From: Magallana gigas
Taxonomy: Eukaryota
DNA length: 64,000 nucleotides
Assembly: GCF_963853765.1 (NCBI RefSeq)
Contig: NC_088861.1
Location: 21,484,281 to 21,548,280, forward strand
Direction of reading: 5' to 3'
The notes under the pieces are model-generated. The model searched no databases. It was not told the DNA's origin and saw only the letters and a list, made by a program, of their open reading frames with translations. The position numbers and the translations under genes are program-made. Below, in pieces: positions 1 through 64,000 of this stretch; positions within the stretch are counted from its first letter, which is position 1, and every line of letters begins with the position of its first letter.

Positions 1-190
1 AGATAAGTTTCCTTGAAAAACAATGCTTCAGCATACATAACATCGAATTTTTCTATCATTTTCAAGAAGTAAGTCTTGTCAGCAGTGTTGATTTGTGATT
101 AGGTCCAAACACTTTTTCACTTTCGGTTTTCGAGTAACTGCATAGGAGAGTTGATTAAAATCAACTCCTAAAATGATTCCACAGTAAGCA
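1..190 (-). repeat. Dispersed repeat R6, inverted copy of 54555-54745
   Basis: The reverse complement of 90-190 (GGAGTTGATTTTAATCAACTCTCCTATGCAGTTACTC..CCGAAAGTGAAA..GTGTTTGGACCT..CACAAATCA) matches 54560-54720 with few mismatches. Confidence 0.5.
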
Positions 191-212
191 ATATATGCCC
201 CCACTGGCTCCC

Positions 213-1320
213 TTCATTTAGAAACAATTACCGTATTTTTCGAAAATTAGGTCGATACGGTTTATTGGGCGAAGGAGGCAATTTTAGCCAAAAAATTTAA
301 AAAAGTATAAATAGGTCGACTTCGAAGAATTGGTCGAAAAATTACCGCTACTTCTAATGAATAAATGGTTTAAACCAATAACGTTATCATATAGTAGCCT
401 TTAATCTTATTTCACAGTTTTAAACAAAAGGGAAATAAAATGTATTTCTTGAAAACATCGTAAGAAAATGTCTGAAATTGCATCAAAATTTTCAAACCAA
501 TTAATTCAGTACGGCCGGTTTTAATTTAAGATCGTTTTTTATTACTTCCCTACCATGTGTACAAACTGGTGTTAACCGACGGATAGTAACCTAGCCTGGA
601 GGCATGATTACGGTAGCACATGCCACCCTGTGTCTCTGTGTGACTTTTTACTGTGTATATACACACGAGTCAACCTCTGATCTTATCGAAGCCTGCGGGC
701 ATGAGTAGCACGTGCCGAGAGTTCAACTGTGTATAAACAAAGTAAGCGCTACCCAGACTGATTTCAGAGACACCTGGCTAAAATTTCATCGAAAGTTTTA
801 TGTTGAATATACAGAAAAAAACTTGTTCATGTATTCTATTATGAAAACAAATTGGGTTTTTTTATTTCTACCCGACGATTTTTTTCCTCCATAATTACCC
901 TTTGTACGGTTCTCATTTTACTTTTACCGCGCGAAATCGATTTCCTGTTTATCGTAAGCACACGATCAAAATCATGAAAATGCATGACAGCATATAACAA
1001 TGATCGAAAGATGATTCAGTCAGTGATCTAAGTAAGAAATGTAAGAAGAAATAAATCTACTTACATTTAATTTTGTTTAAATGATAAATTACTACAGTAT
1101 ATTGATTAAAATTCATACGATTTTTACACAGATATTCAAGCAGTATAATAGTTAACACTCATGATTTTATTGGAGGGTTGCATAAATTTTTGCAAAATTT
1201 CATATCAAATTTTCCAACCAAAAAAAAACATAAATTGGTCGAAGCGATGAATAGGGAGATATCCACGTGCCAGGAAAAAAAAGTATCGACCTAATTTCCG
1301 AAAAATACGGTAATTGTTTT
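213..1320. mobile_element. Non-autonomous TIR element (MITE-like, ~1.1 kb)
   Basis: A 37-bp terminal inverted repeat AAACAATTACCGTATTTTTCGAAAATTAGGTCGATAC at 213-249 recurs as its reverse complement at 1283-1320 with 1 mismatch. The element has no long ORF. Confidence 0.6.
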
Positions 1321-2544
1321 TTAACTAAAAAAGTGAAGAGAAAATTTAGTTAAAGATTCTTATAAAAGAAATTAAGTACACATCACACCTATACGTGTAA
1401 ATTCTATGTTTATATTTTTCAATAAAATTTTCCACTTTTTACCTACATTCCATAATTTTCCTAAGGCTTCTGTTTTAATAATGGGTGTACATTTTGGAAT
1501 TTGTGTACTTTGATTATTGTCAATTTATTTCTTAGGACAACTATGATCGATATATATGATATATAGGAATTATTGTGTGAATTGTTTAAATGTCAGTTTG
1601 CTTATTATACCGTGTATTCATAAATTATTTATAATTTGTTTCAGCACTTTACCACATCAGATCTCTATATTCAATTAAGTTTACATATTGAATAGGCCTT
1701 GTGGTTATACTTGCTGTTTTTCAAACAGTATAGTCTGGAAAATGAAGTGGGGACAAAATGACTGAAAAACCATGATTAAAGCAAAACAAGTAACAACAAC
1801 CCCCCCCCTTCCCCATTTCTTGACAACGCAAGTACACATAATTAATGGCAGGGTATGCATTAACTACCGGTACACAAAATAATTTGAAAAAGGGCATTAG
1901 TTGCAAAAATTCATCAGATCAAAACTTCCTGCAAATATGTAATCTATTCCTTTGTTTTGAACAAAAACAAATTCTAAATTCAAACATGCCAAAATTCCAA
2001 GAAAAACAATGGAATAGGAATTTTCTGGTAATATGAAGATTTACATATTGTGTCCTAAAAAGGTTTTTCAAAATGCTGTGCAGTGGTTTAAGGTTCTCCG
2101 ATCCTCAGGTACCAAAAATTGAAAGTGTAAATTTTAAAGCAAATGACATTTTACAGTCTCATATACTAATGATTATAATAATAAACTAGAAAACTGACCA
2201 GTCAGGAAGGGCCCCGCTATGACAATTAATATAGAGAAGTGAAAAAAACTTTGAATTCCATCCTCATTATATTAACAATGATGAAAAATAAATGCCCGGC
2301 ATAAGATGTAAAGAACTGCAATATATATAAGGTGGTAAAAAAAAAATATGAAAATTATAAGTAACAACTGTATTTTTAAAATTTCAAGATAATTCCTGAA
2401 TGTCCAAAAACTCTAAATAGTAACCTTGTATCTGCATAAAACAGGGATAACCTCATGTCTTATAAAAAAAAACTAAATTAACTGTGTATTTAAAAAAGAT
2501 TTAAACAGGTGTTTTATAAAATGCAAGCCTTCAGTGAATGCAAA

Positions 2545-3135
2545 TACATTGTATCACCCAGGGTTGACCTCAACTTCAAAACAGACATCAGTTGCAGACA
2601 AAGGTGTTCATTAATCTTCATATGACAGATAGAGATAAGCCTCTAAATTTTCTGCAGCAGGCAAGATAATTAATCCCAGGGGATTAATTGTTCTGCTCTC
2701 TCATCCTTTTCTTCTAAATTTACAATAAGACTTTTTTTTCAGAAATGACAGAATGGGGTTATTATCTGATTACCTGTTAAAACTAACAGCATAAAGGCAG
2801 AAAAAAATAAAATTAATAATTAAAAAATAAAATAGTGAACAAGGATATCTTAATATATATCTTGATTTTAGAATTCAATAAAATTATTATAAATCATTGT
2901 GTACGGTATTTTAACAAAAATAAAGTATGAATATTATATATTTTAAATCCATATTTCAAAGAATGTACACAATACTACACATCATTCAAAATTGACCTTA
3001 ACTTCAAAACAAAGTTCATTTGCAGACACAGGCAGTGCAGTAATTAATCTCAGTGTGACAGATAAAGGTAAAACTTAGGATTTTCTTCCTGTGGAAGGTT
3101 AATTAATCCCAAAGGACAAATATTGCACAGTCTTC
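2545..3135 (+). repeat. Two diverged direct copies (~160 bp) of a short interspersed repeat
   Basis: 2545-2700 and 2978-3135 share the blocks CAACTTCAAAACA...TCAGTTGCAGACA.AGG...TTAATCTTCA..TGACAGATA.AG...TTAATTAATCCCA at roughly 75% identity. Confidence 0.45.
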
Positions 3136-3344
3136 CAAGTATACAATGGTAACATTCTCAGCAGTTATCTCTCTTTGCCCATTCATTATTATGTATAGTT
3201 AAGGAATCTACCCCACCACCCCAGCTCCAAACCAGAAGACATAGAGAACCAAACTTAGCATCAAAATATGTATTTCTGCCTACTGTACTACCATACCAAA
3301 TTTGAACTTGATTGGGCAACCATGAAAAAAGTTATTAGAAAAAA

Positions 3345-3440
3345 AACAGAAAATTTGTGGACGGAAGAGCGACAGACGGACAGACAGAAGGACGGACAGA
3401 GTAATTACTATAGGGCACCCGCAAATCCTTGCGGGGCCCT
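3345..3440 (+). repeat. (GACR)n microsatellite plus GC hairpin module (Helentron-like 3' structure)
   Basis: GACAGACGGACAGACAGAAGGACGGACAG is followed by the palindrome GGGCACCCGCAAATCCTTGCGGGGCCC. The same microsatellite-plus-hairpin layout is seen at 12893-12990, 46295-46380 and at the 3' ends of the Helentron-like elements. Confidence 0.4.
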
Positions 3441-3896
3441 AATGAAGCATTTCTATGTATTGTTTCCATGCGTTTTTCAAAGATAATGCATTATCACCCA
3501 TATAGATTTATATAAGGAAAAAGAAGTGACTTCAAAGTTTTGCTAATTTGTATTCAGTAGAGTATCAAAGCATATGTTCATTCCACGGACATAAATATGA
3601 ATCTGATATTGTTGTTTAATTTTAGCAAAAAAATTATAAAAATCAGTCTAGAAAGAAATGTCACATGATTACACTTGACTGCTGCACATAAAAACATTAA
3701 GTAGATATGTAGATGTAAAATAAATAAATAAAAATGTGCTGTATCCAGTATTATAATCATGGAAATAAACGAAAATATATTTACATCATGTATGAGAAAG
3801 AGTTATCTTTCTTTCAAAAAGTCAACGACAGATGTAGTAATGTTCCTGCGCTTTGTTACTCTTGGTTTTCCATGAAAACATTCACTCAGTACACCA

Positions 3897-4696
3897 TCAA
3901 AGCCTCCTCTTTGGTACGTTTAACTGCAGATGATGCATTGAAAGGCCAGAGAGAGACATCCTATTCACCATGCTCTCAGGCACTGTTTTATTTGTTAGCA
4001 AGGACATCAAAGTTTGCAAGTTAGATTTAGAGTCTTCCATCTGTAGTACAACTTGCATCATATAATCCATACTGAAAGTATAGTTCAAATAATATGAATC
4101 TGTACTGTGATGTTCGACAAGTTTCTGTAGATATGTACAATCTTCAAGTGCATCATGTGCCTCGAATGTACAGCCTAGAGTTTCTAGCACAAGGGTCTCC
4201 AGAGTTGAATTTGTGGTATTACAAGATGCATGATTCTTCAACATAGGCAGAGTATCACAGAATCTAATAATGCAGTCTTGCAATGGTATATTAGTCAGAG
4301 CATTTTCTCATTGCTCTGGATAAAACAACACATCAAATTTTCTGCTGTTATGAGCAAATAGTATTGGTCTATGGATACCCAGTGTATTATTTAGCCAAGT
4401 TTAGTATTCACATCAAAAGGACCTTGGCCATTTGCACCAATGTTGTGTCTCTTCCCTGTTGGTACAATAGTCAACTCTTTGCAGCAGGTACACTCTATGT
4501 ACAATAAGCTCACAAGACCATACTGTTTTTCTTTTACACACTTTGTTAAATTTAGTGGTTTATGGCACACAACACATCCTCGCTCTAGATGATCAACCAA
4601 AACTGAAAACTCTACCATCCTTCGCCCATCAAAAATATTGGAATATGTCGATCGAGAAAGTTCTTCGCTATCATTTTTACAGTGATCCAACTCCAA
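3897..4696 (-). pseudogene. Internally deleted paralogue of the zinc-ribbon/DEDDh-exonuclease gene at 28.4-33.5 kb
   Basis: The minus-strand ORF 4391-4696 encodes ..CVVCHKPLNLTKCVKEKQYGLVSLLYIECTCCKELTIVPTGKRHNIGANGQGPFDVNTKLG, which parallels CQLCKSAHCTGEKKFGLGHMLLMRCNYCQL ... TGSRDKTIAGGIAWDVNTKLAAG of the 28.8-29.5 kb exons. The minus-strand ORF 3897-4283 encodes ..IIRFCDTLPMLKNH..LETLVLETLGCTFEAHDALEDCTYLQKLVEH, which parallels the exonuclease C-terminus IVFGFVDTLKLSKRIY..QENLVQKLLGETYNAHNAVSDVEVLQ. Everything between these two parts (about 2.5 kb of exons in the long copy) is missing. Confidence 0.6.
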
Positions 4697-4959
4697 ACCA
4701 GAATTTACATAATCTGCGTATGTCTGAGTTTCATCAATGCTGTTATTTATGTCACAGTCAGTGAAACCCTATTTTGAACCGACCTTTATTGTTTCCCTCC
4801 ATGTTGGATTGTTTACTAGTAACATATTCTCCTTTTTTGACAAAAGATTTCCAAAAAATATAAATGCTGGACTTCACGGTACGAATAAACTATTTCCGAA
4901 TATGAGAACGAGTTATCTTGCTTTGCTGAGGATTGGAAATTGTTAAAAGATGCTATGCT

Positions 4960-5160
4960 TACAAACTGTTAAATACTATAATTTTAAGTTGCAAAATGCT
5001 GAAATTCCAAGCAAAATGAATGAAAATTGATTTTCCTGGTAATATAAGATATGTACATTGTGTCCTAAATACCTACAAATTAAGTTTCATAAAATTTTCT
5101 GTAGATTACAAGAAAACAAAGACTGACGGATTGACTGACGGGTCAAAAACATATTATATC
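4960..5160 (+). repeat. Dispersed repeat family (other copies 1960-2060 and 17960-18160)
   Basis: All three copies share the motif AATGGAAT.GGAATTTTC(C)TGGTAATAT.A.AT.TACATATTGTGTCCTAAA, followed in two of them by a GACTGAC-type short microsatellite. Confidence 0.4.
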
Positions 5161-5800
5161 CCTCAAAACTTCATTGGGTGGGGTAAAAATATGGCATATA
5201 AAGTAACACATACAATAAAGTGTTTTGTGGGTATAAATACTGCATACAAAACATTAACACATATACCAAAAAGTCTTGAGTATAGAATGCAGTTTTCACA
5301 GCCAAAATTATATCATATTATATCCATTGTTTCTTACATCAAAAGAGTTCTCTGTTAAAGTGCAAAATTTGCAAAATTCACAAAAACACTAAATACTCAC
5401 AAAAATTTTCACAAAACCTGCACTCGAGTTAACAAGCAAGTATCAGAAGAAAAAAGAAATATTTACTTTCCAAATCGATCTTTAAATTCTTGAATTGCTT
5501 TTAATCGTAAGGATTCTCCTTGGTTAATGACCAATGGACTGATGATACCCTCAATCTCCTAGAAGACAAAAATAATATAACATTTAATAATCATACCTTT
5601 AAATGTATAAAAATAGAACAATCAAGAGGCCCAAAAGTCATATCTCTCACCTAAACAGCAATAAATTACTTTGACTTACTTAACTAACTAACAACTTCAG
5701 ATATTCAGTTCAAGTGGTAGTGATCATAATAAATACCGGTAGGTTAAAGGATAGATGTAAGTAAACCAATTTCTTCCCAAAACTCTAAACTCACTGATAA

Positions 5801-5950
5801 CAAGAGGCCCATGGCCCACATTGCTCACCAGAGGCGTTGACAGTCACCTGATTACCATAGCAAAACACAGGTAATCACAGATTACAAAGCTTACCAAACG
5901 AGGTATCGTTTTAACGAGGTATCACCTTTATGAGACCAACTTTATCATAT
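5801..5950 (+). mobile_element. Helentron/HINE-like 5' terminal fragment
   Basis: It begins CAAGAGGCCCATGGCCCACATTGCTCACCAGAGG, the conserved 5' terminus shared with the elements at 13463, 18570, 19212, 48134 and 50283. No matching 3' end was found nearby. Confidence 0.4.
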
Positions 5951-6039
5951 TATATGAAAATAATACCTTATGATCTTGGATACTTATGGATACTGTTTTG
6001 ACACAATATCGTATATCATGTTAAAAAATTTAATGATAA

Positions 6040-6274
6040 TCATATGTTCATTTCATACAGTATTATAAGATATAAATAAATGCTTATTAATACAATAATA
6101 TAAAATACATTATTGCATCCTATCATATTAACAATATTTATCATATAATACAATACATTACCATAAAAATAATTATGCAATATGATACAGTAACTGTAAA
6201 ATATGATATGACATTGAATCATGTAATACATTATTGTATTTGATCACATAATACAATATCATAACATAATAATT

Positions 6275-6290
<16 letters not shown>
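6040..6290. repeat. AT-rich degenerate array of ATACAATATCAT-type words
   Basis: This low-complexity block repeats (T)ATCATAT, ATACAAT and TGTATGATAC words. It is the same family as the longer block at 10690-11440. Confidence 0.5.

Positions 6291-6308
<18 letters not shown>
6278..6308. repeat. (TA)n microsatellite
   Basis: Direct read of the sequence. Confidence 0.95.
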
Positions 6309-6310
<2 letters not shown>

Positions 6311-6447
6311 AAAAATAACAGAAAGCCGATTCAAAACTCTACCGGTTTCATTATAATCTTCAGGCTCCTGAATATTTAAAAATATATACATCCGAGTAAC
6401 CGAGTACCAATTTTAGTATTCAATACTCGGACGTTCGATTGACATCC

Positions 6448-6450
<3 letters not shown>

Positions 6451-6529
<79 letters not shown>
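6451..6529. repeat. (TA)n microsatellite (~39 units), target of the TIR-element insertion
   Basis: Direct read. It abuts the element terminus at 6530. Confidence 0.95.

Positions 6530-9612
<3,083 letters not shown>

Positions 9613-9684
<72 letters not shown>
9613..9684. repeat. (TA)n microsatellite
   Basis: Direct read. Confidence 0.95.
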
Positions 9685-9687
<3 letters not shown>

Positions 9688-9860
9688 AAAGTAAAACACG
9701 GTTATAGCGAACACGCTTATAATGAATTGACGCATACAGCGAAGTGAATTTCATTCCCCAAGTCTCTATTTCATGTTGTAAACTTGACGGATATAACGAA
9801 TTACGCTTATAACGAAGTTAAATTGGCCGTCCCTGGGACTTCGTTATAAGCGTGTTTCAC

Positions 9861-9862
<2 letters not shown>
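9685..9862. mobile_element. ~180-bp MITE embedded between two TA-rich microsatellites
   Basis: Its termini AAAGTAAAACACGG..CTTATAATGAA and CTTCGTTATAAGCGTGTTTCACTG are inverted repeats. Read on the reverse strand the right end starts CAGTGAAACACGCTTATAACGAAG, a Tc1-like CAGTG start. An internal repeat of ACGCTTATAACGAA is also present. Confidence 0.5.

Positions 9863-9926
<64 letters not shown>
9861..9926. repeat. (TG)n(TA)n microsatellite
   Basis: Direct read. Confidence 0.95.
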
Positions 9927-9927
<1 letters not shown>

Positions 9928-10689
9928 CTACCATATTAAAATAATAGACTCAAATTTTTGGGCTTTAATACCGATAAATCAGAAGAGTACTGTTATTTGT
10001 TTTATATATTTCAAACATCATTGGTACTTGAAGATTGCCAATTTGTTTTTATTTTCTCTCAATCAAGCTTCGCTAATTAAAAATCAACGAAAATTCCTCA
10101 AAATTTTTTACACTCTTGGGCATGTTTCCACAATATCACATTTGCACTGATAAACTTAGAAAGGATAAAACAAATGCGTGTAAATTTTCATTGGAATTTT
10201 TTATTCTGTTCATTAAAGAAAATACGGGAGATAACTCTAACACAGTGCATTTACAGTAACTATAAAAAGTCCAGAGAGATTCGAATGTAAACATGGTGTG
10301 TAAAAAACGTTGTTGAAAAAAATGTTGAAATCTGCAATTACAAAATTAACCTTTTTGAAGAAAGATATTTACAGCTTCAAAATGGTTTGTTATGAACAAT
10401 TTGACTGTTAGTTTCAATGCAACTTTATTTTCTCCAAAATCGATTATTTTTGGAGCGAATCTGCAATCTTCTGCTACATTACAGGTACAGTGTATATGCA
10501 AGGCATTTTAACTGTGGTAAAGGCCTTTCCAAAGACACGGTTAGATTATTCCAACTTAGCAGGGTGTAGTGAAATTAATAGCATTATTGTAGGCTTCAAG
10601 CTTGGTTATGCAAATATCAACAATATATGGTGTTTTGATGTATCTATTTCGTAAATGTCCAATATCATATGCAATGTTAACCAGTGTAT

Positions 10690-11440
10690 GCACGGGTCAA
10701 AGTTTTATATATATAATTATATATATGAATGAAACAATATATTATTATATGATACAATATCATATCACATAAAACATCACAATATTGTAACATTTGATAT
10801 GATTTTGTATAAATTAATGTAGTATAATATTGTATGATACTGTATCATATTTGATACTTAATATGATATTGTATCTTATGATACAATACAATTTGATACA
10901 ACATTGTATCATATCATATGATACAATATCAAATAATATAGAAAATATTATATAATACAGTATCATATTATACATATTGAATTATAAGATACAATATAAT
11001 TACAATATCATATAATTCAATTTCATGTGATATGAAATATATTATATAAACCAAATTCATATTTTATTTTCAATATCATATAATACACTATTATGTAATT
11101 ATACAATATCATATAATAAATACAATTTCATGTAATATAATATATAATAGAAACCTATATCATACTATAAAATTTTGTATGATACAATATTATGTTATAT
11201 ACAATATGTATCATACAATACAATATTATATATAGCAATATCATGTGAAAAAAATAATTAATTAATAATACAAAAGCATAATACAATATTATACCCTATC
11301 ATAATATAAAATGCTATACATAACAATATCATGATACAATATCATATCATAAAATAACAAAAAATTTGATACAATATCATATTGTATCATACAACTTGTA
11401 CAACATAACATTTGATATTATATTGTATCATATATCTATC
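10690..11440. repeat. AT-rich array of short palindromic words (TGTATCATATGATACA-like)
   Basis: About 750 bp composed almost entirely of permutations of GATACAATATCATAT and TGTATCATATGATAC. It shares composition with 6040-6290. Confidence 0.5.
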
Positions 11441-11680
11441 TTTAACACATGTGACCTGTTCCAAAAAACTAAAGCTTATCTAGCATTCGAAACCTATAGC
11501 TCAAGTTCAGCATTCAAGCCTATCTGGTGCATCAGTATCATAAGACACATCATCCATGCAAGTTTGGTGAAGTTAGGACAAGTAATAACTAAGATATTAT
11601 CATCAGAGGGCACCTGTTTCAAAAACTTTAACCAGCTATTAAAACCATAAGCATTAGTCACAACTGGTGGCACGTGCTTC
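11440..11680 (+). repeat. Interspersed repeat R1 (related copy at 13195-13345)
   Basis: CCTATAGCTCAAGTTCAGCATTCAAGCCTATCTGGTGCATCAGTATCATAAGACACATCATCCATGCAAGTTTGGTGAAGTTAGGAC at 11490-11590 matches 13245-13345 at about 85% identity. Confidence 0.45.
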
Positions 11681-12286
11681 TACAGGTAGTCTACAGGCGG
11701 ATTTTAATAAAAAATCTTGCAAGACACGCAAGTGCATCTTACAATTTTGGAAGGACATACGCTTCCCGTAAGCATGCACGGTGGCTGTTGGACATGCACA
11801 ACAATCACCACGGTTTCCTTGCGAGATCTGAAAACACACTTGCACCTCACTCAAGGAACCTGTAAAATAACCGTATGATTTGACTTGCACAAATGACGTA
11901 AGGGGATCTCACTTGTCCCTTGCGTTACACGTACGTTAACTGCAAGTTACCTCTGCTCACCATCAACATATAAATGAAACGTACAGTAGACGTACATCAT
12001 ACTTACATCATGCATACACCATTCTGCTCGTGGTGCGTGCGAATTGCCCATACACAAGATAGATATAAAAAATGTTAATTAAACAAGAATAGAATTCCTG
12101 GGTCCCCCGCCGGTCAAGCAGTATACTAGTATACTGTATATTGGAATATTTTCAAACATTCAGGGCTGTTCCAGAATTAAATGTGTGGGGAGGTTGGGAG
12201 GAACATTTTTTTACCCCCACCACCCATTTTTTTTTCTATTTTTCCTGTCGCAAATATATCCAAAATACTACAATCTAAAAGAACTT

Positions 12287-12888
12287 GACCAAAGTATTAG
12301 TGGTATAAACATTTGGTATAAATTTAATGAAAATCCGTCAAAATTTGTAGGTATGAGAGCGCTTACCAGGTCAATTTTTGGATAAAACGGAGTCATTATT
12401 GTGGTCAAAGTCCCATAACTCCAACAAAAAGTATCGACCAATGCTGATTTTCGAACTCGACCAAAGTATTAGTGGTATAGACATTTGGTATAAATTTAAT
12501 GAAAATCCACCAAAATTTGTAGGCATGAGAGCGCTTACAAGGTCAATTTTTGGATAAAGCGGAGTCATTATTGTGATCAAAGTCCCATAACTCCAATAAA
12601 AAGTATCGACCAATGCTGATTTTCGAACTTGACCAAAGTATTAGTGGTATAAACATTTGGTATAAATTTAATGAAAATGCGTCAAAATTTGTAGGCATGA
12701 GAGCGCTTACAAGGTCAATTTTTTGATAAAACGGAGTCATTATTGTGATCAAAGTCCCATAACTCCAACAAAAAGTATCGACCAATGCTGATTTTCGAAC
12801 TTGACCAAAGTATTAGTGGTATAAACATTTGGTATAAATTTAATGAAAATGCGTCAAAATTTGTAGGCATGAGAGCGCTTACAAAAAA
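12287..12888 (+). repeat. Tandem repeat, ~172-bp unit x ~3.5
   Basis: The word GACCAAAGTATTAGTGGTATA recurs at 12287, 12456, 12631 and 12803, with units more than 90% identical. The three overlapping ~80-aa minus-strand ORFs in the track are artefacts of this array. Confidence 0.85.
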
Positions 12889-12892
12889 GTGT

Positions 12893-12990
12893 GACGGACG
12901 GACACACGGACGCACAGACGCATGGACACACGGACGCACGGACGGACGCCCGGCATTTCTATGTCCCCGCTCCGCGTTGCGGTGGGGGAC
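12893..12990 (+). repeat. (GACGGACAC)-type microsatellite plus GC-rich hairpin
   Basis: GACGGACGGACACACGGACGCACAGACGCATGGACACACGGACGCACGGACGGACGC is followed by the palindromic GTCCCCGCTCCGCGTTGCGGTGGGGGAC. Together with the upstream 172-bp array this mimics the 3' half of a Helentron-like element. Confidence 0.5.
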
Positions 12991-13194
12991 AAAAAATCTT
13001 TATAGTACGACACAAGTACAGTTCCAACGGTCGTTGCCCGTCTCGAAACAAAATTGTACATGACACCTTCGACTGGCACATCAAGCATCCGTTTGTCTTA
13101 AACTGCACTTTCAATCACTTCAACACAATTTTTCATGCTACGATCAGCCACGGGAGCCACGACTGGAAAAACCCATAGCACATGCACATTCACC

Positions 13195-13457
13195 AAACAC
13201 GTATGACCAGTTGTGACTGAGGCTTTAACCTCCTCCGGCATCCAAAACCTATGGCTCAGGTTCAGCATCCATGCTTGTCAGGTGCATCAGTATCATAAGA
13301 CACACCATCCATTCAAGTTTGGTGAAGTTAGGACCAGTAATAGCTAGAACTGTCCTAATGGGACTAATACCTCCACAAGGCTAATTTCAAAAGGGGACAA
13401 ATAATTGAATTGAATAATTAAGGTTTCGAAGATACAAATAAAAAAATTCTAGAATTG

Positions 13458-13462
<5 letters not shown>
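13195..13462 (+). repeat. Composite interspersed repeat (R1 + R2); R2 also at 34655-34790
   Basis: 13335-13462 (CTAGAACTGTCCTAATGGGACTAATACC..CAAGGCTAATTTCAAA.GGGACAAATAATT..TTCTAGAATTGTAAAA) matches 34655-34780. Confidence 0.5.
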
Positions 13463-13495
<33 letters not shown>

Positions 13496-14017
13496 GAACA
13501 ATAGGTATGATAAAATCAGCTTAATGGAGTCACAATACAAACTATCTGGACAATGTACAATAATACATGAAGATCCGGTATAAATAAAATCCATTTTTAT
13601 GGTCATATCAAATGTTGAGTATTGCAGTTCTCAAAAAGATCCTTAACAATAGTTTATATATGGGATATAAACTCTATACCTTCTTGTGAGGCCAAAGAAT
13701 TGTCCTGGGCTTAACAATTATTATCTGGCTGATTAGTTTCTGAGAAGAAGATTTTAAAGATTTACTCTATATATTCCTATGTTAAACTTCGACCCCCCAT
13801 TGTGGCCCCACCCTACACCCGGGGGTCATGATTTTTTACAACTTTGAATCTACACTACCTGAGGATGCTTTCACACAAGTTTCAGCTTACCTGGTCTTAT
13901 GGTTCTTGATAAGAAGATTTTTGAAAATTTCTCGAAAATATTCATAAATTCCTTATTATCTCCCTTTACAAAAGGGCGTGGTCCTAAATTTTCACAACTT
14001 TGAATCCCTTAGGCTAA

Positions 14018-14064
<47 letters not shown>

Positions 14065-14159
14065 GAAGATGTTGAAAATGTGAAAAGTTTACAGACGGAC
14101 AGACAGACGGATGACATACAAAATGTGATCAGAATAGAAAGCTCAGGTGAGCTAAAAAA
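13463..14159 (+). mobile_element. Helentron/HINE-like non-autonomous element b (~0.7 kb)
   Basis: Its 5' end is CAAGAGGCCCATGGGCCACATCGCTCACCTGAG. Internally it has 1-2 units of the ~160-bp satellite (..TATATATTCCTATGTTAAACTTCGACCCCCCATTGTGGCCCCACCCTACACCCGGGGGTCATGATT..) and (GACR)n at 14090-14115. Its 3' end is GATCAGAATAGAAAGCTCAGGTGAGCTAAAAAA, so CTCACCTGAG and CTCAGGTGAG form a terminal inverted motif. Confidence 0.6.
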
Positions 14160-14720
14160 GAAAATAGGTAACAAAGAAAAATTAAAATCAAAATTGTCAG
14201 AATTTCACTGTATGTATATGTATAACAGTAATACATTTACAAATATATGTATCTGATGATTTTTTTTTATTTTATTGTTTTAGACAAACCAACACAATGA
14301 GAATAATTCCACCCTTTGCAGTAAATGGAAATACCAGTAGCCAAGCAATGCTCTTCTGTTGATAAAACTTTGAACACCTTTCTAATAAGAGTCTTGACAG
14401 ATGTTTCTCCTATGGTACATTGGAACTCCATATCAGAAAATTGATCCCATAGGACTATGATTTTCTTTGATGAGCTTGTCAAATTTAATAAACTCCCAAA
14501 ACATTACCCTAAATAATTACCATACTATGTAAAAATATGTAAAAAAAAAAAAAAGTTTTAATTGACAAAAAATTTTAAAATTGCCAAAAACACTACAATC
14601 TTATCAGTAATTTTGAATTTCATTTAAATCAATGCCCCATATGGTCACTTCATCAATTTACTTGACTAATAAATTTTAAAAACTTCTAAAAATAGTTAAC
14701 TTCTTTATTAACAAGAGATG
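14160..14720 (+). repeat. Interspersed repeat R3, copy 1 (copy 2 at 35592-36180)
   Basis: A collinear match of about 560 bp starts GAAA(ATAGGTAACAAA)GAAAAATTAAAATCAAAATTGTCAGAATTTCACTGTA and runs to ..TTAACTTCTTTATTAA. Confidence 0.6.
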
Positions 14721-14739
14721 TTTGTGAAAACCATATGCC

Positions 14740-15265
14740 CCCCTCCCTTGGAAACATCCACAAAGAAAATGAACGTAAACTGCAAATAACTAGAATTTTT
14801 CTAAGTCCAAGGGGCATAACTCTGCCACAAATTGCTCTATCATACCCAAAATCAAATTTGACCTCGATATTATTTAGATAAACCTGCATATCAAATTTCA
14901 TATTAATATGTGCACCCTCTGCAAAAAAAAAGAGCCAAACTGCAAATAACTCGTATTTTTCTAAGTCCAAGGGCAATTACTCTGTCGAAAATTGCTCGAT
15001 CGAACCCAATATCAAACTTGACCTAGATATTATCAAGATAAACCTGTATACAAAATTTCATTTCAATATGTTCATCCTCTGCAAAAGAAATGAGCGGAAA
15101 CTGCAAATAACTCGAATTTTTCTAAGTCCAAGGGCAATAACTCTGTCAAAAATTGCTCGATCGAACCCAATATTGAACTTGACCTAGATATTATCATGAT
15201 AAACCTGTATACAAAATTTCATTTCAATATGTTTATCCTTTGCAAAGAAAATGAACGGAAACTGT
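14740..15265 (+). repeat. Tandem repeat, ~160-bp unit x ~3.3
   Basis: CTGCAAATAACT(C/A)G(A/T)ATTTTTCTAAGTCCAAGGGCAATAACTCTG recurs at 14780, 14940 and 15101. The array lies within an MVP intron. Confidence 0.8.
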
Positions 15266-15418
15266 TGGTGGACCGACCGACCGGTCAGCAGCAAAGTAAT
15301 ATGCCCTCCCTTCTCCGAAGGGGGGCATAAAAATAGTGTTCTACTCCAATCAGACAGTGAAAACAGAGTTTCTATAGTATGAACTAATAGAAGAAGTTTT
15401 TTTATACATGATACATAC

Positions 15419-15646
15419 TGCTTCAGGCTGAGGTTTGTATGTGAGGGGTCCTTCCAGCTGCCACTTCTCTCCTGCCATATGCTGACCCTGGGCATCTTCA
15501 AAGTCAATATTTGCAATCAATCTGATGGCATAATTGGCTTTAATAACAGGTAAGGGTTTAATGGCATTTGTTAGATCAGGCTCATTTTTCAAAAATCGAG
15601 GAGCATCTGGGAGTGTTTCTCCTGGATAAAGTGGGAACGGGGAATC
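15419..15646 (-). CDS. MVP: Major vault protein (MVP) internal exon (second MVP repeat)
   Basis: Translation [76 protein letters not shown] aligns with the conserved MVP repeat-2 ([39 protein letters not shown]). On the minus strand the exon is bounded by acceptor TTATTTTCAG and donor GTATGT, in phase 0 at both ends. Confidence 0.75.
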
Positions 15647-15967
15647 CTGAAAATAACAATATGACCAACAATAACATAAAATAATATTAATATATTCAGA
15701 GATTGAATCCTTTTTTTTTAAAGATATAGTCCTGTAACTGCAGTGGTGTGCACACAAATTAAGTAACATGTGTTAGAACATTATGAAAATTTGTTTGCAT
15801 ATATCCTTGAAGTTATTTATGGGAGTTGTATATCTTTTTTTTTAAATGATTTATTGCTTATAATTACATTTTTTAAACTTCCTGCTTTGTCTGCAAATGT
15901 GATTATTATGTAAAAACTCCTCCTTTATCCTAAGAGTAAGTTTAAACTCATGGAGGGGCCACCTTAA

Positions 15968-17035
15968 GGTAGCTCGCGGGTTTACATGCTTGTGATCGAG
16001 AAAACCTACCTTGAAAATTTGTCCACGTGATCCATAGGTTTCAGAGTTTTATTTCTAAAATTTATTTGAGATTCGTCTACGCGGTAATCATGTTACCGTG
16101 TTTTAAATACCGTGTCATTAATAAAATCAAGCGACGCCATTTCAATGAAATATATAGTAAAATGCACATCTTAGTCGAGAAACGCATTTCAAAATTATGC
16201 TCCAAACTTTTAAACGATTCAGACGAAATTAATTATACTCAACACAATAACAGAGGAGATAATTTTGAATCAATTCATAAAAAATAATCAGTATGTGTTC
16301 TCGGCCAATTTTTGGCAAAACAACTTTAAAGATTTAAAAGATTTCTCCAAACCTTATATTTTCATTACGACGTTAGCCCGACGTCATTATCTCCTTACGT
16401 CTGAGAACCCAAAAATTGAAATGCATTTATTGACAAGACTAGCTGATTAACACATTTTAGAACATGTAAATACTAATTATACATTATTGTGAATGTTATC
16501 AAATACCCAAATGCAATTAATGTAAGGCTGCAAAGATACAAAAAATTGCTATTTTTGCTTTTATGAAAAAATTGCCGGGCAACTACTGACATAAAAGTTT
16601 GTAATCGTATAAAATAATTAGCTCAAGCCAAAAGAATTTCAAAAATTTGATCGGTAGTTAAAATTACGGAAGTTATAATTGTAAAAAAAAAATAGCGAAG
16701 TTAATGCCTACGGTTCAATTGATTTACTTGTCTATTTTAAAACATGCATGATTTTAAATGGAAGAATTCCAACGCACACTCATACTTTATAGAACAAAAT
16801 ATGACAATGTATGTGACATCTTTAAATTTTCAGATAATAATAAATGTTTGTATAAACAGTAATAAACTGCATTAATTTAAGCTTTTTGAAATATTTCCTT
16901 TTATACTTCTAAATATCTCATTTGTCATTTTTTTTAAAAAGAAATGTAGCCTATGAGTTTACTATGACGGTCAACTCTTTACGTCGATTCCTACTGTGAC
17001 GTCAGCAAACCCGCGAGCTACGTTAAGAGCTACAA
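15968..17035. mobile_element. ~1.07-kb element with ~22-bp TIRs (CTTAASGTAGCTCGCGGGTTT)
   Basis: Left end CACCTTAAGGTAGCTCGCGGGTTTACATG at 15968-15995. Right end CAAACCCGCGAGCTACGTTAAGAGCTAC at 17010-17035. It sits in the MVP intron and carries only short AT-rich ORFs. Confidence 0.4.
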
Positions 17036-17959
17036 ACTAGCTGCTGGTCTGTAGCTCCCTGTAAGAAAAATTTTCGGATTAACAACCTGGGAGCTACATT
17101 GCCACCCATTGAAATAATTGTGTATTAATTGCACACAAAAACATGTGCTAGTTTTTGACTTATTAACCTTTTTTATATGCAAATGCTATATAAACATTTA
17201 GACAGTATCATTGTATTCGTCAGGCAATTTACTACTGATATCGTTTATGATAAGGTCTATTCATTTAACAGCCCTTAATCATATCAGGTATTCTTCCAGA
17301 ACTTCAGAAAAATCGACTCATTGCAAACAGATTTGTCAATGTACAAGGTGGCAAGAAAAATAACATTTCATTAGATGAATACTTAGAAATGCTTAAAGGG
17401 ACTTGGACACGATTAAAGATAAAAAATTTTATTTTTATTTTTTATGTATAAAACAGTTAACTGGTGCATTTTAAATGATTGACCACAATATTGAATGTTA
17501 CAGTCAAGTTACAAGCAAGTTACAGAGCTAAGAATTGATTGTTATGTAAACAAAGCTCGAGTCTTATAGTTGTTTACAAAAAATGTAATGTAGAAAATTA
17601 CAATTTCTTAGACAAAATGACAGGCCAAAAACAATTTAAACTAATTCAATATCTTCATAAATACTATTATCAACAAAAGAAAGATACATTTGATTGAAAC
17701 TCACACCAATACAACACACATGTAAAAAATGACAATACTGAGCTTTGTTTACAAAACAAAGAATTATGAACTCTGTATCTTGCTTATAATTTGATATTTG
17801 ACTTTCAAATTTTGACAAAGCATTATAAACCTCTATATTCATTAGTATAAACATTAAAAATGGAAAAATAAAATTTGAAAATTTTATGTCAAATCGTGTC
17901 CAAGTCCCTTTAAGATCAATTCTATGTAAGAATCAAAGATTTGTCAGATAACGGCTATA

Positions 17960-18160
17960 AGGACCAAAACTTTAAGAAAAATAATGGAATCTGAATTTTC
18001 CTGGTATATGCACACCTGCACATTGTGTCCTAAATGCCAACAAAGTTTCACTAAATTACATTACTTGAGTGGTTTAAGAGGAGTTGCACTTACAAAAAAA
18101 AAGAACTGACCAACTGACTGACAGACTTTGTTGCGTAGGGTATAATAAAAGCCATTACAG
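17960..18160 (+). repeat. Dispersed repeat (same family as 4960-5160)
   Basis: AATGGAATCTGAATTTTCCTGGTATATG..CATTGTGTCCTAAATG is followed by GAACTGACCAACTGACTGACAGAC. Confidence 0.4.
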
Positions 18161-18336
18161 GTTGAAGTTACAGTGCACTGCTTGTTTAATGGTGAATTTA
18201 CAAACTTTACATTGATTTGACTACTTATTAGTCATCAAATCAATGTAAAGGTGTGTAAATAAACTACCACTATCTGTTGAAAGTTGGAGTATTAACCAAA
18301 TATACATAAAATTGATTTATATTATTATTTACTCAC

Positions 18337-18400
18337 AGAGTTAAATCTGATGGCAGTCTGTCCAATCTTCAACTCGCTGACTTCCCCTGGTATGTACTTG
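18337..18400 (-). CDS. Candidate upstream MVP exon (..KYIPGEVSELKIGQTAIRFNS)
   Basis: On the minus strand: acceptor TTATTTTCAG, then C AAG TAC ATA CCA GGG GAA GTC AGC GAG TTG AAG ATT GGA CAG ACT GCC ATC AGA TTT AAC TCT, then donor GTGAGT. It ends in phase 0, matching the phase-0 start of the 15646 exon. The PGE motif is typical of MVP repeats. The exon is too short to prove alone. Confidence 0.35.
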
Positions 18401-18569
18401 CTGAAAATAAATCATACATGTGTTTTTATCTTTTATTTAAATACTGTAGGAGCAGAAATATTCGTTGAGGATTTAATTTCATTATTTTCCTTGGCCACAT
18501 AAATCAACAAAATTAAATCCTTGAAGAATTTTTAACTCAAGAATTAATACAAGAGATTACAATTATGAG

Positions 18570-18890
18570 CAAGAGGCCCATGGGGCCACATCGCTCACCT
18601 GAGCAACAATGGCTTTATATGGGTGTACAAAGGATATTGTGCCATATTGGCCCCTCGGTAGAAAAACAAAAAAAGAATCCCATAAAATAAACTGTATCCA
18701 AATTTTACACTTATTTTCCTACACTTAATCTTTGACATTGTACCCTTATGAAATACCATTTTTATCAAAAATAAGATCTTATGCAAGAAATAAAACTAAA
18801 TTTTTGGTAGGGGTTATACACTGTTAACTCTACTTCCCTTTATTTTAGTTCTGCCCCCTCACTTTAAAAACATGATCAAATTATATATGA
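18570..18890 (+). mobile_element. Helentron/HINE-like 5' fragment (c1)
   Basis: CAAGAGGCCCATGGGGCCACATCGCTCACCTGAGCAACAATGG. No 3' end is present; it runs into the TTCATGAA block. Confidence 0.45.
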
Positions 18891-18892
18891 GA

Positions 18893-19205
18893 ATATGCAT
18901 GTATTCCCCTGCGAGATGAAATTCATGATTTTAAGAACTTTAATGAACCGTTCATGAAGTTTCATGATGTATTCATGACTGGTTCATAACTGGTTCATAA
19001 AGGTGGTTCATGAATTTTATTCATGAATATATTCTTAAAATGTAATTCATGAACAAATTATGAATATACAAGAATACAGGAAATTATAGTTCTAGGTATT
19101 GAACATTCATGAATTTTCATGAAGTTCTAATTTACGAAATATATAATTAATTTCAAATACTTTTATAAATTACATAGTTTACTCTAGTATTCAGAACATT
19201 ATCTT
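18893..19205. repeat. TTCATGAA-rich repeat block
   Basis: More than 15 copies of the palindromic TTCATGAA, or variants, within 260 bp (..GTTCATGAAGTTTCATGATGTATTCATGACTGGTTCATAACTGGTTCATAAAGGTGGTTCATGAATTTTATTCATGAATA..). The start ATGAGAATATGCATGTATTCCCCTGCGAGATGA is the reverse complement of 27455-27490. Confidence 0.5.
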
Positions 19206-19207
19206 TT

Positions 19208-19211
<4 letters not shown>

Positions 19212-19243
<32 letters not shown>

Positions 19244-21687
19244 ACAGCAGTTCCTTGTAACATTACATTTCGTAGCATATGCTTTTTCTATTTTAAACAT
19301 TGAACCCCTTTCTGGGGACCCAGTTATGGTCCGAGGTTTATGGTTGGCTTGAACAACATAAACAGTAACATAGGAATGAAAATGTGTAGCACTGCGGTAG
19401 GACCGCACGTACGCAACCTGAAAAACTGAACGTAGCAGAGTTCCACTTCAAGAGAAATAACTCTCAGACTGTACAGAACATCAAGAAAGATAACTCTTGG
19501 TTCCACTACATTAGAGTTTACACAATTTGAGGATCCTTGCATAATAATCTCACAAACTGTAGCATTATAGTTCTCGAGAAAAACTTTTTAAAAACATTTT
19601 CAATATATCTTTCTATGTTAAACTTTGAACCCCTCTTGGGGCCACAGTATTAGTCCAAGGCTAAAGTTTTAATTATTTGGAATCTACATTATTTAAGGAT
19701 GCTTGCATAGTTATCTCACAAGCTGAAGCATTATAGTTCCCTAGAAAAAGATTTTTCAACATTTTCCCTCTATGTTTCTATGCTAAACTTTGAACACCTC
19801 TTGAGGCGCCAGTATTAGATTGAGGTCACAGCTTTTATAATTTCGAATCTACACTATTTGAGGGTGCTTACGTAGTTATCTGACAAATTGATGCATTGTA
19901 GTTCTCGAAAAGAAGATTTTTAAACATTTTCCATATATACCGGTACTTCTACATTTAACTTTAAACCCATCTTGGGTCCCTAGTATTAGTCCAGGGGTCA
20001 CTATTTTAAAACTGTCGAACCTTCATTACCCAAGGTTGTATGCATGATAGTAATCTCACAAATTGAGGCATTGTAGTTCTCGAGAAGAAGATATTTTAAC
20101 GTTACCTTTATATTTCTATAATAAACTTTGACCCCATCTTGGGGCCCCAGTATTGGTCCGGGGGTCACGATTTTACCAATTAGGAATCTACATGAGCGAA
20201 GGCATAGAAATTCCACAAACTAAAACATTGTAGTTCTTGAGAAGAAAATTTTTATACTTTTCCTTTATGTTTTTTAAAATGTTTAAATTTTGAACCCCTC
20301 TTGGTGCCCATCAATTGTCCGGGAGTTACAATTTTTTGAATCTACATTATTTAAGGATGTACATGTATGCATAGTAATATCCCAAACAGTTGCACTATAA
20401 TTCTTGAGAAGAAGATTTTAAAACATTTTCCTATATATGTTAAAATCTAAACCCCTACTGGGGCCCCACTTTTTGTTCAGGGGTCACGATTTTTACAATC
20501 TTCATTATATATACAACCGTTTGTGTATGTATTGGCATTTTTGGTGAAGTGGTTTTTGAGAAGAAAATTTTTAAACATTTTTCATATGTAGTTCTATGTT
20601 AAACTTTGAACCCCGCCTGGGGCTGCAGTTTTGATTTGAGGGTCATGATTTCTACAATTTAGAATCTTCATTATACATACAAGCTTTTGTGTAAATATTG
20701 GCATTTCTGGTGCAGTGGTTCTTGAGAAAAAGATTTTTTAAACATTTTCCTAAGGTATATCTATGTTAAACTTTGAACCCCGCCTGGGGCCCCAGTTTTG
20801 GTCCGTGGGTCACGATTGTTATAATTTAGAATCTTCACTATATATACAAGCTTTTGTGTAAATATTGGCATTTCTGGTGCAGTGGTTCTTGAGAAGAAGA
20901 TTTTTTAAACATTTTCCTATTAAAGGTATATCTATGTTAAATTTGAACCCCGCCTGGGGCCCCAGTTTTGGTCCAAGGGTCACGATTTTTACAATTTAGA
21001 ATCTTCACTATGTATACAAGCTTATGTGTAAATATTGGCATTTCTGGTGCAGTGGTTCTTGAGAAGAAGATTTTTTAAAAATTTTCCTATGTATTTCTAT
21101 GTTAAACTTTGAACCCCGCCTGGGGCCCCAGTTTTGGTCCGAGGGTCACGATTTTTACAATTTAGAATCTTCACTATATATACAAGTTTTTGTGTAAATA
21201 TTGGCATTTCTGGTGCAGTGGTTCTTGAGAAGAAGATTTTTAAAACATTTTCCTATGTATTTCTATGTTAAACTTTGAACCCCGCCTGGGGCCCCAGTTT
21301 TGGTCCGTGGGTCACGATTTTTACAATTTAGAATCTTCACTATATATACAAGCTTTTGTGTAAATATTGGCATTTCTGGTGCAGTGGTTCTTGAGAAGAA
21401 GATTTTTAAAGACATGCACCCTATACTTACTGTTTCGCAATTATCTCCCTTTTGAAAAGGGCTGTGCCCTTTATTTTTACAATTTATAACCCCCTTTCCA
21501 TAAGGATGCTTTGTACCAAATTTGGTTAAATTTGGCCCAGTGGTTTTTGAGAAGAAGTTGAAAATGTGAAAAGTTTACAGACGGACGGACAGACAGACAG
21601 ACGGACGGACGGACGGACGGACGGACGACGGACAACGGGTGATCAGAAAAGCTCACTTGAACCTTCGGTTCAGGTGAGCTAAAAAAA
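19212..21687 (+). mobile_element. Helentron/HINE-like non-autonomous element c2 (~2.5 kb) carrying a satellite array
   Basis: 5' end CAAGAGGCCCATGGGCCACATCGCTCACCTGAACAG. Internal array of ~166-bp units (about 11). (GACG)n at 21585-21640. 3' end GATCAGAAAAGCTCACTTGAACCTTCGGTTCAGGTGAGCTAAAAAAA, which forms a hairpin. The flanks are TTCATGAA-rich on both sides, so c2 inserted into that block. Confidence 0.7.
19560..21410 (+). repeat. ~166-bp tandem satellite array (~11 units) inside c2
   Basis: Unit: ..TTCTATGTTAAACTTTGAACCCCGCCTGGGGCCCCAGTTTTGGTCCGAGGGTCACGATTTTTACAATTTAGAATCTTCACTATATATACAAGCTTTTGTGTAAATATTGGCATTTCTGGTGCAGTGGTTCTTGAGAAGAAGATTTTTTAAACATTTTCCTATG. Units at 20597-21410 are nearly identical. 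Units at 19560-20590 become progressively more diverged toward the 5' side. Confidence 0.85.
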
Positions 21688-21699
21688 TTATACATCTTA

Positions 21700-21770
21700 A
21701 AATATTAATATTAAAACAGTCTTCATGAACATTCATGAATATTCATGCAAACACCTATATAAATGTGGCA
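21700..21770. repeat. TTCATGAA-rich block, continuation after the c2 insertion
   Basis: ..CAGTCTTCATGAACATTCATGAATATTCATGCAAAC.. lies immediately 3' of c2. Confidence 0.4.
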
Positions 21771-23572
21771 TCTTTAATTTTGAAAAAGAAAGATGTGATA
21801 TATTATAGTTATATTTTTTATTCAATTCTAAGAAACATGTAAATTCATTGACAACAACGAAGGTCTCAGACATCATGATCAAATGGTCATTACTAGATCC
21901 TAAATTTGACGCTTAATTTCTTCATTGTTCAATTTATATATTTTTTAAAAATGATATAATTTATCAGTGAATAATCAGTCTTTGCAGATGATACATTATG
22001 GCTGTTAATGTTGTTAAAAATCTTGTAAACTAAACTGAAAAAGTAAAATAATTTAAAAATTTGCATATTACTTTGGAAAAAAGATTTAGTATACGTTGAA
22101 TTCCAACTTGTTTGAAGTACATTGTATATCAAGTTTATTAAAGACGTGGTCGGTTGTCAGTCTGTCATAGAAGCATAAATACACACAAGACGAAGTGCGT
22201 CTGTTCCTGGGAGAACGACAGAGAAAAAGTTCCGAGCACATTCGGTTGAAATTTGGACCCCGTCGAGTTTAGAACCTTTGCGGTTTCTTTGTAAAAGGCA
22301 TTACTGTTGCACACATTTGAAAGCGATTCATTCTAAGAAGTTACTTCAATTTGTCAATTAACTTAATGCTAAGCAATAATGAAAATATTTACTTTAAAAC
22401 ATTAATGCGAATTATAGAAATAAAGTATGAAAGAATATTTAATTGAGTTTAAATTATTTTTTAAGTTCCAAAACCTTGAGGGTTCAAAAACGGAGGGGGT
22501 TGAAATTTAACAGACACAATTTGTGTAAACCGAACGATATTAAATCGTACGTTTCTTCAATCTCTGAAAATATAATAATGAAAACTTAAGCATTTTATAA
22601 TTAGTTTCATTTAAAGATAATTTTTTATTATTATTAACATATGTTAAAAACAAATTATTTTACCAAATGAAAGAGTCTCAGAATACACAGTCAGCGAACT
22701 GTTTTTATTCTATTACGTCACTTCCGCCCAGTGATTACGAATTTTGAATGAAAGCAGATGGATCTTCAACATGAGCGATGGATTAATTAAGTATGGAACA
22801 TGCAAGAAGATAATGCAGCAGATGTAGTTCAAAGTAATGGTATTAAAGGTAATACATGTAATAGTATGTATACATGTATATTGAATTAACTTTTATGTAA
22901 TAAGGAAGTCAAAACGTATTTATAACATATTAATTTTTGTTCATTTTTTCAAACATTTCAAAATGGCGGTTTTTAATATGTAGGGAAATTCTTTTTTGAC
23001 TAACTTATAAGTTTTAACTACATAATTGATAATAAATTACACATTTGATATACCTAAATCGGTGCAATTACAAGGTAAATTTATATGCTGATGTCATTTG
23101 AGTTAATACAAATTTTGTTTTTACTCTAGAATTATGCAGTGAAACCAGAATATTGGACACCCCTAAAGGTAGTGATCATTGAACATAAATTTCCGTAAGT
23201 AATAAATAAATGCTATTGCAAGTAATTGAAAATTTCTAATAAGAATGACCAGTATCATTTACAAATTTGAAAACAGTTATAGTTTCATCATAATAAATTT
23301 AAGAAGTATTTTATTCAAGTATATAGATACATTGAAATGGATTGAACAGCAGGCATAATGCCTATTTATGTTTTCTCCTGAATTTTTCATCTTGTTTCAT
23401 CTTGTTTTATTTTTCTGCGATATCACTTTTTCTAGGGTATTTAAGCACCCTCATTCTTAAGCTCTAGTGCAATTTCAGCATTATCATTTGATAAAAATAT
23501 TTGAAATAAAAATCAAATGAGATGATTGAGTGATTAGTTGATGTTCCAAATGTTTTAAACGATAAGTCATAA

Positions 23573-26688
<3,116 letters not shown>

Positions 26689-27184
26689 TATGTGAAGCCT
26701 GAAGAATTGCCACCAAGAAGTATTGTCACCAAGACACTTTGGGTTTGTAGAAAATAATCATTTAAAGGATGGAGCATTTTACCTACCATGCAGTAAATGT
26801 ACATTGCAATATATGGAATACAAGTGAAATCAACATGAGCAAAGGCAAGGAAGATGCAACAAAGGAAGATTTCATAAAGAACATACTGATAGTTATCAAC
26901 TAGTAATAATATTCTAATGTCGCTTATATTTCAAATCATTGCATATTGGTATGTCAATTCTAATATTGTAACATTCCTTTAAAGCTAATGAGTTAGCATT
27001 GATATCATTACTTGTTTTTTAAAACAACTTATTAAACTTGCTGATTATTTAAAGTGATAGTCAGTACATAAGAATTATGTGATACTTAAGATATTGTCTC
27101 ATTATTCTTCAATTTATTATAATAAAGTATTTTATATTTGATTTCTTAGGAGATTTTACCTTTTTATATACAAAATGTAGAAGG

Positions 27185-27490
27185 TAAGAATTTTCAGCTT
27201 ATTCATGAACAGTTCATGAAGATCTGATGAACTTATTATTGGACATTCATCAAATGATGAAGCTTCATGAATATAACTGTTCATGAATTATTCATGAAAA
27301 AGTATGTTCATGAATATTCATCAACATTTTCTCATGAACAAAAATTCATGACTTTAAAATGTCCAATAATAAGTTCATGGGATCTTCATGAACTTTTCAT
27401 GAACATTTCATGAATATAATTCATGAATCATTAAAGGGAAAATCATGAATTGTTCATGATCATCTCGCAGGGGTATATATGTACATACTC
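27185..27490. repeat. TTCATGAA-rich block (inverted copy of 18888-19150)
   Basis: ..TTCATGAACAGTTCATGAAGATCTGATGAACTT..GAAGCTTCATGAATATAACTGTTCATGAATTATTCATGAAAAAGTATGTTCATGAATATTCATC.. It ends TCATGATCATCTCGCAGGGGTATATATGTACATACTCAT, the reverse complement of 18888-18925. Confidence 0.5.
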
Positions 27491-27744
27491 ATCTTCAACT
27501 ACATTGTAATAGCTAGTAATTGTATTTTATTTTTAAAATTCCTACCAGTGAAAGAAGAAAATTGTACCTCAAGACGCTCAAATTAAGAACATTCAAAAAT
27601 TTTATTGGTCTTCCGCATTATAAACGATTGTTGTTTACCAGGCGTGAACTCGTGCGACGTTTTATAACCTTACTCACTTGATCGATGAATACACTGGAAT
27701 GAAAAATGTTATCATGTGATATGTTGAAGAACTATTACAAGTAC

Positions 27745-28160
27745 ATGTATAATCAATGCATAGGCGTCGGAACTGAGTAGAAGGGGGGGGGGGGGTTTCC
27801 CCTCCCCACTTTTTTGGGGCAAAGTTAGACATAGCCATGCTCAAAACCTTTTTGTTTTTTGCTTCTCAATTATTTAATTGTGTCTGAAAAACCAACAAAG
27901 TTGGTGTAGATTTATCGTATAAGGAGTTGGCCCCAAAAAGTTGAAAATGCATAGAGCTATTACATGTATAATCAATGCAAAGGCGTCTGAACTGGGTGGA
28001 CGGGTCCAGCCCCCCCCCCCCCCCCACCACCACCACCCCCCACCCCCAACTTTTTTTTTTGCAAAGGTAGACATAGCCGTACTCAAAATCTTTTTTTTTT
28101 GCTTATAAGATTTCTGATCAAGTCTAGCCCCCTACCCCTCTCAATGAGCCTCAGACTGCA
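27745..28160 (+). repeat. Tandemly duplicated repeat containing poly-G (27783-27795) and poly-C/(CCA)n (28010-28048) tracts
   Basis: The unit TACATGTATAATCAATGCA.AGGCGTC.GAACTG.GT..A.GGGGGGG...TTTTTTT.GCAAAG.TAGACATAGCC.T.CTCAAAA.CTTTTT..TTTTGCTT occurs at 27745-27860 and 27960-28100. A related copy lies at 44500-44830. Confidence 0.6.
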
Positions 28161-28438
28161 ATGTATAGACAGGCATATCGCTCTATTTTACTAAGGCCCA
28201 CCCTTTATTTTCATCTTTATTCAAAATCAACATTAACAAATGGCTACAATTCAAGATGATTTTCCGCTGTAATTTTTTTCTTGAAGTAGTCCGAGTATCG
28301 CGCTACGTCACACCGACATGTAAAATTAGAGCCGCGATAAACCACACTTTTGTTTTCCGAGATGTGAATTTTTTACGGTTTTGGTTCGACTTTTACTCAG
28401 CGTTTCTTATATCCGGTAGTTAGCTATTGTAACAACAA

Positions 28439-28655
28439 ATGGCGAAGTTTAAGGGGAAATTTTGTAAAAAGGGAAGGGAAAAAATAAATAAGGCTTTGGA
28501 AAGTGGAAGGGAATCACGATGGAGACAAGAAACCGCCTCAGCTGCTAACATTGTACCAATTATTAGCTACGATCATGAGTATGCATGTGACATCCCCGAT
28601 CCAAGTCAGCAAATTGAAATTTCTCTTGATGAAAACTTGAAAGAGGGGGAATGGC
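28439..28655 (+). CDS. Zinc-ribbon/exonuclease gene, exon 1 (ATG start; 3' boundary uncertain)
   Basis: The ATG at 28439 has A at -3 and G at +4. Translation: MAKFKGKFCKKGREKINKALESGRESRWRQETASAANIVPIISYDHEYACDIPDPSQQIEISLDENLKEGEW. The ORF hits a stop at 28667. The proposed donor c|GTGTAC at 28656 joins to 28800 in frame, and the paralogue (ERG-CVVC) reads straight through this junction. Confidence 0.45.
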
Positions 28656-28799
28656 GTGTACCTATATAGGACGAAGAGTTGTAGAACTAGGTAATAACAA
28701 CAAACCAAAACAGACAACATTTGTGTGGACCATACACCGTAATTTTAGTTTATATGCTATGGAATATTATATCTAATGTGTTGTTAAAAATTAACTTAG

Positions 28800-28945
28800 G
28801 AATCTTGGCAGACGGATTAAAGTCTTGCCAGCTATGCAAGTCAGCCCATTGCACTGGTGAGAAAAAATTTGGATTAGGACATATGTTGCTGATGAGATGT
28901 AACTATTGTCAACTTGTTAAAGGACTGATCTCGTGTTGCTATATT
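28800..28945 (+). CDS. Exon 2: CxxC..CxxC zinc-ribbon (3' boundary uncertain)
   Basis: (R)ILADGLKSCQLCKSAHCTGEKKFGLGHMLLMRCNYCQLVKGLIS is homologous to CVVCHKPLNLTKCVKEKQYGLVSLLYIECTCCKELTIV of the 4.4-4.7 kb paralogue. Acceptor TTAACTTAG|G. A stop occurs at 28946 and no clean donor was identified. Confidence 0.45.
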
Positions 28946-29475
28946 TAGCGGTATTTGGCGCAGTTTAGATAGAATAATAACATAAATGAAAATTCCGTAT
29001 TTTTATTGCCCCCACGCTGCGCTATTAAGCTTTTTATTGACCCTTTTCCAAGCCACTAATATTCCCAATTGCCGTTAATTAGATAGAGGGTCACGTGGTG
29101 CAGTGATAAGCTGTTTGAAAACAATGGTAATCCATGTGGCGAAAAACCCGTAAATACAGCATCGCCGATCGATTTTGAAACATCAAAAACATGTCAGCGA
29201 CTCTGGGAAATGTTTCTAATTACATATAAACCCTGGAAGAAGTGATTTGCAGAGGGAATTTCAAAGAAAACAGCGAAAACTGAGGGAAGAAAAAGGACGC
29301 CGAGGAACGATGTCGGTACTTTCGGTTTGTATTAATAATTGTTTTCTCACCGATTTACATGAAATAAAGTCATTTAATCAAATATTAAATCCATAGTATT
29401 TATTCAAATCAAATTTTCAAAATAAATATTTATTATTTATTTATAATAAACGATTTAACCGAGTGAAACAACCAG

Positions 29476-29542
29476 ACTGGCAGCCGGGATAAAACTATCG
29501 CTGGTGGTATTGCTTGGGATGTTAACACAAAGTTGGCAGCAG
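29476..29542 (+). CDS. Exon: TGSRDKTIAGGIAWDVNTKLAAG
   Basis: Acceptor CAACCAG|ACT, donor G|GTAAGG (perfect consensus). It is homologous to GKRHNIGANGQGPFDVNTKLG of the paralogue. It ends with 1 extra nt, in phase with the next exon. Confidence 0.6.
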
Positions 29543-29674
29543 GTAAGGATAACTTTCAAACTTGGAATGAGACTTAATTAATTTTGATAACAAATAAATA
29601 AATCTTAGGGATACATTAGTAAACAAAAGAAAATTGTATTTGATTTTCACAAGAAAATATTATAATGATTGTAG

Positions 29675-29846
29675 GCATGATAGATGCTGGTCTTGGAGAG
29701 ATGCATGTGAATAGTTTATTGTCTGCTATGAATATTCCAACAATACCACCCAAGAGCATTAAGTGCAGAGAAAGAGAAATTGTACCTCATCTAGCAGACA
29801 TGGCAGAGGAGACCTGCAGGAAAAGTTTGGAGGAAGAAGTTAGATT
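29675..29846 (+). CDS. Exon: (G)MIDAGLGEMHVNSLLSAMNIPTIPPKSIKCREREIVPHLADMAEETCRKSLEEEVR(L)
   Basis: Acceptor GATTGTAG|GC, donor TT|GTACGT. The phase is consistent with both the previous exon (1 nt carried) and the next exon (2 nt carried). Confidence 0.6.
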
Positions 29847-29978
29847 GTACGTATATTATTGAGTTAACTTTTAAAGAAAATCACTGACTGTTGTTATTTA
29901 ATTTTTCCCTCTATATGCTACCACAGAAACCAAATATTTAATATATAACCAGAAAATATGCATTTGTTACTTTATTAG

Positions 29979-30058
29979 AAGTGATGGAAATTTAACAGCA
30001 AGTTTCGACGGAGCGTGGCAAAAAAGAGGTACAGGCCGTGCTTACAACAGTTTGCCAG
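29979..30058 (+). CDS. Exon: SDGNLTASFDGAWQKRGTGRAYNSLP (candidate catalytic-Asp motif SFDGAW)
   Basis: Acceptor TGTTACTTTATTAG|A (pyrimidine-rich), donor CCAG|GTTGAGT. Phase consistent on both sides. Confidence 0.6.
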
Positions 30059-30178
30059 GTTGAGTACAAATTTTGATTTAGTTATTGTCCCGGTGACAAA
30101 TGAAAATTTGATTTTATAAAGGGTTACCTAGTATTGGATGTTTTTTACATCCAAAGTTTAATATATTTGATAATGCAG

Positions 30179-30432
30179 TGAACCAAAGAGGTTTCCTCTT
30201 GCATAAGACAGTTTTGGTTAATATTATTATAGGACATGCAACTTTGATTGGAGAGTCCACAAAAAAGTGTCTAGGGTTTTCCGTGATGAGAAAACGCTGT
30301 AGGATTTGTACAAATGCTAGGAAGAAGGGAGTCCCCCCAAGAAAACATGCATGCTCATGCAGCTCTGCAAAGTCCATGGAGCCAGCTATGGCCTGTGAAA
30401 TGCTTCAAGACATAATGAATACAGGAAAGCAG
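30179..30432 (+). CDS. Exon: (V)NQRGFLLHKTVLVNIIIGHATLIGESTKKCLGFSVMRKRCRICTNARKKGVPPRKHACSCSSAKSMEPAMACEMLQDIMNTGKQ
   Basis: Acceptor TGATAATGCAG|TG, donor CAG|GTATTT. 84 codons open. It includes a Cys-rich insert, C..C...C.C.C. Confidence 0.6.
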
Positions 30433-30526
30433 GTATTTCTGAAATGAAGAAACAGTATCACTTTTTGATGTGTATATGATAATGTAAAATATGGTTTTAT
30501 TTTTTTTTTTAAATGATGAATTGAAG

Positions 30527-30790
30527 GTCAACACTTTGGTCATGGACAATGATTCTACCACGATTGCGAGGGTCAAAGCCACTGTGGATCCTAACATCAG
30601 AAAGAAGTGCAATTATAGTAATCATACTCGCAAAGGTTTCACAGGCAAGCTAGTTGATATGAGTAACACCTTCAAAGCATTGAAAAATGTTAAAGTTCGG
30701 GGTCATGTGGAGAGATGCTTTATGTATTGTGTCAAACAAAATCAACACAGCTTGAAGAAGATCTGCAAAAGATTGTTCCTCATCTGTATG
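30527..30790 (+). CDS. Exon: VNTLVMDNDSTTIARVKATVDPNIRKKCNYSNHTRKGFTGKLVDMSNTFKALKNVKVRGHVERCFMYCVKQNQHSLKKICKRLFLICM (donor at 30786 or 30791)
   Basis: Acceptor T-rich..GAATTGAAG|GTC in phase 0 with the previous exon. The motif LVMDNDSTT resembles the second catalytic Asp strand (DNAS-type) of RNase-H-fold transposases. A (TA)n microsatellite follows in the intron. Confidence 0.55.
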
Positions 30791-30795
<5 letters not shown>

Positions 30796-30875
<80 letters not shown>

Positions 30876-30893
30876 TATATAGAGAGAGAGATC
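30796..30893. repeat. (TA)n(GA)n microsatellite in an intron of the exonuclease gene
   Basis: Direct read. Confidence 0.95.
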
Positions 30894-30995
30894 TGTGCTA
30901 AGTTTTGAAACATTAAATATAAATACATGTTTAGTACATGTATTAAAGTTCATCTTGTTTAGATATTGACTGCAATTTATCAAATTTGATTTCAG

Positions 30996-31071
30996 GTGAA
31001 CATGACAAATGTGGGGCATGGTGCAGGAGTGAAAAATCAGGCTACGTACAAGCCAAGGAATTTGCCATATG
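30996..31071 (+). CDS. Candidate exon (frame ambiguous: CEHDKCGAWCRSEKSGYVQAKEFAI or VNMTNVGHGAGVKNQATYKPRNLPY)
   Basis: Acceptor TTTGATTTCAG|GTG, donor ATATG|GTAAGC (strong). Both frames are open. The frame depends on which donor ends the previous exon. Confidence 0.4.
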
Positions 31072-31161
31072 GTAAGCCTCTGACAGATCAGCCATTACGT
31101 GTTGCCCTGGAAGACCTTTTAAAGTATATGCTTGAAAAGTCGAGGAATTGGCCACTTTAGG

Positions 31162-31222
31162 ATCCACGCAAAGTAACGAAAATTTCAACCATATGGTAGC
31201 AAGCAAAGCACCAAAAAGAATG
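31162..31222 (+). CDS. Candidate exon: (G)STQSNENFNHMVASKAPKR
   Basis: Acceptor CCACTTTAG|G, donor AAT|GTAAGT (perfect). It is phase-consistent only with the VNMTNV frame of the preceding exon. The link to the next identified exon at 32543 is unresolved. Confidence 0.3.
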
Positions 31223-32542
31223 TAAGTTTACTGAAAAAGAATCACAAGTGCAAGTATTCTAGTAAATAATATTTCATACTACATGCTTTAAGTACATGTA
31301 TTTGAGACACACACAATTATGATGAGAGGTTTTATGGCAGATCTGAGAGTCTAAAAACAAGAGTTTCAGCCACTGTATGCCAAAAGAATGAGGGTTACAA
31401 ATATATCACTGTGGTAGAACTGTTAATTGCAGATGCAGTTTAGATTGACAGATTGTTTTAATAACTTTTTTATTTAGAATTACCTTTTGTTTGTTTTATT
31501 GTTGTTAATTTTGATTTCATAAATATTCGATTGCCAGATTGTAATACATGTATGAATCTGCCTGCACACATACACACTTATATGTTTTTATATATCTTGT
31601 TACCTAGTGCTACCCAAAATATATAATATGCTTATAATATTTATGAATGTATTTTGTTCCATGAAAATGTATATTTGCAAACTGGTCATATTGCGTAATT
31701 TTTCACTTTATTTTTCAGTTGTTCATATATTTGAAATCATAATAATTGTTATTAAATTATTACTAACATATCAAATAATTTCAGAGAGCCTTTTTTTTTA
31801 ATCCAGCATTCCATGTAATTTTGAATGAATTTTTGATTTTTATGTTTAATACATGTATATTGCTAGAAATAATACATGTTCATGACATTTTAACATGTAA
31901 TGAATAGTTATCCTTAATGAATTTGAATTACGTGTTAATTTCTATGTAGTTGAAGTAATTAATAAATAAGTGTTTTTCTGTCTTTTAAAGTAGATCCAGT
32001 GTTCTGTGACGTCACACTTTTTTGTAAAACTTTGAATTCTTTAAAAATTGTGCAAGATAGTTTTATTTATTTCATGTGAATATAATCACATGGATGTAAT
32101 TAGAATTATTGGTAGGTTCAAGATATTTTCGCACTTAATTTTATACTAAATTTCCAAATTTTTATATATTTTATCTATGCAAAGGGGAAATAACTCTTTT
32201 TCTGACTTTTCTCTTAGTTGTATGTCTAAATGCTATAATTTTTCTTATTCCAACGATTAATTTTAAAACATTTTTGTAATTTTAGTTTTCTGATAAAGTT
32301 GACATTAAAATTAAACAAGAAAAACAAATTTCTGCCTACAAGATTTTACTTTTAACAAAAAAAAATACATTTTTCTAATGCTAAAATATGCTTTAGTTCA
32401 TGTTTATCTGGCATCTCAAAAAGTGTGATGACATGTATATTTTTTCTAACAATTGATGACATTTAAGTCTATTAAGTCGAAATCAGTTCGGTTTTTCAAC
32501 TTTCCTCAGAGAATTTTACGAGTATGGAGCTACCTTAATTAG

Positions 32543-32702
32543 CTTAACAAGAGGTGTCAGATGTCTCCCGGCAGATTTACGGTAAAATACACCCCAAAAC
32601 TGGCAAATTCATTAAAAAGGAAGCGGTTACTTCAAGCCCAACGCAGTGCCAAACTGAAGAGTGAAAGGTTATCAAAAGATGCTACTCACTCAGTGCTTGA
32701 GG
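32543..32702 (+). CDS. Exon: LNKRCQMSPGRFTVKYTPKLANSLKRKRLLQAQRSAKLKSERLSKDATHSVLE (basic, NLS-like)
   Basis: Acceptor CTTAATTAG|CTT directly after an in-frame TAG, donor GAGG|GTAAAT. 53 codons open. Confidence 0.55.
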
Positions 32703-32821
32703 GTAAATAAAATACATGTACATGTACTTATTTCACACTGTATATAATGGCAATTTTTGTTAAGCTAGAGCATATCATATCATGATTGCAATGTATAAAA
32801 GTTGTTCCAAATTTTTTTTAG

Positions 32822-32959
32822 GTGAAACCTACAGCACCAATATTGGATTTAATGAATGTACTGACAAAGAGGACATCACCATTCCGTCAAAAGAGTTCTC
32901 CGTAGACAGCAGTTCCTTGATAGTTTTTTTACCTAGAAACTACAGGATTAGGTTAGTTT
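32822..32959 (+). CDS. Exon: (G)ETYSTNIGFNECTDKEDITIPSKEFSVDSSSLIVFLPRNYRIRLV(Y)
   Basis: Acceptor TTTTTTTTAG|GT carries 1 nt from the previous exon. The weak donor T|GTAGTA at 32960 gives a phase compatible with the final exon. Confidence 0.5.
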
Positions 32960-33045
32960 GTAGTAACCTTTGTTATGTATGCGTAATTGATATTTGATTA
33001 CAAATTATTTGGAAGGATAAGTGTACTTTTTACATTATATTGCAG

Positions 33046-33527
33046 ATTATTGCACATCAGACATCCTCCAAATCGCTTGTGTGTGTGGGGAGAGAGAGCT
33101 TAGCGTCTATACAAGACCAACCTGTACTATCAGTATTGGTGCCTCAGCTGCCACAGGATTAACATATTATGGAGGAGTTCTAAAGCTGAAGGGAGAAGCT
33201 GTTGATTCGTTAACAATTTTCGAAGGACTTGAACAGTTTATTGCATTTGTTTCGAGTTTTCCAAAAGCAGTTTTGATTGGACATAATATCATAAGTTTTG
33301 ATATCCCTGTGCTTATGCATAATCTTTCCAAGCACAACCTACTTGAGAGATTTCAAGAAATTGTTTTTGGATTTGTTGATACTCTCAAGTTGTCCAAAAG
33401 GATTTATCCAAAAGCAGAAATGGGTAATTACAGGCAAGAAAACCTTGTCCAGAAACTTCTGGGAGAAACATACAATGCGCACAATGCAGTTTCAGACGTA
33501 GAAGTTCTCCAAAGACGAAAAACTTAA
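33046..33527 (+). CDS. Final exon: DnaQ-like DEDDh 3'-5' exonuclease domain
   Basis: Acceptor TTATATTGCAG|AT. Translation: YCTSDILQIACVCGERELSVYTRPTCTISIGASAATGLTYYGGVLKLKGEAVDSLTIFEGLEQFIAFVSSFPKAVLIGHNIISFDIPVLMHNLSKHNLLERFQEIVFGFVDTLKLSKRIYPKAEMGNYRQENLVQKLLGETYNAHNAVSDVEVLQRRKT*. Exo II motif H-N-x-x-x-F-D and Exo III motif H-x-A-x-x-D lie about 66 aa apart, and the DILQIACV helix follows the expected Exo I position. No canonical D-x-E Exo I motif was found. Confidence 0.7.
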
Positions 33528-34654
33528 AGTTAACTGTAATGGTGAAGATCTTGTTAGACCGTCTTATTACAGCTGCAAGTCATTGTTAGAGCCTCTTGTT
33601 AAGATGAAGGTTATTTCTGCAGCAACTATGAGTAAGCTAGTGGGACTTTCCTTGAATTTAGCCAAGCTTAAAATTATTCACAAGCTGACCCCAACAATGG
33701 CATAAGAAATGTTTTCAGTGACCCAATTGCTAATTCCAGAAGATGCAAGGTGTCAAAATCAAAAGCAGTTATTGAGAAAGTTATGCAATATCTTTTAAAC
33801 ATCTGAAATGCTTTTAGGCTGTTTGTACACTGAAGCTCATTAGAAATTTTGTTTTACACATGTTTTTGTCAAGGTGTCAATCAAATAAAAGAATGTAAAA
33901 TTTTTACAGTGAACTGTGCAATTATTTATCGCTTCTAGATATTATGATTGAATCAAAAGCTTTTCTGCAGCTTGTATGAAGGCAGTTCTTTGTAAGTGGT
34001 ATTGAATTAAGATCATGTACTAAATTTTTGTTACTAAACATGCACTCATTTGGTTTGACCTGTTGGTATAAAATGCATATGGTAATGAGAAAATATTCAT
34101 TTAATTTTCTTGAGGTATTTACCATGTTCCATTTGCATGATGAATTATTAAGGCACATTGTATTTTATTATGTACAACATGTAATTTATATTGTATTATA
34201 TGTGTTGCACAATCGCTAACATAACATACCCTGAAAAGTTATTAAAATATTGTTAATTGAGAAATTACTAAGTTTTATTTCATTTTATCTATTTTTAAAC
34301 TTAAATTAATTGTGAAAAACTTGTAAACATTTTAAATAAACTCAGATTTCATGTACATTGAAAGAAGTGATATTTCATGATTTTTGGAGAAAAAAAATTT
34401 GGGGGGTATACTTGTAAAAGTAAACCGTCAACATATATTTTTTTTAAGAAAATTTCTTTTCTTAGATGCTAATCTGTGAAATAAAATCAATTAATTTCAC
34501 TTTGAGTCCATAAAACTTGAAATATAACCCGAATTTATCTCTGCAATGTAAAATTTTGCAATTTATTTTGACAAATTTTGCCTCATATATGACACATTAG
34601 AAGAATATTTAATAACATTTTTCCAAAAAATGATTAATATATGATTAAACTAGA

Positions 34655-34780
34655 ACTGTCCTAATGGGACTAATACCCCCGCAAGGCTAATTTCAAATGG
34701 GACAAATAATTAAATTGAATAATAAAGGTTTGGAACACATACAAAAAAAGTTAATTCTAGAATTGTAAAAAAAAAAATTG
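34655..34780 (+). repeat. Interspersed repeat R2, copy 2 (copy 1 at 13335-13462)
   Basis: CTAGAACTGTCCTAATGGGACTAATACCCCCGCAAGGCTAATTTCAAATGGGACAAATAATTAAATTGAATAATAAAGGTTTGGAAC..TTCTAGAATTGTAAAAAAAAAAATTG. Confidence 0.5.
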
Positions 34781-34784
34781 TTAA

Positions 34785-35587
34785 AGCTATACACGCTATA
34801 ATTTGCGTCAATTTTGATTAAAGGGGAAAATGTATGTGTTTGATTACAAATAAAAGTTACCTTTATTCTGTTAATTATAATGCTAAATTCGATCACATAA
34901 CAAATATATCAAATATTAAACAATAAAAAATATTTATTTTCCTGCCAGGAAAGTAATGCCTCCTCGTGAATATCAATCTATATCACGTGATATCGACAGC
35001 TAAATTTAGCCTATCATACCAAAACTGGTGAAGGGTCAACATCTTCATAATAGTGATAGTTTCGCAAAGGAAAGGATATTTTCAGTAAAGCATAAATTTG
35101 TCCGATATACGAGTACAAACAAAAGAAAAAAATACAAGCCTGTGAGTAGATTTGATTACCTCCTTTAAAAAAATGACGTAGACCTGTGTTTTTCCCCATG
35201 TGCTATTTATAGATCCTATAAGTGTTAACGCAGAAGTAAGGGTATCGTGAATGACAAACGTATTTTACTCATTATACATGTATGTATTTCAAATTAACAA
35301 TTGTTAAGCATATTAAAATTCAAGTTGGATATTTAATTAGGCAAACAATAACGACCACCTAGTTCTCCACGGACATGCGCAATGAGGTCGGTTTGCTCTT
35401 CCTTCATCAATATTCATGAAAAGGTATATTTTCATGGCAGGAAAATAAACAATTAAAAATCGATATCTTTGTAACGAGATGGAATTCACCCTTGTAATTT
35501 ACAGATTAAGGATAACTTTTATAAGTAGACAAACACATGCGTTTTCACTGTCATTCAAAATTGACGTAAATTATAGCGTGTATAGCT
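34785..35587. mobile_element. ~0.8-kb MITE with ~100-bp TIRs, flanked by TTAA on both sides
   Basis: Left end TTAA|AGCTATACACGCTATAATTTGCGTCAATTTTGATTAAAGG... Right end ..CATTCAAAATTGACGTAAATTATAGCGTGTATAGCT|TTAA. The arms 34790-34895 and 35485-35587 are reverse complements at about 85% identity, which explains the mirrored ORFs MIEFSIIINRIKVTF (minus) and MEFTLVIYRLRITF (plus). A TTAA flank suggests a piggyBac-like target. Confidence 0.55.
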
Positions 35588-35591
35588 TTAA

Positions 35592-36180
35592 GAAAGAAAA
35601 ATTAAAATCAAAATTGTCAGAATTTCACTGTAAATACATATCTATAACAGTAATACATTAACAAATGTATGTATCTGATGATATTTTTTTTAATTTAATT
35701 GATTTAAAGAAAAACCAACAAAATGATAATAACCCCTCCCTTTGCAGTTAATGGAAATACTAGTAGCCAAGCAATGCTATTCTGTTGATAAAACTTTCAA
35801 TATCTTTCTAATAGGAGTCTTGACAGATGCAATTAGTTGTTTCAAATTTCCTCACTTTCTCCTATGGCACAATGGAACTCCATATCAGAAAATTGATCCC
35901 ATAGGACTATGATTTTCTTTGATGAGCTTGTTAAATTTAATAAACTCCCAAAACATTACCATAATTACCATACTATGTAAAATTATGAAAAAAAGAAAAT
36001 TTAATATTACAAACAATTTTAAAATTGCCAAAACACTACAATCATATCAGTGATTTTGAATTTCATTTCAATTAATGCCCAATAGGGTCACTTCATCAAT
36101 TTAGTTGACTAATAAATTTTAACTTCTAAAAATAGTTTAACTTCTTTATTAATAATGATATTATTTATTTCCTTATAATG
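35592..36180 (+). repeat. Interspersed repeat R3, copy 2
   Basis: Collinear with 14175-14720. Confidence 0.6.
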
Positions 36181-36699
36181 ATAGAAACTTTTGGTTTACA
36201 TGAAACAGTTTTAAAATAGCCCCAAAACCATCACCCATTATACAGATTATCAATTTTCCCTAAACACATGGGCCATTTGAACCATGGCTCAGATAATGAC
36301 TCCCTTGGGACAAATGAATTCAGCCACACTTGTCGTTGATGTTCTTATTAGCTCCTAAGAATTCATCATTGACAAACAAAAACTTTGCATTGTCAGTTGA
36401 AAGAATACTTATAAAAAATAATTTTTTTTATTAATTAAGACATAAAGACAAAAAATCTCCATCTGGATGTATTTATATAAAAATATTATAGAGTGTTTTA
36501 ATACTATTAATTAATTAATAAAATCTGTAAGGATTACCTCCCTTACTTTTCAACATCAGTGTACAATATATAGAATAAGGAAAATGAAAACTGTCATAAA
36601 ATCAATAAATCATGTCTGATCTTAAAAAAATTGCAGGTGCACATCTTCAGATGGTGTTCAACATATGTACAAATTTTCAAACTGTTCCATGCAGTAATA

Positions 36700-37420
36700 A
36701 AAAATTCTATAAACAGGGTATTATTTTAACTCGGAATAATTATTTAACTCGAAATTTAAAGAATAACAAAAATCGAGCAACTAAGTCCCCTGAGATGTTT
36801 GTAAAGCTCAATAAGGAAAAAATGTAGCTTAGTTTTCTTCATTCTAAGTCTAATGCAGTATAGTAGCAGTAAACATTTTGTTTATTTGTACTACATGTAT
36901 GTATCCTCCCTCTCAGATAATGTATATGATTATCAATATCCTTTCAAATGCTTAACAAAGTGTTTTGCTTATGTATGGTTTATTCTATATTAATTTATTT
37001 GTTTATTTCATATGTTTGTGTTATTTTTTATTTTGTTTGTTTTCATTTTTATTTGTAAACAATACTGTTGGCGGTGTACTCTGGGTTAGATGAGAATTTC
37101 GCTTGGTTAGTTGGCGCATGCCCAAAGGGGTTAGTTGCCGCTCGGCGGCGACTAACCCCTTTGAGCATGCGCCGATTTTCTTGTTTAGATTTATAATAAA
37201 TCCCCCTAAAAACTGTAAATCTCCATCTCTAATGTCAGTAAATCCTCGCGTTGTACTAATGAATTTTACGGTAACTGACATGATATAGAAGCATTTGAAC
37301 TGCCACACACACGTAAATGCAATAGCATATTACATCCAGATCCTGCCTCGGTCTTCAATGCCAAATCCATCGATGTTTTACGGAGTTCTGTGAGCAGACG
37401 AATTGCAAATCAAGATAATC
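36700..37420 (-). repeat. Arm A of a large inverted duplication (partner 45568-46272)
   Basis: Reverse-complement match of about 720 bp at more than 97% identity. It includes the 95-aa ORF 37021-37308 and a 64-bp palindrome at 37100-37170. Confidence 0.75.
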
Positions 37421-38468
37421 TCTGTAACTACGTACCATTTGCCTACCTCGGTCACGATACTGTGGGTTTTCCGATATCGGTGGTCAAACAGAGGCATTAC
37501 GCAGCGCAACTTGCATTACGAGGTCCTATCAAACATCCTTCAGTCCTAGCAGAAGTTTAAACTGAGCGTCACTTCCTATTTGTGTGACGTCACATTTCCT
37601 TAGTATGGCAGAGTCAAATAGATCGGCGGATCCATTCTCTAACTTGCCACCACAATGTATATAATTTATTTGATACGGAATGTTGACAATAATTATACAC
37701 ACAAAAATAAACTAACATTCTTTTGCAGGTATCAATGAAATTGGAGGTATATATAGCAACGTTATACATATTTTCTTTCTTTGTTTCAGTAAATCATATT
37801 TGTCTGTTCGTTTGTTATAGATTTAAATTTTGAACTGCTGCAGGATTTGCCTGTACATTTATGTGTTTCTTTCATTCTTGTTCCGTTAATTAGCATGCAT
37901 TGTTCATTGTGCATTGTTTATTAATTATATGATTAAATCATATCTAAAATACCGAGATGGCTTAAAATTTAACCTACATACGTGTATAGATAAAAAATGG
38001 AAAAGAGTCTATCGATTCCACTACACTTAATAAAAATGCCTATCTGAAGTTGCATCTTCGATAAACTACCTGGTATCGTAATGTTTATAATATATACATG
38101 CATGTATCATTTTCAATGGTGCGATGTCCAGATAATATTTTTATGTCTGCATTACGTGCATTTATATATAAAATAGTTTTTCAGTTTTCTTTTCTAGGAT
38201 CCTGCCATCTTTTTACGTCAATTCTTAGAGTGTCCCCGACTTGCATTGAAACATGTCCGAAGAGCAGTTCAAAAATATATCCATAAGAAGAAGAAAACCG
38301 GTCTCGAAAACATGAGAATCCAGGATCCGCCAGCCCATTTTCACTCATTTAAAATGCCACAATTTAGCGACAAAAAATCCAAGTACAAGCAATTCGTGAC
38401 GTAGAATTTGATTGTGACGTCCGATCACGGCAATATCTATAATAATTTTGCACAGAGACTGGGTTTTA

Positions 38469-38473
<5 letters not shown>

Positions 38474-38528
<55 letters not shown>
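38474..38528. repeat. (GA)n microsatellite
   Basis: Direct read. Confidence 0.95.
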
Positions 38529-38532
<4 letters not shown>

Positions 38533-38829
38533 GTTTCATGAATTCTATTAACTCTTAACCCCTTTCTATATATAGAATCCTTTTAATTTGGCCTCTATAA
38601 TCTGCTATGCTTGTAGAATAATCAATATACCCCGCTTTAAGATAGAAATGCATGTTTCTGTGTTTTATACATGTGTGTGCCAGTGTGCGGGGGGTGTGTT
38701 GTGTCTGTGCACCTTCTTGTCCGCACTCTACTCTCTTTTGTGAGTTTGTCTTTACAGCGTGTTACTTGTTCATGATTTGGATTATGTACTCTGCTTCAGC
38801 TTAGCAATGCATGTTTAATCACGTTTGTT

Positions 38830-38995
38830 TCTGTAGTATATGCACCCTCTGATCCTTAAACACCCTCTGTAGTATGCTAGCTAGCTTTGTAACATAACTG
38901 CATAGTGTGCGCTTTTGTGCATATGCGAATGGGTCACTAACCAGCTAATCCAAGCACTATGGACACTGGGGGTTCTAGCTAGTGCTATCGAATCA
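38830..38995 (+). repeat. Inner inverted-repeat arm (partner 44060-44225)
   Basis: GTAGTATATGCACCCTCTGATCCTTAAACACCCTCTGTAGTATGCTAGCTAGCTTTGTAACATAACTGCAT.GTGTGCGC..TTGTGCATATGCG.ATGGGTCACTAACCAGCTAATCCAAGCACTATGGACACTGGGGGTTCTAGCTAGTGCTATCGAATC is the reverse complement of 44060-44225 at about 97% identity. Confidence 0.7.
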
Positions 38996-40739
38996 AATCT
39001 CACATTTGTTTAACACCGAAATAGAGTTCCTTTCGCGTTTTGGTCTGTAATTCTTTGAATAAAGAAAAAATCAGATTTTATTTGTAGGAATAAATTCTGT
39101 CCCTACTGTACATAATTTACATGTACACCAGAATAAACTGATTTTGACAGTTTATGCGTTATAAACCGCCAAGCGGTTGATAAGAATAGTTTACAAATTG
39201 TTTCAAACTTGTTTACTAGCATATTATATGAATCCTATTTCATTTAAACGATAAATGGTCACATCAAAAGTCAATCTTCTACCATGCTTTACTGGCATTG
39301 TTCGATTTAAGGAATAAGGAATCATTCTTTGGGTATTATGAGGTGATAATTTTGGTCGCGGCCTGATCAAATCCAATAAAGCCCGAAGGGCTTTATGATA
39401 TATTCAATATTTAAAGAATGATTCCTTATTACTTATATGATATAATTTTCAGCAATTGTATGATTAAATATTTGAATATTAATAAGGAAACGCCCCTTGC
39501 GCCCCAATTATACGTCTTTTGAATTTATTGGACTGTAAAGTACAAAATCGATACGTAGTGTTATCACGGGCAAAGACACTGAAAAATGTAAATATATTTT
39601 ATTACCTAAGAGAAGTTCTTGTCACTGAATCATTGAGCAGTTGAAAGAGGATTGTAATATATTGACCATTGTTTGCGGCTATGAAATTCAGTAGAGCTTC
39701 GGGAAAGGGACTAAAACTTAACATATGACGTACTTTGAGTGCACCATAGTCCTAAGATAGCCTTATGATTATACCTACTGTATACCTGTAGCTTTTAAAA
39801 CTTCATAATTTCCTGAAAGAAAGTTCCCGCCGACTTTCTTGATTGATGCATAAGTTGTTGTTTAGTAAAAAATGTTTACAATTAATGTTTATAACGTTGA
39901 ACGAGAAAATAAGCACCACCTTTAAATGAAGTGTTTCAGTTCATATGCTATTTTCCTAGTTGAGGAATGCATTTAATATTTATTAGTTTTATACCATACC
40001 GGTATAAAATAGCTTGGAATACTTTGCGCTTTCTTACTATTGAATTCAGCTTTAACTAATTGAATAAGAAAACAGTTTTTACCTTTAAAATGACATCAAA
40101 TTGTACAAAATCCAAATTTAACGTCAGTCTGATTGATACCGTCCAACTATGATGGAGGCAACTTTAAATAAAGATATGATATGAAATATTTATCTACCCA
40201 GTCAGAAAAGCGTTACAGCTAGAATTAAATTATAAAATGGAATCGTCATTGTTGTGACAATATGCCTCCTTGAATTTGGAAACAAAATTAATTTAATCTT
40301 AACCTTCAGAGTCAGACAATTTCTTAAAAACTGCCATTTCAGATTTTTGTTTCAAAGAGGCAAATTTTTAAAAAAAATCTAACTTTGGAAAAAAAAATAA
40401 TACTTTTGAAATGTAAGAACTTGGAGCTAAATTTTCTCTAAATGAGTCATGTCTAGATTACAAAGAATAATCTCGCCCTGACCAGGCTACGCTCAGGTCA
40501 CAGTAAGAATTCGTCCCATACCTTGCAATGAAGCAGCCGCGAAGCGGATCTGCTTCGCGACGATTTTAAGTCTCTTTAAAAATAGTCTACAGGAGAAAAC
40601 GCATTTTTATACGTGTGTATAATGAACCTTTTTAAAACAATTATTAATATATGTAGTTAAGTCCACAAAATATGCATTTAATGAGTCCTACCAAGGCATT
40701 TAGATAATTTATTTAAACAATAAAATGCTTTCTTTGGTG

Positions 40740-43200
40740 ATTCTTGCGCGATATGAAGGTGGAATGCAAATTGAAGCGGACGCCTAAGAAAACATTGGAT
40801 TGAAATTGTATTTATGTATTTTATTTCATCAATAAGTATATAATCAGCAAATGTGAGGAAATCACAATTCTAGGGAGATTAAACGCAAGGCAAATGCGTT
40901 GTCCGATGACTTCAGAGAATCAGTCGTCACAAGTCTGAAATCAAGTGGGGCCATTGTTGAAACGGGGTTTATTCCAAAAGGAGAATAATTTAAATTCTGC
41001 CCCTATATTTTTTTTCGCTAAGTTAATGTACACGAATAGTAATGGGCGTTCATTGTTTATTTAGTTATACACTAACAGAAAAATCACTTACATCGATTAA
41101 CTTGTGATGACTGATTCTCTGAAAACATCGGACAACGTATTTGCCATGCGTAGAATCCCTCTCCAATTCGATTCTTTTCATATAATATTTGCTGATTATA
41201 TACTTATTAATGAAATAAAATGTGTTTCAATCGCTTTGCTGTTACTAAATAAAATGTTTTTCGATCGCTTTTAACTTATATAGCAAGTTAAAAAAAACGC
41301 TGAGGTGGATTGAAAATACGCTTCCCATAACTTCAGTTTCAATCCGATGTTTTCTCAGACGTCCGCGTCAATTTGTCCCCGCCCATTTCAGATGTTTTGA
41401 CTGTTACAGGTGAAATTGACGAACATGTAACAGGACCTGTATAAGCTATATATTTTCAATGTTGCCAGTTAATGTTCCGCGGTCTGATATATTTTTACTA
41501 TTTCTACGTTTGAATTTGCCTGCCATTTTGCCGGAAATCCCACTATAAATATCTCGGATATCATCACTATCATTTAAGTTACACAATCTTAAATGATAGA
41601 AGGCTAAATTGCACAAAAATAATTTTAAAAAACCCAGAAGATGTAACTTAATCTCTCTATTTTTTCATGTTTCAATTTAAGTGAAAAAAAATATTTACTA
41701 CTTGGTGGATTCGATCCAGCGACCACAAAATCAAAAAGACCTCCGCGTTACCACTAGGCCACGCATCTAACATTTTCATAAGATGCATTTTCAAGATATA
41801 TGGCTATATACATGATTGTTTTAGAAAAAGACACTAATTGAAATATTTGTCTAATTTTCAGTACGAAGACCACGTTAAACCAAAACTAATTAATGTAAAC
41901 GTGAAATACAATACATGTAGAACATAATTTTAATCGGAGTTCTTTGGTTTAGAGTGGTTCAAATAGTCAAATATCCAATTTTTTATTGTAAACTAACTAC
42001 AGTCCTATATATCCCTATCAAAACCTTAATAGTCTAATGATGTCGTATAAGATAATTAAGACTCTTAGAGCATGGTAATTGTGTAATTTGCGTTTCTTTT
42101 AATACATTTAAAGTAAATATTGTATAATATTGAAAATGTCTGATGTTTGCAAAAGTGCTATATTTTGGACCAAATCGTATAAGACCGCGGATTGGAAATA
42201 TACAGCTTACGTCAACTTCACCTGTTACAGTCAAAACATTTGTAATGGGCGGGAACAAATTAATGCGGACGTCTGAGAAAACATTATAGGATGTGTATTT
42301 TCAATCCACCTCAGCATTTCTAAAGCAGTCGAAAAAAATATTTAATATCAACAAAGCGATTGATAAACATTTCATTTAGTCAATAAGTATATAATCAGCA
42401 AATATGGGAAGATCTCAATTCGGGAGAGATTATAATAAAGGCAAAGCATTGTCCGATGACTTCAGAGAATTAGTCGTACATGTACATTGTAAAAAGTCTG
42501 AAATCAAGTGGGACCATTGTTGCATCGGGGTTTATTTATTATTTATTATGAGGAGAATTATTCAAATTTCGGTTGAATAATTTCAAATTTTATCCAAATA
42601 AAAACTATATTTTTCCGCTTAGTTAATGTATACGAATAGATATGCGCGTTCATTGTTTATCTAGCTCAACATAAACTTGCGACGACTGATGTTCTAAAGT
42701 CACCGGACAAAGCTTTGCCTTGTGTATGATATCTCCCAAATTAGGATCTTCTCATATAGAATGATTATCAATCAAATATCTCAATTTGATTTATTCAGCT
42801 AGACAAAGTTATCTGTACAAATCAAAGTAAACTCATGCGCTCAGAAATGTATATTTGTATATTATAAGATTTCAAAGTGACATTGATATAGGTCCAATGG
42901 GCTGGGTGTAATTTGATAATGTATAATATTGTATTGTACTATACTCATGACATACACGTGTCACTATAATAAAATATTTACTTACTTACTTACAATCACC
43001 TTGCTGATATACTTTAAAAAAGTTCGATCGCTTTAAATCATTTACTCAACCAAGGTAGAAACGGTGAGGTGGATTGAAAATACACTTCCTATACCACTAC
43101 AGTTTCAATCCAATGTTTTCTCAGACGTCCGTGTCAATTTGTTCCCGCCAATTTCAAATGTTTTGACTGCAACAAGTGAAATTGACGTACGCTGTATATT
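40740..43200. repeat. Cluster of foldback modules (module X ~140 bp, module Y ~130 bp) in both orientations
   Basis: Module X (GAGGTGGATTGAAAATAC..TTCAATCCGATGTTTTCTCAGACGTCCGCGTCAATTTGTCCCCGCCCATTTCAGATGTTTTGACTGTTACAGGTGAAATTGACG) lies at 41280-41420 (+), 42175-42315 (-) and 43065-43200 (+), with a fragment at 40765-40810 (-). Module Y (TAAGTATATAATCAGCAAAT..GGCAAATGCGTTGTCCGATGACTTCAGAGAATCAGTCGTCACAAGTCTGAAATCAAGTGGGGCCATTGTTGAAACGGGGTTTATT) lies at 40830-40960 (+), 41100-41230 (-) and 42345-42500 (+), with a diverged copy at 42640-42800 (-). Confidence 0.55.
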
Positions 43201-43770
43201 TCCAATATTCCGCGGTCTTATTAGTTAATTGTTGAACAATACATGCATATTAACGAGAAAAACCCCTACAAAAAACCCCCAAATAAATCTACAATCAAAT
43301 CCTGCAACAGTTCAAAATATGAATCTAACAACAGACACAATTAATGTGACGCGCCAAGCAAAAATTGCGTAGATATGGCGTTGAAAGGTTACACTTGTTA
43401 CCTTTTTTTTGTTTGCAAAAATTATCGAAGATTTTAATGTTTAAACACCAACAGCGGAAAAACGAAGAGACAAAATTAATGTGACGCACCAGGCAAAAAT
43501 TGCTTTGAAATGGCAAATCCGATCCTTTAATTATGACCAATCTGTTAAAAGATGCTTCTATTGTACTTGTTTCTTGGCTCACAACGAATGATGAAACTTT
43601 TAAATTGGCTAATTTAAATTGTTAATGATTTTGGAACATTACAACGTAACATGGGCGATCCAGACGTTTTGCCCGGGGAAGGGGGGGTGTCCGAGGGGTA
43701 TCTATATTTGTAAAGTCTTAGTAATTTTACTATCTAATTTTCAGAAATTTGAAGTTTCCGATACAACACT

Positions 43771-43804
43771 ATATATATATATATATATATATATATCTAT
43801 ATAT
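43771..43804. repeat. (TA)n microsatellite
   Basis: Direct read. Confidence 0.95.
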
Positions 43805-44059
43805 GAATAACATGTGCTTTTATCGCGTTTTGTATACATGTACTTGTATTATTTACCTTATCAAGAAATTCATTATGATCATTCATAAAGGTGGGGATGC
43901 GAGTAATTTGACTCAGGTCGTCCATCCGATTTTTTTCAGACCGGAAGCTATTGTTTGAATCAAGCAACATTTATTCTAAAAATGCGTTTGTTATGCATGA
44001 TAGAATTATTTTTTGAATATAATAAAACTTAGTTCAATCAAGACTTCCAACATTTCAAA

Positions 44060-44225
44060 AAGATTCGATAGCACTAGCTAGAACCCCCAGTGTCCATAGT
44101 GCTTGGATTAGCTGGTTAGTGACCCATACGCATATGCACAAAGGCGCACACCATGCAGTTATGTTACAAAGCTAGCTAGCATACTACAGAGGGTGTTTAA
44201 GGATCAGAGGGTGCATATACTACAT
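44060..44225 (-). repeat. Inner inverted-repeat arm (partner 38830-38995)
   Basis: See the partner entry at 38830-38995. Confidence 0.7.
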
Positions 44226-44255
44226 AATCACAAGCCGTGCATTAGTAAATTGCAA

Positions 44256-44268
44256 TGAGAGAGAGAGT

Positions 44269-44312
<44 letters not shown>
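44256..44312. repeat. (GA)n microsatellite
   Basis: Direct read. Confidence 0.95.
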
Positions 44313-44315
<3 letters not shown>

Positions 44316-44504
44316 TCGGAAACCAAAAAAAATGAAAAAGGGGGTTAGCCGCCCCCCCGCCCCCCCAATTTTCATTAATTTCAATTAAAATTATATGTAC
44401 ACAATATTTTTTTTAAGTATATTTCCATTTTTTATTTGTTTCCGACGTACAAATGAAATATCATTATACTTATATTAAGGGGAAATGAAATGAAGGTGTT
44501 TATA

Positions 44505-44787
44505 ACAGGCACGTAGCATCGGGGGGGGGGGGGGGGGGGGGGGGGGTGCATTTACATATAAAAAAAAAATTATCATGGAGTTGGCCCCCACTTTTTTGGG
44601 AGCATGTAAAAAATTAATATGAAAATAAGGAAATTAGGTAAATACTACGCCACCCCCCCCCCCCCCCCCCCCCCGGATTAGGGAAGATTTTGGGAAAATC
44701 ATAATTTTTTTTTTTTTTGCTTGTCAAGATTTTTGGATGAGCCTGCCCCCCCTTCCCCCACTTTCAGAAACGATGCTACGTGCCTGT
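44505..44787. mobile_element. ~280-bp MITE-like element with 15-bp TIRs carrying poly-G (44521-44546) and poly-C (44652-44674) tracts
   Basis: TIRs AGGCACGTAGCATCG (left) and CGATGCTACGTGCCT (right). The interior resembles 28080-28160 (GCTTGTCAAGATTTTTGGATGAGCCTGCCCCC..CTTCCCCC and GCTTATAAGATTTCTGATCAAGTCTAGCCCCCTACCCC). Confidence 0.45.
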
Positions 44788-45567
44788 ATAAGCAGGCATA
44801 TACTTCTGCTATATATACAGAGTTACACAACAGCATCATGATTACATGTAGATATTGCATGTGAAAGCATTACGCACGTACATGCATTATTTGAGCAGGA
44901 AGCTTGCATTTGTGAAATAATGATGAATTAAAAAAAAATTGCGTGTGCAGAGAAACCGAGTAGATCTATATTCTATATAATGAACACATTATAAAATCAT
45001 CATCAAATTGTACTTTTCCTCTATCTCCGAGGACAATACGTGTTATATTTCATTGATCTCTGATCTCTGAATCACTGATCACTGAATATAAAACAAGGTT
45101 GTGAAAAATGACGTCACAGCGGCTTTATAACTCTCCACTTGCACACTAAAAATGCATCTCTTAGCTGGAGGTGAAACACGGGTGCGGATCATGGATCTTC
45201 AAACTTCGAAGTCCGATTTCTCTATTTTCTACTTTACAGTTTGATTTCCTCTTGTGATATTTGATTGTGTGGATAAAATGAAACTTTTTACAACAAATTA
45301 AAAGTACGTGTATATAATAATAAAGACTATATGCCTTATATTACTTACAAGGCGCAAAGTTTGCTTTAGATTTAGAAAGTTCGGGAAAACAATGTACCTG
45401 TGACGTGGTACTTTACAACGTGACGTCGATGAGTGGTAGTCTGCATGAGGAAGGAGGTGCTGTAAGTTTTAGTCAGTGTTTACATCGTAGGGTTTGTCTT
45501 GTCATTTTGCGATTTAAAAACGTTGTTACGATTGTGAAAACATGAGAGAGATTATGTGTTAGAGATT

Positions 45568-46272
45568 ATCTTGATTTGCAATTCGTCTGCTCACAGAACT
45601 CCGTAAAACATCGATGGATTTGGCATTGAAGACCGAGGCAGGATCTGGATGTAATATGCTATTGCATTTACGTGTGTGTGGCAGTTCAAATGCTTCTATA
45701 TCATGTCAGTTACCGTAAAATTCATTAGTACAACGCGAGGATTTACTGACATTAGAGATGGAGATTTACAGTTTTTAGGGGGATTTATTATAAATCTAAA
45801 CAAGAAAATCGGCGCATGCTCAAAGGGGTTAGTCGCCGCCGAGCGGCAACTAACCCCTTTGGGCATGCGCCAACTAACCAAGCGAAATTCTCATCTAATC
45901 CAGAGTACACCGCCAACAGTATTGTTTACAAATAAAAATGAAAACAAACAAAATAAAAAATAACACAAACATATGAAATAAACAAATAAATTAATATAGA
46001 ATAAACCATACATAAGCAAAACACTTTGTTAAGCATTTGAAAGGATATTGATAATCATATACATTATCTGAGAGGGAGGATACATACATGTAGTACAAAT
46101 AAACAAAATGTTTACTGCTACTATACTGCATTAGACTTAGAATGAAGAAAACTAAGCTACATTTTTTCCTTATTGAGCTTTACAAACATCTCAGGGGACT
46201 TAGTTGCTCGATTTTTGTTATTCTTTAAATTTCGAGTTAAATAATTATTCCGAGTTAAAATAATACCCTGTT
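45568..46272 (+). repeat. Arm B of the large inverted duplication
   Basis: Holds the same 95-aa ORF (45676-45963, 1 aa different) and the same palindrome at 45810-45880. It is followed at 46295-46380 by a (GACA)n microsatellite plus hairpin. Confidence 0.75.
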
Positions 46273-46294
46273 TATAGGGGGGACACAGTTGCGT

Positions 46295-46380
46295 CTACAG
46301 ATAGACGGACAGACAGACAGACGGACAGATGGACAGGGTGAAACCAATATACCCCCCTAAACTTCGTTTGCGGGGGTATA
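46295..46380 (+). repeat. (GACA/GACG)n microsatellite plus hairpin (Helentron-like 3' module)
   Basis: AGACGGACAGACAGACAGACGGACAGATGGACAG is followed by ATACCCCCCTAAACTTCGTTTGCGGGGGTAT. Confidence 0.45.
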
Positions 46381-46624
46381 ATGAAATGTATATGTTCCAT
46401 TCTGCATATTAGACTTCATTTGTTATGGAATAAATAATAATTCACAAGAGGAAATTGAGAATATATATTTTTTCAAGAATGTCAAAACATGGGTGCAATG
46501 GATTACATCCAATAACAAAAAATAAGCATGTGGACCTATCTTTTTTTTTCTTCATTTATCAGTTTCTAGGATGTATGACTATAATTTAAAACCAAGTTTA
46601 CAAAGTTTGAGCCCATTTAGTGCC

Positions 46625-46790
46625 GAGTATAGGACTACCTTAAGAATAGCGATAAAACATTTATCTCCGTAACAGTAATTTTTAAAACTGTTTTAAAGAG
46701 GTCGTTTTTATTTAATTGTGTCTGAAAAACCAACAAAGTTGGTGTAGATTCATCGTATAAGGAGGGGCCCCAAAACGTTGTTACGGCATA
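46625..46790 (+). repeat. Interspersed repeat R4 (copies 49268-49440 and partial 27862-27950)
   Basis: ..TTAAGAATAGCGATAA..TTATCTCCGTAACAG..CTGTTTTAAAGAGGTCGTTTTTATTTAATTGTGTCTGAAAAACCAACAAAGTTGGTGTAGATTCATCGTATAAGGAGGGGCCCCAAAA. Confidence 0.5.
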
Positions 46791-47569
46791 TCATTCTTTT
46801 AATTTTTCTGTATAAGTATTTAATGTTTAGTGAGACATTTCTAGTGATAAATCAAAATTTCAGCATCAATCGTAGAATTATAAGCAAGATACAGATACAA
46901 AATTTTTTGTTCATAAGAGTTAATAACATTCAACTTAAAATTAAGATTTTTAAACTTGGTATTTCCTATTCAGAATAAACAAAAGCATGGCCTCAGTTCT
47001 GTGAGCAAAGCTCTGTATCTTGCTTATAATTCGAAACTTGACACAGCTGAATATATATGGTTTGTAGGGAAAATTGTAAACAATTAAAAAGCATAAACCA
47101 AATTCAAAACAACGTAAAACCATGGTCACGAGTGAAAATGTCAATGCATTGAAAGATTTAACCTCAATTCACTTCACGAAATTGGCACAAGTATGTTTGG
47201 CATGTTTCAAGTATCCCTTCGCACGTAAACTGTTGCACAACAAGCAAATTCATCTTTTTCAGTTTAACCCGTTTGTCATGCGTCAACATTGAAACATGGC
47301 TACTTTATACACACTTTATACAAAGAACTTTCGTTTTCAATATGGAATACCAAACCCAAAGTTATAAACTGATTGACTGCGATTATCTCTATTTTAATTT
47401 TCGTAAATAACTCAAATTTGAAACAGAATTCACCGATAATTTTTGCAATTTATATTTTCCTTTCCATAAGGATTATTTAATATGCAAAATTACGTTGGAT
47501 TTGAATTAGTAGTTCTTTAAAATGCACCCCCTTTTTTCTACCGTTTCGAGGATTTCTCCGATTAATAAA

Positions 47570-47610
47570 TGTCGGTCTTTCATTTCTGCAATTTATAATC
47601 ACCTTTCTAT

Positions 47611-47645
<35 letters not shown>

Positions 47646-47692
47646 GAAGTGGTTTTAGAAAAGAAGTTCAAAATGTGAAAAGTTTACAGACG

Positions 47693-47724
<32 letters not shown>

Positions 47725-47780
47725 TCAAAATGTGATCAGAATAGCTCACTTGAGCTTTCAGCTTAGGTGAGCTAAAAAAT
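47570..47780 (+). mobile_element. Helentron/HINE-like 3' terminal fragment
   Basis: ..GGATGCTTTGTGCCAAATTTGGTTGAAATTGGCGAAGTGGTTTTAGAAAAGAAGTTCAAAATGTGAAAAGTTTACAGACGGACAGACAGACGGACGGACAGACAGACGACGG..GATCAGAATAGCTCACTTGAGCTTTCAGCTTAGGTGAGCTAAAAAA. A second truncated 3' fragment lies at 48590-48720 and a 5' terminus at 48134-48170. Confidence 0.5.
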
Positions 47781-48230
47781 TAAATGCCAACGAAATTTTA
47801 TTTGGTTAAAAAACAATGAAATTTTGACCCATCGAAAATATGTGCTTCTACAGTACATTGATGTGACTCAAATGGAGATTGATGAAGACTGACCTGCATG
47901 GATTCTGGATGATACAGTAGTGACCAGGTTTGACTACCACCATTGGCAGGGGCTGGGTGACAAGTCTCTCATTTCCCTTCAGTGGTATTGTCTGTGGTCC
48001 TACCTCAAGTCTTGTAATGTTAGTGTTCTATATAAATCAAAAGATTACAAAACATTACAATTCAAAAAAATTATAAAGCAATATAACATTCACTTGTGCT
48101 TGTTAACATATGGGAGAAACATAATACATAAATAAGAGGCCCATGGGCGACATTGCACACCAGAACAACAGTTAATAATATTGTATCTTACGAAACTTTA
48201 AAATATGAAACTCCTTGTTTCTTTTTTTTT

Positions 48231-48254
48231 GGGGGGGGGGGGGGGGGGGGGGGG
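48231..48254. repeat. poly-G homopolymer (24 nt)
   Basis: Direct read. A poly-C tract of about 23 nt also lies at 48980-49002. Confidence 0.95.
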
Positions 48255-48406
48255 ATAAAACTAAAAGAATGTGTATGACAAAATGTATAAAACGCATAGT
48301 AATCCCCTTTTTTTGATCTATGAAGAAAGTCAAATACTTTCAGACAGTCAGCGTTAAACTTTGAATAATATCTTTTCCTTTTTCGAGGCGGTGATGTCGA
48401 TGACAT
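48255..48406 (-). CDS. Possible first coding exon with a TTF/BED-like zinc-finger N-terminus (hAT-derived?), low confidence
   Basis: A true ATG on the minus strand sits at 48404-48406. Translation: MSSTSPPRKRKRYYSKFNADCLKVFDFLHRSKKGDYYAFYTFCHTHSFSF. The ORF then runs into the poly-G tract as poly-Pro, so its real 3' end is unknown. The pattern F..DCLKVFDFL...GDYYAFxTFC resembles TTF-type zinc fingers found at the N-termini of hAT-derived proteins. Confidence 0.25.
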
Positions 48407-50282
48407 TTTTGTAACTAATGTAATCAATGAGAAGTGTTCACCACTCATTGTAAATTGCATGCTTGAAACCCATATTGTTATCGCTATGTAAAAAACGTCT
48501 GAATGTTCCTGACTCAAGTCACGCAATATCTAAAGAACTAGCGAGATTTTATAGCCAGAATGGCTTCCAAATTGGCTACCAAAGCGAGGCAAAGATTGGT
48601 CTTTCATTTCTGCAATTTATATTCGCCTTCTCATAAGAATGCTTTGTGCCAAATTTGGTTGAAATTGTCCAAGTAAATTTAGAGAAGGGGGGGGGGATTT
48701 CAAACAGTGTTTCTTTCAGAAAACATTGAGTGAACAAAAACGAACAAATAAAATATTTTCATCAAATATGTATCTATTTTTTTTTACTGCACAAAATGAA
48801 TTTGTATTTTACATTCGAATTTTACACTTTTTTTGTATACATGTAATCTTTGACATTGTACCTTCATGAAATATTATTTTTTACCAGAATAAGAATTTCT
48901 ACGCAAGATATAAAACTAAACATTTGGTAGAGGTATACTGTTAAGTTGTTAACTTCCAAATCCCTATATTTTCGTTCTGCCCCCCCCCCCCCCCCCCCCC
49001 CCACTCACTTTGTAAAGCGATCAAAATATATGAGAGCATATAGGTACATTTTTTTTCATCAACTACTCAGTACTTACTAGTTATTGTATTAAAAAAAAAT
49101 AATAGTTATTGTTTTTTATTTTAAAAACACTACATGTATAGATGTGAAGAAGAAAATTGTACCTCAATGTGCTCAATTCCTCAAATTAAAAACATTCAAA
49201 AAATTTATTTGTCTTCTCCATTATAATTAAATGACTGTTATTTACTTCGCGTACAAACCAGGATAATTTTCCGCTGTGATATTCTTAGGAATAGCGATAA
49301 TTACTTTATCCCCGCAACAGAAATGTGTCAGAAATATGGAAACTGTTTTAAAGATGTCGTTTTTATTTACTCGTGTCTGAAAAACTATCAAAATTGATGT
49401 AGATTTCACAATGCAGTTAATGCAATTTTTGCCCCCCAAAATCAAAGTTCTTGAAAGAGCTTTAAAATAAGGTGAAAGATAGTTAAAATCATATTGGAAA
49501 TAAAAGTGTAAAAGGTTATCACCATAGTGACGTCATAATGTAGAAATGACGTCATGAATATTGCATTATTTTGATAAATTGATGTTTTGTGGCAAAATAT
49601 GGGTGTTTTCCGATGATTTTTCGACTGGGAAACATCGAGCGCAGGCTTGCTCAAGTACCATTTTTTAGTATGATATGTATAACTATCTGAAGAAAAACAT
49701 ATGTTAAAATCGCACTTGAGCAGACCTGCGCTCTATATTTCCGAATGCAAAATATAGAGCAAAAATGAGAATATCCTCATTTGTTTGCAAATTTGCGGGA
49801 ATTAGGTCATTTAGGTGACGTCATAGATAAACAGCGAGTGAGCAATGATGACTAAAATCAAGATTAAAGTTATAGGCATCCTCTTTACAATGATTTGTGA
49901 AGATTTCATTTTTATACGATACTACTGAAAAATTGGTTGAAATCGGGGGCAGATATTTGACCATACCGCACATAGTCCTTTAGAAACTTATGTCATCTTC
50001 AAATGATGTACTTCTTATGAAAATGTGTAAATATTTGATTTGGTCGGTCATCCTACGTAACAACTATAAAAAATTCATTGTTTACTTTATTCTGTTTCTC
50101 TTATGTTAATCCTGCTTTTCTTATACTTTTGTATATAATTATTTTATGAGTGAAAATAAATGAACTTGAACTTATGATTTATTATTAATAATTATAAAAT
50201 AAATAAATCTATAAATTAAAGTTATTAATTTATTGATAATTAAAATAACATAATTATGTACTATTTATTGCACAAGTAAATT

Positions 50283-51658
50283 TAACAAGAGGCCCAGGGG
50301 CCACATCGCTCACCTGAGCAACAATTGCCTTAATTCTGATCAAAATAGCATTACAGTATCAAAATATCTTGACAACTAGGTACAGTAGATCTTGCTAAAA
50401 AAATTTGAAAATCTGCCAATTTTTATCCACCTCTTTCTTTTGGTAAATACCAAGCCCCTTTTGTTGTTGTAACTGTAAGAACATTTTTCTCTTTTCCTAT
50501 ATACCCCCCCCCACTTTGTTGCCCCACTTTTCTCTAGGGTATCATGGTTTCATCAAACTTATATCTGCATAACCTGTGCTTTCACACTAAGTACTGAGTT
50601 TTGGACCGAAAAACTTTCCCAGAATATTTTTAAAGATTTTCTCTATATATGTAAAAATTCAAACCGCCATCACGGCCCCGCCCTACCTCTAGGGACTGTG
50701 ATTTTGAATTTACACTACCCGAGGATGCCTCTACACAAGTTTAAGCTTTTCTGGCCAAATGGTCTTTAAAAAAAGATTTTTAAAGATTTTCTCTATATAT
50801 TCCTATGTAAAACTTGATCCCCCAATTGTGGCCCCACCCTACCCCCAGGGATCATGATTTGAACAAACTTGATTCTACACTACCTGAGGATGCTTCCATT
50901 CAAATTTGAGCTTTCTGGCCTAATAGTTTTTGATAAAGAGATTTTTAATATATATTCCTATGTAAAAATTGATCCCCCCATTGTGGCCCCGCCCTACCCC
51001 CGGGGACTATGATTTGAACAAACTTGAATCTACACTACCTGAGGATGCTTCCATTTTAATTTGAGCTTTCTGGCCTAATTGTTTTTAAGAAGAAGATTTT
51101 TAAAGATTTTCTCTATATATTCCTATGTAAAAATTCATCCCCCTATTGTGGCCCCACCGTACCCCCGGGGACCATGATTTGAACGAAACTTGAATCTACA
51201 CTACCTGTGGATGCTCCCATTTTAATTTGAGCTTTTGTGGCCCAATAGTTTTTGAGAAGAAGATTTTTAAAGATTTTCTCTATATATTCCTATGTAAAAC
51301 TTTATCCCCCTATTGTGGCCCCACCCTACCCCCAGGGACCATGATTTGAACAAACTTGAATCTACACTACCTGTGGATGCTTCCATTTTAATTTGAGCTT
51401 TCCTGGCCCAATAGGTTGTGAGAAGAAGATTTTTAAAGATTTTCTCTATATATTCCTATGTAAAATTTGATCCCTTTCTTGTCACCCCTCCCTACCCCCG
51501 GACCCCCGGGGACCATGATTTGAACAAACTTGAATCTACACTACCTGAGGATGCCTCCACACAAGTTTTAGCTTTTCAGGCCAAATAGTTTTTGAGAAGA
51601 AGATTTTTGAAAAATACCAACAAATTTTCAATAATTCTCAATTATCTCCCCTTTAAAG

Positions 51659-51701
<43 letters not shown>

Positions 51702-51750
51702 TAGTGGTGCTTTGTGCCAAATTTGGTTGAAATCTGCCCAGTGGTTCTTG

Positions 51751-51785
<35 letters not shown>

Positions 51786-51814
51786 GACGACGACGACAAC
51801 GACAGACAACGGAC

Positions 51815-51846
<32 letters not shown>

Positions 51847-51866
51847 TGGCTCAGGTGAGCTAAAAA
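50283..51866 (+). mobile_element. Helentron/HINE-like non-autonomous element e (~1.6 kb) with satellite array
   Basis: 5' end CAAGAGGCCCAGGGGCCACATCGCTCACCTGAGCAACAATTGCC. Array of about 6 units of ~160 bp at 50627-51602 (GATTTTTAAAGATTTTCTCTATATATTCCTATGTAAAA.TTGATCCCCC.ATTGTGGCCCCACCCTACCCCCGGGGACCATGATTTGAACAAACTTGAATCTACACTACCTGAGGATGCTTCCATTTTAATTTGAGCTTTCTGGCC.AAT.GTTTTTGAGAAGAA). (GACGAC)n at 51778-51810. 3' end GATCAGAAAAGCTCACTTGAGCCTTTGGCTCAGGTGAGCTAAAAAG. Confidence 0.7.
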
Positions 51867-52445
51867 GTATTTTATTAAAGTATCTAATAAAATCCAATAT
51901 AAACTTAAAAATCTGGTCTTGGTCAGTTGAATAGAGCAGGCAGCTATCTTGACCATGACATAAATTGCCTTAGGGTGGAAATTACTGTAATTAAGGTTCT
52001 GTCCAAAAATATAATGTATCTAGATATTCCATTGGTTTTTAGTTTTGTGTTCTTTGATTTTATTGGTTGATTGAGATTTCCCTTCAAATTCTTGAGCTGG
52101 TTTTTCATGTTTCTTTGTTACATCAAAGAGACTGGAGGTTATTTATATTTGAAAGCTGACTTTTGATTCACGACAAACTCTACCTTTTGGTAAGTTAATA
52201 TATTTTTTATTATTTTTTTCTTCTTCTATTTTCACAATCATATATGCTTTCATAATCAAGGTAATACATATGGAGTTTTTTGGCATTCTCACTTTCACAC
52301 TCTTTCTTTCCCTTTCACACTCTCTTCTCTTTCACATTTTCTTCAAAGCAAATGCAAACAAAAAAAAGAAAATAATAAATATAAATAAATAGATAAAGTT
52401 AATATTACCGTTACTAATTCTAACAATTTCAATCAACTGTTCTAC

Positions 52446-53130
52446 ATTTCTTTATCAGGTCCAGTACAATCTCTTGATTTAGCTATATAGCTTGAAAAAG
52501 CTATATAGCTTTATAAAGCTATTCAAAATAGCTTAATAAAGCTATTTCTTTGCAGTTTTTGAAGAAAATATTTATTGTAAGAAATGGATGAAAAATCGCA
52601 ATTAACTTGCTACTCATATTTGCGCCATTGACCATTATAAACTTGACCCAAATTAAAGCTAATTTTAACACTGCGTCTTTTAAACACTTTTAAGCAAAAA
52701 ATATATTTCCATTGTTTGGGTAACTGTTCACCACTTTGTGTGCAATGAGGCCTGGATAAGTATGATTTCCTCTCATTGTGATAAATTATTACCTGGAATC
52801 AATTATCTTGTTCACCATAAATGACCACCTTTATATTTCATTCAAGAAGTAACTGTGTGGTCATGAATCAGTTGCCCCAAAACTTGTAGTGCAAAGTCTC
52901 TTAAGGAGACGCAAATTTATGAGTAATCTTTACATGCATTGTTAACAGAACAGTTCAAAGTTGAAAATTATCACTGCACTAAAGTGCGATTTTTTATACA
53001 TGCTGAAATAATTACACATTTATGAAAAATGTATGACAAAATAGTTAAATGAAGCTACTCTGAATAGCTTAATAAAGCTATTTAGCTTATTCAAGCTATA
53101 TAGCTAAATCTGGAGATTGTACTGGACCTG
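52446..53130. mobile_element. ~685-bp MITE with ~90-bp TIRs and a 5-bp TSD (TTTAT)
   Basis: Left end TTTAT|CAGGTCCAGTACAATCTCTTGATTTAGCTATATAGCTTGAAAAAGCTATATAGCTTTATAAAGCTATTCAAAATAGCTTAATAAAGCTATTTC. Right end GAAGCTACTCTGAATAGCTTAATAAAGCTATTTAGCTTATTCAAGCTATATAGCTAAATCTGGAGATTGTACTGGACCTG|TTTAT. No long ORF. Confidence 0.6.
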
Positions 53131-53509
53131 TTTATGAGTGAATTCTAAAATTTTAATAAATTAAAATCAAAATTCAATTTAAATGAAAATAATAGTTTAT
53201 GCATAGTAATAGTGAATGATTTTGTGAGATATCAACTTTTTAATAGATAAGAATAACATGAATATGTTTACCTTTTTTTATCCCTTTGTATTGTGAAAAT
53301 AAGTTTATTAATGTAAAATTTATAATAATTTGTAGTAGTTGACACATATGCCATACCAGATAGTATACTGTATATTGAATATTCATGTACCATAAAATAT
53401 ATGGTACATGTATGTACAACAGCGCATTCCCTTAGAATGGTTTTTTATCCATATTCAATGATTTATATTTAATATAGTGACGTCTTTATAGACATTAGGC
53501 CAAATAAAA

Positions 53510-54000
53510 AAATCTGTTGTTCCGGTCACCCGACCTTCCCTATTTTATACCCCCGACCGTAAACTTTTTTTCGCCAATTTTCAAATTTTTCCGTCACTGA
53601 CTTTGATATTAGATTTAGTTTCATGCAGCAATGGCGCCCTTCAATTAGCGTGGGAACATTTTAATTCCTATCAGTTGATGGAAAAGAAGATCAATCAAGA
53701 AGTGTTTGTACCTTTTGTGCATCACAATAAATAAAATAAGACCAACCTAGGGGGCGACATACTCGCTTTATGATCTATAACTTCTCAGGAATTTCCTTCG
53801 AAAGAGATGTTGAACATGTTGAAGTCACTCTGTATTCTGAGTTCACAATCGTGTAAATTAAACCCAAAGGCAATAAAATGAGACTGAGGCTGTGAAATTG
53901 ATAATTATCCCCTGTTGTGATTTACAACTTGCCCCTGTCTTATCTTTAGAGGTTATAAATACGGGTGATGCAACCACATATGTGCATTGAAAATTACAAC
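53510..54000 (+). repeat. Dispersed repeat (second diverged direct copy at 58765-59060)
   Basis: Shared blocks CCCGACC..CCCTAT.TTTTA.CC.CCGACC.TAAA..TTTTTT, TTCTGAGTTCA.AATCGTGTAAATTAA.C and GGTTATAAATACGGGTGATGCAAC.ACA. Confidence 0.5.
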
Positions 54001-54554
54001 TGATGTTTATTTCTTTCAGTGATTATATCATAATCAGTTTCTAGCTTTTAATCAGTTAATAACACTGCCAAATTAAAGCTGAAATAATCATAAAACAAGT
54101 TGTTAACAGTTATTTTAAAAAATAAAAGATCCTCTGCATAACATTTGTAATTGGGTCAAAGGGTTGTACTAATACCTCCAAAATACACCAAAGTACGAAG
54201 ACTGATTTTATTTTTCATTAAGCTAGCACAACTGCAAAACATTTCATATATATATAAAATGCATGAATACATCAAATAAATTAATTTAAAAAAATTGGAT
54301 AATTTTTTTGAAAATTTTAGATTGCTGTTATAGTTTTTATTGATTTGTTTCTAATCCAATCGAAATCATTAAGGACTTAATCTTTGTATATCATCATTAG
54401 CATTATGCTATAGTCAAGAAATGGAAGTCTCTCTGATTTCTCAAGTTTCTACCTATTTTTCTGTATGATAGAAGTGAATCTCTCTAAAATGTTGCTCTAA
54501 GTTGGTCCCTAAATTGAATTGTAATGGAATCTGCAAGGTAATTTAAAAGATCAT

Positions 54555-54745
54555 TTTTGGGAGTTGATTTTAATCAACTCTCCTATGCAGTTACTCAGAC
54601 AAACCGAAAGTGAAACGGTGTTTGGACCTCAGCACAAATCATTGCTGCTGACAAAAATTAGTTATTGAAAATAATTGATAAATTTGATGTAATGTCATGC
54701 TAAAGCATTGTTTTCAAGGAAACTTATTCATAAATACCTTGAAAA
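54555..54745 (+). repeat. Dispersed repeat R6 (inverted copy at 1-190)
   Basis: See the entry at 1-190. Confidence 0.5.
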
Positions 54746-56878
54746 TAGTCAGATTTTAAATGGTACGAACAATTTAAATATTTTATGTAGTCGTATGTAT
54801 TCCTACGCCAGAGTTCAATATAGTCTCGTTCAACTCGACGCTCGGTTGTCTCCGTAAATCCTTGTCGGAGATTTTGCTTGGATCCATACAATGTTTGAGA
54901 AATATATCTATTACTGATACATAGTTTGATTCAATTAATTTTATCTTTAAATATTATTTAACATGATTAATTCATATGGGGGTTTTTCGATATTATAATA
55001 AATCTTGTCGAAAAAGTCCAAAAATTCATATTATAAAAATGGGCTTAATTCAAATTAAAAACTACATGTACTTGTCATGCAAAATAACATATCACTGATT
55101 TTGAAATAAATAAACATCGACAAAATCAACTCCCGTCAGTTCTTCAGTATTTTGATTTCAATTTAAAATGAGAAATATTGAGATTGACTTTTGTTCAAAT
55201 GAATCGAATAAAAATGTATGGAACCATATCATTCTGAATCAAAATTGAACCAAATTGAATGAACTCCGAATCACCCCAGCCCTAATTAATACTGCATGAA
55301 CATGTAATACTTTTTTGTATTAAAAATTTGTATTTAAAAATTATTTTTCATTGTTTCATAGTTAAAAGCTAGATGCTCCCTACCAATCTTGATTTAGTAA
55401 ATTTATTTCACTTAATAATGCCACCTGCAATGCAGTGCTAGGTCTAAGTACTAAGAAAATTATTTCATACATTTCTACTCTTTAAACAAAAACAAAAACT
55501 CAAAAAATCCCTACTTATACCTACTCTTATTTTTTTAAAGATGTTACCGGAACCAAACATATTTTTTTATTTGGCGTTATAGATAAATATGATAAATATC
55601 ATTGTAAACCTATTTTAAGATATGAATATATAACATAATTAATATAATGGATTGATGAAAAGAGTTATTCTCCTTTATCGCAACTTGTTCATATAGTACT
55701 ATTTTTATACCGTATACGGTATTTATATTGTTGTTATTTATTGTATAGGGCTATTCATTTTCTTACTACATATGCAGTGATTCATTTTGATGTGCGTCCT
55801 GAGTAAAACACGCACAAGTTTTGCTCAGGATGCATTATTTTATTTATTGTGCATCCCAAAGGACGCATCAAATTTAGAAAAACACAAACATGTTCTCACT
55901 AAGGAATTCCAGAACATCGTTTGCTCCTTTCTTAACCTACTAACAAGACACCCGATATGTTCCGAATAAAAAACACACACACTACAAAACCTGAAATTTC
56001 ATTGGTCAACACTAAATGATTGACCAATGAGATCAAATGATACATGACATTACGGCAGGAAAATTGATGTCAATCACGATGCCACCAAATAAAGCAGATA
56101 AATTTTCTCCTGAACCAGGATAGATTGACCAGAGTTTATGAAAAAGAAGACAAGTGGCAATTAATCTGAAATTCATAACAATAGAGAGGTTCATACTGAA
56201 GGGAAAGCTGATCCAGGATGTGAAATTAAATTGATAGTCGCGATAAAGAAGCAGAGAAAACTCGGAAGTGTCCCAGTGATGGCACTTAGCCTGTCTATAA
56301 TAGTATGGTCAATTAGGAATTAAGTTTGAATGAATGTAGCTTGTTCGATATTCTTTTTCTTTATGGAATAAAATATTGACTCATTGTTTTCGGCTTGGGA
56401 CTCATATTTACGATTAAGAGGGGTCCTCAGGACCCATAAAGACCATTTTCAAAATGAATCTCTGATATGTCAATAAAATCCGAAGATTTTCAAAACCCCA
56501 ACAGGCGTTTGTTTGATTCCATTAAACACAACTAATACCCCTGTTACAACATGTATGCAGGGAGATTGCTGTATAAACATTTATCGAAATGAAAATAAAT
56601 ATCAAAGAATTTAGAATTTAGGTTTTGTTCAACTTATCATTAAAGATGAAAAGTATATATCAGTTTATACCGTTTAGTATCAAACAGACACATATAATAC
56701 ATACTGCAATAAAGGTAAAAAAAATTGGAAAAAAAAATAATAGAAAAAATAAACAGTTAAAAATTCTATACAGATATTGCATATTGTCAAACCATTATAT
56801 TAGTAAGGAAATACACACCTACAAATAGGGACCGGGGGCACGGATACAACGTATGTTATTAGAATGCAAAAAAAAAAA

Positions 56879-58116
56879 TACCGTATTTTTCGGGGCATAT
56901 GCCGATGTGGGGCATTGGCCGAATTGCTAATTTTTAGACAAAATTCAAGAAAAATCCTTAGACTAGCCTAATTGGGGGATAAGCCGATTTTCAATCGATG
57001 ATTACTATAGTGAAAGTATGACCGCTGATTAAGAAAGTCACCGTATTAAGTATATACTTTCAGAATATCGATGTAGAAAGTCAAAAGAGTAATTAAAGTT
57101 ATTAAATTTGCTTAACATATATATTTCAAGCAATTTTTAAAAATTAATCTGTGTTTTGTAGCTGTTTGGTCTCTTCCGTATTCGCCGGTGTATCGTTGTG
57201 TATCGTAATTTTACATAATGTAAATTTAATTGCAACACCAACCTCCGTGGTTCTGTCTGGTAGAACTAAGTATAATATTTTACCAAACCTTTTATATTTT
57301 ATTAATACCTTATTGCTAAATCTCATTTAATCAAGTTATACTTTGAAAGCTACTTGTAAATACGGGGTATGGCGTCCATTAGCTCAACACGTGGTTTCAT
57401 ATCCAAATAGAGTTATCCCCCGTAATCGCTATGAACAATGAGAAAACAAAATACCAAACATAAAATATTTAATTTGTGTTCTTTCCATTTATTAATTAAA
57501 TAGTGACTTGCCGTTATGCAGAGAAGTTGTAATGTTAAAAACACAGTTAATGCAATGAAGTGTAACGGTGTACACTACGTGCCCCTAGGCTGTGTTTTAG
57601 TCATGGGTTTCACACCTTTGTTTATACACACGACACCAGAATACCGTTATTTCATCCAACAGAAAATTAATTGTAAAAACACATAGCATTTGATTTATTC
57701 TACACCCAAGACCAGTGATTCCTACGAACGCAGACATGAAGAATTCACCAAAATTCCGTCATATTACATTCTACCCGGTTTCGTTTTCTTTTTTACGACG
57801 CAATAATAGTTTCCAGTGTTCATACACGAACGTGGGAAAAAAATTCTTTTGATTGGGATTGTAAAGAAATATCTTGTACAGTACTGTACATTTTATTACT
57901 CACGATGTCATTACAAAAATTATCAACGGGACAACTATCGTACAATAGTTCAAACGGATGAAAAAAAACCAACCCTCATAATAAATTGCTACAACAGTAC
58001 AACGGATAAAAACAGTGGATTTTATATTTTACTGTTAAATTTTTTTAACTTTGAGTCTAAGAATAGCCGATCCCGGGGGATAAAAAATACCGGCCTATGC
58101 CCCGAAAAATACGGTA
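56879..58116. mobile_element. ~1.24-kb MITE with ~28-bp TIRs (TACCGTATTTTTCGGGGCATA..), TA flanks
   Basis: Left end AAAAAAAA|TA|CCGTATTTTTCGGGGCATATGCCG. Right end CCGGCCTATGCCCCGAAAAATACGG|TA|TATGAACC. It shares the terminal TACCGTATTTTTCG with the element at 213-1320. The interior is AT-rich non-coding. Confidence 0.55.
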
Positions 58117-58320
58117 TATGAACCAGGAACAAAATAAAATTCTGATAACAGGATAAAAAAAAAAATAATTACTGTATTTATCGTTAACAATTTTGACAAA
58201 AATAAACACAAATAACGTTTTGACAGACTGATCAATTCTCTCCAAAAGTAAAGAACAGTTTTAGGTGGAAGCAAATCTATGTATTTTGTAAGAATTTTAT
58301 AACTTAGAAATCTTATAGTT

Positions 58321-58360
58321 CTCTCTCTCTCTCTCTCTCTCTCCCTCTCCCTCTCTCTCT
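58321..58360. repeat. (CT)n microsatellite
   Basis: Direct read. Confidence 0.95.
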
Positions 58361-59132
58361 AATTCTTTGATGTTAGTTGATAAATAACACTAAGTTGATA
58401 TTGATGCAATGTACATGTATGTGTAATTCTTGCCGCGCTCGCCCCAACGGTAGCACCGTAAAACATATTAAAAAATTTAGAACTCCACAAATTGGTTTTA
58501 TACTGGTGTCTCATAATATCGCGGTACTTATTTTTACCTTAAAAAAGATATACTAAGTTATCATTTTCACATGTCATTAGTGCTGTTCAAAAAGCTTTTA
58601 TTAGACTAGCTTTTCTGAGGAACATCAATTTCCCAACATACGTAATTTATTTTGTGTGCTATTTTTAATTCACAAGTCTCATTCACATTCAAAATTAGAG
58701 AACTCCATTGTATCGCGGCATTGGAAATCTGGAAGCCAGGTTCAGTTATAAGGCCAAAAAAAAAATGATTCCTGTTTCCTGTCGCCCGACCGACCCTATC
58801 TTTTACCCTCCGACCCTAAAAGTTTTTTTGTGATCATGGTGGTGATCGGTAAATTCGCCAGAATTTCCTCAGAAAGAGAAGTGAAGATGACCAAGTCTTC
58901 TGAGTTCATAATCGTGTAAATTAACCTCACTGGCGAAAGAATGATAGAAAATTAATCTACAGACATTTTTACTGCATAAATATACCTTGTGGTGAATAAC
59001 TTGCGACTATCTTACCTTCAGGGGTTATAAATACGGGTGATGCAACAACACACTGTATATTGGAAATTACAAAAACAATGTTTATTACTTTAAATCCTGA
59101 TATTACAGTTAGTCAATAACCTTTTATTTAAG

Positions 59133-59284
59133 AAATAAACAACGTTATTTAGTGAACATAGCGTTATGAATAGCAATTGCTCTGTTGGCATATTCCATGA
59201 TGCGCGCTAGCGCATCATGGAAAATATGCCAGCAGAGCAGTTGCTATTCATAACGCCATGTTCACTAAATAATCGTTGTTTATT
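59133..59284. repeat. Long near-perfect palindrome (~73-bp arms, centre GCGCGCTAGCGC)
   Basis: Left arm AAATAAACAACGTTATTTAGTGAACATAGCGTTATGAATAGCAATTGCTCTGTTGGCATATTCCATGATGCGCGC. Right arm, starting after the central TAGC, GCATCATGGAAAATATGCCAGCAGAGCAGTTGCTATTCATAACGCCATGTTCACTAAATAATCGTTGTTTATT. Fewer than 5 mismatches between arms. Confidence 0.8.
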
Positions 59285-60939
59285 ACTTATATTTGCATTT
59301 TACCACTCGCAAATACCCTGTATTAGCCTAGACCTTGACATTTAGCTATTACATCAAAAGTAAACATTCAGACTAATGTATCTTTTTAATTCACATAGAT
59401 TTGTTAACAGAATCAATGATATGTTATGACAGTAATTCCTTTAAAATGTTATCAAAAACATGTTTTAATTATTACATGTAAATACGTCAATTTTAATGGA
59501 GTTGGAGAAAAACACATGATGTATCGTATAGTGGATTAAATCTATAACGTCATGGAAAAGTATATATAACGTTACACCTTTATGACGTCATAGTATACTG
59601 ACAGAGCAATTGCGATTATAGAGAAATAATTGCAGCTCCTCCGTATGGGCTTACAGTGGGAAAGAACAATCGAAATGCAAATATTAGTTAATAACTGCAA
59701 TAAATGTTAAAATTATCATAAAACTACGTTCTTCATTATCTTGAGAATTAAACAGATCCTCTACATAACGTACGGTAGTTAGTCAAAGGGTAGTACAGAG
59801 AGTGATTTAATTAATCATGTTGATATTGACATTAAGCTACCGGTAATACAATACAAAAATATTTATCCATAAAAGGATAAATACATTTATACACATAGAT
59901 TAAATTTTGCAAATAATATTAGTTTTTATTTTTAATTAAAAAATTAATCTATTTTTTTTCTTTGCCTGTTGTTTTCTATACATTGCATGCATCAACAAAA
60001 GACCTTTGGAAATTTTAAATCATCTATTTACATACTGAACACTGGGAATATACATCTCTCTCATTATTACACATATGCTCCAAGTTTTTAAAAATAAAAT
60101 ATTTTTTAAAAATAAATTTTTTTTCCTACCTACCTACCCTAATTTTTTTGGTCAAGTGACAGGGATCAGGAATAATTTTTTTTTTGGCCTAACGGACAGT
60201 TTTTATTTTTTTTAAATAAAATATGATTCTTCATGAAAGCAAAGTCATTAAATTATATACATTCTATTATGCTTTTTATTTAGTTTTTTTTTTATATCAG
60301 ATACATTGTGTACTTTTTATATGCCTTCTCTCCGGAAAATTTTTATTTGTGAGAAAAATTTTATTTGCCGATATATTTGACAACCTTCTTTGTACTCATC
60401 CTGAAGTTGGTGCATGAACTCCTTGTGGAAAATCGCGGAAAAAACGAGAATCCTATTTTTTGGAACATACCGCGATACAACGGAACCCGCGATATAATGA
60501 GAAGAGAGTATATCAAATTATTTCCTATATTTATCTATAACTTCCTATCGAAAATAGGTGACGTCGTTCAAAACAACTCTGGTTATGGCGGATCCATAAA
60601 ATGTCAAATAGCTCCTAGAATTTTTGTTGATTTGAAAACAAAAAATCACATAAATACATAATGAATTGCTGATTGTTAAACTTAATATAATAAATGAATT
60701 ATATTTTAGGGCAAACCAGTTTTTCTTATGTGAAAAAAAAATGCACTATCAAAAACCGGTAAAGCCAGGATATAAATGGCCTAGTACTCACCAAGTCCAA
60801 TACATGGACAAATTGCAGTGGTTTTAATCCAAGAATACTGTTTGACATCATCATGTGTCTATCTTTTCCCCCTTTTTTTCAAGCTCTGACACTGACAGTC
60901 ATGTCAGATAACCGGAAGTTGTGAAATTTTCCTTGCAGG

Positions 60940-61195
60940 GAGTGTAACTAAAATGGGTAGCGAAACCCGGGGCGGGCCGGGATTTTCGAAACTGATAACC
61001 GGGTTTTTGTTGAGTTCTTTAAAAAATACCCATTTGTTCTGCACGAAATTTGCAGGAATACAAGTTGTAATAAAGTATTCCTGCAAATTTCGTGCAGAAC
61101 AAATGAGTATTTTTTAAGAAATCAACAAAAACCCGGTTATCAGTTTCGAAAATAACGGCCCGACCCGGGTTTCGCTACCCATTTTAGTCACACTC
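60940..61195. mobile_element. 256-bp foldback MITE flanked by a 9-bp target-site duplication CCTTGCAGG (Mutator-like TSD length)
   Basis: Arms of about 120 bp, GAGTGTAACTAAAATGGGTAGCGAAACCCGGGGCGGGCCGGGATTTTCGAAACTGATAACCGGGTTTTTGTTGA..TTCTGCACGAAATTTGCAGGAATAC, around a ~14-bp centre, with 1-2 mismatches. The direct repeat CCTTGCAGG at 60931-60939 and 61196-61204 is not part of the palindrome. Confidence 0.65.
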
Positions 61196-61947
61196 CCTTG
61201 CAGGCGAAGACTAATCACCGGAATATTATAATGACGTTCGCTCTGAAAGACACTTCGTATCGAGATAGACTCACATGCAAAAAGTATGTCATTTTTTATT
61301 ATTTTTAATTTGAATTTTATTTAAAATAAACCTTGATATATTTTTAAGCAGGGACGTATATACTTCCCTGATTTTTTTGTATAAAATTTAAATAGAACAG
61401 CTTTGCAAAATATCAAAGAAACAGTCTGACGTGACCCGGAATGGGTATGTCTACCCTCTATACTATAAAAACAATTGATTTATAGTATAAAGGGTAGAAA
61501 TAAATATATATCGTTCTTCATTTACTAAATTATCTGGGAGCGTCTATGGATCACCAGAGGTTGAAGTCTGATCAAAAAACCTAAATTGCAAACTCATCAA
61601 AAAATTCTTGAAAGAAAAAAAAATTAAAACAAAACAAACATAATGATTCCACAGTAATTTAAGAATCCTCCTTATGCTATGTGCCTGCAATATCTGCCCA
61701 CACAATAAAGTTTTGTAAATTTTGGGATTTAGAATTTATATGAGTTTTATAAACTTATTTTAGAGCAGACGGAGCTTGTAGATATATCGGTGCAAGTTTA
61801 TATGAACTGGAAAATTATGAGCAGAAATCCGTCACAGATGGTCCATGCCAATGGAAAAAAAATGCCACAAGCACATGACCAGCCAGTAGAAATAAGCAAA
61901 CTAAGGATCCACAAGGCAAGCTACAGGTATAAACAATACACAATCTT

Positions 61948-62067
61948 ATTAAAATTAGACCTTTCATCTTGCTCTCTGTTATATATGGATACCGCTCGTG
62001 AAAGGAGATCCTTTCACGAGCGGTATCCATATATAACAGAGAGCGAGATGAAAGGTCTAATTTTAAT
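61948..62067. repeat. 120-bp near-perfect palindrome (centre GGAGATCC)
   Basis: ATTAAAATTAGACCTTTCATCTTGCTCTCTGTTATATATGGATACCGCTCGTGAAAGGAGATCCTTTCACGAGCGGTATCCATATATAACAGAGAGCGAGATGAAAGGTCTAATTTTAAT, with 1 mismatch between arms. Confidence 0.8.
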
Positions 62068-63257
62068 TAGATTGAAACAATACAGCATTTAATCATAGAT
62101 ACCTTGAACATTGAAATGCATGTACCAAAACAAGATATGTTATCAGATTTTACATTTAAAAATTTTTAGTACAATTATTTTTACTTAACAAATATAAACC
62201 TCAATTTTGATTTGTAATGTTCTATTGATTGATGATGAAATTAATTTAATTGAAAGGATTTAACATATTGACAACATATATAAAAATTATTAATATATAT
62301 CGAAGCAATCTAATCATTAACAGTTGAATGATATGTTATGTCAATTGTATTCAGTGACAGGAATTAATGCGCCAATTGAGGAAGTAAAAAATGCCTTCTT
62401 TGATCCTCGATATTTAAATGACAGAGCCCCCATTAGCGAGGAAGACATAACTGACTTTGCCCGTAAACTCCATCAGGTAAAACATATAAAATTTCCAGAA
62501 TCTGCGATTGGTATATTATAAGTTACTGAAAAAAATTTTGACAAAATTTGAAAATTAAGGCTAAAAAAAAATCAAAGTAGACATGAAATAGAAGTTGATG
62601 TGCAATTTGTTAAAAAATGAATCCCTGAACAAAGAGTATGTTAAAATTTCAAGTATCTGGGATTAATAGCGAGCGCAGCTCGCCGGCGCGCAGCGCCGGA
62701 GCGAAGCGAGCTCTACTGGCAAGGCATGTGTGAATGGACAATTCGGACTAGTTGCACATTCATTCAACGGTTTTTTTTTTTGGCGTCAGTAAATCGGACC
62801 AGCAATGCATTGTTTTAATCGTCCCAGTACTTCCCTGTAATCATGGCAATTTTATCACTTCACACTCTCACGAGAATCAACAAGACAATGATATGTTTTA
62901 CGGTGTAACCGTTTGGAGAGCGAAGCCAATATAAATGGGGCTAGATCAGTATATGCCTTTTTAATCATCTCTGGCATCATAAATTGTTTTGTTTGGACTC
63001 TAATCTCATTGCTTATTAAATTTGTTCAAGCCCGGCCCTGATATGCTATAGACTATAGTCTGCCCCAGGTTACTGTTTCCATCACATTTTGACATTGTTA
63101 TAGAAACGTACACAGCTAAAAGAAATACAATTGAAATCCTTCATTAAAACATCTTTTGTTTTTTTACTGACATAGATTTTCACAGGAAAGAAAAATTTAT
63201 CATTTGCAATATCACCATATATTTTTATTTAACAGCCGCTTTTTCAGCCGAACAAGT

Positions 63258-63393
<136 letters not shown>

Positions 63394-64000
63394 AAATTCA
63401 AATACAAAAACCTGTAAACAAATTTTCATTCTGGTATGTAAATAAATATTGTTTGAACTCTGAAATACTTCTTCTTTGTAAGCCAAGGGTTTTTGATCCG
63501 CGCCGCTCCTGGAGATCACAAACCCTTGGCTAGCAAAGGTAGGGATATTGATGAATAACTAATAATGAAGCAAAAAATCTTGGGACAGTTAAAAATTATT
63601 TTGATTCTATCAATATATATACATGTGTATTATTTTGATGTCTTATTGTCTAGTCTGAAGTAATGTATGCATATATATTGGATAAAACCTGGCTGCAGCT
63701 ACATGTAGTATCTACATTGCAGATCTCTGGATAATTTCTCAGCATGAAGTATTTTAACATTTTACTCCCTTATTTTAAATGTATATATGCATAAAACATG
63801 AATTAAAGAGTAAAGGCGTAATTTTTTTTATAATAAGAAAATCAATTTTCTTGAGAATATTTCTCAAGTATGGACAGATATTAAGATTATTTTTGTTCCC
63901 TAAATTCACTAAAATTTGTCATCCAAACACTGAATTATTAAATATTCAGTGATTGATTTGTGCATTAAAACTAGAGAATTGAGATAGTACCCTAGCTAAT

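Follow-up and report, generated by a model that had tools for sequence, protein, structure and literature searches.

Helentrons carry T-strings that are part of the element and variable in number (Thomas et al. 2014, PMC4067079), and the HINE / DINE-1 elements of the same report have complementary 11-nt subterminal inverted repeats (subTIRs), a hairpin at the 5' end, a microsatellite, a short palindrome at the 3' end and T residues bordering the element on either side. Central tandem repeats are frequent in such elements and not universal, being described for "some copies" (PMC4067079), and single 2-kb cores are also on record (PMC8268682). Insertion of the oyster element Cg_HINE into T-rich sites and into other repeats has already been reported (2020, PMC7492417). 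Among elements with other target rules, Kolobok duplicates TTAA and has RR...YY termini (PMC9587614, PMC6004289), and the ends of piggyBac conserve a first C and a last G (PMC5381638).

The window analyzed here, a stretch of 64,000 nucleotides of Magallana gigas DNA, is AT-rich (~32% GC), and short tandem-repeat arrays with units of 161-172 bp are abundant across it. A pair of sequences, R2 and R3, occurs in it twice, and on each occasion a different mobile element lies between the two (Table 1). It is probable (roughly 0.85, by our estimate) that R2 and R3 lie in a Helentron-type element, HINE-U, and that copies 1 and 2 of this element each later took an independent nested insertion in the A/T-rich linker, a Cg_HINE-type Helentron in the first case and a Kolobok-type MITE in the second, each by its own target rule.

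Table 1. Positions of HINE-U copies 1 and 2, their inserts and adjoining elements in the window.
Feature	Position	Strand	Observations
R2 of copy 1	13344..13462	-	HINE-U 3' terminal module (3' subTIR, short palindrome, ...CAGTTCTAG end) and first linker A's; 88% to 34650-34773; same terminus in 11 copies, flanks different
Insert 1, putative non-autonomous Helentron of Helitron-N2_CGi / Cg_HINE group 1 type	13463..14160	-	Box 2 38/39, Box 3 89%, CgiSat01b 95-98%
Insert 1, Box 2	13462-13500 (read 13500-13462)	-	38/39 to published Box 2
Insert 1, CgiSat01b monomer	13725-13894		~1 monomer, 95-98%
Insert 1, Box 3	13955-14090 (read 14090-13955)	-	89% over 137 nt
Insert 1, GACR microsatellite (+ strand reading)	14091-14111		
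Insert 1, Box 1 remnant	14124-14154		
Insert 1, T-string	14154-14159		G14160 uncertain
R3 of copy 1 (linker and HINE-U body)	14161..14714	-	85% to 35589-36155; collinear with L003 and other copies
Second, different HINE family abutting the truncated end of copy 1	14713..15333	-	CAAGAG end, TATGCCCCCC / GGGGGGCATA inverted repeats, 161-bp repeat x3.1, ACCG microsatellite
R2 of copy 2 and linker	34650..34784	-	A-run 34767-34777; left TTAA 34781-34784; subTIR AATACCCCCGCAA at 34672-34684
Insert 2, 803-bp MITE	34785..35587	.	TTAA duplication 34781-34784 and 35588-35591; non-coding
Right TTAA and HINE-U copy 2 body, to the body/5'-module boundary	35588..36711	-	95% collinear with L003 to 36711; TATA 36708-36711
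Non-coding element between copy 2 body and 5' module	36712..46272	.	9,561 bp; 712-bp terminal inverted repeats, 99.86% identical; TATA duplication 36708-11 and 46273-76
HINE-U copy 2 5' module (LF)	46277..46380	-	5' subTIR TATACCCCCGC, hairpin partner GGGGGGTATA, GTCY microsatellite, GTAGACGCAACTGTGTCCCCCC

The R2-R3 pair and its uninterrupted copies

Self-BLAST of the window aligns 13344-13465 with 34650-34773 (R2; 88%, 125 bp, E 1e-37) and 14169-14714 with 35589-36155 (R3; 85%, 580 bp, E 0). The order and orientation of R2 and R3 are alike in both copies, and outside R2 and R3 no further homology between the copies appears in this comparison within 5-10 kb on either side. The two copies of HINE-U are ~86% identical (12-15% diverged) and lie 21 kb apart. 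The gap between R2 and R3 measures 691-698 bp in copy 1 (~0.69 kb; 13463-14153/14160) and 803 bp in copy 2, where a TTAA stands on each side. The original prediction had read the joined R2 and R3 as a repeated unit, with junctions at 13462/14160 and 34780/35592; self-BLAST and external copies confirm the unit, and the coordinates were right to within a few bases.

Further copies were sought in public assemblies. A 78-aa ORF on the minus strand of R3 led to two predicted proteins, and these, with the members of their clusters, led to contigs L001, L002 and L005-L008; L003 was retrieved by a 22-mer scan of metagenome contigs, and L009-L018 came from a second ORF of 40 aa that occurs on more than 80 contigs. 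(A junction-proximal 25-mer had no match in metagenome contigs, and the scan of genome contigs gave none either.) At nine independent loci (L002, L003, L007, L009 and L013-L017), with flanks that are mutually unrelated, R2 is joined directly to R3 as ...TTCTAGAATTGT-A(8-20)-T(T)AG-TTAA-CAAAGAAAAATTAAAATC..., the A-run varying among copies from A8 to A20 and the TTAA being single in every uninterrupted copy. It follows from these nine loci that R2-R3 is one contiguous sequence and that neither arm is part of either insert, and, from the one TTAA in the empty sites, that the MITE duplicated a single TTAA.

The original prediction had proposed a search for empty R2-R3 junctions and had allowed that none might exist, R2 and R3 then being parts of the inserts; the search turned up these nine. 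R2 and R3 would on that account be the outer portions of longer composite elements. The same R2 and R3, however, surround two unrelated inserts, and both insert 1 and the MITE have siblings without R2/R3 flanks. Together with the nine loci where R2 meets R3 and no insert intervenes, these siblings refute the composite explanation, to which we assign practically no probability.

The host element HINE-U

Judged by its layout, R2-R3 appears to be the 3' part of a dispersed, non-coding, non-autonomous Helentron-type element of ~1.36 kb, for which we use the name HINE-U. That the unit is repeated had been correctly seen in the original prediction; its extent of ~1.36 kb and its apparent nature, a Helentron-type element in its own right with R2 as the 3' terminal module, had been missed. 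Read on the minus strand, HINE-U consists of a 5' module (subTIR TATACCCCCGC, hairpin, GTCY microsatellite), a unique 1.26-kb body that includes R3 and has an internal T-tract followed by TTAA, and a 3' module, R2, which has subTIR GCGGGGGTAT, a small palindrome and ...CAGTTCTAG as its end. On this strand the 3' end is fixed as ...GCGGGGGTATTAGTCCCATTAGGACAGTTCTAG, and TT comes next in 10 of 11 copies, the flanks being otherwise unrelated. (Copy 1 is the only copy whose 3' flank does not begin TT.) The 5' module is fixed as TATACCCCCGC-AAACGAAGTTTA-GGGGGGTATA-TTGGTTTCACCCT-(GTCY)n-GTAGACGCAACTTTGTCCCCCC, and a T precedes it at all five of five loci. The subTIRs, TATACCCCCGC at the 5' end (46368-46380; also in L013, L015 and L016) and GCGGGGGTAT at the 3' end (34672-34684), are complementary at 12 of 13 positions. 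The 5' hairpin, after which the GTCY run follows, has a folding energy of -9.9 kcal/mol (z = -3.3); the 3' palindrome, GTCC-CATTA-GGAC, has a 4-bp stem and is no more stable than shuffled sequence (z = -0.3).

HINE-U has in common with HINE / DINE-1 (Thomas et al. 2014, PMC4067079) the complementary subTIRs, the 5' hairpin, the microsatellite, the short 3' palindrome and, at the loci counted above, T residues next to its ends. Unlike those elements it has a 1.26-kb core of unique sequence, with no tandem repeats found in the body, and this core resembles the single 2-kb "monomer" elements on record for CgiSat48. K-mers of HINE-U are absent from the CgiSat consensus set, and a full-text literature search for terminal sequences gave nothing relevant. 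Also considered for R2-R3, and dropped, were a TTAA-flanked element with piggyBac-like ends, as there are no terminal inverted repeats, and a classical Helitron with a CTAG end, since its 5' end lacks TC and its layout is better matched by a Helentron.

Copy 2 of HINE-U is complete. When 36712-46276 is removed, the window aligns without a break to L013 and L015 across the entire 5' module (the continuity of body and 5' module was established through contigs carrying another ORF, and a protein search with the ORF that bridges the two had no match). Two later insertions, the MITE and the 9,561-bp element, have spread this copy over 11.7 kb, the 9,561-bp element having entered a palindromic CTATAG target. 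The 9,561-bp element looks very recent, and its interior has no ORF of at least 90 aa. Inside it there is inverted symmetry between 38826-38994 and 44062-44230, with AG/GA microsatellites at 38474 and 44257. A head-to-head fusion, a palindrome deletion and an inversion were considered for the junction at 36711 and dropped, as a plain 9.56-kb insertion with TATA duplication explains it. Copy 1, on the other hand, is truncated at 14714, which is position 839 of the reference copy L003, and HINE-U is not resumed beyond the second HINE that abuts it there (14713-15333).

Other features lie close to the two copies. A HINE-like element at ~12150-12995 combines a GACG/GACA microsatellite with 3.5 units of a 172-bp repeat (96% identical) and with a hairpin, GTCCCCGC...GCGGTGGGGGAC, and it is bracketed by a 109-bp direct repeat (11483-11591 and 13238-13346, 88%) that abuts the 3' end of copy 1 and is presumably "R1". 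About 1.1 kb upstream of copy 2, the only ORF of at least 150 aa in the window (33021-33527, plus strand) has a weak exonuclease match (RNase_T, PF00929, E 2e-07) and may be a gene fragment or exon.

The 78-aa ORF on the minus strand of R3, and the same orientation of two copies only 21 kb apart, would suit a segmental or tandem duplication of a genomic locus, for example of paralogous gene introns, in which R2-R3 had never been mobile. The ORF, however, matches nothing in Pfam and has a frameshift in copy 2, no homology extends beyond the unit, and at least 11 copies have identical termini and unrelated flanks. The differing flanks refute a duplicated locus, which we hold to be very improbable, and R2-R3 is best treated as part of the dispersed element HINE-U. 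The ORF itself (14216-14450, minus strand, and homologous positions) is 64-83 aa long and open in many HINE-U copies (P0001, P0002 and P0004-P0007). In copy 1, 26 bp that copy 2 and the external copies possess are deleted here. The ORF may derive from a captured fragment or be due to chance. In the Logan contigs L009, L010 and L011 a HINE-U copy follows, on the downstream side, an uninterrupted ORF of 525 aa whose product has fatty-acyl-CoA-reductase domains (NAD_binding_4, Sterile), and so is apparently located in the 3' UTR of a transcript. Contigs L001, L005, L012 and L018 represent a HINE-U lineage that lacks the T-tract and the 3' module and whose surrounding sequence on both sides is rich in ACCCCAAGGATACC-like motifs, which could reflect truncation or insertion into another repeat.

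The two inserts

Insert 1 had been labeled Helentron-like and insert 2 a TTAA-flanked MITE, and both labels are correct. From its matches to Box 2, Box 3 and CgiSat01b (Table 1), insert 1 would be a known non-autonomous Helentron of Crassostrea gigas, of the Helitron-N2_CGi / Cg_HINE group 1 type. Its minus-strand order is T-string, 5' subTIR AGCTCACCTGAGC, GTCY microsatellite, about one 166-bp monomer, 3' subTIR CTCAGGTGAGC, palindrome GGCCCATGGGCC and the end ...CTCTTG. It has Box 2, Box 3, the ends of Box 1, the GTCY microsatellite, a Cg170-type monomer (CgiSat01b) and the 3' palindrome GGCCCATGGGCC in common with Cg_HINE (PMC7492417; Tunjic-Cvitanic et al. 2021, PMC8268682), and like Cg_HINE it occupies a T-rich target without target duplication. 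Unlike the published Cg_HINE, it is limited to about one satellite monomer, and its Box 1 hairpin is missing the inner part: of Box 1, the initial 14 nt and the final 13 nt remain, and ~13-17 nt between them are deleted. Box 1 is intact in three sibling copies within the window (91-98%). The 3' palindrome of insert 1 has only a 4-bp stem and is no more stable than shuffled sequence.

The siblings of insert 1 in the window provide five 3' termini and three 5' ends. The five other Box 2 ends begin at the identical base, always after an A, and all four 5' ends have T5-7 ahead of AGCTC, which agrees with the T-strings of variable number in PMC4067079. The target of insert 1 is the A8-20 run, and comparison with the nine empty sites shows nothing duplicated, with a boundary that is ambiguous by up to 6 T. 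This right-hand boundary, the 5' end of the element, falls somewhere from 14153 to 14160, and homopolymer on both sides prevents a closer placement; G14160 is missing from all empty sites. Additional full or partial elements of the Helitron-N2_CGi type occur at 19511-21690, 50285-51866, 47579-47779, 18570, 5800 and 48134. Elements of this type in the window carry CgiSat09 or CgiSat01a arrays or are isolated Box 2 ends, at a density of ~1 end per 10 kb, and the array at 20592-21407 is 94-99% identical to CgiSat09, CgiSat09 arrays in the window matching at 96-99% overall. These satellite matches also point to C. gigas, or a very close relative, as the source of the DNA.

The terminal inverted repeats (TIRs) of insert 2, the MITE, agree at 32 of 33 positions at their tips and are ~78% identical over ~180 bp, the ends being 5'-AG...CT-3' (AGCTATAC...GTATAGCT), and the element has no ORF of note. 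Contig L004, reached via one protein that was found by a profile of two TIR-derived peptides, has one full and one partial copy of the MITE, 97% identical to the copy in the window. All three insertions seen (one in the window, two in L004) are flanked by TTAA, and the 97% identity suggests that the family is young and makes it plausible that its insertions are polymorphic for presence or absence. In L004 (1-1402) the two copies are opposite in orientation and 53 bp apart, each with its own TTAA.

Because it duplicates TTAA and has AG...CT ends, which conform to 5'-RR ... YY-3', the MITE is most likely a Kolobok derivative and would behave as one. With Kolobok-derived MITEs such as the Xenopus T2-MITE (PMC6004289) it shares the TTAA duplication, the AG...CT ends, the lack of coding capacity and a high similarity between copies; it differs from them in its long TIRs of ~180 bp and in having no AGGRR motif. 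Neither its TIRs nor its ends occur in the published KolobokP consensus sequences. With piggyBac-derived MITEs it shares the TTAA duplication and the presence of TIRs, but the conserved first C and last G are missing, and its first base A and last base T rule against assignment to piggyBac.

Neighboring targets and the hotspot question

Alignment to uninterrupted copies places insert 1 inside the A-run and insert 2, to its right, at the TTAA 3-4 bases past the run, so that the insertion points are ~10-15 bp apart. The tetranucleotide of copy 1 that is homologous to this TTAA reads GTAA (14168-14171). The original prediction spoke of the same insertion site, which does not hold, since A-run and TTAA are not homologous bases; it also spoke of two different elements and of independent insertions, and the element types at copies 1 and 2 do differ. 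Of the "clean before/after pair" that it expected, the TTAA target stands, but the two copies in the window make a poor pair, with 12-15% divergence and an A-run that ranges from A8 to A20. Aligning filled with empty sites fixes the target duplication of the MITE as TTAA; the Helentron boundary, for the reasons just given, stays ambiguous by ~6 bases.

In copy 1, a Helitron-N2_CGi / Cg_HINE-type derivative would have entered the T-tract without target duplication, presumably by rolling-circle, single-strand transfer into a T-T site as described for Helentrons. In copy 2, a Kolobok-type MITE would have entered the neighboring TTAA and duplicated it, presumably by DDE cut-and-paste with a 4-bp staggered cut. 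This transposition chemistry, like the existence of autonomous partners, is what we infer; the anatomy, termini, target sequences, empty sites and family matches were observed as such. The two sites are close together because the longest T-tract of HINE-U adjoins a TTAA. The shared 700 bp contain 9-17 TTAA sites and 21-25 A/T runs of at least 4, with ~10% of pairs within 25 bp of each other, and the presence of six Box 2 ends in the window implies that the landing of a HINE in a given 1.3-kb repeat is not a rare event.

A rival explanation would be that the HINE-U linker, through its long poly(dA:dT), is a true hotspot of insertion or breakage for multiple families, with open chromatin, DNA structure or fragility acting as a shared local cause beyond the sequence motifs. 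Non-U sequence starts inside one 62-bp stretch at 4 of 12 loci (the HINE of copy 1, the MITE of copy 2, L010 and the L001/L005/L012/L018 lineage), and only two breaks are found elsewhere. L010 and its allele L009, 97.7% identical, diverge exactly at the T-tract, and the L001/L005/L012/L018 lineage loses HINE-U 36 bp further on. At least four of six breaks within 62 bp correspond to p = 0.007 under a uniform null, which however takes no account of the preference for T-rich runs documented for Helentrons, and an a-priori test from which the two discovery events are subtracted gives p = 0.033. Nine of the twelve loci, on the other hand, are uninterrupted at the linker; the events in L010 and the L001 group could be deletions, truncations or artifacts of assembly; the external contigs, short and chosen via an ORF with the longest first, bias the breaks that can be seen; and the hypothesis is post hoc. 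We therefore regard a hotspot of this kind as unlikely.

The breaks do cluster more than the uniform model predicts, and pure coincidence is therefore not the whole story. The clustering near the T-tract is mild (p about 0.01-0.03), suggestive but weak, and the T-rich preference of Helentrons would largely explain it. The original prediction had left a choice between an A-rich hotspot and independent insertions: independence is borne out, while a hotspot beyond known target preferences is weakly supported by the p values of 0.007 and 0.033. That the poly(dA:dT) tract and the adjacent TTAA form a recurrent insertion or breakage site for several transposon families, with four of twelve loci broken within 62 bp, is in our view a doubtful proposition.

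Known kinds of elements have here made nested insertions in an oyster genome dense with transposons; the arrangement is ordinary and the phenomenon already known. Its significance lies mostly in annotation: exact ends and targets are available for three elements, the apparent "flanking repeats" turn out to be, as far as their structure tells, a 1.36-kb Helentron-type element, and the nesting of oyster Helentron derivatives and a TTAA-type MITE is displayed cleanly. A preference for landing or breakage at long T-tracts, if true, would help to account for the density and nesting of Helitrons/Helentrons in C. gigas. If the linker is indeed a recurrent site, Helentron derivatives would invite nested insertions into themselves and contribute to the growth of composite repeat clusters in the oyster genome.

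Follow-up and report, generated by a model that had tools for sequence, protein, structure and literature searches.

The two related loci in the window (the whole 64,000-nt stretch of Magallana gigas DNA analysed) are very probably defunct copies of KolobokD elements, which belong to the Kolobok superfamily of cut-and-paste DNA transposons. KolobokD is a published lineage, defined as Kolobok with a downstream DEDDh exonuclease, whose hosts are molluscs, arthropods and cnidarians (Kojima and Bao 2022, Mob DNA 13:24; PMC9587614). An earlier note, made from the letters alone, had proposed a transposon-derived origin, which is borne out below, but had not recognised the architecture. Since this architecture has already been described, the window copies are ordinary transposon relics and add little that is new; the kinship of the exonuclease with the PML/Plex9 family was the only new point found. 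Two KolobokD-type copies, copy 1 and copy 2, were detected in the window by tblastn, which returned no others (Table 1).

Copy 1 (28439-33806, forward strand) is collinear across 12 exons with intact bivalve proteins of about 820-900 aa, and was aligned to residues 7-867 of an intact Ostrea edulis protein (871 aa). Its domains are ordered as zinc ribbon, DDE core, basic linker, DEDDh exonuclease and PML_C. The profile search suggested in the earlier note identified the core of the exon translation as a PF20700 transposase, matched along the full profile length (1-357/357, E 2.4e-67, Pfam), and the tail as RNase_T (DEDDh) plus PML_C. Together with the collinearity, these matches place the features that the note had described, including the C-terminal DEDDh exonuclease, far beyond chance. 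The RuvC/TnpB alternative for the nuclease core found no support. The gene had been taken to end at 33527, but the homology runs on to the stop codon at 33804-33806 and takes in PML_C. GT-AG boundaries in phase at each of the 11 intron-like gaps confirmed the canonical, phase-consistent junctions, and nine of the gap positions are intron positions in annotated relatives; at the gaps 28691-28799 and 28916-29475 no intron exists in the S. cucullata relative. The cysteine columns of the zinc ribbon are invariant or almost so across 30 relatives. The basic linker in exon 10, which is helical in the structure model, is possibly a nuclear localisation signal.

Table 1 Features of the two KolobokD-type copies and of the nested element (window positions)
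Feature	Position	Strand	Content
Candidate 5' terminus, copy 1	28281..28325	+	TTGA, then AGTAGTCCGAG...CTACGTCACAC; 154 nt upstream of ATG
Exon 1	28439..28690	+	N-terminus (MAKFKGKF...) through GRRVVELG; frameshift 28661-28662
Exon 2	28800..28915	+	N-terminal zinc ribbon, CQLC 28826-, CNYC 28898-
Exon 3	29476..29542	+	Conserved WDVNTK (29515-29532), N-terminal domain, non-catalytic
Exon 4	29675..29846	+	Helical region ahead of DDE core
Exon 5	29979..30058	+	First catalytic Asp, SFDGAWQKRG (30001-30030), strand beta1
Exon 6	30233..30432	+	beta2-beta3, CCHC zinc finger (CRIC...HAC, 30298-30354), helix alpha1
Exon 7	30527..30790	+	Second catalytic Asp, LVMDNDSTT (30536-30562); DxxH decayed to YSNH (30614-); frameshift 30742
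Exon 8	30996..31221	+	Zinc finger (PH..GEHDKCGAWC); catalytic Glu, TQSNENFNH (31166-31192); frameshifts 31046, 31142
Exon 9	31329..31413	+	FYGRSESLKTRVSATVCQKNEGYKYITV
Nested element (probable)	31989..32534	+	Within intron 31414-32542; TTAA at 31985-31988 and 32535-32538
Exon 10	32543..32702	+	Conserved basic helical linker KRKRLLQAQRSAKLKSER, 32615-32668
Exon 11	32822..32951	+	Spacer, then Exo I mutated to YLETTGL (32930-32950, D->Y), out of frame; frameshift 32929
Exon 12	33046..33806	+	Exo II GHNIISFD (33279-33302), Exo III AHNAVSDV (33477-33500)
Exon 12, remainder			PML_C/SAM-like domain 33580-33803; TGA stop 33804-33806; frameshifts ~33502-33512, 33685-33686
Copy 2	3812..4672	-	Internally deleted, decayed derivative of a KolobokD sub-lineage distinct from copy 1; zinc ribbon to DVNTKLG 4627-4394, Exo II 4355-4332, Exo III 4160-4137, PML_C ending 3812

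Copy 1 is a pseudogene and not a working gene. Seven frame changes lie within its exons (28660/63, 30742, 31045/47, 31142, 32928/30, ~33502-12 and 33684/87), in-frame stops are also present, and Asp is replaced by Tyr both at Exo I and at DxxH. The frame changes account for the three subchains into which the gene had been divided by the earlier note. At least one frameshift is a 4-nt insertion outside a homopolymer, and the frameshifts co-occur with the substitutions of catalytic residues. Assembly error could in principle underlie some of the frameshifts. In copy 2, residues ~70-164 are followed immediately by residues ~690-880. The loss amounts to about 520 codons, the whole DDE core among them, and is of the kind typically seen when DNA transposons give rise to deletion derivatives. 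An opposite-strand deletion derivative had indeed been described there; its internal deletion stands, while its span had been given as 3897-4696 and is corrected in Table 1. Copy 2 is further disrupted by a single in-frame stop and a single frameshift; its N-terminal part is without introns. An intact ORF together with both termini, as expected of an autonomous copy, was found in neither locus.

For classification, the D-to-E core from the window was compared with the Kolobok alignment in Data S5 of PMC9587614. The nearest named family was Repbase Kolobok-9_CGi (61% identity, E 6e-113), followed by Kolobok-7_CGi (42%), Kolobok-1_CGi (41%), Kolobok-1_ADi (34%) and KolobokE-1_LGig (25%); an identity of 61% implies that the window element belongs to a family other than Kolobok-9_CGi. 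The catalytic triad consists of the D in SFDGAWQKRG, the D in MDNDST and the E in NENFN. Of the three motifs earlier read as catalytic Asp strands, SFDGAWQKRG and LVMDNDSTT were thus correct, but GIAWDVNTK lies in the N-terminal domain, where in the structure model its residue opens a helix that is not part of the RNase H sheet, and the triad is completed by a Glu. Across 30 relatives, D229, D323/D325, D345xxH348 and E468 are invariant, as are H408, C411 and C416 of the zinc finger PH..G(D/E)H..C...WC between DxxH and E, which reads PHLYGEHDKCGAWC in the window. The CCHC finger after the first catalytic D (C268, C271, H284 and C286) is likewise conserved in these relatives; it is the "Cys-rich insert" of the earlier note, which is present but is a known feature of KolobokP/E/D/5 (PMC9587614). 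In the relatives RNase_T (PF00929) lies C-terminal to PF20700 within one protein and DLETT, HNxxxFD and HxAxxD are conserved; the window retains the last two, Exo II and Exo III.

The window element shares with KolobokD the DxxH-bearing DDE core, both zinc fingers and the downstream DEDDh exonuclease, agrees with it in host range, and differs in that its copies are dead and without recognisable termini. The transposase-exonuclease fusion was also found in hemichordates (Ptychodera, Glandiceps), which are absent from the host list of PMC9587614. KolobokE likewise combines a PF20700 transposase with a downstream nuclease, and the corresponding PF20700+YqaJ proteins were recovered by the same relative search. 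However, its accessory nuclease is a PD-(D/E)xK lambda-exonuclease/YqaJ of other fold and polarity, and its core identity is only about 25%. The structure model of the core matched Hermes, ISCth4, integrases and the P element; hAT (Hermes), IS256/Mutator (ISCth4) and P-element transposases have only 9-14% sequence identity, other TSDs (8 bp, 8-11 bp), none of the Kolobok zinc fingers and no exonuclease.

Mobile relatives were found in Saccostrea. In S. echinata, five copies on five contigs are about 99% identical along 14.3 kb and end in TTAA-GGTGTTTCGCTTCTGAC...GTCAGAAGCCAAACACC-TTAA (GG...CC, TIR 17 bp). A closer family, in S. cucullata, has a 5.8 kb unit with ends TTAA-AGTAGG...CCTACC-TTAA (AG...CC, imperfect TIR of about 14 bp). 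The copies adjoin TTAA at either end in 5/5 cases for S. echinata and in 2/3 for S. cucullata; this TTAA may be a duplication or part of the terminus. These RR...YY termini with short TIRs are those by which Kolobok elements are recognised. Family members are multi-copy and dispersed among unrelated neighbours, some within introns of other genes, and the TIR-bounded unit contains both the transposase and the exonuclease halves with no further ORF of at least 110 aa.

The Pfam name of PF20700, "Mutator-like transposase", hints at a Mutator-like element (MULE/MuDR), but the label is misleading for this element and such an origin is very unlikely. A search of the flanks of eight insertions of the relatives found no 8-11 bp duplication, and neither such TSDs nor long TIRs fit the TTAA flanks, TIRs of ~14-17 bp and RR...YY ends described above; for the relatives a Mutator origin is refuted by the TTAA junctions. 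The core aligns at 61% identity with a named Kolobok family, an exonuclease is nowhere mentioned in a MULE-wide survey, and MuDR, P and hAT are reported to lack the zinc finger that lies here between C/DxxH and the Glu of the triad (PMC9587614).

Stand-alone Exo+PML_C genes occur in shrimp, snail, coral and insects, with examples that have no transposase nearby. These genes could support a functional host gene formed by a domesticated transposase-exonuclease fusion, as could the multi-intron structure kept across lineages just 38% identical and the many intact family members annotated as genes in RefSeq. We give this little credence in view of the decay of copy 1, with its frameshifts, stops and lost catalytic Asp residues, the near-identical, dispersed and TIR-bearing relatives, and the deletion derivative in the same window. 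The stand-alone proteins could also mean that a transposase gene and an unrelated neighbouring exonuclease gene were wrongly chained, which is extremely improbable: dozens of single-protein models from bivalves, hemichordates, insects and corals have both domains, one TIR-bounded unit holds both halves, the N-terminus is fused straight to the exonuclease tail in copy 2, and the exonuclease is part of the published KolobokD definition. A piggyBac-type element, suggested by the TTAA at both ends of the active relatives, hardly merits consideration either. PiggyBac elements have CCC...GGG ends and a PF13843 DDD transposase. The termini of the relatives are GG...CC or AG...CC, the piggyBac transposase family is absent from the Pfam matches, and the core is a DDE core with DxxH close to Kolobok-9_CGi; RR...YY termini were stated to separate Kolobok from piggyBac (PMC9587614).

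In an intact KolobokD element a single gene with introns encodes a protein of ~820-900 aa. Its N-terminal CxxC...CxxC zinc ribbon presumably binds the element ends, and the DDE core (RNase-H fold, DxxH, two zinc fingers) would excise the element and insert it at TTAA, with chemistry like that of the superfamily, yielding the TTAA-RR...YY-TTAA junctions seen in relatives. Behind the core, a basic helical linker leads to the Plex9/PML-type DEDDh 3'-5' exonuclease and the SAM-like PML_C. For the exonuclease the likeliest role is the one that Kojima and Bao proposed (PMC9587614): it would trim DNA intermediates at their 3' ends, whether these belong to the excised element or to the donor gap. Copy 1 has lost function through its frameshifts, stops and D->Y changes, and it has probably also received a nested MITE-like insertion.

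On homology, the KolobokD exonuclease (EXO plus SAM-like PML_C) can be placed solidly in the PML/Plex9 family, whereas it was likened to Exu, TREX and ERI1 in the KolobokD paper (PMC9587614). The DEDDh acidic residues and the His of Exo I-III are present, the similarity is closest to Plex9/PML and not to TREX, and the PF25244 (PML_C) match after the EXO domain exceeds the gathering score. Close known counterparts are the DEDDh exonucleases of zebrafish Plex9.1 and of the gar PML C-terminus (NAR 2023; PDB 9MRC/9MRD). Both zfPlex9.1 and gar PML are known to act as nucleases on 3' ends of DNA (PMC10123124). Plex9/PML are vertebrate host genes, stand-alone or RBCC/TRIM-fused, that restrict LINEs, whereas KolobokD carries the module at the C-terminal end of its transposase. 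Two pseudo-nucleases of the EXO-like plus SAM-like type, Drosophila Exuperantia and the PXL domain of human PML-I, no longer possess the DEDD residues; the full DEDDh set is retained in intact KolobokD proteins. It is conceivable, though doubtful, that the PML/Plex9 exonucleases of vertebrates, which are described as retroelement restriction factors, arose by domestication of a KolobokD exonuclease; if true, this would supply their deeper origin. The alternative is the converse, that an ancestral host exonuclease gene was captured by an early Kolobok element. In the tree the vertebrate sequences group together at 98% support, but the support for where this clade falls among the invertebrate sequences, fused and stand-alone, is 0-14%, and no transposase-exonuclease fusion proteins were found in vertebrates.

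The suggested check of the element ends showed TIRs and TTAA flanks in the Saccostrea relatives, but at both window copies flank-versus-flank searches gave background level only. The candidate 5' terminus of copy 1, spotted by eye and post hoc, is with moderate confidence a genuine terminus; the TTGA before it might be a degenerate TTAA, a reading that we query. A matching 3' terminus for copy 1 was searched for and not found. The candidate end begins with AG and is similar to two other left ends, those of the closest S. cucullata family (TTAA-AGTAGGGG...GACGTCA; z=3.3) and of the intronic nested element (z=5.9, 1/2000 shuffles). The latter, with ends AGTAGATCCA... and ...GGAGCTACC and a weak TIR (z=2.7), is probably a non-autonomous, MITE-like Kolobok-type element, and its terminal dinucleotides AG...CC are those of the S. 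cucullata family.

The window is AT-rich (GC 28-38%), eukaryotic in appearance and has abundant microsatellites and dispersed repeats, and three-frame translation revealed a run of coding blocks on the plus strand at 28.4-33.9 kb (copy 1). The assembled translation matched the Pfam family PF20700 ("Mutator-like transposase") over its full profile (1-357/357, E 2.4e-67), while its tail matched RNase_T (DEDDh), Exu_RNase_H_like and, weakly, PML_C, and the whole was collinear with residues 7-867 of an 871-aa protein of Ostrea edulis. The full-length PF20700 match and the RNase_T match in the tail, obtained by the Pfam check that an earlier sequence-only note had proposed, confirmed the coding features described there, with amendments for frame changes and for a longer 3' end, as the homology extends to the stop codon at 33804-33806, 279 nt past the end given in that note. 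GT-AG boundaries, in phase, were found at all of the intron-like gaps (11/11), and nine of these positions are introns in annotated relatives at only 38-49% identity. The first two gaps (28691-28799 and 28916-29475) are also bounded by GT-AG, yet are not introns in the closest annotated relative (locus L009), whose exon 1 is unbroken across residues 1-165; copy 2, a second and shorter copy on the opposite strand, is likewise unbroken at both places. These two gaps may have arisen as introns specific to the lineage or by later insertion. The gene of copy 1 is broken. Seven within-exon frame changes and in-frame stop codons were present, and D-to-Y changes have turned the Exo I motif into YLETTGL and the DxxH signature into YSNH.

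Kolobok lineages are set apart by their accessory proteins, and KolobokD, found in molluscs, arthropods and cnidarians, carries a DEDDh (DnaQ) exonuclease (Kojima and Bao 2022; PMC9587614). The published signatures of the superfamily are a C/DxxH motif in the interval from the second D to E and a zinc finger in the interval from C/DxxH to E, to which KolobokP/E/D/5 add a CCHC zinc finger past the first D (PMC9587614). Across 30 aligned full-length relatives every one of these signatures was invariant or nearly so, and all signature and exonuclease residues, listed in the numbering of the relative P0027, were recognisable in copy 1. Over 247 residues the D-to-E core of copy 1 shared 61% identity with Kolobok-9_CGi (E 6e-113); identity fell to 41-42% with Kolobok-1_CGi and Kolobok-7_CGi and to 25% with a KolobokE. 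Kolobok-9_CGi is a Repbase sequence of the Pacific oyster and was taken from the Data S5 alignment of PMC9587614, in whose supplements the name KolobokD is absent and families appear under older names. Copies 1 and 2 belong to a transposon lineage already in the literature, the first as a decayed full-length copy and the second as a deletion derivative. The earlier note was right about the transposon-derived nature of copy 1 and wrong about its novelty, the architecture it did not recognise having been named KolobokD in 2022. The finding is real but ordinary, and copy 1 itself matters little as one more decayed DNA-transposon copy, with the connection to PML and Plex9 as a modest bonus.

Positions of features in the window, and conserved residues in P0027 numbering
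Feature	Position	Details
Copy 1	28439-33806 (+)	12 exons
Copy 2	3812-4672 (-)	residues ~70-164 fused directly to ~690-880
Inverted duplication, ~3 kb	6525-9609 vs 26691-23647	88-92% identity
Candidate 5' end of copy 1	28281-28325	TTGA/AGTAG...CTACGTCACAC; 154 nt upstream of ATG
Intronic 546-bp segment	31989-32534	TTAA at 31985-31988 and 32535-32538; AG...CC ends
MITE-like foldback, 803 bp	34785-35587	TTAA at 34781-34784 and 35588-35591
Inverted repeats about ~41.5 kb	36707-37423 vs 46277-45561; 38832-38994 vs 44224-44062	99.9%; 98%
Tandem arrays	12281-12884; 14761-15264; 20401-21415; 50621-51612	
Major Vault Protein repeat ORF	15350-15769 (-)	PF01505, E 5.6e-9
DDE core residues	D229; D323/D325; D345/H348; E468	
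Zinc-finger residues	C268/C271/H284/C286; H408/C411/C416	
Exonuclease residues	D613/E615; D705; H763/D768	

A protein search returned 63 relatives, many of them intact (~820-900 aa, PF20700 + RNase_T + PML_C), from oysters, pearl oysters, scallops, mussels and one hemichordate. P0027 stands for a cluster of 49 members at 90% identity, with identical proteins annotated at several loci. In Saccostrea echinata, five loci, each on its own chromosome-scale contig and among neighbours unrelated to those of the others, were ~99% identical across a sharply bounded 14.3 kb unit, which held no other ORF of at least 110 aa. All five copies ended in TTAA/GGTGTTTCGCTTCTGAC ... GTCAGAAGCCAAACACC/TTAA, and none had an 8-11 bp duplication at its ends. 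The family closest to copy 1 (the P0004 cluster of S. cucullata) has a unit of 5.8 kb, ending in TTAA/AGTAGGGGTC ... GGGACCTACC/TTAA in two of three copies. In the literature it is Kolobok, not Mutator, that is recognised by TTAA flanks together with RR...YY termini (Kojima and Bao, PMC9587614), and an assignment to MULE (Mutator) was rejected since the relatives have such flanks and termini and no 8-11 bp duplication. Three further readings of copy 1 were considered and rejected, namely a piggyBac element, a host gene arisen by domestication and a pair of separate genes. The Saccostrea families look recently active and have defined ends, and would make good substrates for testing what a transposase-tethered 3'-5' exonuclease does. 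Two otherwise ~99% identical S. echinata copies carry private insertions, of 4.8 kb (L002, 12494-17288) and 316 bp (L001, 21917-22232), which are secondary insertions into young elements.

When a hemichordate protein was used as query, the fused architecture was found in bivalves, hemichordates, a damselfly, ants and corals and in many parasitoid wasps and sawflies; the search brought up no fusion protein from a vertebrate. Its weak end contained proteins combining PF20700 with YqaJ, that is, KolobokE. Because a search with a fused protein also recovered these KolobokE proteins, the "Mutator-like" PF20700 is in practice the Kolobok transposase core. The Pfam name is an annotation trap for KolobokD and KolobokE proteins, as are the automatic RefSeq names "DNA polymerase III PolC-type-like" and "protein PML-like". 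Under these two names, or as "Exonuclease domain-containing protein", thousands of gene models of invertebrates are KolobokD transposon genes.

The internally deleted copy reported on the opposite strand was borne out, with its span amended as tabulated. In copy 2 the segment from the zinc ribbon to DVNTK is joined to Exo II, Exo III and PML_C, and this copy carries a stop codon and a frameshift of its own. It belongs to a different sub-lineage from copy 1, its closest proteins being of the Mizuhopecten/Mytilus type, and tblastn found no further copies in the window. The two copies lie just outside the arms of the ~3 kb inverted duplication, divergent and almost symmetric about ~16.6 kb. At ~35-40% amino acid identity to each other, they are far too divergent to share this duplication.

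No TIRs could be demonstrated for copy 1 or copy 2. The output of a generic inverted-repeat search round both copies was dominated by microsatellites, flank-versus-flank blastn gave matches at chance level only, and a scan for TTAA-RR...YY-TTAA pairs scored equal to control regions. The S. echinata TIR was absent from the window with up to 3 mismatches allowed, the S. cucullata termini gave background levels in blastn-short and Smith-Waterman scans, and a 3' terminus of copy 1 was sought and not found. Likenesses spotted by eye, and then put to direct pairwise tests with shuffles, lend only moderate support to a candidate 5' end and a nested element. The candidate 5' end resembled the left end of the S. 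cucullata unit (z=3.3) and, more strongly, a site in the 1129-nt intron of copy 1 (z=5.9, 1/2000 shuffles). This site opens the 546-bp segment in the long intron, which stops only 8 nt short of the next exon and is probably a nested non-autonomous Kolobok-type relative. The foldback has inverted arms of ~140 nt, 80% complementary and starting AGCTATACACGC; its TTAA flanks and RR...YY ends are Kolobok-style, and in sequence it bears no relation to the termini of the copy 1 family.

In the AlphaFold2 model of P0027 (mean pLDDT 83), the elements follow the RNase-H order: beta1 (D229), beta2, beta3, the CCHC finger, alpha1, beta4 (D323/D325), alpha2 and beta5 (DxxH); E468 lies on a helix further along. 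GIAWDVNTK, taken in the earlier note for a catalytic strand, instead starts a helix of the N-terminal domain, off the catalytic sheet. Modelled by itself (pLDDT 86.5), the core is an RNase-H-like DDE transposase; among its nearest solved folds are those of hAT and P, superfamilies that share C/DxxH. What is shown for the family is its domain order, conserved catalytic residues, the modelled folds and the TTAA/RR...YY/TTAA junctions of near-identical dispersed copies. By extension from the Kolobok superfamily, the N-terminal zinc ribbon would bind the element ends and the DDE core would perform cut-and-paste transposition into TTAA. The tethered 3'-5' exonuclease would, as Kojima and Bao proposed (PMC9587614), trim DNA intermediates during transposition. 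Alternatively, the exonuclease may have a TREX1/Plex9-like role and break down retroelement intermediates or DNA that is cytosolic or has been excised. Nothing functions in the window, where both copies are relics.

In sequence searches the exonuclease domain matched four recently solved chains of ~190 aa (E 1e-27 to 1e-31), one of which, 9MRC, is zebrafish Plex9.1; TREX1 scored E 0.03. PML_C (PF25244) scored 52-90 bits in intact relatives. A profile of the exonuclease module matched gar PML (8e-53) and loach plex9.1 (5e-51), as well as stand-alone Exo+PML_C proteins of coral, shrimp, snail, ants, wasps and oysters; within 10 kb of the shrimp and periwinkle stand-alone genes there was no transposase remnant. 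The homology of the KolobokD exonuclease to PML/Plex9 is firm and, as far as can be seen, unremarked in the literature. The description of KolobokD compares its exonuclease only with Exu, TREX and ERI1 (PMC9587614), the accessible parts of PML/Plex9 papers (PMC10123124 among them) mention neither transposases nor invertebrates, and literature searches (Mutator+exonuclease+PML; Plex9+transposon; Kolobok+promyelocytic leukemia) found no paper joining them. Catalytically intact, the KolobokD exonuclease is related to Plex9.1 and to the C-terminus of PML and has the EXO+SAM arrangement in common with them. It has been stated that the SAM subdomain stands next to EXO in no further nuclease and, beyond these, solely in the pseudo-nuclease Exu (bioRxiv 10.64898/2026.02.19.706916); contrary to this, KolobokD and many stand-alone invertebrate proteins pair an intact DEDDh site with PML_C. 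The link to a transposon protein makes the origin of PML/Plex9 a testable phylogenetic question, with domestication and capture as the two possible directions of movement. In an exploratory NJ tree the vertebrate clade had 98% support and its placement failed (deeper nodes 0-14%).

A Mytilus clade of fused proteins (P0019, P0021, P0022, P0028, P0043 and P0044) did not fit the motif patterns used for Exo I / Exo II, yet RNase_T/PML_C is still called on them by Pfam; these may be exonuclease-inactivated KolobokD lineages, or the patterns may be too strict. The stand-alone gene of the shrimp Palaemon carinicauda (L006, 10001-10945) is an intronless Exo+PML_C ORF of 314 aa within an intron of an EF1-gamma-like gene, transposase-free to 10 kb, and may have arisen as a retrocopy, or be a non-autonomous element or a young gene of the host.

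An Rfam scan of the whole window gave no match. The inverted repeats about ~41.5 kb, each arm with a 95-aa ORF without Pfam match, may represent a large palindrome or an assembly artefact, or else be the TIRs of a big element. The tandem arrays are satellite-like, with units of roughly 160-172 bp and 78-96% identity between units. The ORF with a Major Vault Protein repeat, between copies 1 and 2, is a host MVP gene or a fragment of one.

Follow-up and report, generated by a model that had tools for sequence, protein, structure and literature searches.

The stretch of Magallana gigas DNA considered here (64,000 nt, hereafter the window) is rich in repeats, and among its about 10 distinct inverted pairs of at least 100 nt the most identical pair delimits a structure of 9.6 kb. 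These outer arms (717 nt with one mismatch, 99.86% identity in the inverted-repeat comparison) are separated by 8.1 kb of interior and enclose a shorter inverted pair, the inner arms, together with a core of smaller foldback units (Table 1). Both pairs had been recognised in a preliminary description (outer arms at 36700-37420 and 45568-46272, inner arms at 38830-38995 and 44060-44225) and are borne out with refined boundaries. The common centre, previously placed near 41.5 kb, is likewise recovered: the pair centres lie at 41492 and 41528, 36 nt apart, a coincidence expected by chance in about 2.6% of cases (72/2732) when the inner pair is placed randomly inside the spacer. The term 'nested palindrome' suits these two arm pairs, the inner of which continues to pair at lower identity out to 38805/44257, but mirror symmetry does not extend beyond them. 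Mirror homology between the unique segments 37424-38822 and 44231-45560 was considered and rejected; they are unrelated save for their (GA)n runs, which share the same orientation and are not mirrored.

Table 1. Features of the 9.6-kb structure and its right border (positions within the window)
Feature	Position	Strand	Remarks
Left outer arm	36708-37423 (start 36707/8)	-	Shared ~717-nt terminal module; element terminus is the low-coordinate outer end
52-nt insertion, sublineage marker	36934-36985; mirror copy 45999-46050	.	
Hairpin, left arm	37113-37173	.	61 nt, imperfect; 29-nt stems, 2 conserved asymmetric mismatches, 3-nt loop
Left-variant unique segment	37424-38822	-	With left arm forms a ~2.1-kb unit
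Possible nested element in left-variant segment	37884-38823		19-nt inverted ends
(GA)n in left-variant segment	38474-38528		
TAATCAC direct repeat	38816-38822 and 44225-44231	+	7 nt, flanks inner-arm pair
Left inner arm	38826-38994	+	169 nt, 97% to right inner arm
Core foldback unit A	~40767-41455	.	Related to unit B; left terminal repeat truncated; palindromic centre 40818-41221
Core foldback unit B	42179-43221	.	~165-nt terminal inverted repeats starting TAAGACCGCGG; palindromic centre
Arm-family old fragment	43225-43336	-	Homologous to 37810-37906 and to L004 53-150; abuts unit B end
Right inner arm	44062-44230	-	169 nt, 5 mismatches against left inner arm
Right-variant unique segment	44231-45560	+	Collinear with L001 (from 44808), L002 and L008 over the 45560|45561 junction
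(GA)n in right-variant segment	44257-44312		
Poly-G/poly-C inverted pair in right-variant segment	44521-44672		
Right outer arm	45561-46277	+	Same ~717-nt module; element terminus ...AATAATACCCTGTTTATAG is the high-coordinate outer end
Hairpin, right arm	45811-45871	.	Same 61-nt imperfect hairpin
(GACA/GACG)n microsatellite and terminal hairpin	46293-46390	-	Begins 16 nt past right arm

The region has no coding capacity. Six-frame translation of 36-47 kb gives dense stops in every frame, and long open frames are absent. Open reading frames (ORFs) selected from the arm, interior and flanks returned zero matches and no transposase remnant in Pfam scans. Tandem sub-repeats in the arms are limited, with TRF at score 30, to an 18-nt unit (x1.9) and a 21-nt unit (x2). 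Satellite arrays of the Cg_HINE type are present in the flanks, together with microsatellites and hairpins. One such feature, at 46293-46390, resembles the left-flank end of a Helentron-type non-autonomous element, by comparison with the published structure of Cg_HINE (PMC7492417); its hairpin is weak (z -1.8), and the same architecture recurs at about 13.0, 14.1, 21.6, 47.7 and 51.8 kb. A neighbouring exonuclease-like ORF of the window shares 95% identity with a protein cluster containing Magallana gigas UniRef entries; the exonuclease gene occurs in multiple copies, and none of the database proteins has an exact coding sequence in the window.

The modules first described in the core do exist; their arrangement resolves into two related foldback units, A and B. 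These units, 80-90% related to one another, are foldback MITEs in structure: small, non-coding, bounded by long inverted termini and present here in two copies. The terminal inverted repeats (TIRs) of unit B are 91% identical, and as single-stranded DNA the unit folds with a dG of -224 kcal/mol; target site duplications (TSDs) were looked for at both units and not found. The inner arm has no fold of its own (z 0.15), which led to the rejection of a self-folding MITE at that position. Neither a metagenome pattern scan (0 matches) nor a multiplexed ORF query recovered outside copies of the inner arm.

Each outer arm also carries its own hairpin, as had been noted, although at 61 nt with two mismatches it is neither 64 bp long nor perfect. 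It folds as DNA with a dG of -35.1 (left) or -34.3 (right) kcal/mol, at a z of about -10 (left: -9.9). Nearly invariant across 9/9 copies, the divergent L004 included, the hairpin is the best-conserved portion of the arm family, far above background. An Rfam comparison gave mir-8186 at 39.8 bits against a gathering score of 80, with both strands matching, as for any long palindrome; nothing reached the gathering thresholds, a cut-off of E<=1 yielded only generic miRNA-hairpin noise, and tRNAs were absent. A metagenome pattern scan with the hairpin gave 0 matches.

Arm sequence was found in eight short contigs (L001-L008) of public data, from eight different runs or assemblies, and these place both edges of the arm. 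The outer terminus, ...AATAATACCCTGTT, is reached by five of them (L001, L003, L004, L005 and L007), each then entering a different flank, and the two copies in the window add two further distinct flanks. The inner edge is crossed by seven, which pass into either the left-type or the right-type sequence of the window: L003, L005 and L006 (collinear, at 96-98% identity) together with the 82%-divergent L004 on the left, and L001, L002 and L008, collinear over 45560|45561, on the right. L007 starts exactly at the inner junction, L008 ends inside the arm, and L002 diverges at 46216, 61 nt before the terminus, into sequence unrelated to the window. Most copies diverge by 1-4%, and the family is accordingly young. 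Such recurrence demonstrates that the outer terminus and the left and right junctions are boundaries across the family, and the arms are accordingly the shared terminal module of a dispersed, non-coding repeat family.

One contig, L003, holds the left unit alone (592-2625, 2.03 kb) with unrelated sequence on either side. Its inner end falls on exactly the same base as in the window (38822, ...GTTTAATCAC), a coincidence that rests on this single outside copy, short-read contigs being liable to chimerism at repeat ends; the sequence beyond is different, with a relationship neither to 38823+ nor to 44232+ of the window. A HEAT-like ORF has a consensus splice donor 10 nt from the outer end of the same copy. 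Further searches were negative within their scope. Exact look-ups in public assemblies found nothing on record for the exonuclease ORF, for a flank ORF or for any of three start variants of the arm ORF; a multiplexed 670-aa ORF query, combining the left-unit end, inner arm, right-unique segment, core units and spacers, returned no homologues; and a literature search with contig run accessions and diagnostic sequence strings gave nothing relevant.

The two outer arms differ at 1/716 positions and the inner arms at 5/169 (Fisher p = 0.0012), while the left-unique part of the window carries 10 private substitutions in 749 nt. The 52-nt insertion shared by both arms is absent in L001-L005 and L007 (L006 stops before the segment), whereas the right-type copy L008 contains the first ~20 nt of it at least. 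An initial reading in which this insertion and four substitutions were private to the locus was rejected, as L008 carries the insertion and three of the substitutions. Position 45857 is T in 3/3 outside right-type copies, C in all outside left-type copies and C in both window arms; G at 45884 occurs only in the window arms; and the left arm has three markers, besides the insertion, otherwise seen only in the right-type L008. In these markers the arms are evidently mosaic. Gene conversion between close inverted copies of one sublineage best accounts for the near-identity of the outer arms; the outside copies behind the marker evidence for it are three of right type and three or four of left type, possibly from other populations or species.

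At about even probability, we interpret the 9.6-kb structure as a transposon nest, in which two inverted members of the arm family came to lie near one another and their arms were homogenised. A left-variant unit would extend from 36708 to 38822, perhaps to 38994. A right-variant unit would start at 46277 and reach inward as far as 44808 at the least, perhaps as far as 44062. Both variants would begin with the common ~717-nt terminal module, termini pointing outward, and continue into unrelated sequence, with ~5 kb of other repeats between them (the inner arms, two foldback MITE-like copies and an old arm-family fragment). The two units presumably arrived separately and gene conversion would then have homogenised their arms. 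The structure itself is probably without function, yet it could mediate inversion of the 8.1-kb interior.

The main alternative, possible though on the doubtful side, is a single non-autonomous, foldback-like DNA element with long TIRs, of which the left-type and right-type sequences would be the two sub-terminal regions. Its interior could be original, or a nested 5.4-kb element (38823-44224) could have inserted with a 7-nt TAATCAC duplication, leaving a host element of about 4.2 kb (36708-38822 plus 44232-46277). The outward arm termini at 99.86% identity, and sublineage markers shared by both arms despite different adjoining sequence, agree with one element. So does the meeting of both junction types at one locus, natural for the two ends of a single element; both types also occur in other samples, and the break of L007 at the junction fits a genome with both continuations. 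The inner arms mirrored about almost the same centre add to this, as does TAATCAC, which flanks the inner-arm pair and whose left copy is the exact end of the left unit. If the inner arms delimit a 5.4-kb element, that heptamer could be its TSD, or else microhomology. Random trials with free shifts, however, produced a match of 7 nt or longer in 14/300 cases (about 5%), and 9 extra nt intervene between the left copy and the left inner arm.

Several observations weigh against such an element. At the 9.57-kb unit (36708-46277) a TSD is absent for every length between 2 and 12 nt; symmetric direct repeats at its flanks reach 3 nt at best, and with free shifts 4 nt, under the chance median. Since the arm family leaves no detectable TSD, the missing composite duplication is in itself weak evidence. 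In L003 the left unit gives way to sequence unrelated to either continuation in the window. No second arm-core-arm unit was found by ORF-based and pattern searches of the interior parts (the multiplexed query and two metagenome scans), the outside contigs being at most 3.4 kb each, and neither a transposase remnant nor the tandem sub-repeats of classical foldback elements are seen. Of the 'large foldback transposon' first proposed, the mobile-element sequence with outward termini is retained; movement of the whole 9.6-kb unit as one foldback transposon is supported by none of the observations, the unit lacking a TSD, substantial tandem sub-repeats in its arms and a second copy in the searches above.

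Improbable, in our estimation, is a local rearrangement (inverted duplication or replication template switching) involving a family member already at the locus, from which the second outer arm, and possibly the second inner arm as well, would have arisen in situ. The arms are near-identical and both read ATAG beyond CCCTGTTT, where other copies have AAAG, AAAA, AAAC, TCAT and so on, and at the inner-arm breakpoints the 7-nt TAATCAC might represent microhomology. L003 (TTTAAAG) and the window (TTTATAG) differ there by one base, however, so the bases beyond the terminus may belong to the element. Both 717-nt edges are boundaries across the family, the right junction being found in L001, L002 and L008 and the left in L003, L005 and L006, and L001 reaches the outer terminus with a different outer flank. 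A local duplication is not expected to reproduce family-wide junctions, so a local origin of the outer arms is largely refuted. The locus-specific segmental inverted duplication suggested earlier is not supported, the arm edges being boundaries at other loci in other samples. An assembly fold-back or chimeric artefact is scarcely credible: chimeric long reads can give near-perfect inverted repeats, and exact ORF look-ups did not confirm the outer junctions (36707 and 46277) with their flanks in an independent assembly, but only 717 nt are duplicated, with one mismatch, round 8.1 kb of unique asymmetric interior, unlike a fold-back read, and both internal junction types are seen independently in contigs of other samples.

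Under the preferred reading, that of a transposon nest, the locus carries a caution: in repeat-rich bivalve genomes, ordinary transposon insertions and homogenisation of nearby inverted copies can yield striking nested palindromes. With a length of 717 nt, 99.9% identity and a spacing of 8 kb, such an inverted pair could plausibly serve for inversion of the segment in between, and it can mislead assemblers. The preliminary description had proposed cruciform extrusion and rearrangement. Cruciform extrusion needs short spacers, so a cruciform of arms 8.1 kb apart is not expected; only the 61-nt hairpins and core foldbacks are plausible formers of secondary structure, and inversion or gene conversion between the arms remains a plausible route to rearrangement. 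The arm family may merit a library entry of its own, being dispersed and young, fitting no superfamily tested, and having a conserved hairpin and one copy near a likely exon.

How the arm family relates to known elements can be approached from several sides. The TIRs of classical foldback elements typically contain tandem sub-repeats, whereas the arms have no tandem sub-repeat domain. With the foldback transposons (Drosophila FB, Galileo and Tetris; PMC4079207) the 9.6-kb structure shares long (717-nt) TIRs, outward termini, a non-coding, variable middle and a modular, rearranged build, and core unit B is itself a small foldback element. Those transposons make a 7-10-nt TSD (PMC4079207), which the 9.57-kb unit lacks, and the arm is elsewhere joined to a defined 1.4-kb segment that ends without a partner arm (L003).

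The Helentron-associated elements (Cg_HINE, pearl, DINE-1) are like the arm family in their oyster host and non-coding nature, and perhaps also in the lack of a TSD (none was detected at the L003 copy) and an internal microsatellite. Helentrons have T-runs at their termini and T-rich targets. The arm-family terminus has a variable run of 2-4 T, with T/A-rich flanks that start with T or A, at the one end that is well sampled, and an AT-only palindrome, AATAATTATT, lies about 30 nt from it. Helentrons and HINEs, however, have subTIRs of 11-15 nt, set in by 2-4 nt at the 5' end and by 38-60 nt at the 3' end (PMC4067079, PMC7492417), and no such 11-15-nt pair is present between the ends of 36708-38822 or of L003 592-2625. 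Helentron-associated elements further possess a short palindrome 8-35 nt from the 3' end and 140-180-nt central tandem repeats or a microsatellite (PMC7492417, PMC4067079). The arm-family hairpin, by contrast, is ~400-450 nt from the terminus, and the unit has a (GA)n run but no 140-180-nt central tandem repeats.

Helitron ends read 5'-TC ... CTRR-3', and a hairpin precedes the 3' end by 10-20 nt; the left unit has no such ends, reading AAACAGGG... and ...GTTTAATCAC. The hAT elements have the terminus consensus YARNG, short matching TIRs and an 8-nt TSD. The arm-family terminus, CAGGG..., fits this consensus and is accompanied by two subterminal direct repeats, TTTAACTCG(G/A)AAT, but it occurs at one end only, the other end of the 2.1-kb unit having no matching inverted terminus. 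Neither copy with both ends visible (L003, window) has an 8-nt TSD, and no transposase remnant accompanies the family. In piggyBac and other TTAA elements TTAA is duplicated at both ends, and piggyBac termini are CCC...GGG. Here TTAA follows CCCTGT in L003, L004 and L007, and at the other end of the L003 copy it is 1 nt away; it is absent at both window copies, L001 and L005, and the arm-family termini are not CCC/GGG.

On sequence features, the family appears to fall outside the Helentron, Helitron, hAT and classical foldback definitions and would for now be left unclassified. It seems rather unlikely that the arm family is a mobile element beyond current superfamily definitions and the 9.6-kb structure a functional composite of two such ends. 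Were this so, the element would be one with sharp ends, no TIRs, no TSD and a variable T-run at one terminus, the 61-nt hairpin would be a cis-acting recognition or processing site (of a single-strand or rolling-circle mechanism, for example) or a small-RNA precursor, and paired ends could move or invert the DNA between them.

Finally, the locus may be compared with the nests of inverted transposable-element pairs that are general in eukaryotes. Here the likeness lies in oppositely oriented copies with unrelated repeats between them, no TSD for the ensemble, non-coding content, and long arms more alike than the surrounding homologous pieces; the difference is that both long and short modules are mirrored about nearly one centre, at the chance level of ~2.6% given above.

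The inverted repeat structure of the preliminary description is present, with its outer and inner pairs and its core modules, and the two pairs do share a near-common centre (41492 for the outer, 41528 for the inner), an agreement expected by chance in about 2.6% of cases. Self-comparison shows a weaker continuation of the inner-pair similarity to 38805/44257. No mirror symmetry was found beyond these two pairs: the segments inward of the left and right outer arms (left-type and right-type sequence) are unrelated, and their (GA)n runs share one orientation and are not mirrored. The core had been read as interleaved modules; these exist, and sensitive self-comparison resolves them as two related foldback units. 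The inner arm does not self-fold, and no further copies of it were found in the window, nor elsewhere by an ORF-based homologue query and a metagenome pattern scan. Neither the interior nor the flanks of the whole 9.57-kb unit carry a coding signal.

Features of the inverted structure and its surroundings, in window coordinates
Feature	Position	Description
Outer inverted pair	36707/8-37423; 45561-46277	717 nt, single mismatch
Inner inverted pair	38826-38994; 44062-44230	169 nt, five mismatches
Left-type; right-type sequence	37424-38822; 44231-45560	
Arm hairpin	37113-37173; 45811-45871	61 nt; 29-nt stems with two mismatches
Core unit A	about 40767-41455	copy related to unit B, left arm truncated
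Core unit B	42179-43221	~165-nt terminal inverted repeats starting TAAGACCGCGG; palindromic centre; dG -224 kcal/mol
Arm-family fragment	43225-43336	~110 nt, related to an older branch; abuts unit B end
Cg_HINE-like end	46293-46390	its microsatellite 16 nt from right arm
TAATCAC	38816-38822; 44225-44231	7-nt direct repeat bracketing inner-arm pair
19-nt inverted ends	37884-37902 (CGTTAATTAGCATGCATTG); 38805-38823 (CAATGCATGTTTAATCACG)	enclose about 940 nt within left unit
G-run/C-run pair	44521-44672	26-G and 20-C runs, inverted, 76 nt apart, inside right-variant segment
Larger inverted pair	6525-9609; 23647-26691	about 3-kb collinear arms, 88-93% identity, about 14 kb apart
Self-palindromic stretches (four)	59126-59292; 60934-61202; 61941-62074; 27202-27403	134-275 nt, 78-96% arm identity
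Satellite-like arrays or array ends	12281-13000; 13724-14134; 14761-15264; 19519-21690; 47577-47782; 50648-51866	period 161-172 nt, then (GACG/GACA)n, terminal hairpin and A-run
Exonuclease-like ORF	33021-33527	Pfam RNase_T
Exonuclease/'PML-like' fragments	30491-33527; 3897-4283	multicopy gene family; Pfam RNase_T, Exu_RNase_H_like, PML_C
Long perfect dinucleotide microsatellites	63261-63390; 6451-6529, 9613-9684, 30796-30881	(AG)65; three (TA)36-43 runs, matching one another

Other copies were traced with a spurious 95-aa ORF that spans the arm hairpin. Three protein clusters derived from Logan and ENA assemblies contain relatives of this ORF, and retrieving them yielded eight contigs (L001-L008), each from a different sample. 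Five of them (L001, L003, L004, L005, L007) reach the terminus ...GAGTT(A/G)AAATAATACC(C/T)TGTT, beyond which each has a flank of its own, and the two window copies have two further ones. The outer edge of each arm is thus a true end of the element and recurs at several other loci. Contigs L003, L005 and L006 (96-98% identical), together with the 82%-divergent L004, run on into left-type sequence, L001, L002 and L008 into right-type sequence, and L007 starts exactly at the arm's inner junction. The inner edge is thus also family-wide, with two variants sharing a ~717-nt terminal module and then differing. This refutes the idea that the outer arms arose by a locus-specific segmental inverted duplication.

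The whole left unit (left arm plus left-type segment, ~2.1 kb) stands alone in L003, a 3.4-kb contig that matches the window from 38822 back to 36706 between unrelated sequences. Its inner end (...GCATGTTTAATCAC) falls on the same base at which the window switches to the inner arm, and the sequence past it matches neither 38823 onward nor 44232 onward. On the outer side, a 275-aa HEAT-like ORF closes with a splice-donor consensus (AAG|GTGAGA), and the element ends 10 nt downstream of it, which suggests an intronic insertion; 170 nt past the other element end starts a 141-aa ORF with a TATA-like motif upstream (gene-side sequences at 2626-3435 and 1-423 of the contig). From these adjoining ORFs, the arm family apparently inserts in or beside genes. 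The left unit has neither terminal inverted repeats nor a convincing TSD. In L003, though not in the window, a TTAA is found at each end of the unit or no more than 1 nt from it.

The left unit terminates with the left copy of TAATCAC, and 9 nt separate this motif from the left inner arm. The repeat could reflect microhomology, chance, or a TSD made by a 5.4-kb element that has the inner arms at its ends, a match of at least 7 nt being expected in about 5% of random trials. The 19-nt inverted ends within the left unit have similar flanks (TTGTTC/TTGTTTC), and 37884-38823 is possibly a nested MITE that shares one end with the left unit; both L004 and the arm-family fragment near 43.2 kb lose similarity near its left end (37884).

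The outer arms differ from each other by 0.14%, and from most outside copies by about 1.5-2%. Both carry a 52-nt insertion and four substitutions absent from L001-L007; the right-type L008 has three of the substitutions and the start of the insertion, which are therefore sublineage markers and, to that extent, not private to the locus. The left arm, though joined to left-type sequence, bears markers known elsewhere from just one right-type copy. Two sites are still informative. At 45857 both window arms have C, the base of every outside left-type copy, whereas the three outside right-type copies all have T; at 45884 G occurs solely in the two window arms. Mismatches number 1/716 in the outer pair versus 5/169 in the inner (p = 0.0012), and 749 nt of the window's left-unique segment contain 10 private substitutions. 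Exchange would produce such a pattern, and we infer from a small sample of outside copies that the two long arms exchanged sequence. Over a separation of 8 kb the cruciform extrusion proposed previously is not expected; inversion or conversion between the outer arms is plausible.

The hairpin is the one standout feature of the arm family. It occurs in each outer arm as described earlier, although at 61 rather than 64 nt and with two stem mismatches rather than perfect pairing, and folds at about -35 kcal/mol (z about -10). In L004 only 2 of 85 positions differ across hairpin and flanks, against 13% substitution divergence elsewhere (P about 5e-4), and the two asymmetric mismatches are identical in all nine copies, which suggests that the hairpin acts in cis for the element. 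Rfam returned only sub-threshold miRNA-model matches for it; the G-run/C-run pair is likewise a source of such matches.

The reading we favour overall, at about even confidence, is a nest of transposons. One dispersed non-autonomous family would be represented by a left-variant and a right-variant member, lying in opposite orientation around other repeats, two foldback MITE copies among them, with their long shared modules homogenised through gene conversion. The main rival, appreciably less probable, is a single long-TIR, foldback-like element with left- and right-type sequences as its two sub-terminal regions; under this reading, termini that face outward, both junction types at one locus and the near-common centre would follow naturally. 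Against it are the solitary left unit, the lack of any TSD for the whole unit and of a second copy of it; yet the arm family appears to leave no TSD at all, making that absence weak evidence, and the outside contigs, at most 3.4 kb, are too short to span the composite. Local rearrangement is improbable and an assembly artefact more so, both being largely excluded by the internal junctions seen independently in outside contigs.

Most likely the structure is an ordinary nest of repeats, in an oyster genome that is very rich in them. At 32% G+C, the window has many repeats and almost no long ORFs, with no tRNAs and no Rfam matches at gathering thresholds. With about ten distinct inverted pairs of 100 nt or more in the 64 kb, among them three self-palindromes and the ~3-kb pair, inverted structures are normal here; the four self-palindromic stretches, probably foldback or MITE-like insertions, show such structures to be common. 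The ~3-kb arms hold ORFs of at least 70 aa, one on the left (70 aa) and five on the right (75-105 aa). The exonuclease-like ORF is 95% identical to a protein cluster including Magallana gigas UniRef entries, and a Crassostrea angulata protein belongs to a more distant cluster; on this similarity the window is read as cupped-oyster DNA. Database proteins match the exonuclease/'PML-like' fragments in several pieces at 83-98% identity, so these represent a paralogue, which may itself be part of a mobile element. The several 160-172-nt satellite-like arrays, with a (GACG/GACA)n microsatellite and then a terminal hairpin behind each, have the architecture of Cg_HINE, Helentron-type non-autonomous elements of Crassostrea gigas, the Pacific oyster (PMC7492417).

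The arm family may already be named in Repbase or Dfam. The 2.1-kb unit lacks the TC/CTRR ends of a Helitron; its CAGGG start recalls hAT elements, but it has neither an 8-nt TSD nor a matching second terminus. It may resemble Helentron-type elements in its variable T-run terminus and lack of a TSD, but it has none of their defining subterminal inverted repeats and central tandem repeats. Of the foldback transposon proposed for the whole unit, the TSD and tandem sub-repeats are missing, whereas the long inverted termini and non-coding middle are shared.

Follow-up and report, generated by a model that had tools for sequence, protein, structure and literature searches.

Our analysis of the window, i.e. 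the whole 64-kb stretch of DNA under study, revealed a near-perfect palindrome of 256 bp at positions 60940-61195 that is bracketed by the exact direct repeat CCTTGCAGG and is very probably a transposon insertion. With somewhat better than even confidence, we assign it to the non-autonomous class II cut-and-paste foldback or hairpin MITEs, with a transposase most likely belonging to the Mutator-like (MULE/Phantom/Foldback) group; taken by itself, the Mutator-like nature of the transposase that would move it stands at about even or slightly above. We infer the mobility of the element, the 9-bp register of its duplication and the superfamily of its transposase from the sequence. The element shows several of the attributes by which MITEs are recognized, namely terminal inverted repeats (TIRs) at both ends, small size, lack of coding capacity and a flanking target site duplication (TSD). 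Its parts are as follows.

60931-60939, no strand: left copy of CCTTGCAGG, the putative TSD, identified from the sequence and by the repeat finder; its 3' AGG pairs with CCT at 61196-61198
60940-61061, plus strand: left arm of 122 nt with the terminus GAGTGTAACTAAAATGGGTAGCGAAACCCGGG..., without tandem sub-repeats, from the arm alignment
61062-61074, no strand: 13-nt loop AAGTTGTAATAAA that separates the arms and stays unpaired, from the fold and the arm alignment
61075-61195, minus strand: right arm of 121 nt, matching the left arm in reverse complement with 94.3% identity, from the arm alignment
61196-61204, no strand: right copy of CCTTGCAGG, identified from the sequence and by the repeat finder

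The two inverted arms of about 120 bp and the exact 9-bp direct repeat on both sides, which had been claimed in a preliminary description of this DNA, were both borne out. The arms proved identical at 115 of 122 aligned positions, the remainder being six substitutions and one 1-nt indel, and their terminal 32 nt contain a single mismatch. Folded as single-stranded DNA, the segment 60931-61204 reaches -141.6 kcal/mol, compared with -30.2 +/- 3.8 kcal/mol for 200 shuffles of the same segment (z = -29). The G+C content of the element amounts to 41%, against 32.5% in the window. Tandem repeats finder (TRF) detected no array of sub-repeats anywhere in 60940-61195, also with the minimum score set to 30, and the open reading frames crossing the element are all of 73 amino acids or fewer and have no homologue. 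The near-complete palindrome and the loop of only 13 nt suggest that a single transposon end was duplicated in inverted orientation to give rise to the element. The terminal motif AAATGGGTA (60952-60960) returns inverted as TACCCATTT (61027-61035) about 75 nt further inward in the same arm; this pair might represent a subterminal binding-site repeat, with a chance expectation of about 0.25 for a 9-mer match inside 256 bp.

A hairpin of this kind could alternatively be primarily a structured-RNA gene, such as a microRNA precursor or a precursor of long-hairpin siRNAs, perhaps derived from a MITE and retained for its function. The very stable 120-bp stem agrees with such a role, and sub-threshold matches to miRNA-precursor models were observed over the centre of the hairpin. 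These matches, however, lie on both strands and involve many unrelated miRNA families, the best of them reaching 63.9 bits where the cut-off is 140, and no Rfam family was matched at its gathering score. Scattered sub-threshold matches are expected for any perfect hairpin, and we regard a primary RNA gene as very unlikely. A long perfect hairpin can also act as a fragile site or as a source of small RNAs, and nothing here indicates either.

The two copies of the direct repeat are 100% identical and cannot be extended in either direction (T at 60930 versus C at 61195; G at 60940 versus C at 61205). Exact recurrence of a 9-mer at a fixed offset occurs in the window with a frequency of 5e-5 to 1e-4, and then chiefly within simple repeats, and the repeat flanking the palindrome is therefore not attributable to chance. 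The repeat finder further revealed a feature overlooked in the preliminary description, i.e. at both ends the inverted repeat overlaps the direct repeat by 3 bp (60937-61198), because the ends of the 9-mer, CCT...AGG, are complementary. The boundary between the repeat and the element is therefore ambiguous. In the 9-bp register the termini of the element read GAGTGT. A 7-bp register gives the duplication CTTGCAG and the termini GGAGTGT, a 5-bp register the duplication TTGCA and the termini GGGAGTGT, and a 3-bp register the duplication TGC and the termini AGGGAGTGT, while two asymmetric 8-bp versions also yield the observed sequence. Registers of 9, 8, 7, 5 and 3 bp thus all reproduce the sequence exactly, and one copy does not define a unique register. 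By our reckoning the 9-bp register would require the coincidence of three base pairs (1/64). The odds fall to 1/256 with a register of 7 or 8 bp, to 1/1024 with one of 5 bp and to 1/4096 with one of 3 bp; needing the fewest coincidences, the 9-bp register is the most economical and most likely register of the CCTTGCAGG duplication. All registers predict one common empty site, ...TTTTCCTTGCAGGCGAAG..., and under the insertion reading the site before insertion is expected to read ...GAAATTTTCCTTGCAGGCGAAGACT....

This overlap gives some room to a MITE moved by a transposase other than a Mutator-like one, i.e. Merlin, AcademH or, if the duplication were shorter, hAT or P (8 or 7-8 bp), in which case the outer bases of the 9-mer would belong to the terminal inverted repeat. 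The 3-bp intrusion of the inverted repeat into the direct repeat and the exactness with which the 7-, 8-, 5- and 3-bp registers return the sequence are in favor of such an origin. The shorter registers are nevertheless penalized by the additional coincidences that they demand (1/256 to 1/4096, against 1/64), and in none of the registers do the termini fit the consensus of hAT (YARNG) or that of Transib/CACTA (CAC...). We consider a non-Mutator transposase possible and, on balance, unlikely.

Downstream of the palindrome the window contains a second element of the same kind.

61941-62074: second foldback MITE of 134 bp, with 66-nt arms (64 of 66 positions identical) and a 2-nt loop, 740 bp downstream of the 256-bp element

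It is flanked by the direct repeat AAACAATACA of 10 bp (or 9 bp) at 61931-61940 and 62075-62084. An open reading frame 1.1 kb downstream of the 256-bp element has homologues in Logan assemblies, which led to contigs L002-L014; these are 99% identical to each other and correspond to a single locus in a related genome, 89-95% identical to the window at 61588-61940 and 62075-62670. The related locus, at 91-94% identity, is devoid of 61941-62074 and reads ...TATAAACAATACAGTATTT..., with a single AAACAATACA compared with two in the window. It is a documented empty site for the 134-bp element, with a duplication of 10 bp (or 9 bp), and therefore insertion of foldback MITEs that make duplications of 9-10 bp does take place in this lineage. 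A verified duplication of that length in a neighboring foldback element counts against the shorter registers invoked for a non-Mutator transposase. The alignment with the related locus spans 61588-62670 only and diverges upstream of 61588, and the site of the 256-bp element lies outside of it.

The two foldback elements have in common the architecture of arms plus short loop, a duplication of 9-10 bp and 11 of the first 18 terminal bases compared in register, and they differ in that the 134-bp element is half the size and has its empty site documented. Besides these terminal bases, sequence comparison detected no similarity between the two. An 11/18 match has a probability of 0.0018 per random 18-mer and of about 0.014 after the eight registers tried, and it may be taken as a weak hint at a common transposase-binding end and at the 9-bp register for the 256-bp element.

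The block at 61588-62670 (about 950 bp) is the sole part of the 58-64 kb region conserved in the related locus (89-95%), and its homology ends abruptly on both sides; on the upstream side, a repeat resembling 44697-44791 of the window is present in the related contigs. A 61-aa open reading frame within the block shows no detectable purifying selection. We also considered, and dropped, the idea that the 256-bp element might lie in a gene's promoter or 5'UTR, the gene having its ATG at 61237 and an "exon 2" covering 62324-62477. Relative to the related locus, this "exon 2" has 0 synonymous and 2 non-synonymous changes along with a compensated frameshift, and 62324-62477 is therefore unlike a coding exon. 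A further hairpin of 57 bp was observed at 61446-61502, 250 bp downstream of the 256-bp element, with 24-nt arms (92% complementary), a 9-nt loop and no obvious flanking duplication.

Further copies of the 256-bp element were sought at several levels. The 64-kb window contains no second copy, even at low stringency. A 54-aa internal open reading frame used as bait gave no match in exact look-up and homology search, and a 935-aa concatenate of every open reading frame in and around the element gave none in homology search. DNA pattern scans for the element returned 0 matches in viral contigs and 0 in prokaryote genomes, and a metagenome scan with a 20-mer returned a single match in a G+C-rich bacterial contig, which has no similarity beyond the 20-mer and is due to chance. 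An autonomous partner of the element did not turn up in these collections either. The collections scanned are essentially prokaryotic, viral and metagenomic, together with assembly-called proteins, and hardly cover the source genome, so that the absence of other copies weighs little.

The single copy in these collections, along with the richness of the window in inverted repeats and AT-rich palindromes, would fit a palindrome that formed locally when replication or repair went wrong, for instance through template switching or hairpin-primed synthesis, with the 9-bp repeat being microhomology or chance. Against this stand the exact 9-bp repeat abutting both ends, which is the expected product of integration at a staggered cut and has a chance frequency of 5e-5 to 1e-4; the G+C content and the occurrence of the sequence nowhere else in the window, which make it look imported; and the neighboring 61941-62074, a proven insertion of the same architecture. 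The missing copies count for little in view of the coverage described above. Such an accident is quite improbable, and insertion of a MITE is by far the best reading of the palindrome.

The surroundings are eukaryotic and rich in repeats. The window has a G+C content of about 32% throughout and contains microsatellites and many inverted and dispersed repeats, only four open reading frames of at least 120 amino acids and, at 15350-15769, a repeat exon of the Major Vault Protein; no tRNA or Rfam genes were found in it. Together with the general architecture of the window, this exon points to a eukaryote and probably to an invertebrate animal. An inverted segmental duplication (6525-9609 versus 26691-23647; 88-92% identity in three collinear blocks) brackets the region of the Major Vault Protein exon. 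An inverted pair of 717 bp, 36707-37423 and 45561-46277, is 99.9% identical with a 95-aa open reading frame in each copy, and nested inside it is a second inverted pair, 38832-38994 and 44062-44224 (98%). Because the 717-bp pair has no common TSD, its copies probably go back to two recent insertion events of a single repeat family beginning CTATAAACAGGGTATT. Another repeat family (13724-14134, 19519-21690, 47577-47782 and 50621-51866) is both dispersed and tandem, with units of about 165-170 bp and 71-90% identity; its translated open reading frames recur with the motifs ...ISTKFGTKH... and ...SPYCGPT.PPGTMI..., and the family is possibly satellite-like or SINE-like in nature.

As the 256-bp element is devoid of coding capacity, its transposase would act in trans. 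In the mechanism that we propose, a DDE transposase encoded elsewhere would bind the identical termini GAGTGTRACTAAAATGGGTAGCG... of the element and would make a staggered cut, most likely of 9 bp, at the target ...TTTT-CCTTGCAGG-CGAAG.... The element would then be joined in, and gap repair would leave the CCTTGCAGG target duplicated on both sides.

Two degenerate genes of the Pfam family PF20700, "Mutator-like transposase", are present in the window (E-values of 6e-13 to 8e-9).

4391-4696, minus strand: degenerate PF20700 gene (Pfam), adjoining an exonuclease-like open reading frame at 3897-4283
30178-30901, plus strand: degenerate PF20700 gene (Pfam), followed by a match to an RNase_T exonuclease at 33021-33527

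A comparison within the window showed that neither sequence nor termini are shared between these relics and the 256-bp element, and no pair of TIRs and TSDs was detected around either relic. The relics show that transposases of the MULE type occur in this genome, which is in favor of a Mutator-like origin, and a direct link of the element to these two genes found no support in shared termini, TIRs or TSDs. The 256-bp and 134-bp elements, with 11 of 18 terminal bases and duplications of 9-10 bp in common, could also form a single group of hairpin MITEs mobilized by transposases of the PF20700 type, which we regard as improbable. If it were true, these MITEs would supply the missing termini and TSD length for a lineage such as "MULE-Mollusca", since neither TIRs nor TSDs are given as known for such animal MULE lineages (PMC6446971, Table 1).

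As to age, the intact TSD had previously been taken to suggest a recent insertion. Nothing beyond the intact TSD supports this; an intact TSD sets only a bound on divergence, and the arms differ at 6% of their positions. At the 5% level, the conservation of 9+9 bp would limit the divergence since insertion to less than about 0.17 substitutions per site, calculated as exp(-18d), and the 6% divergence of the arms may already have existed in the source copy or have arisen after insertion. By itself, a further insertion of a MITE into a eukaryotic genome rich in repeats and in A+T matters little, and the modest value of the 256-bp element is that of a clear case of a palindromic MITE almost without a loop. 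Should further copies confirm the 9-bp duplication, it could provide a handle on the termini of an active or once-active Mutator-like transposon of this organism.

Comparison with known transposon families bears on the superfamily. In Merlin elements the TSDs are 8 or 9 bp long, the TIRs measure 24-462 bp and a 5'-GG is conserved (PMC8101967), and AcademH elements have TSDs of 9-10 bp (PMC10045372). Both of these are in line with a non-Mutator transposase. A 9-bp TSD, which the preliminary description called characteristic of MULEs, is thus shared with other groups, and its register is ambiguous here. Merlin MITEs resemble the 256-bp element in their TSD of 8-9 bp and in TIRs of up to several hundred bp. 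The 256-bp element nevertheless has termini that begin with GA... rather than 5'-GG in the 9-bp register, and a duplication of 7 bp would be needed to give GG termini; this length is outside the range of Merlin, which therefore fits poorly.

Classical Foldback (FB) elements of Drosophila are known for 9-bp duplications and for arms that consist of kilobase-scale arrays of tandem repeats. The 256-bp element is similar to FB and to plant foldback transposons, which include FARE and Tnr8 (cited in PMC3169594), in that nearly the whole element is made up of two inverted arms, and to FB in the 9-bp duplication. It differs from FB in being short and internally non-repetitive, and the lack of tandem sub-repeats in its arms places it outside FB in the strict sense.

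MULEs are characterized by TIRs longer than 100 bp and by TSDs of 8-11 bp, typically 9 (PMC5225508, PMC6446971), and both the 9-bp repeat and the arms of 121-122 nt of the 256-bp element fall within these limits. The closest parallels are Tm1 of Meloidogyne, a Mutator/Foldback family with MITE-like members that have 9-bp TSDs (PMC3169594), and the derivatives of Muta1 in Aedes (PMC5225508). Like them, the 256-bp element is non-coding and has TIRs of more than 100 nt and a 9-bp duplication without an obvious target consensus; its TIR pair is, as in Tm1, diverged by a few percent (94% identity, compared with an average of 93% in Tm1; PMC3169594). Contrary to the TIRs of Tm1, which are composed of tandem repeats (PMC3169594), and to the long-TIR MULE families of Aedes, 10 of 12 of which have subterminal tandem repeats (PMC5225508), the arms of the 256-bp element are unique and have no 9-15-bp subterminal tandem repeats, and the element is nearly all stem, with its loop of only 13 nt. 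The missing sub-repeats, which are usual for animal MULEs, speak for a non-Mutator transposase. Of the claim that the element is a MULE-derived MITE, the insertion of a MITE is well supported, and the attribution to MULEs is plausible and draws only on the lengths of the TSD and of the arms; because a 9-bp TSD and arms of more than 100 nt both fit, a MULE is the best single guess.
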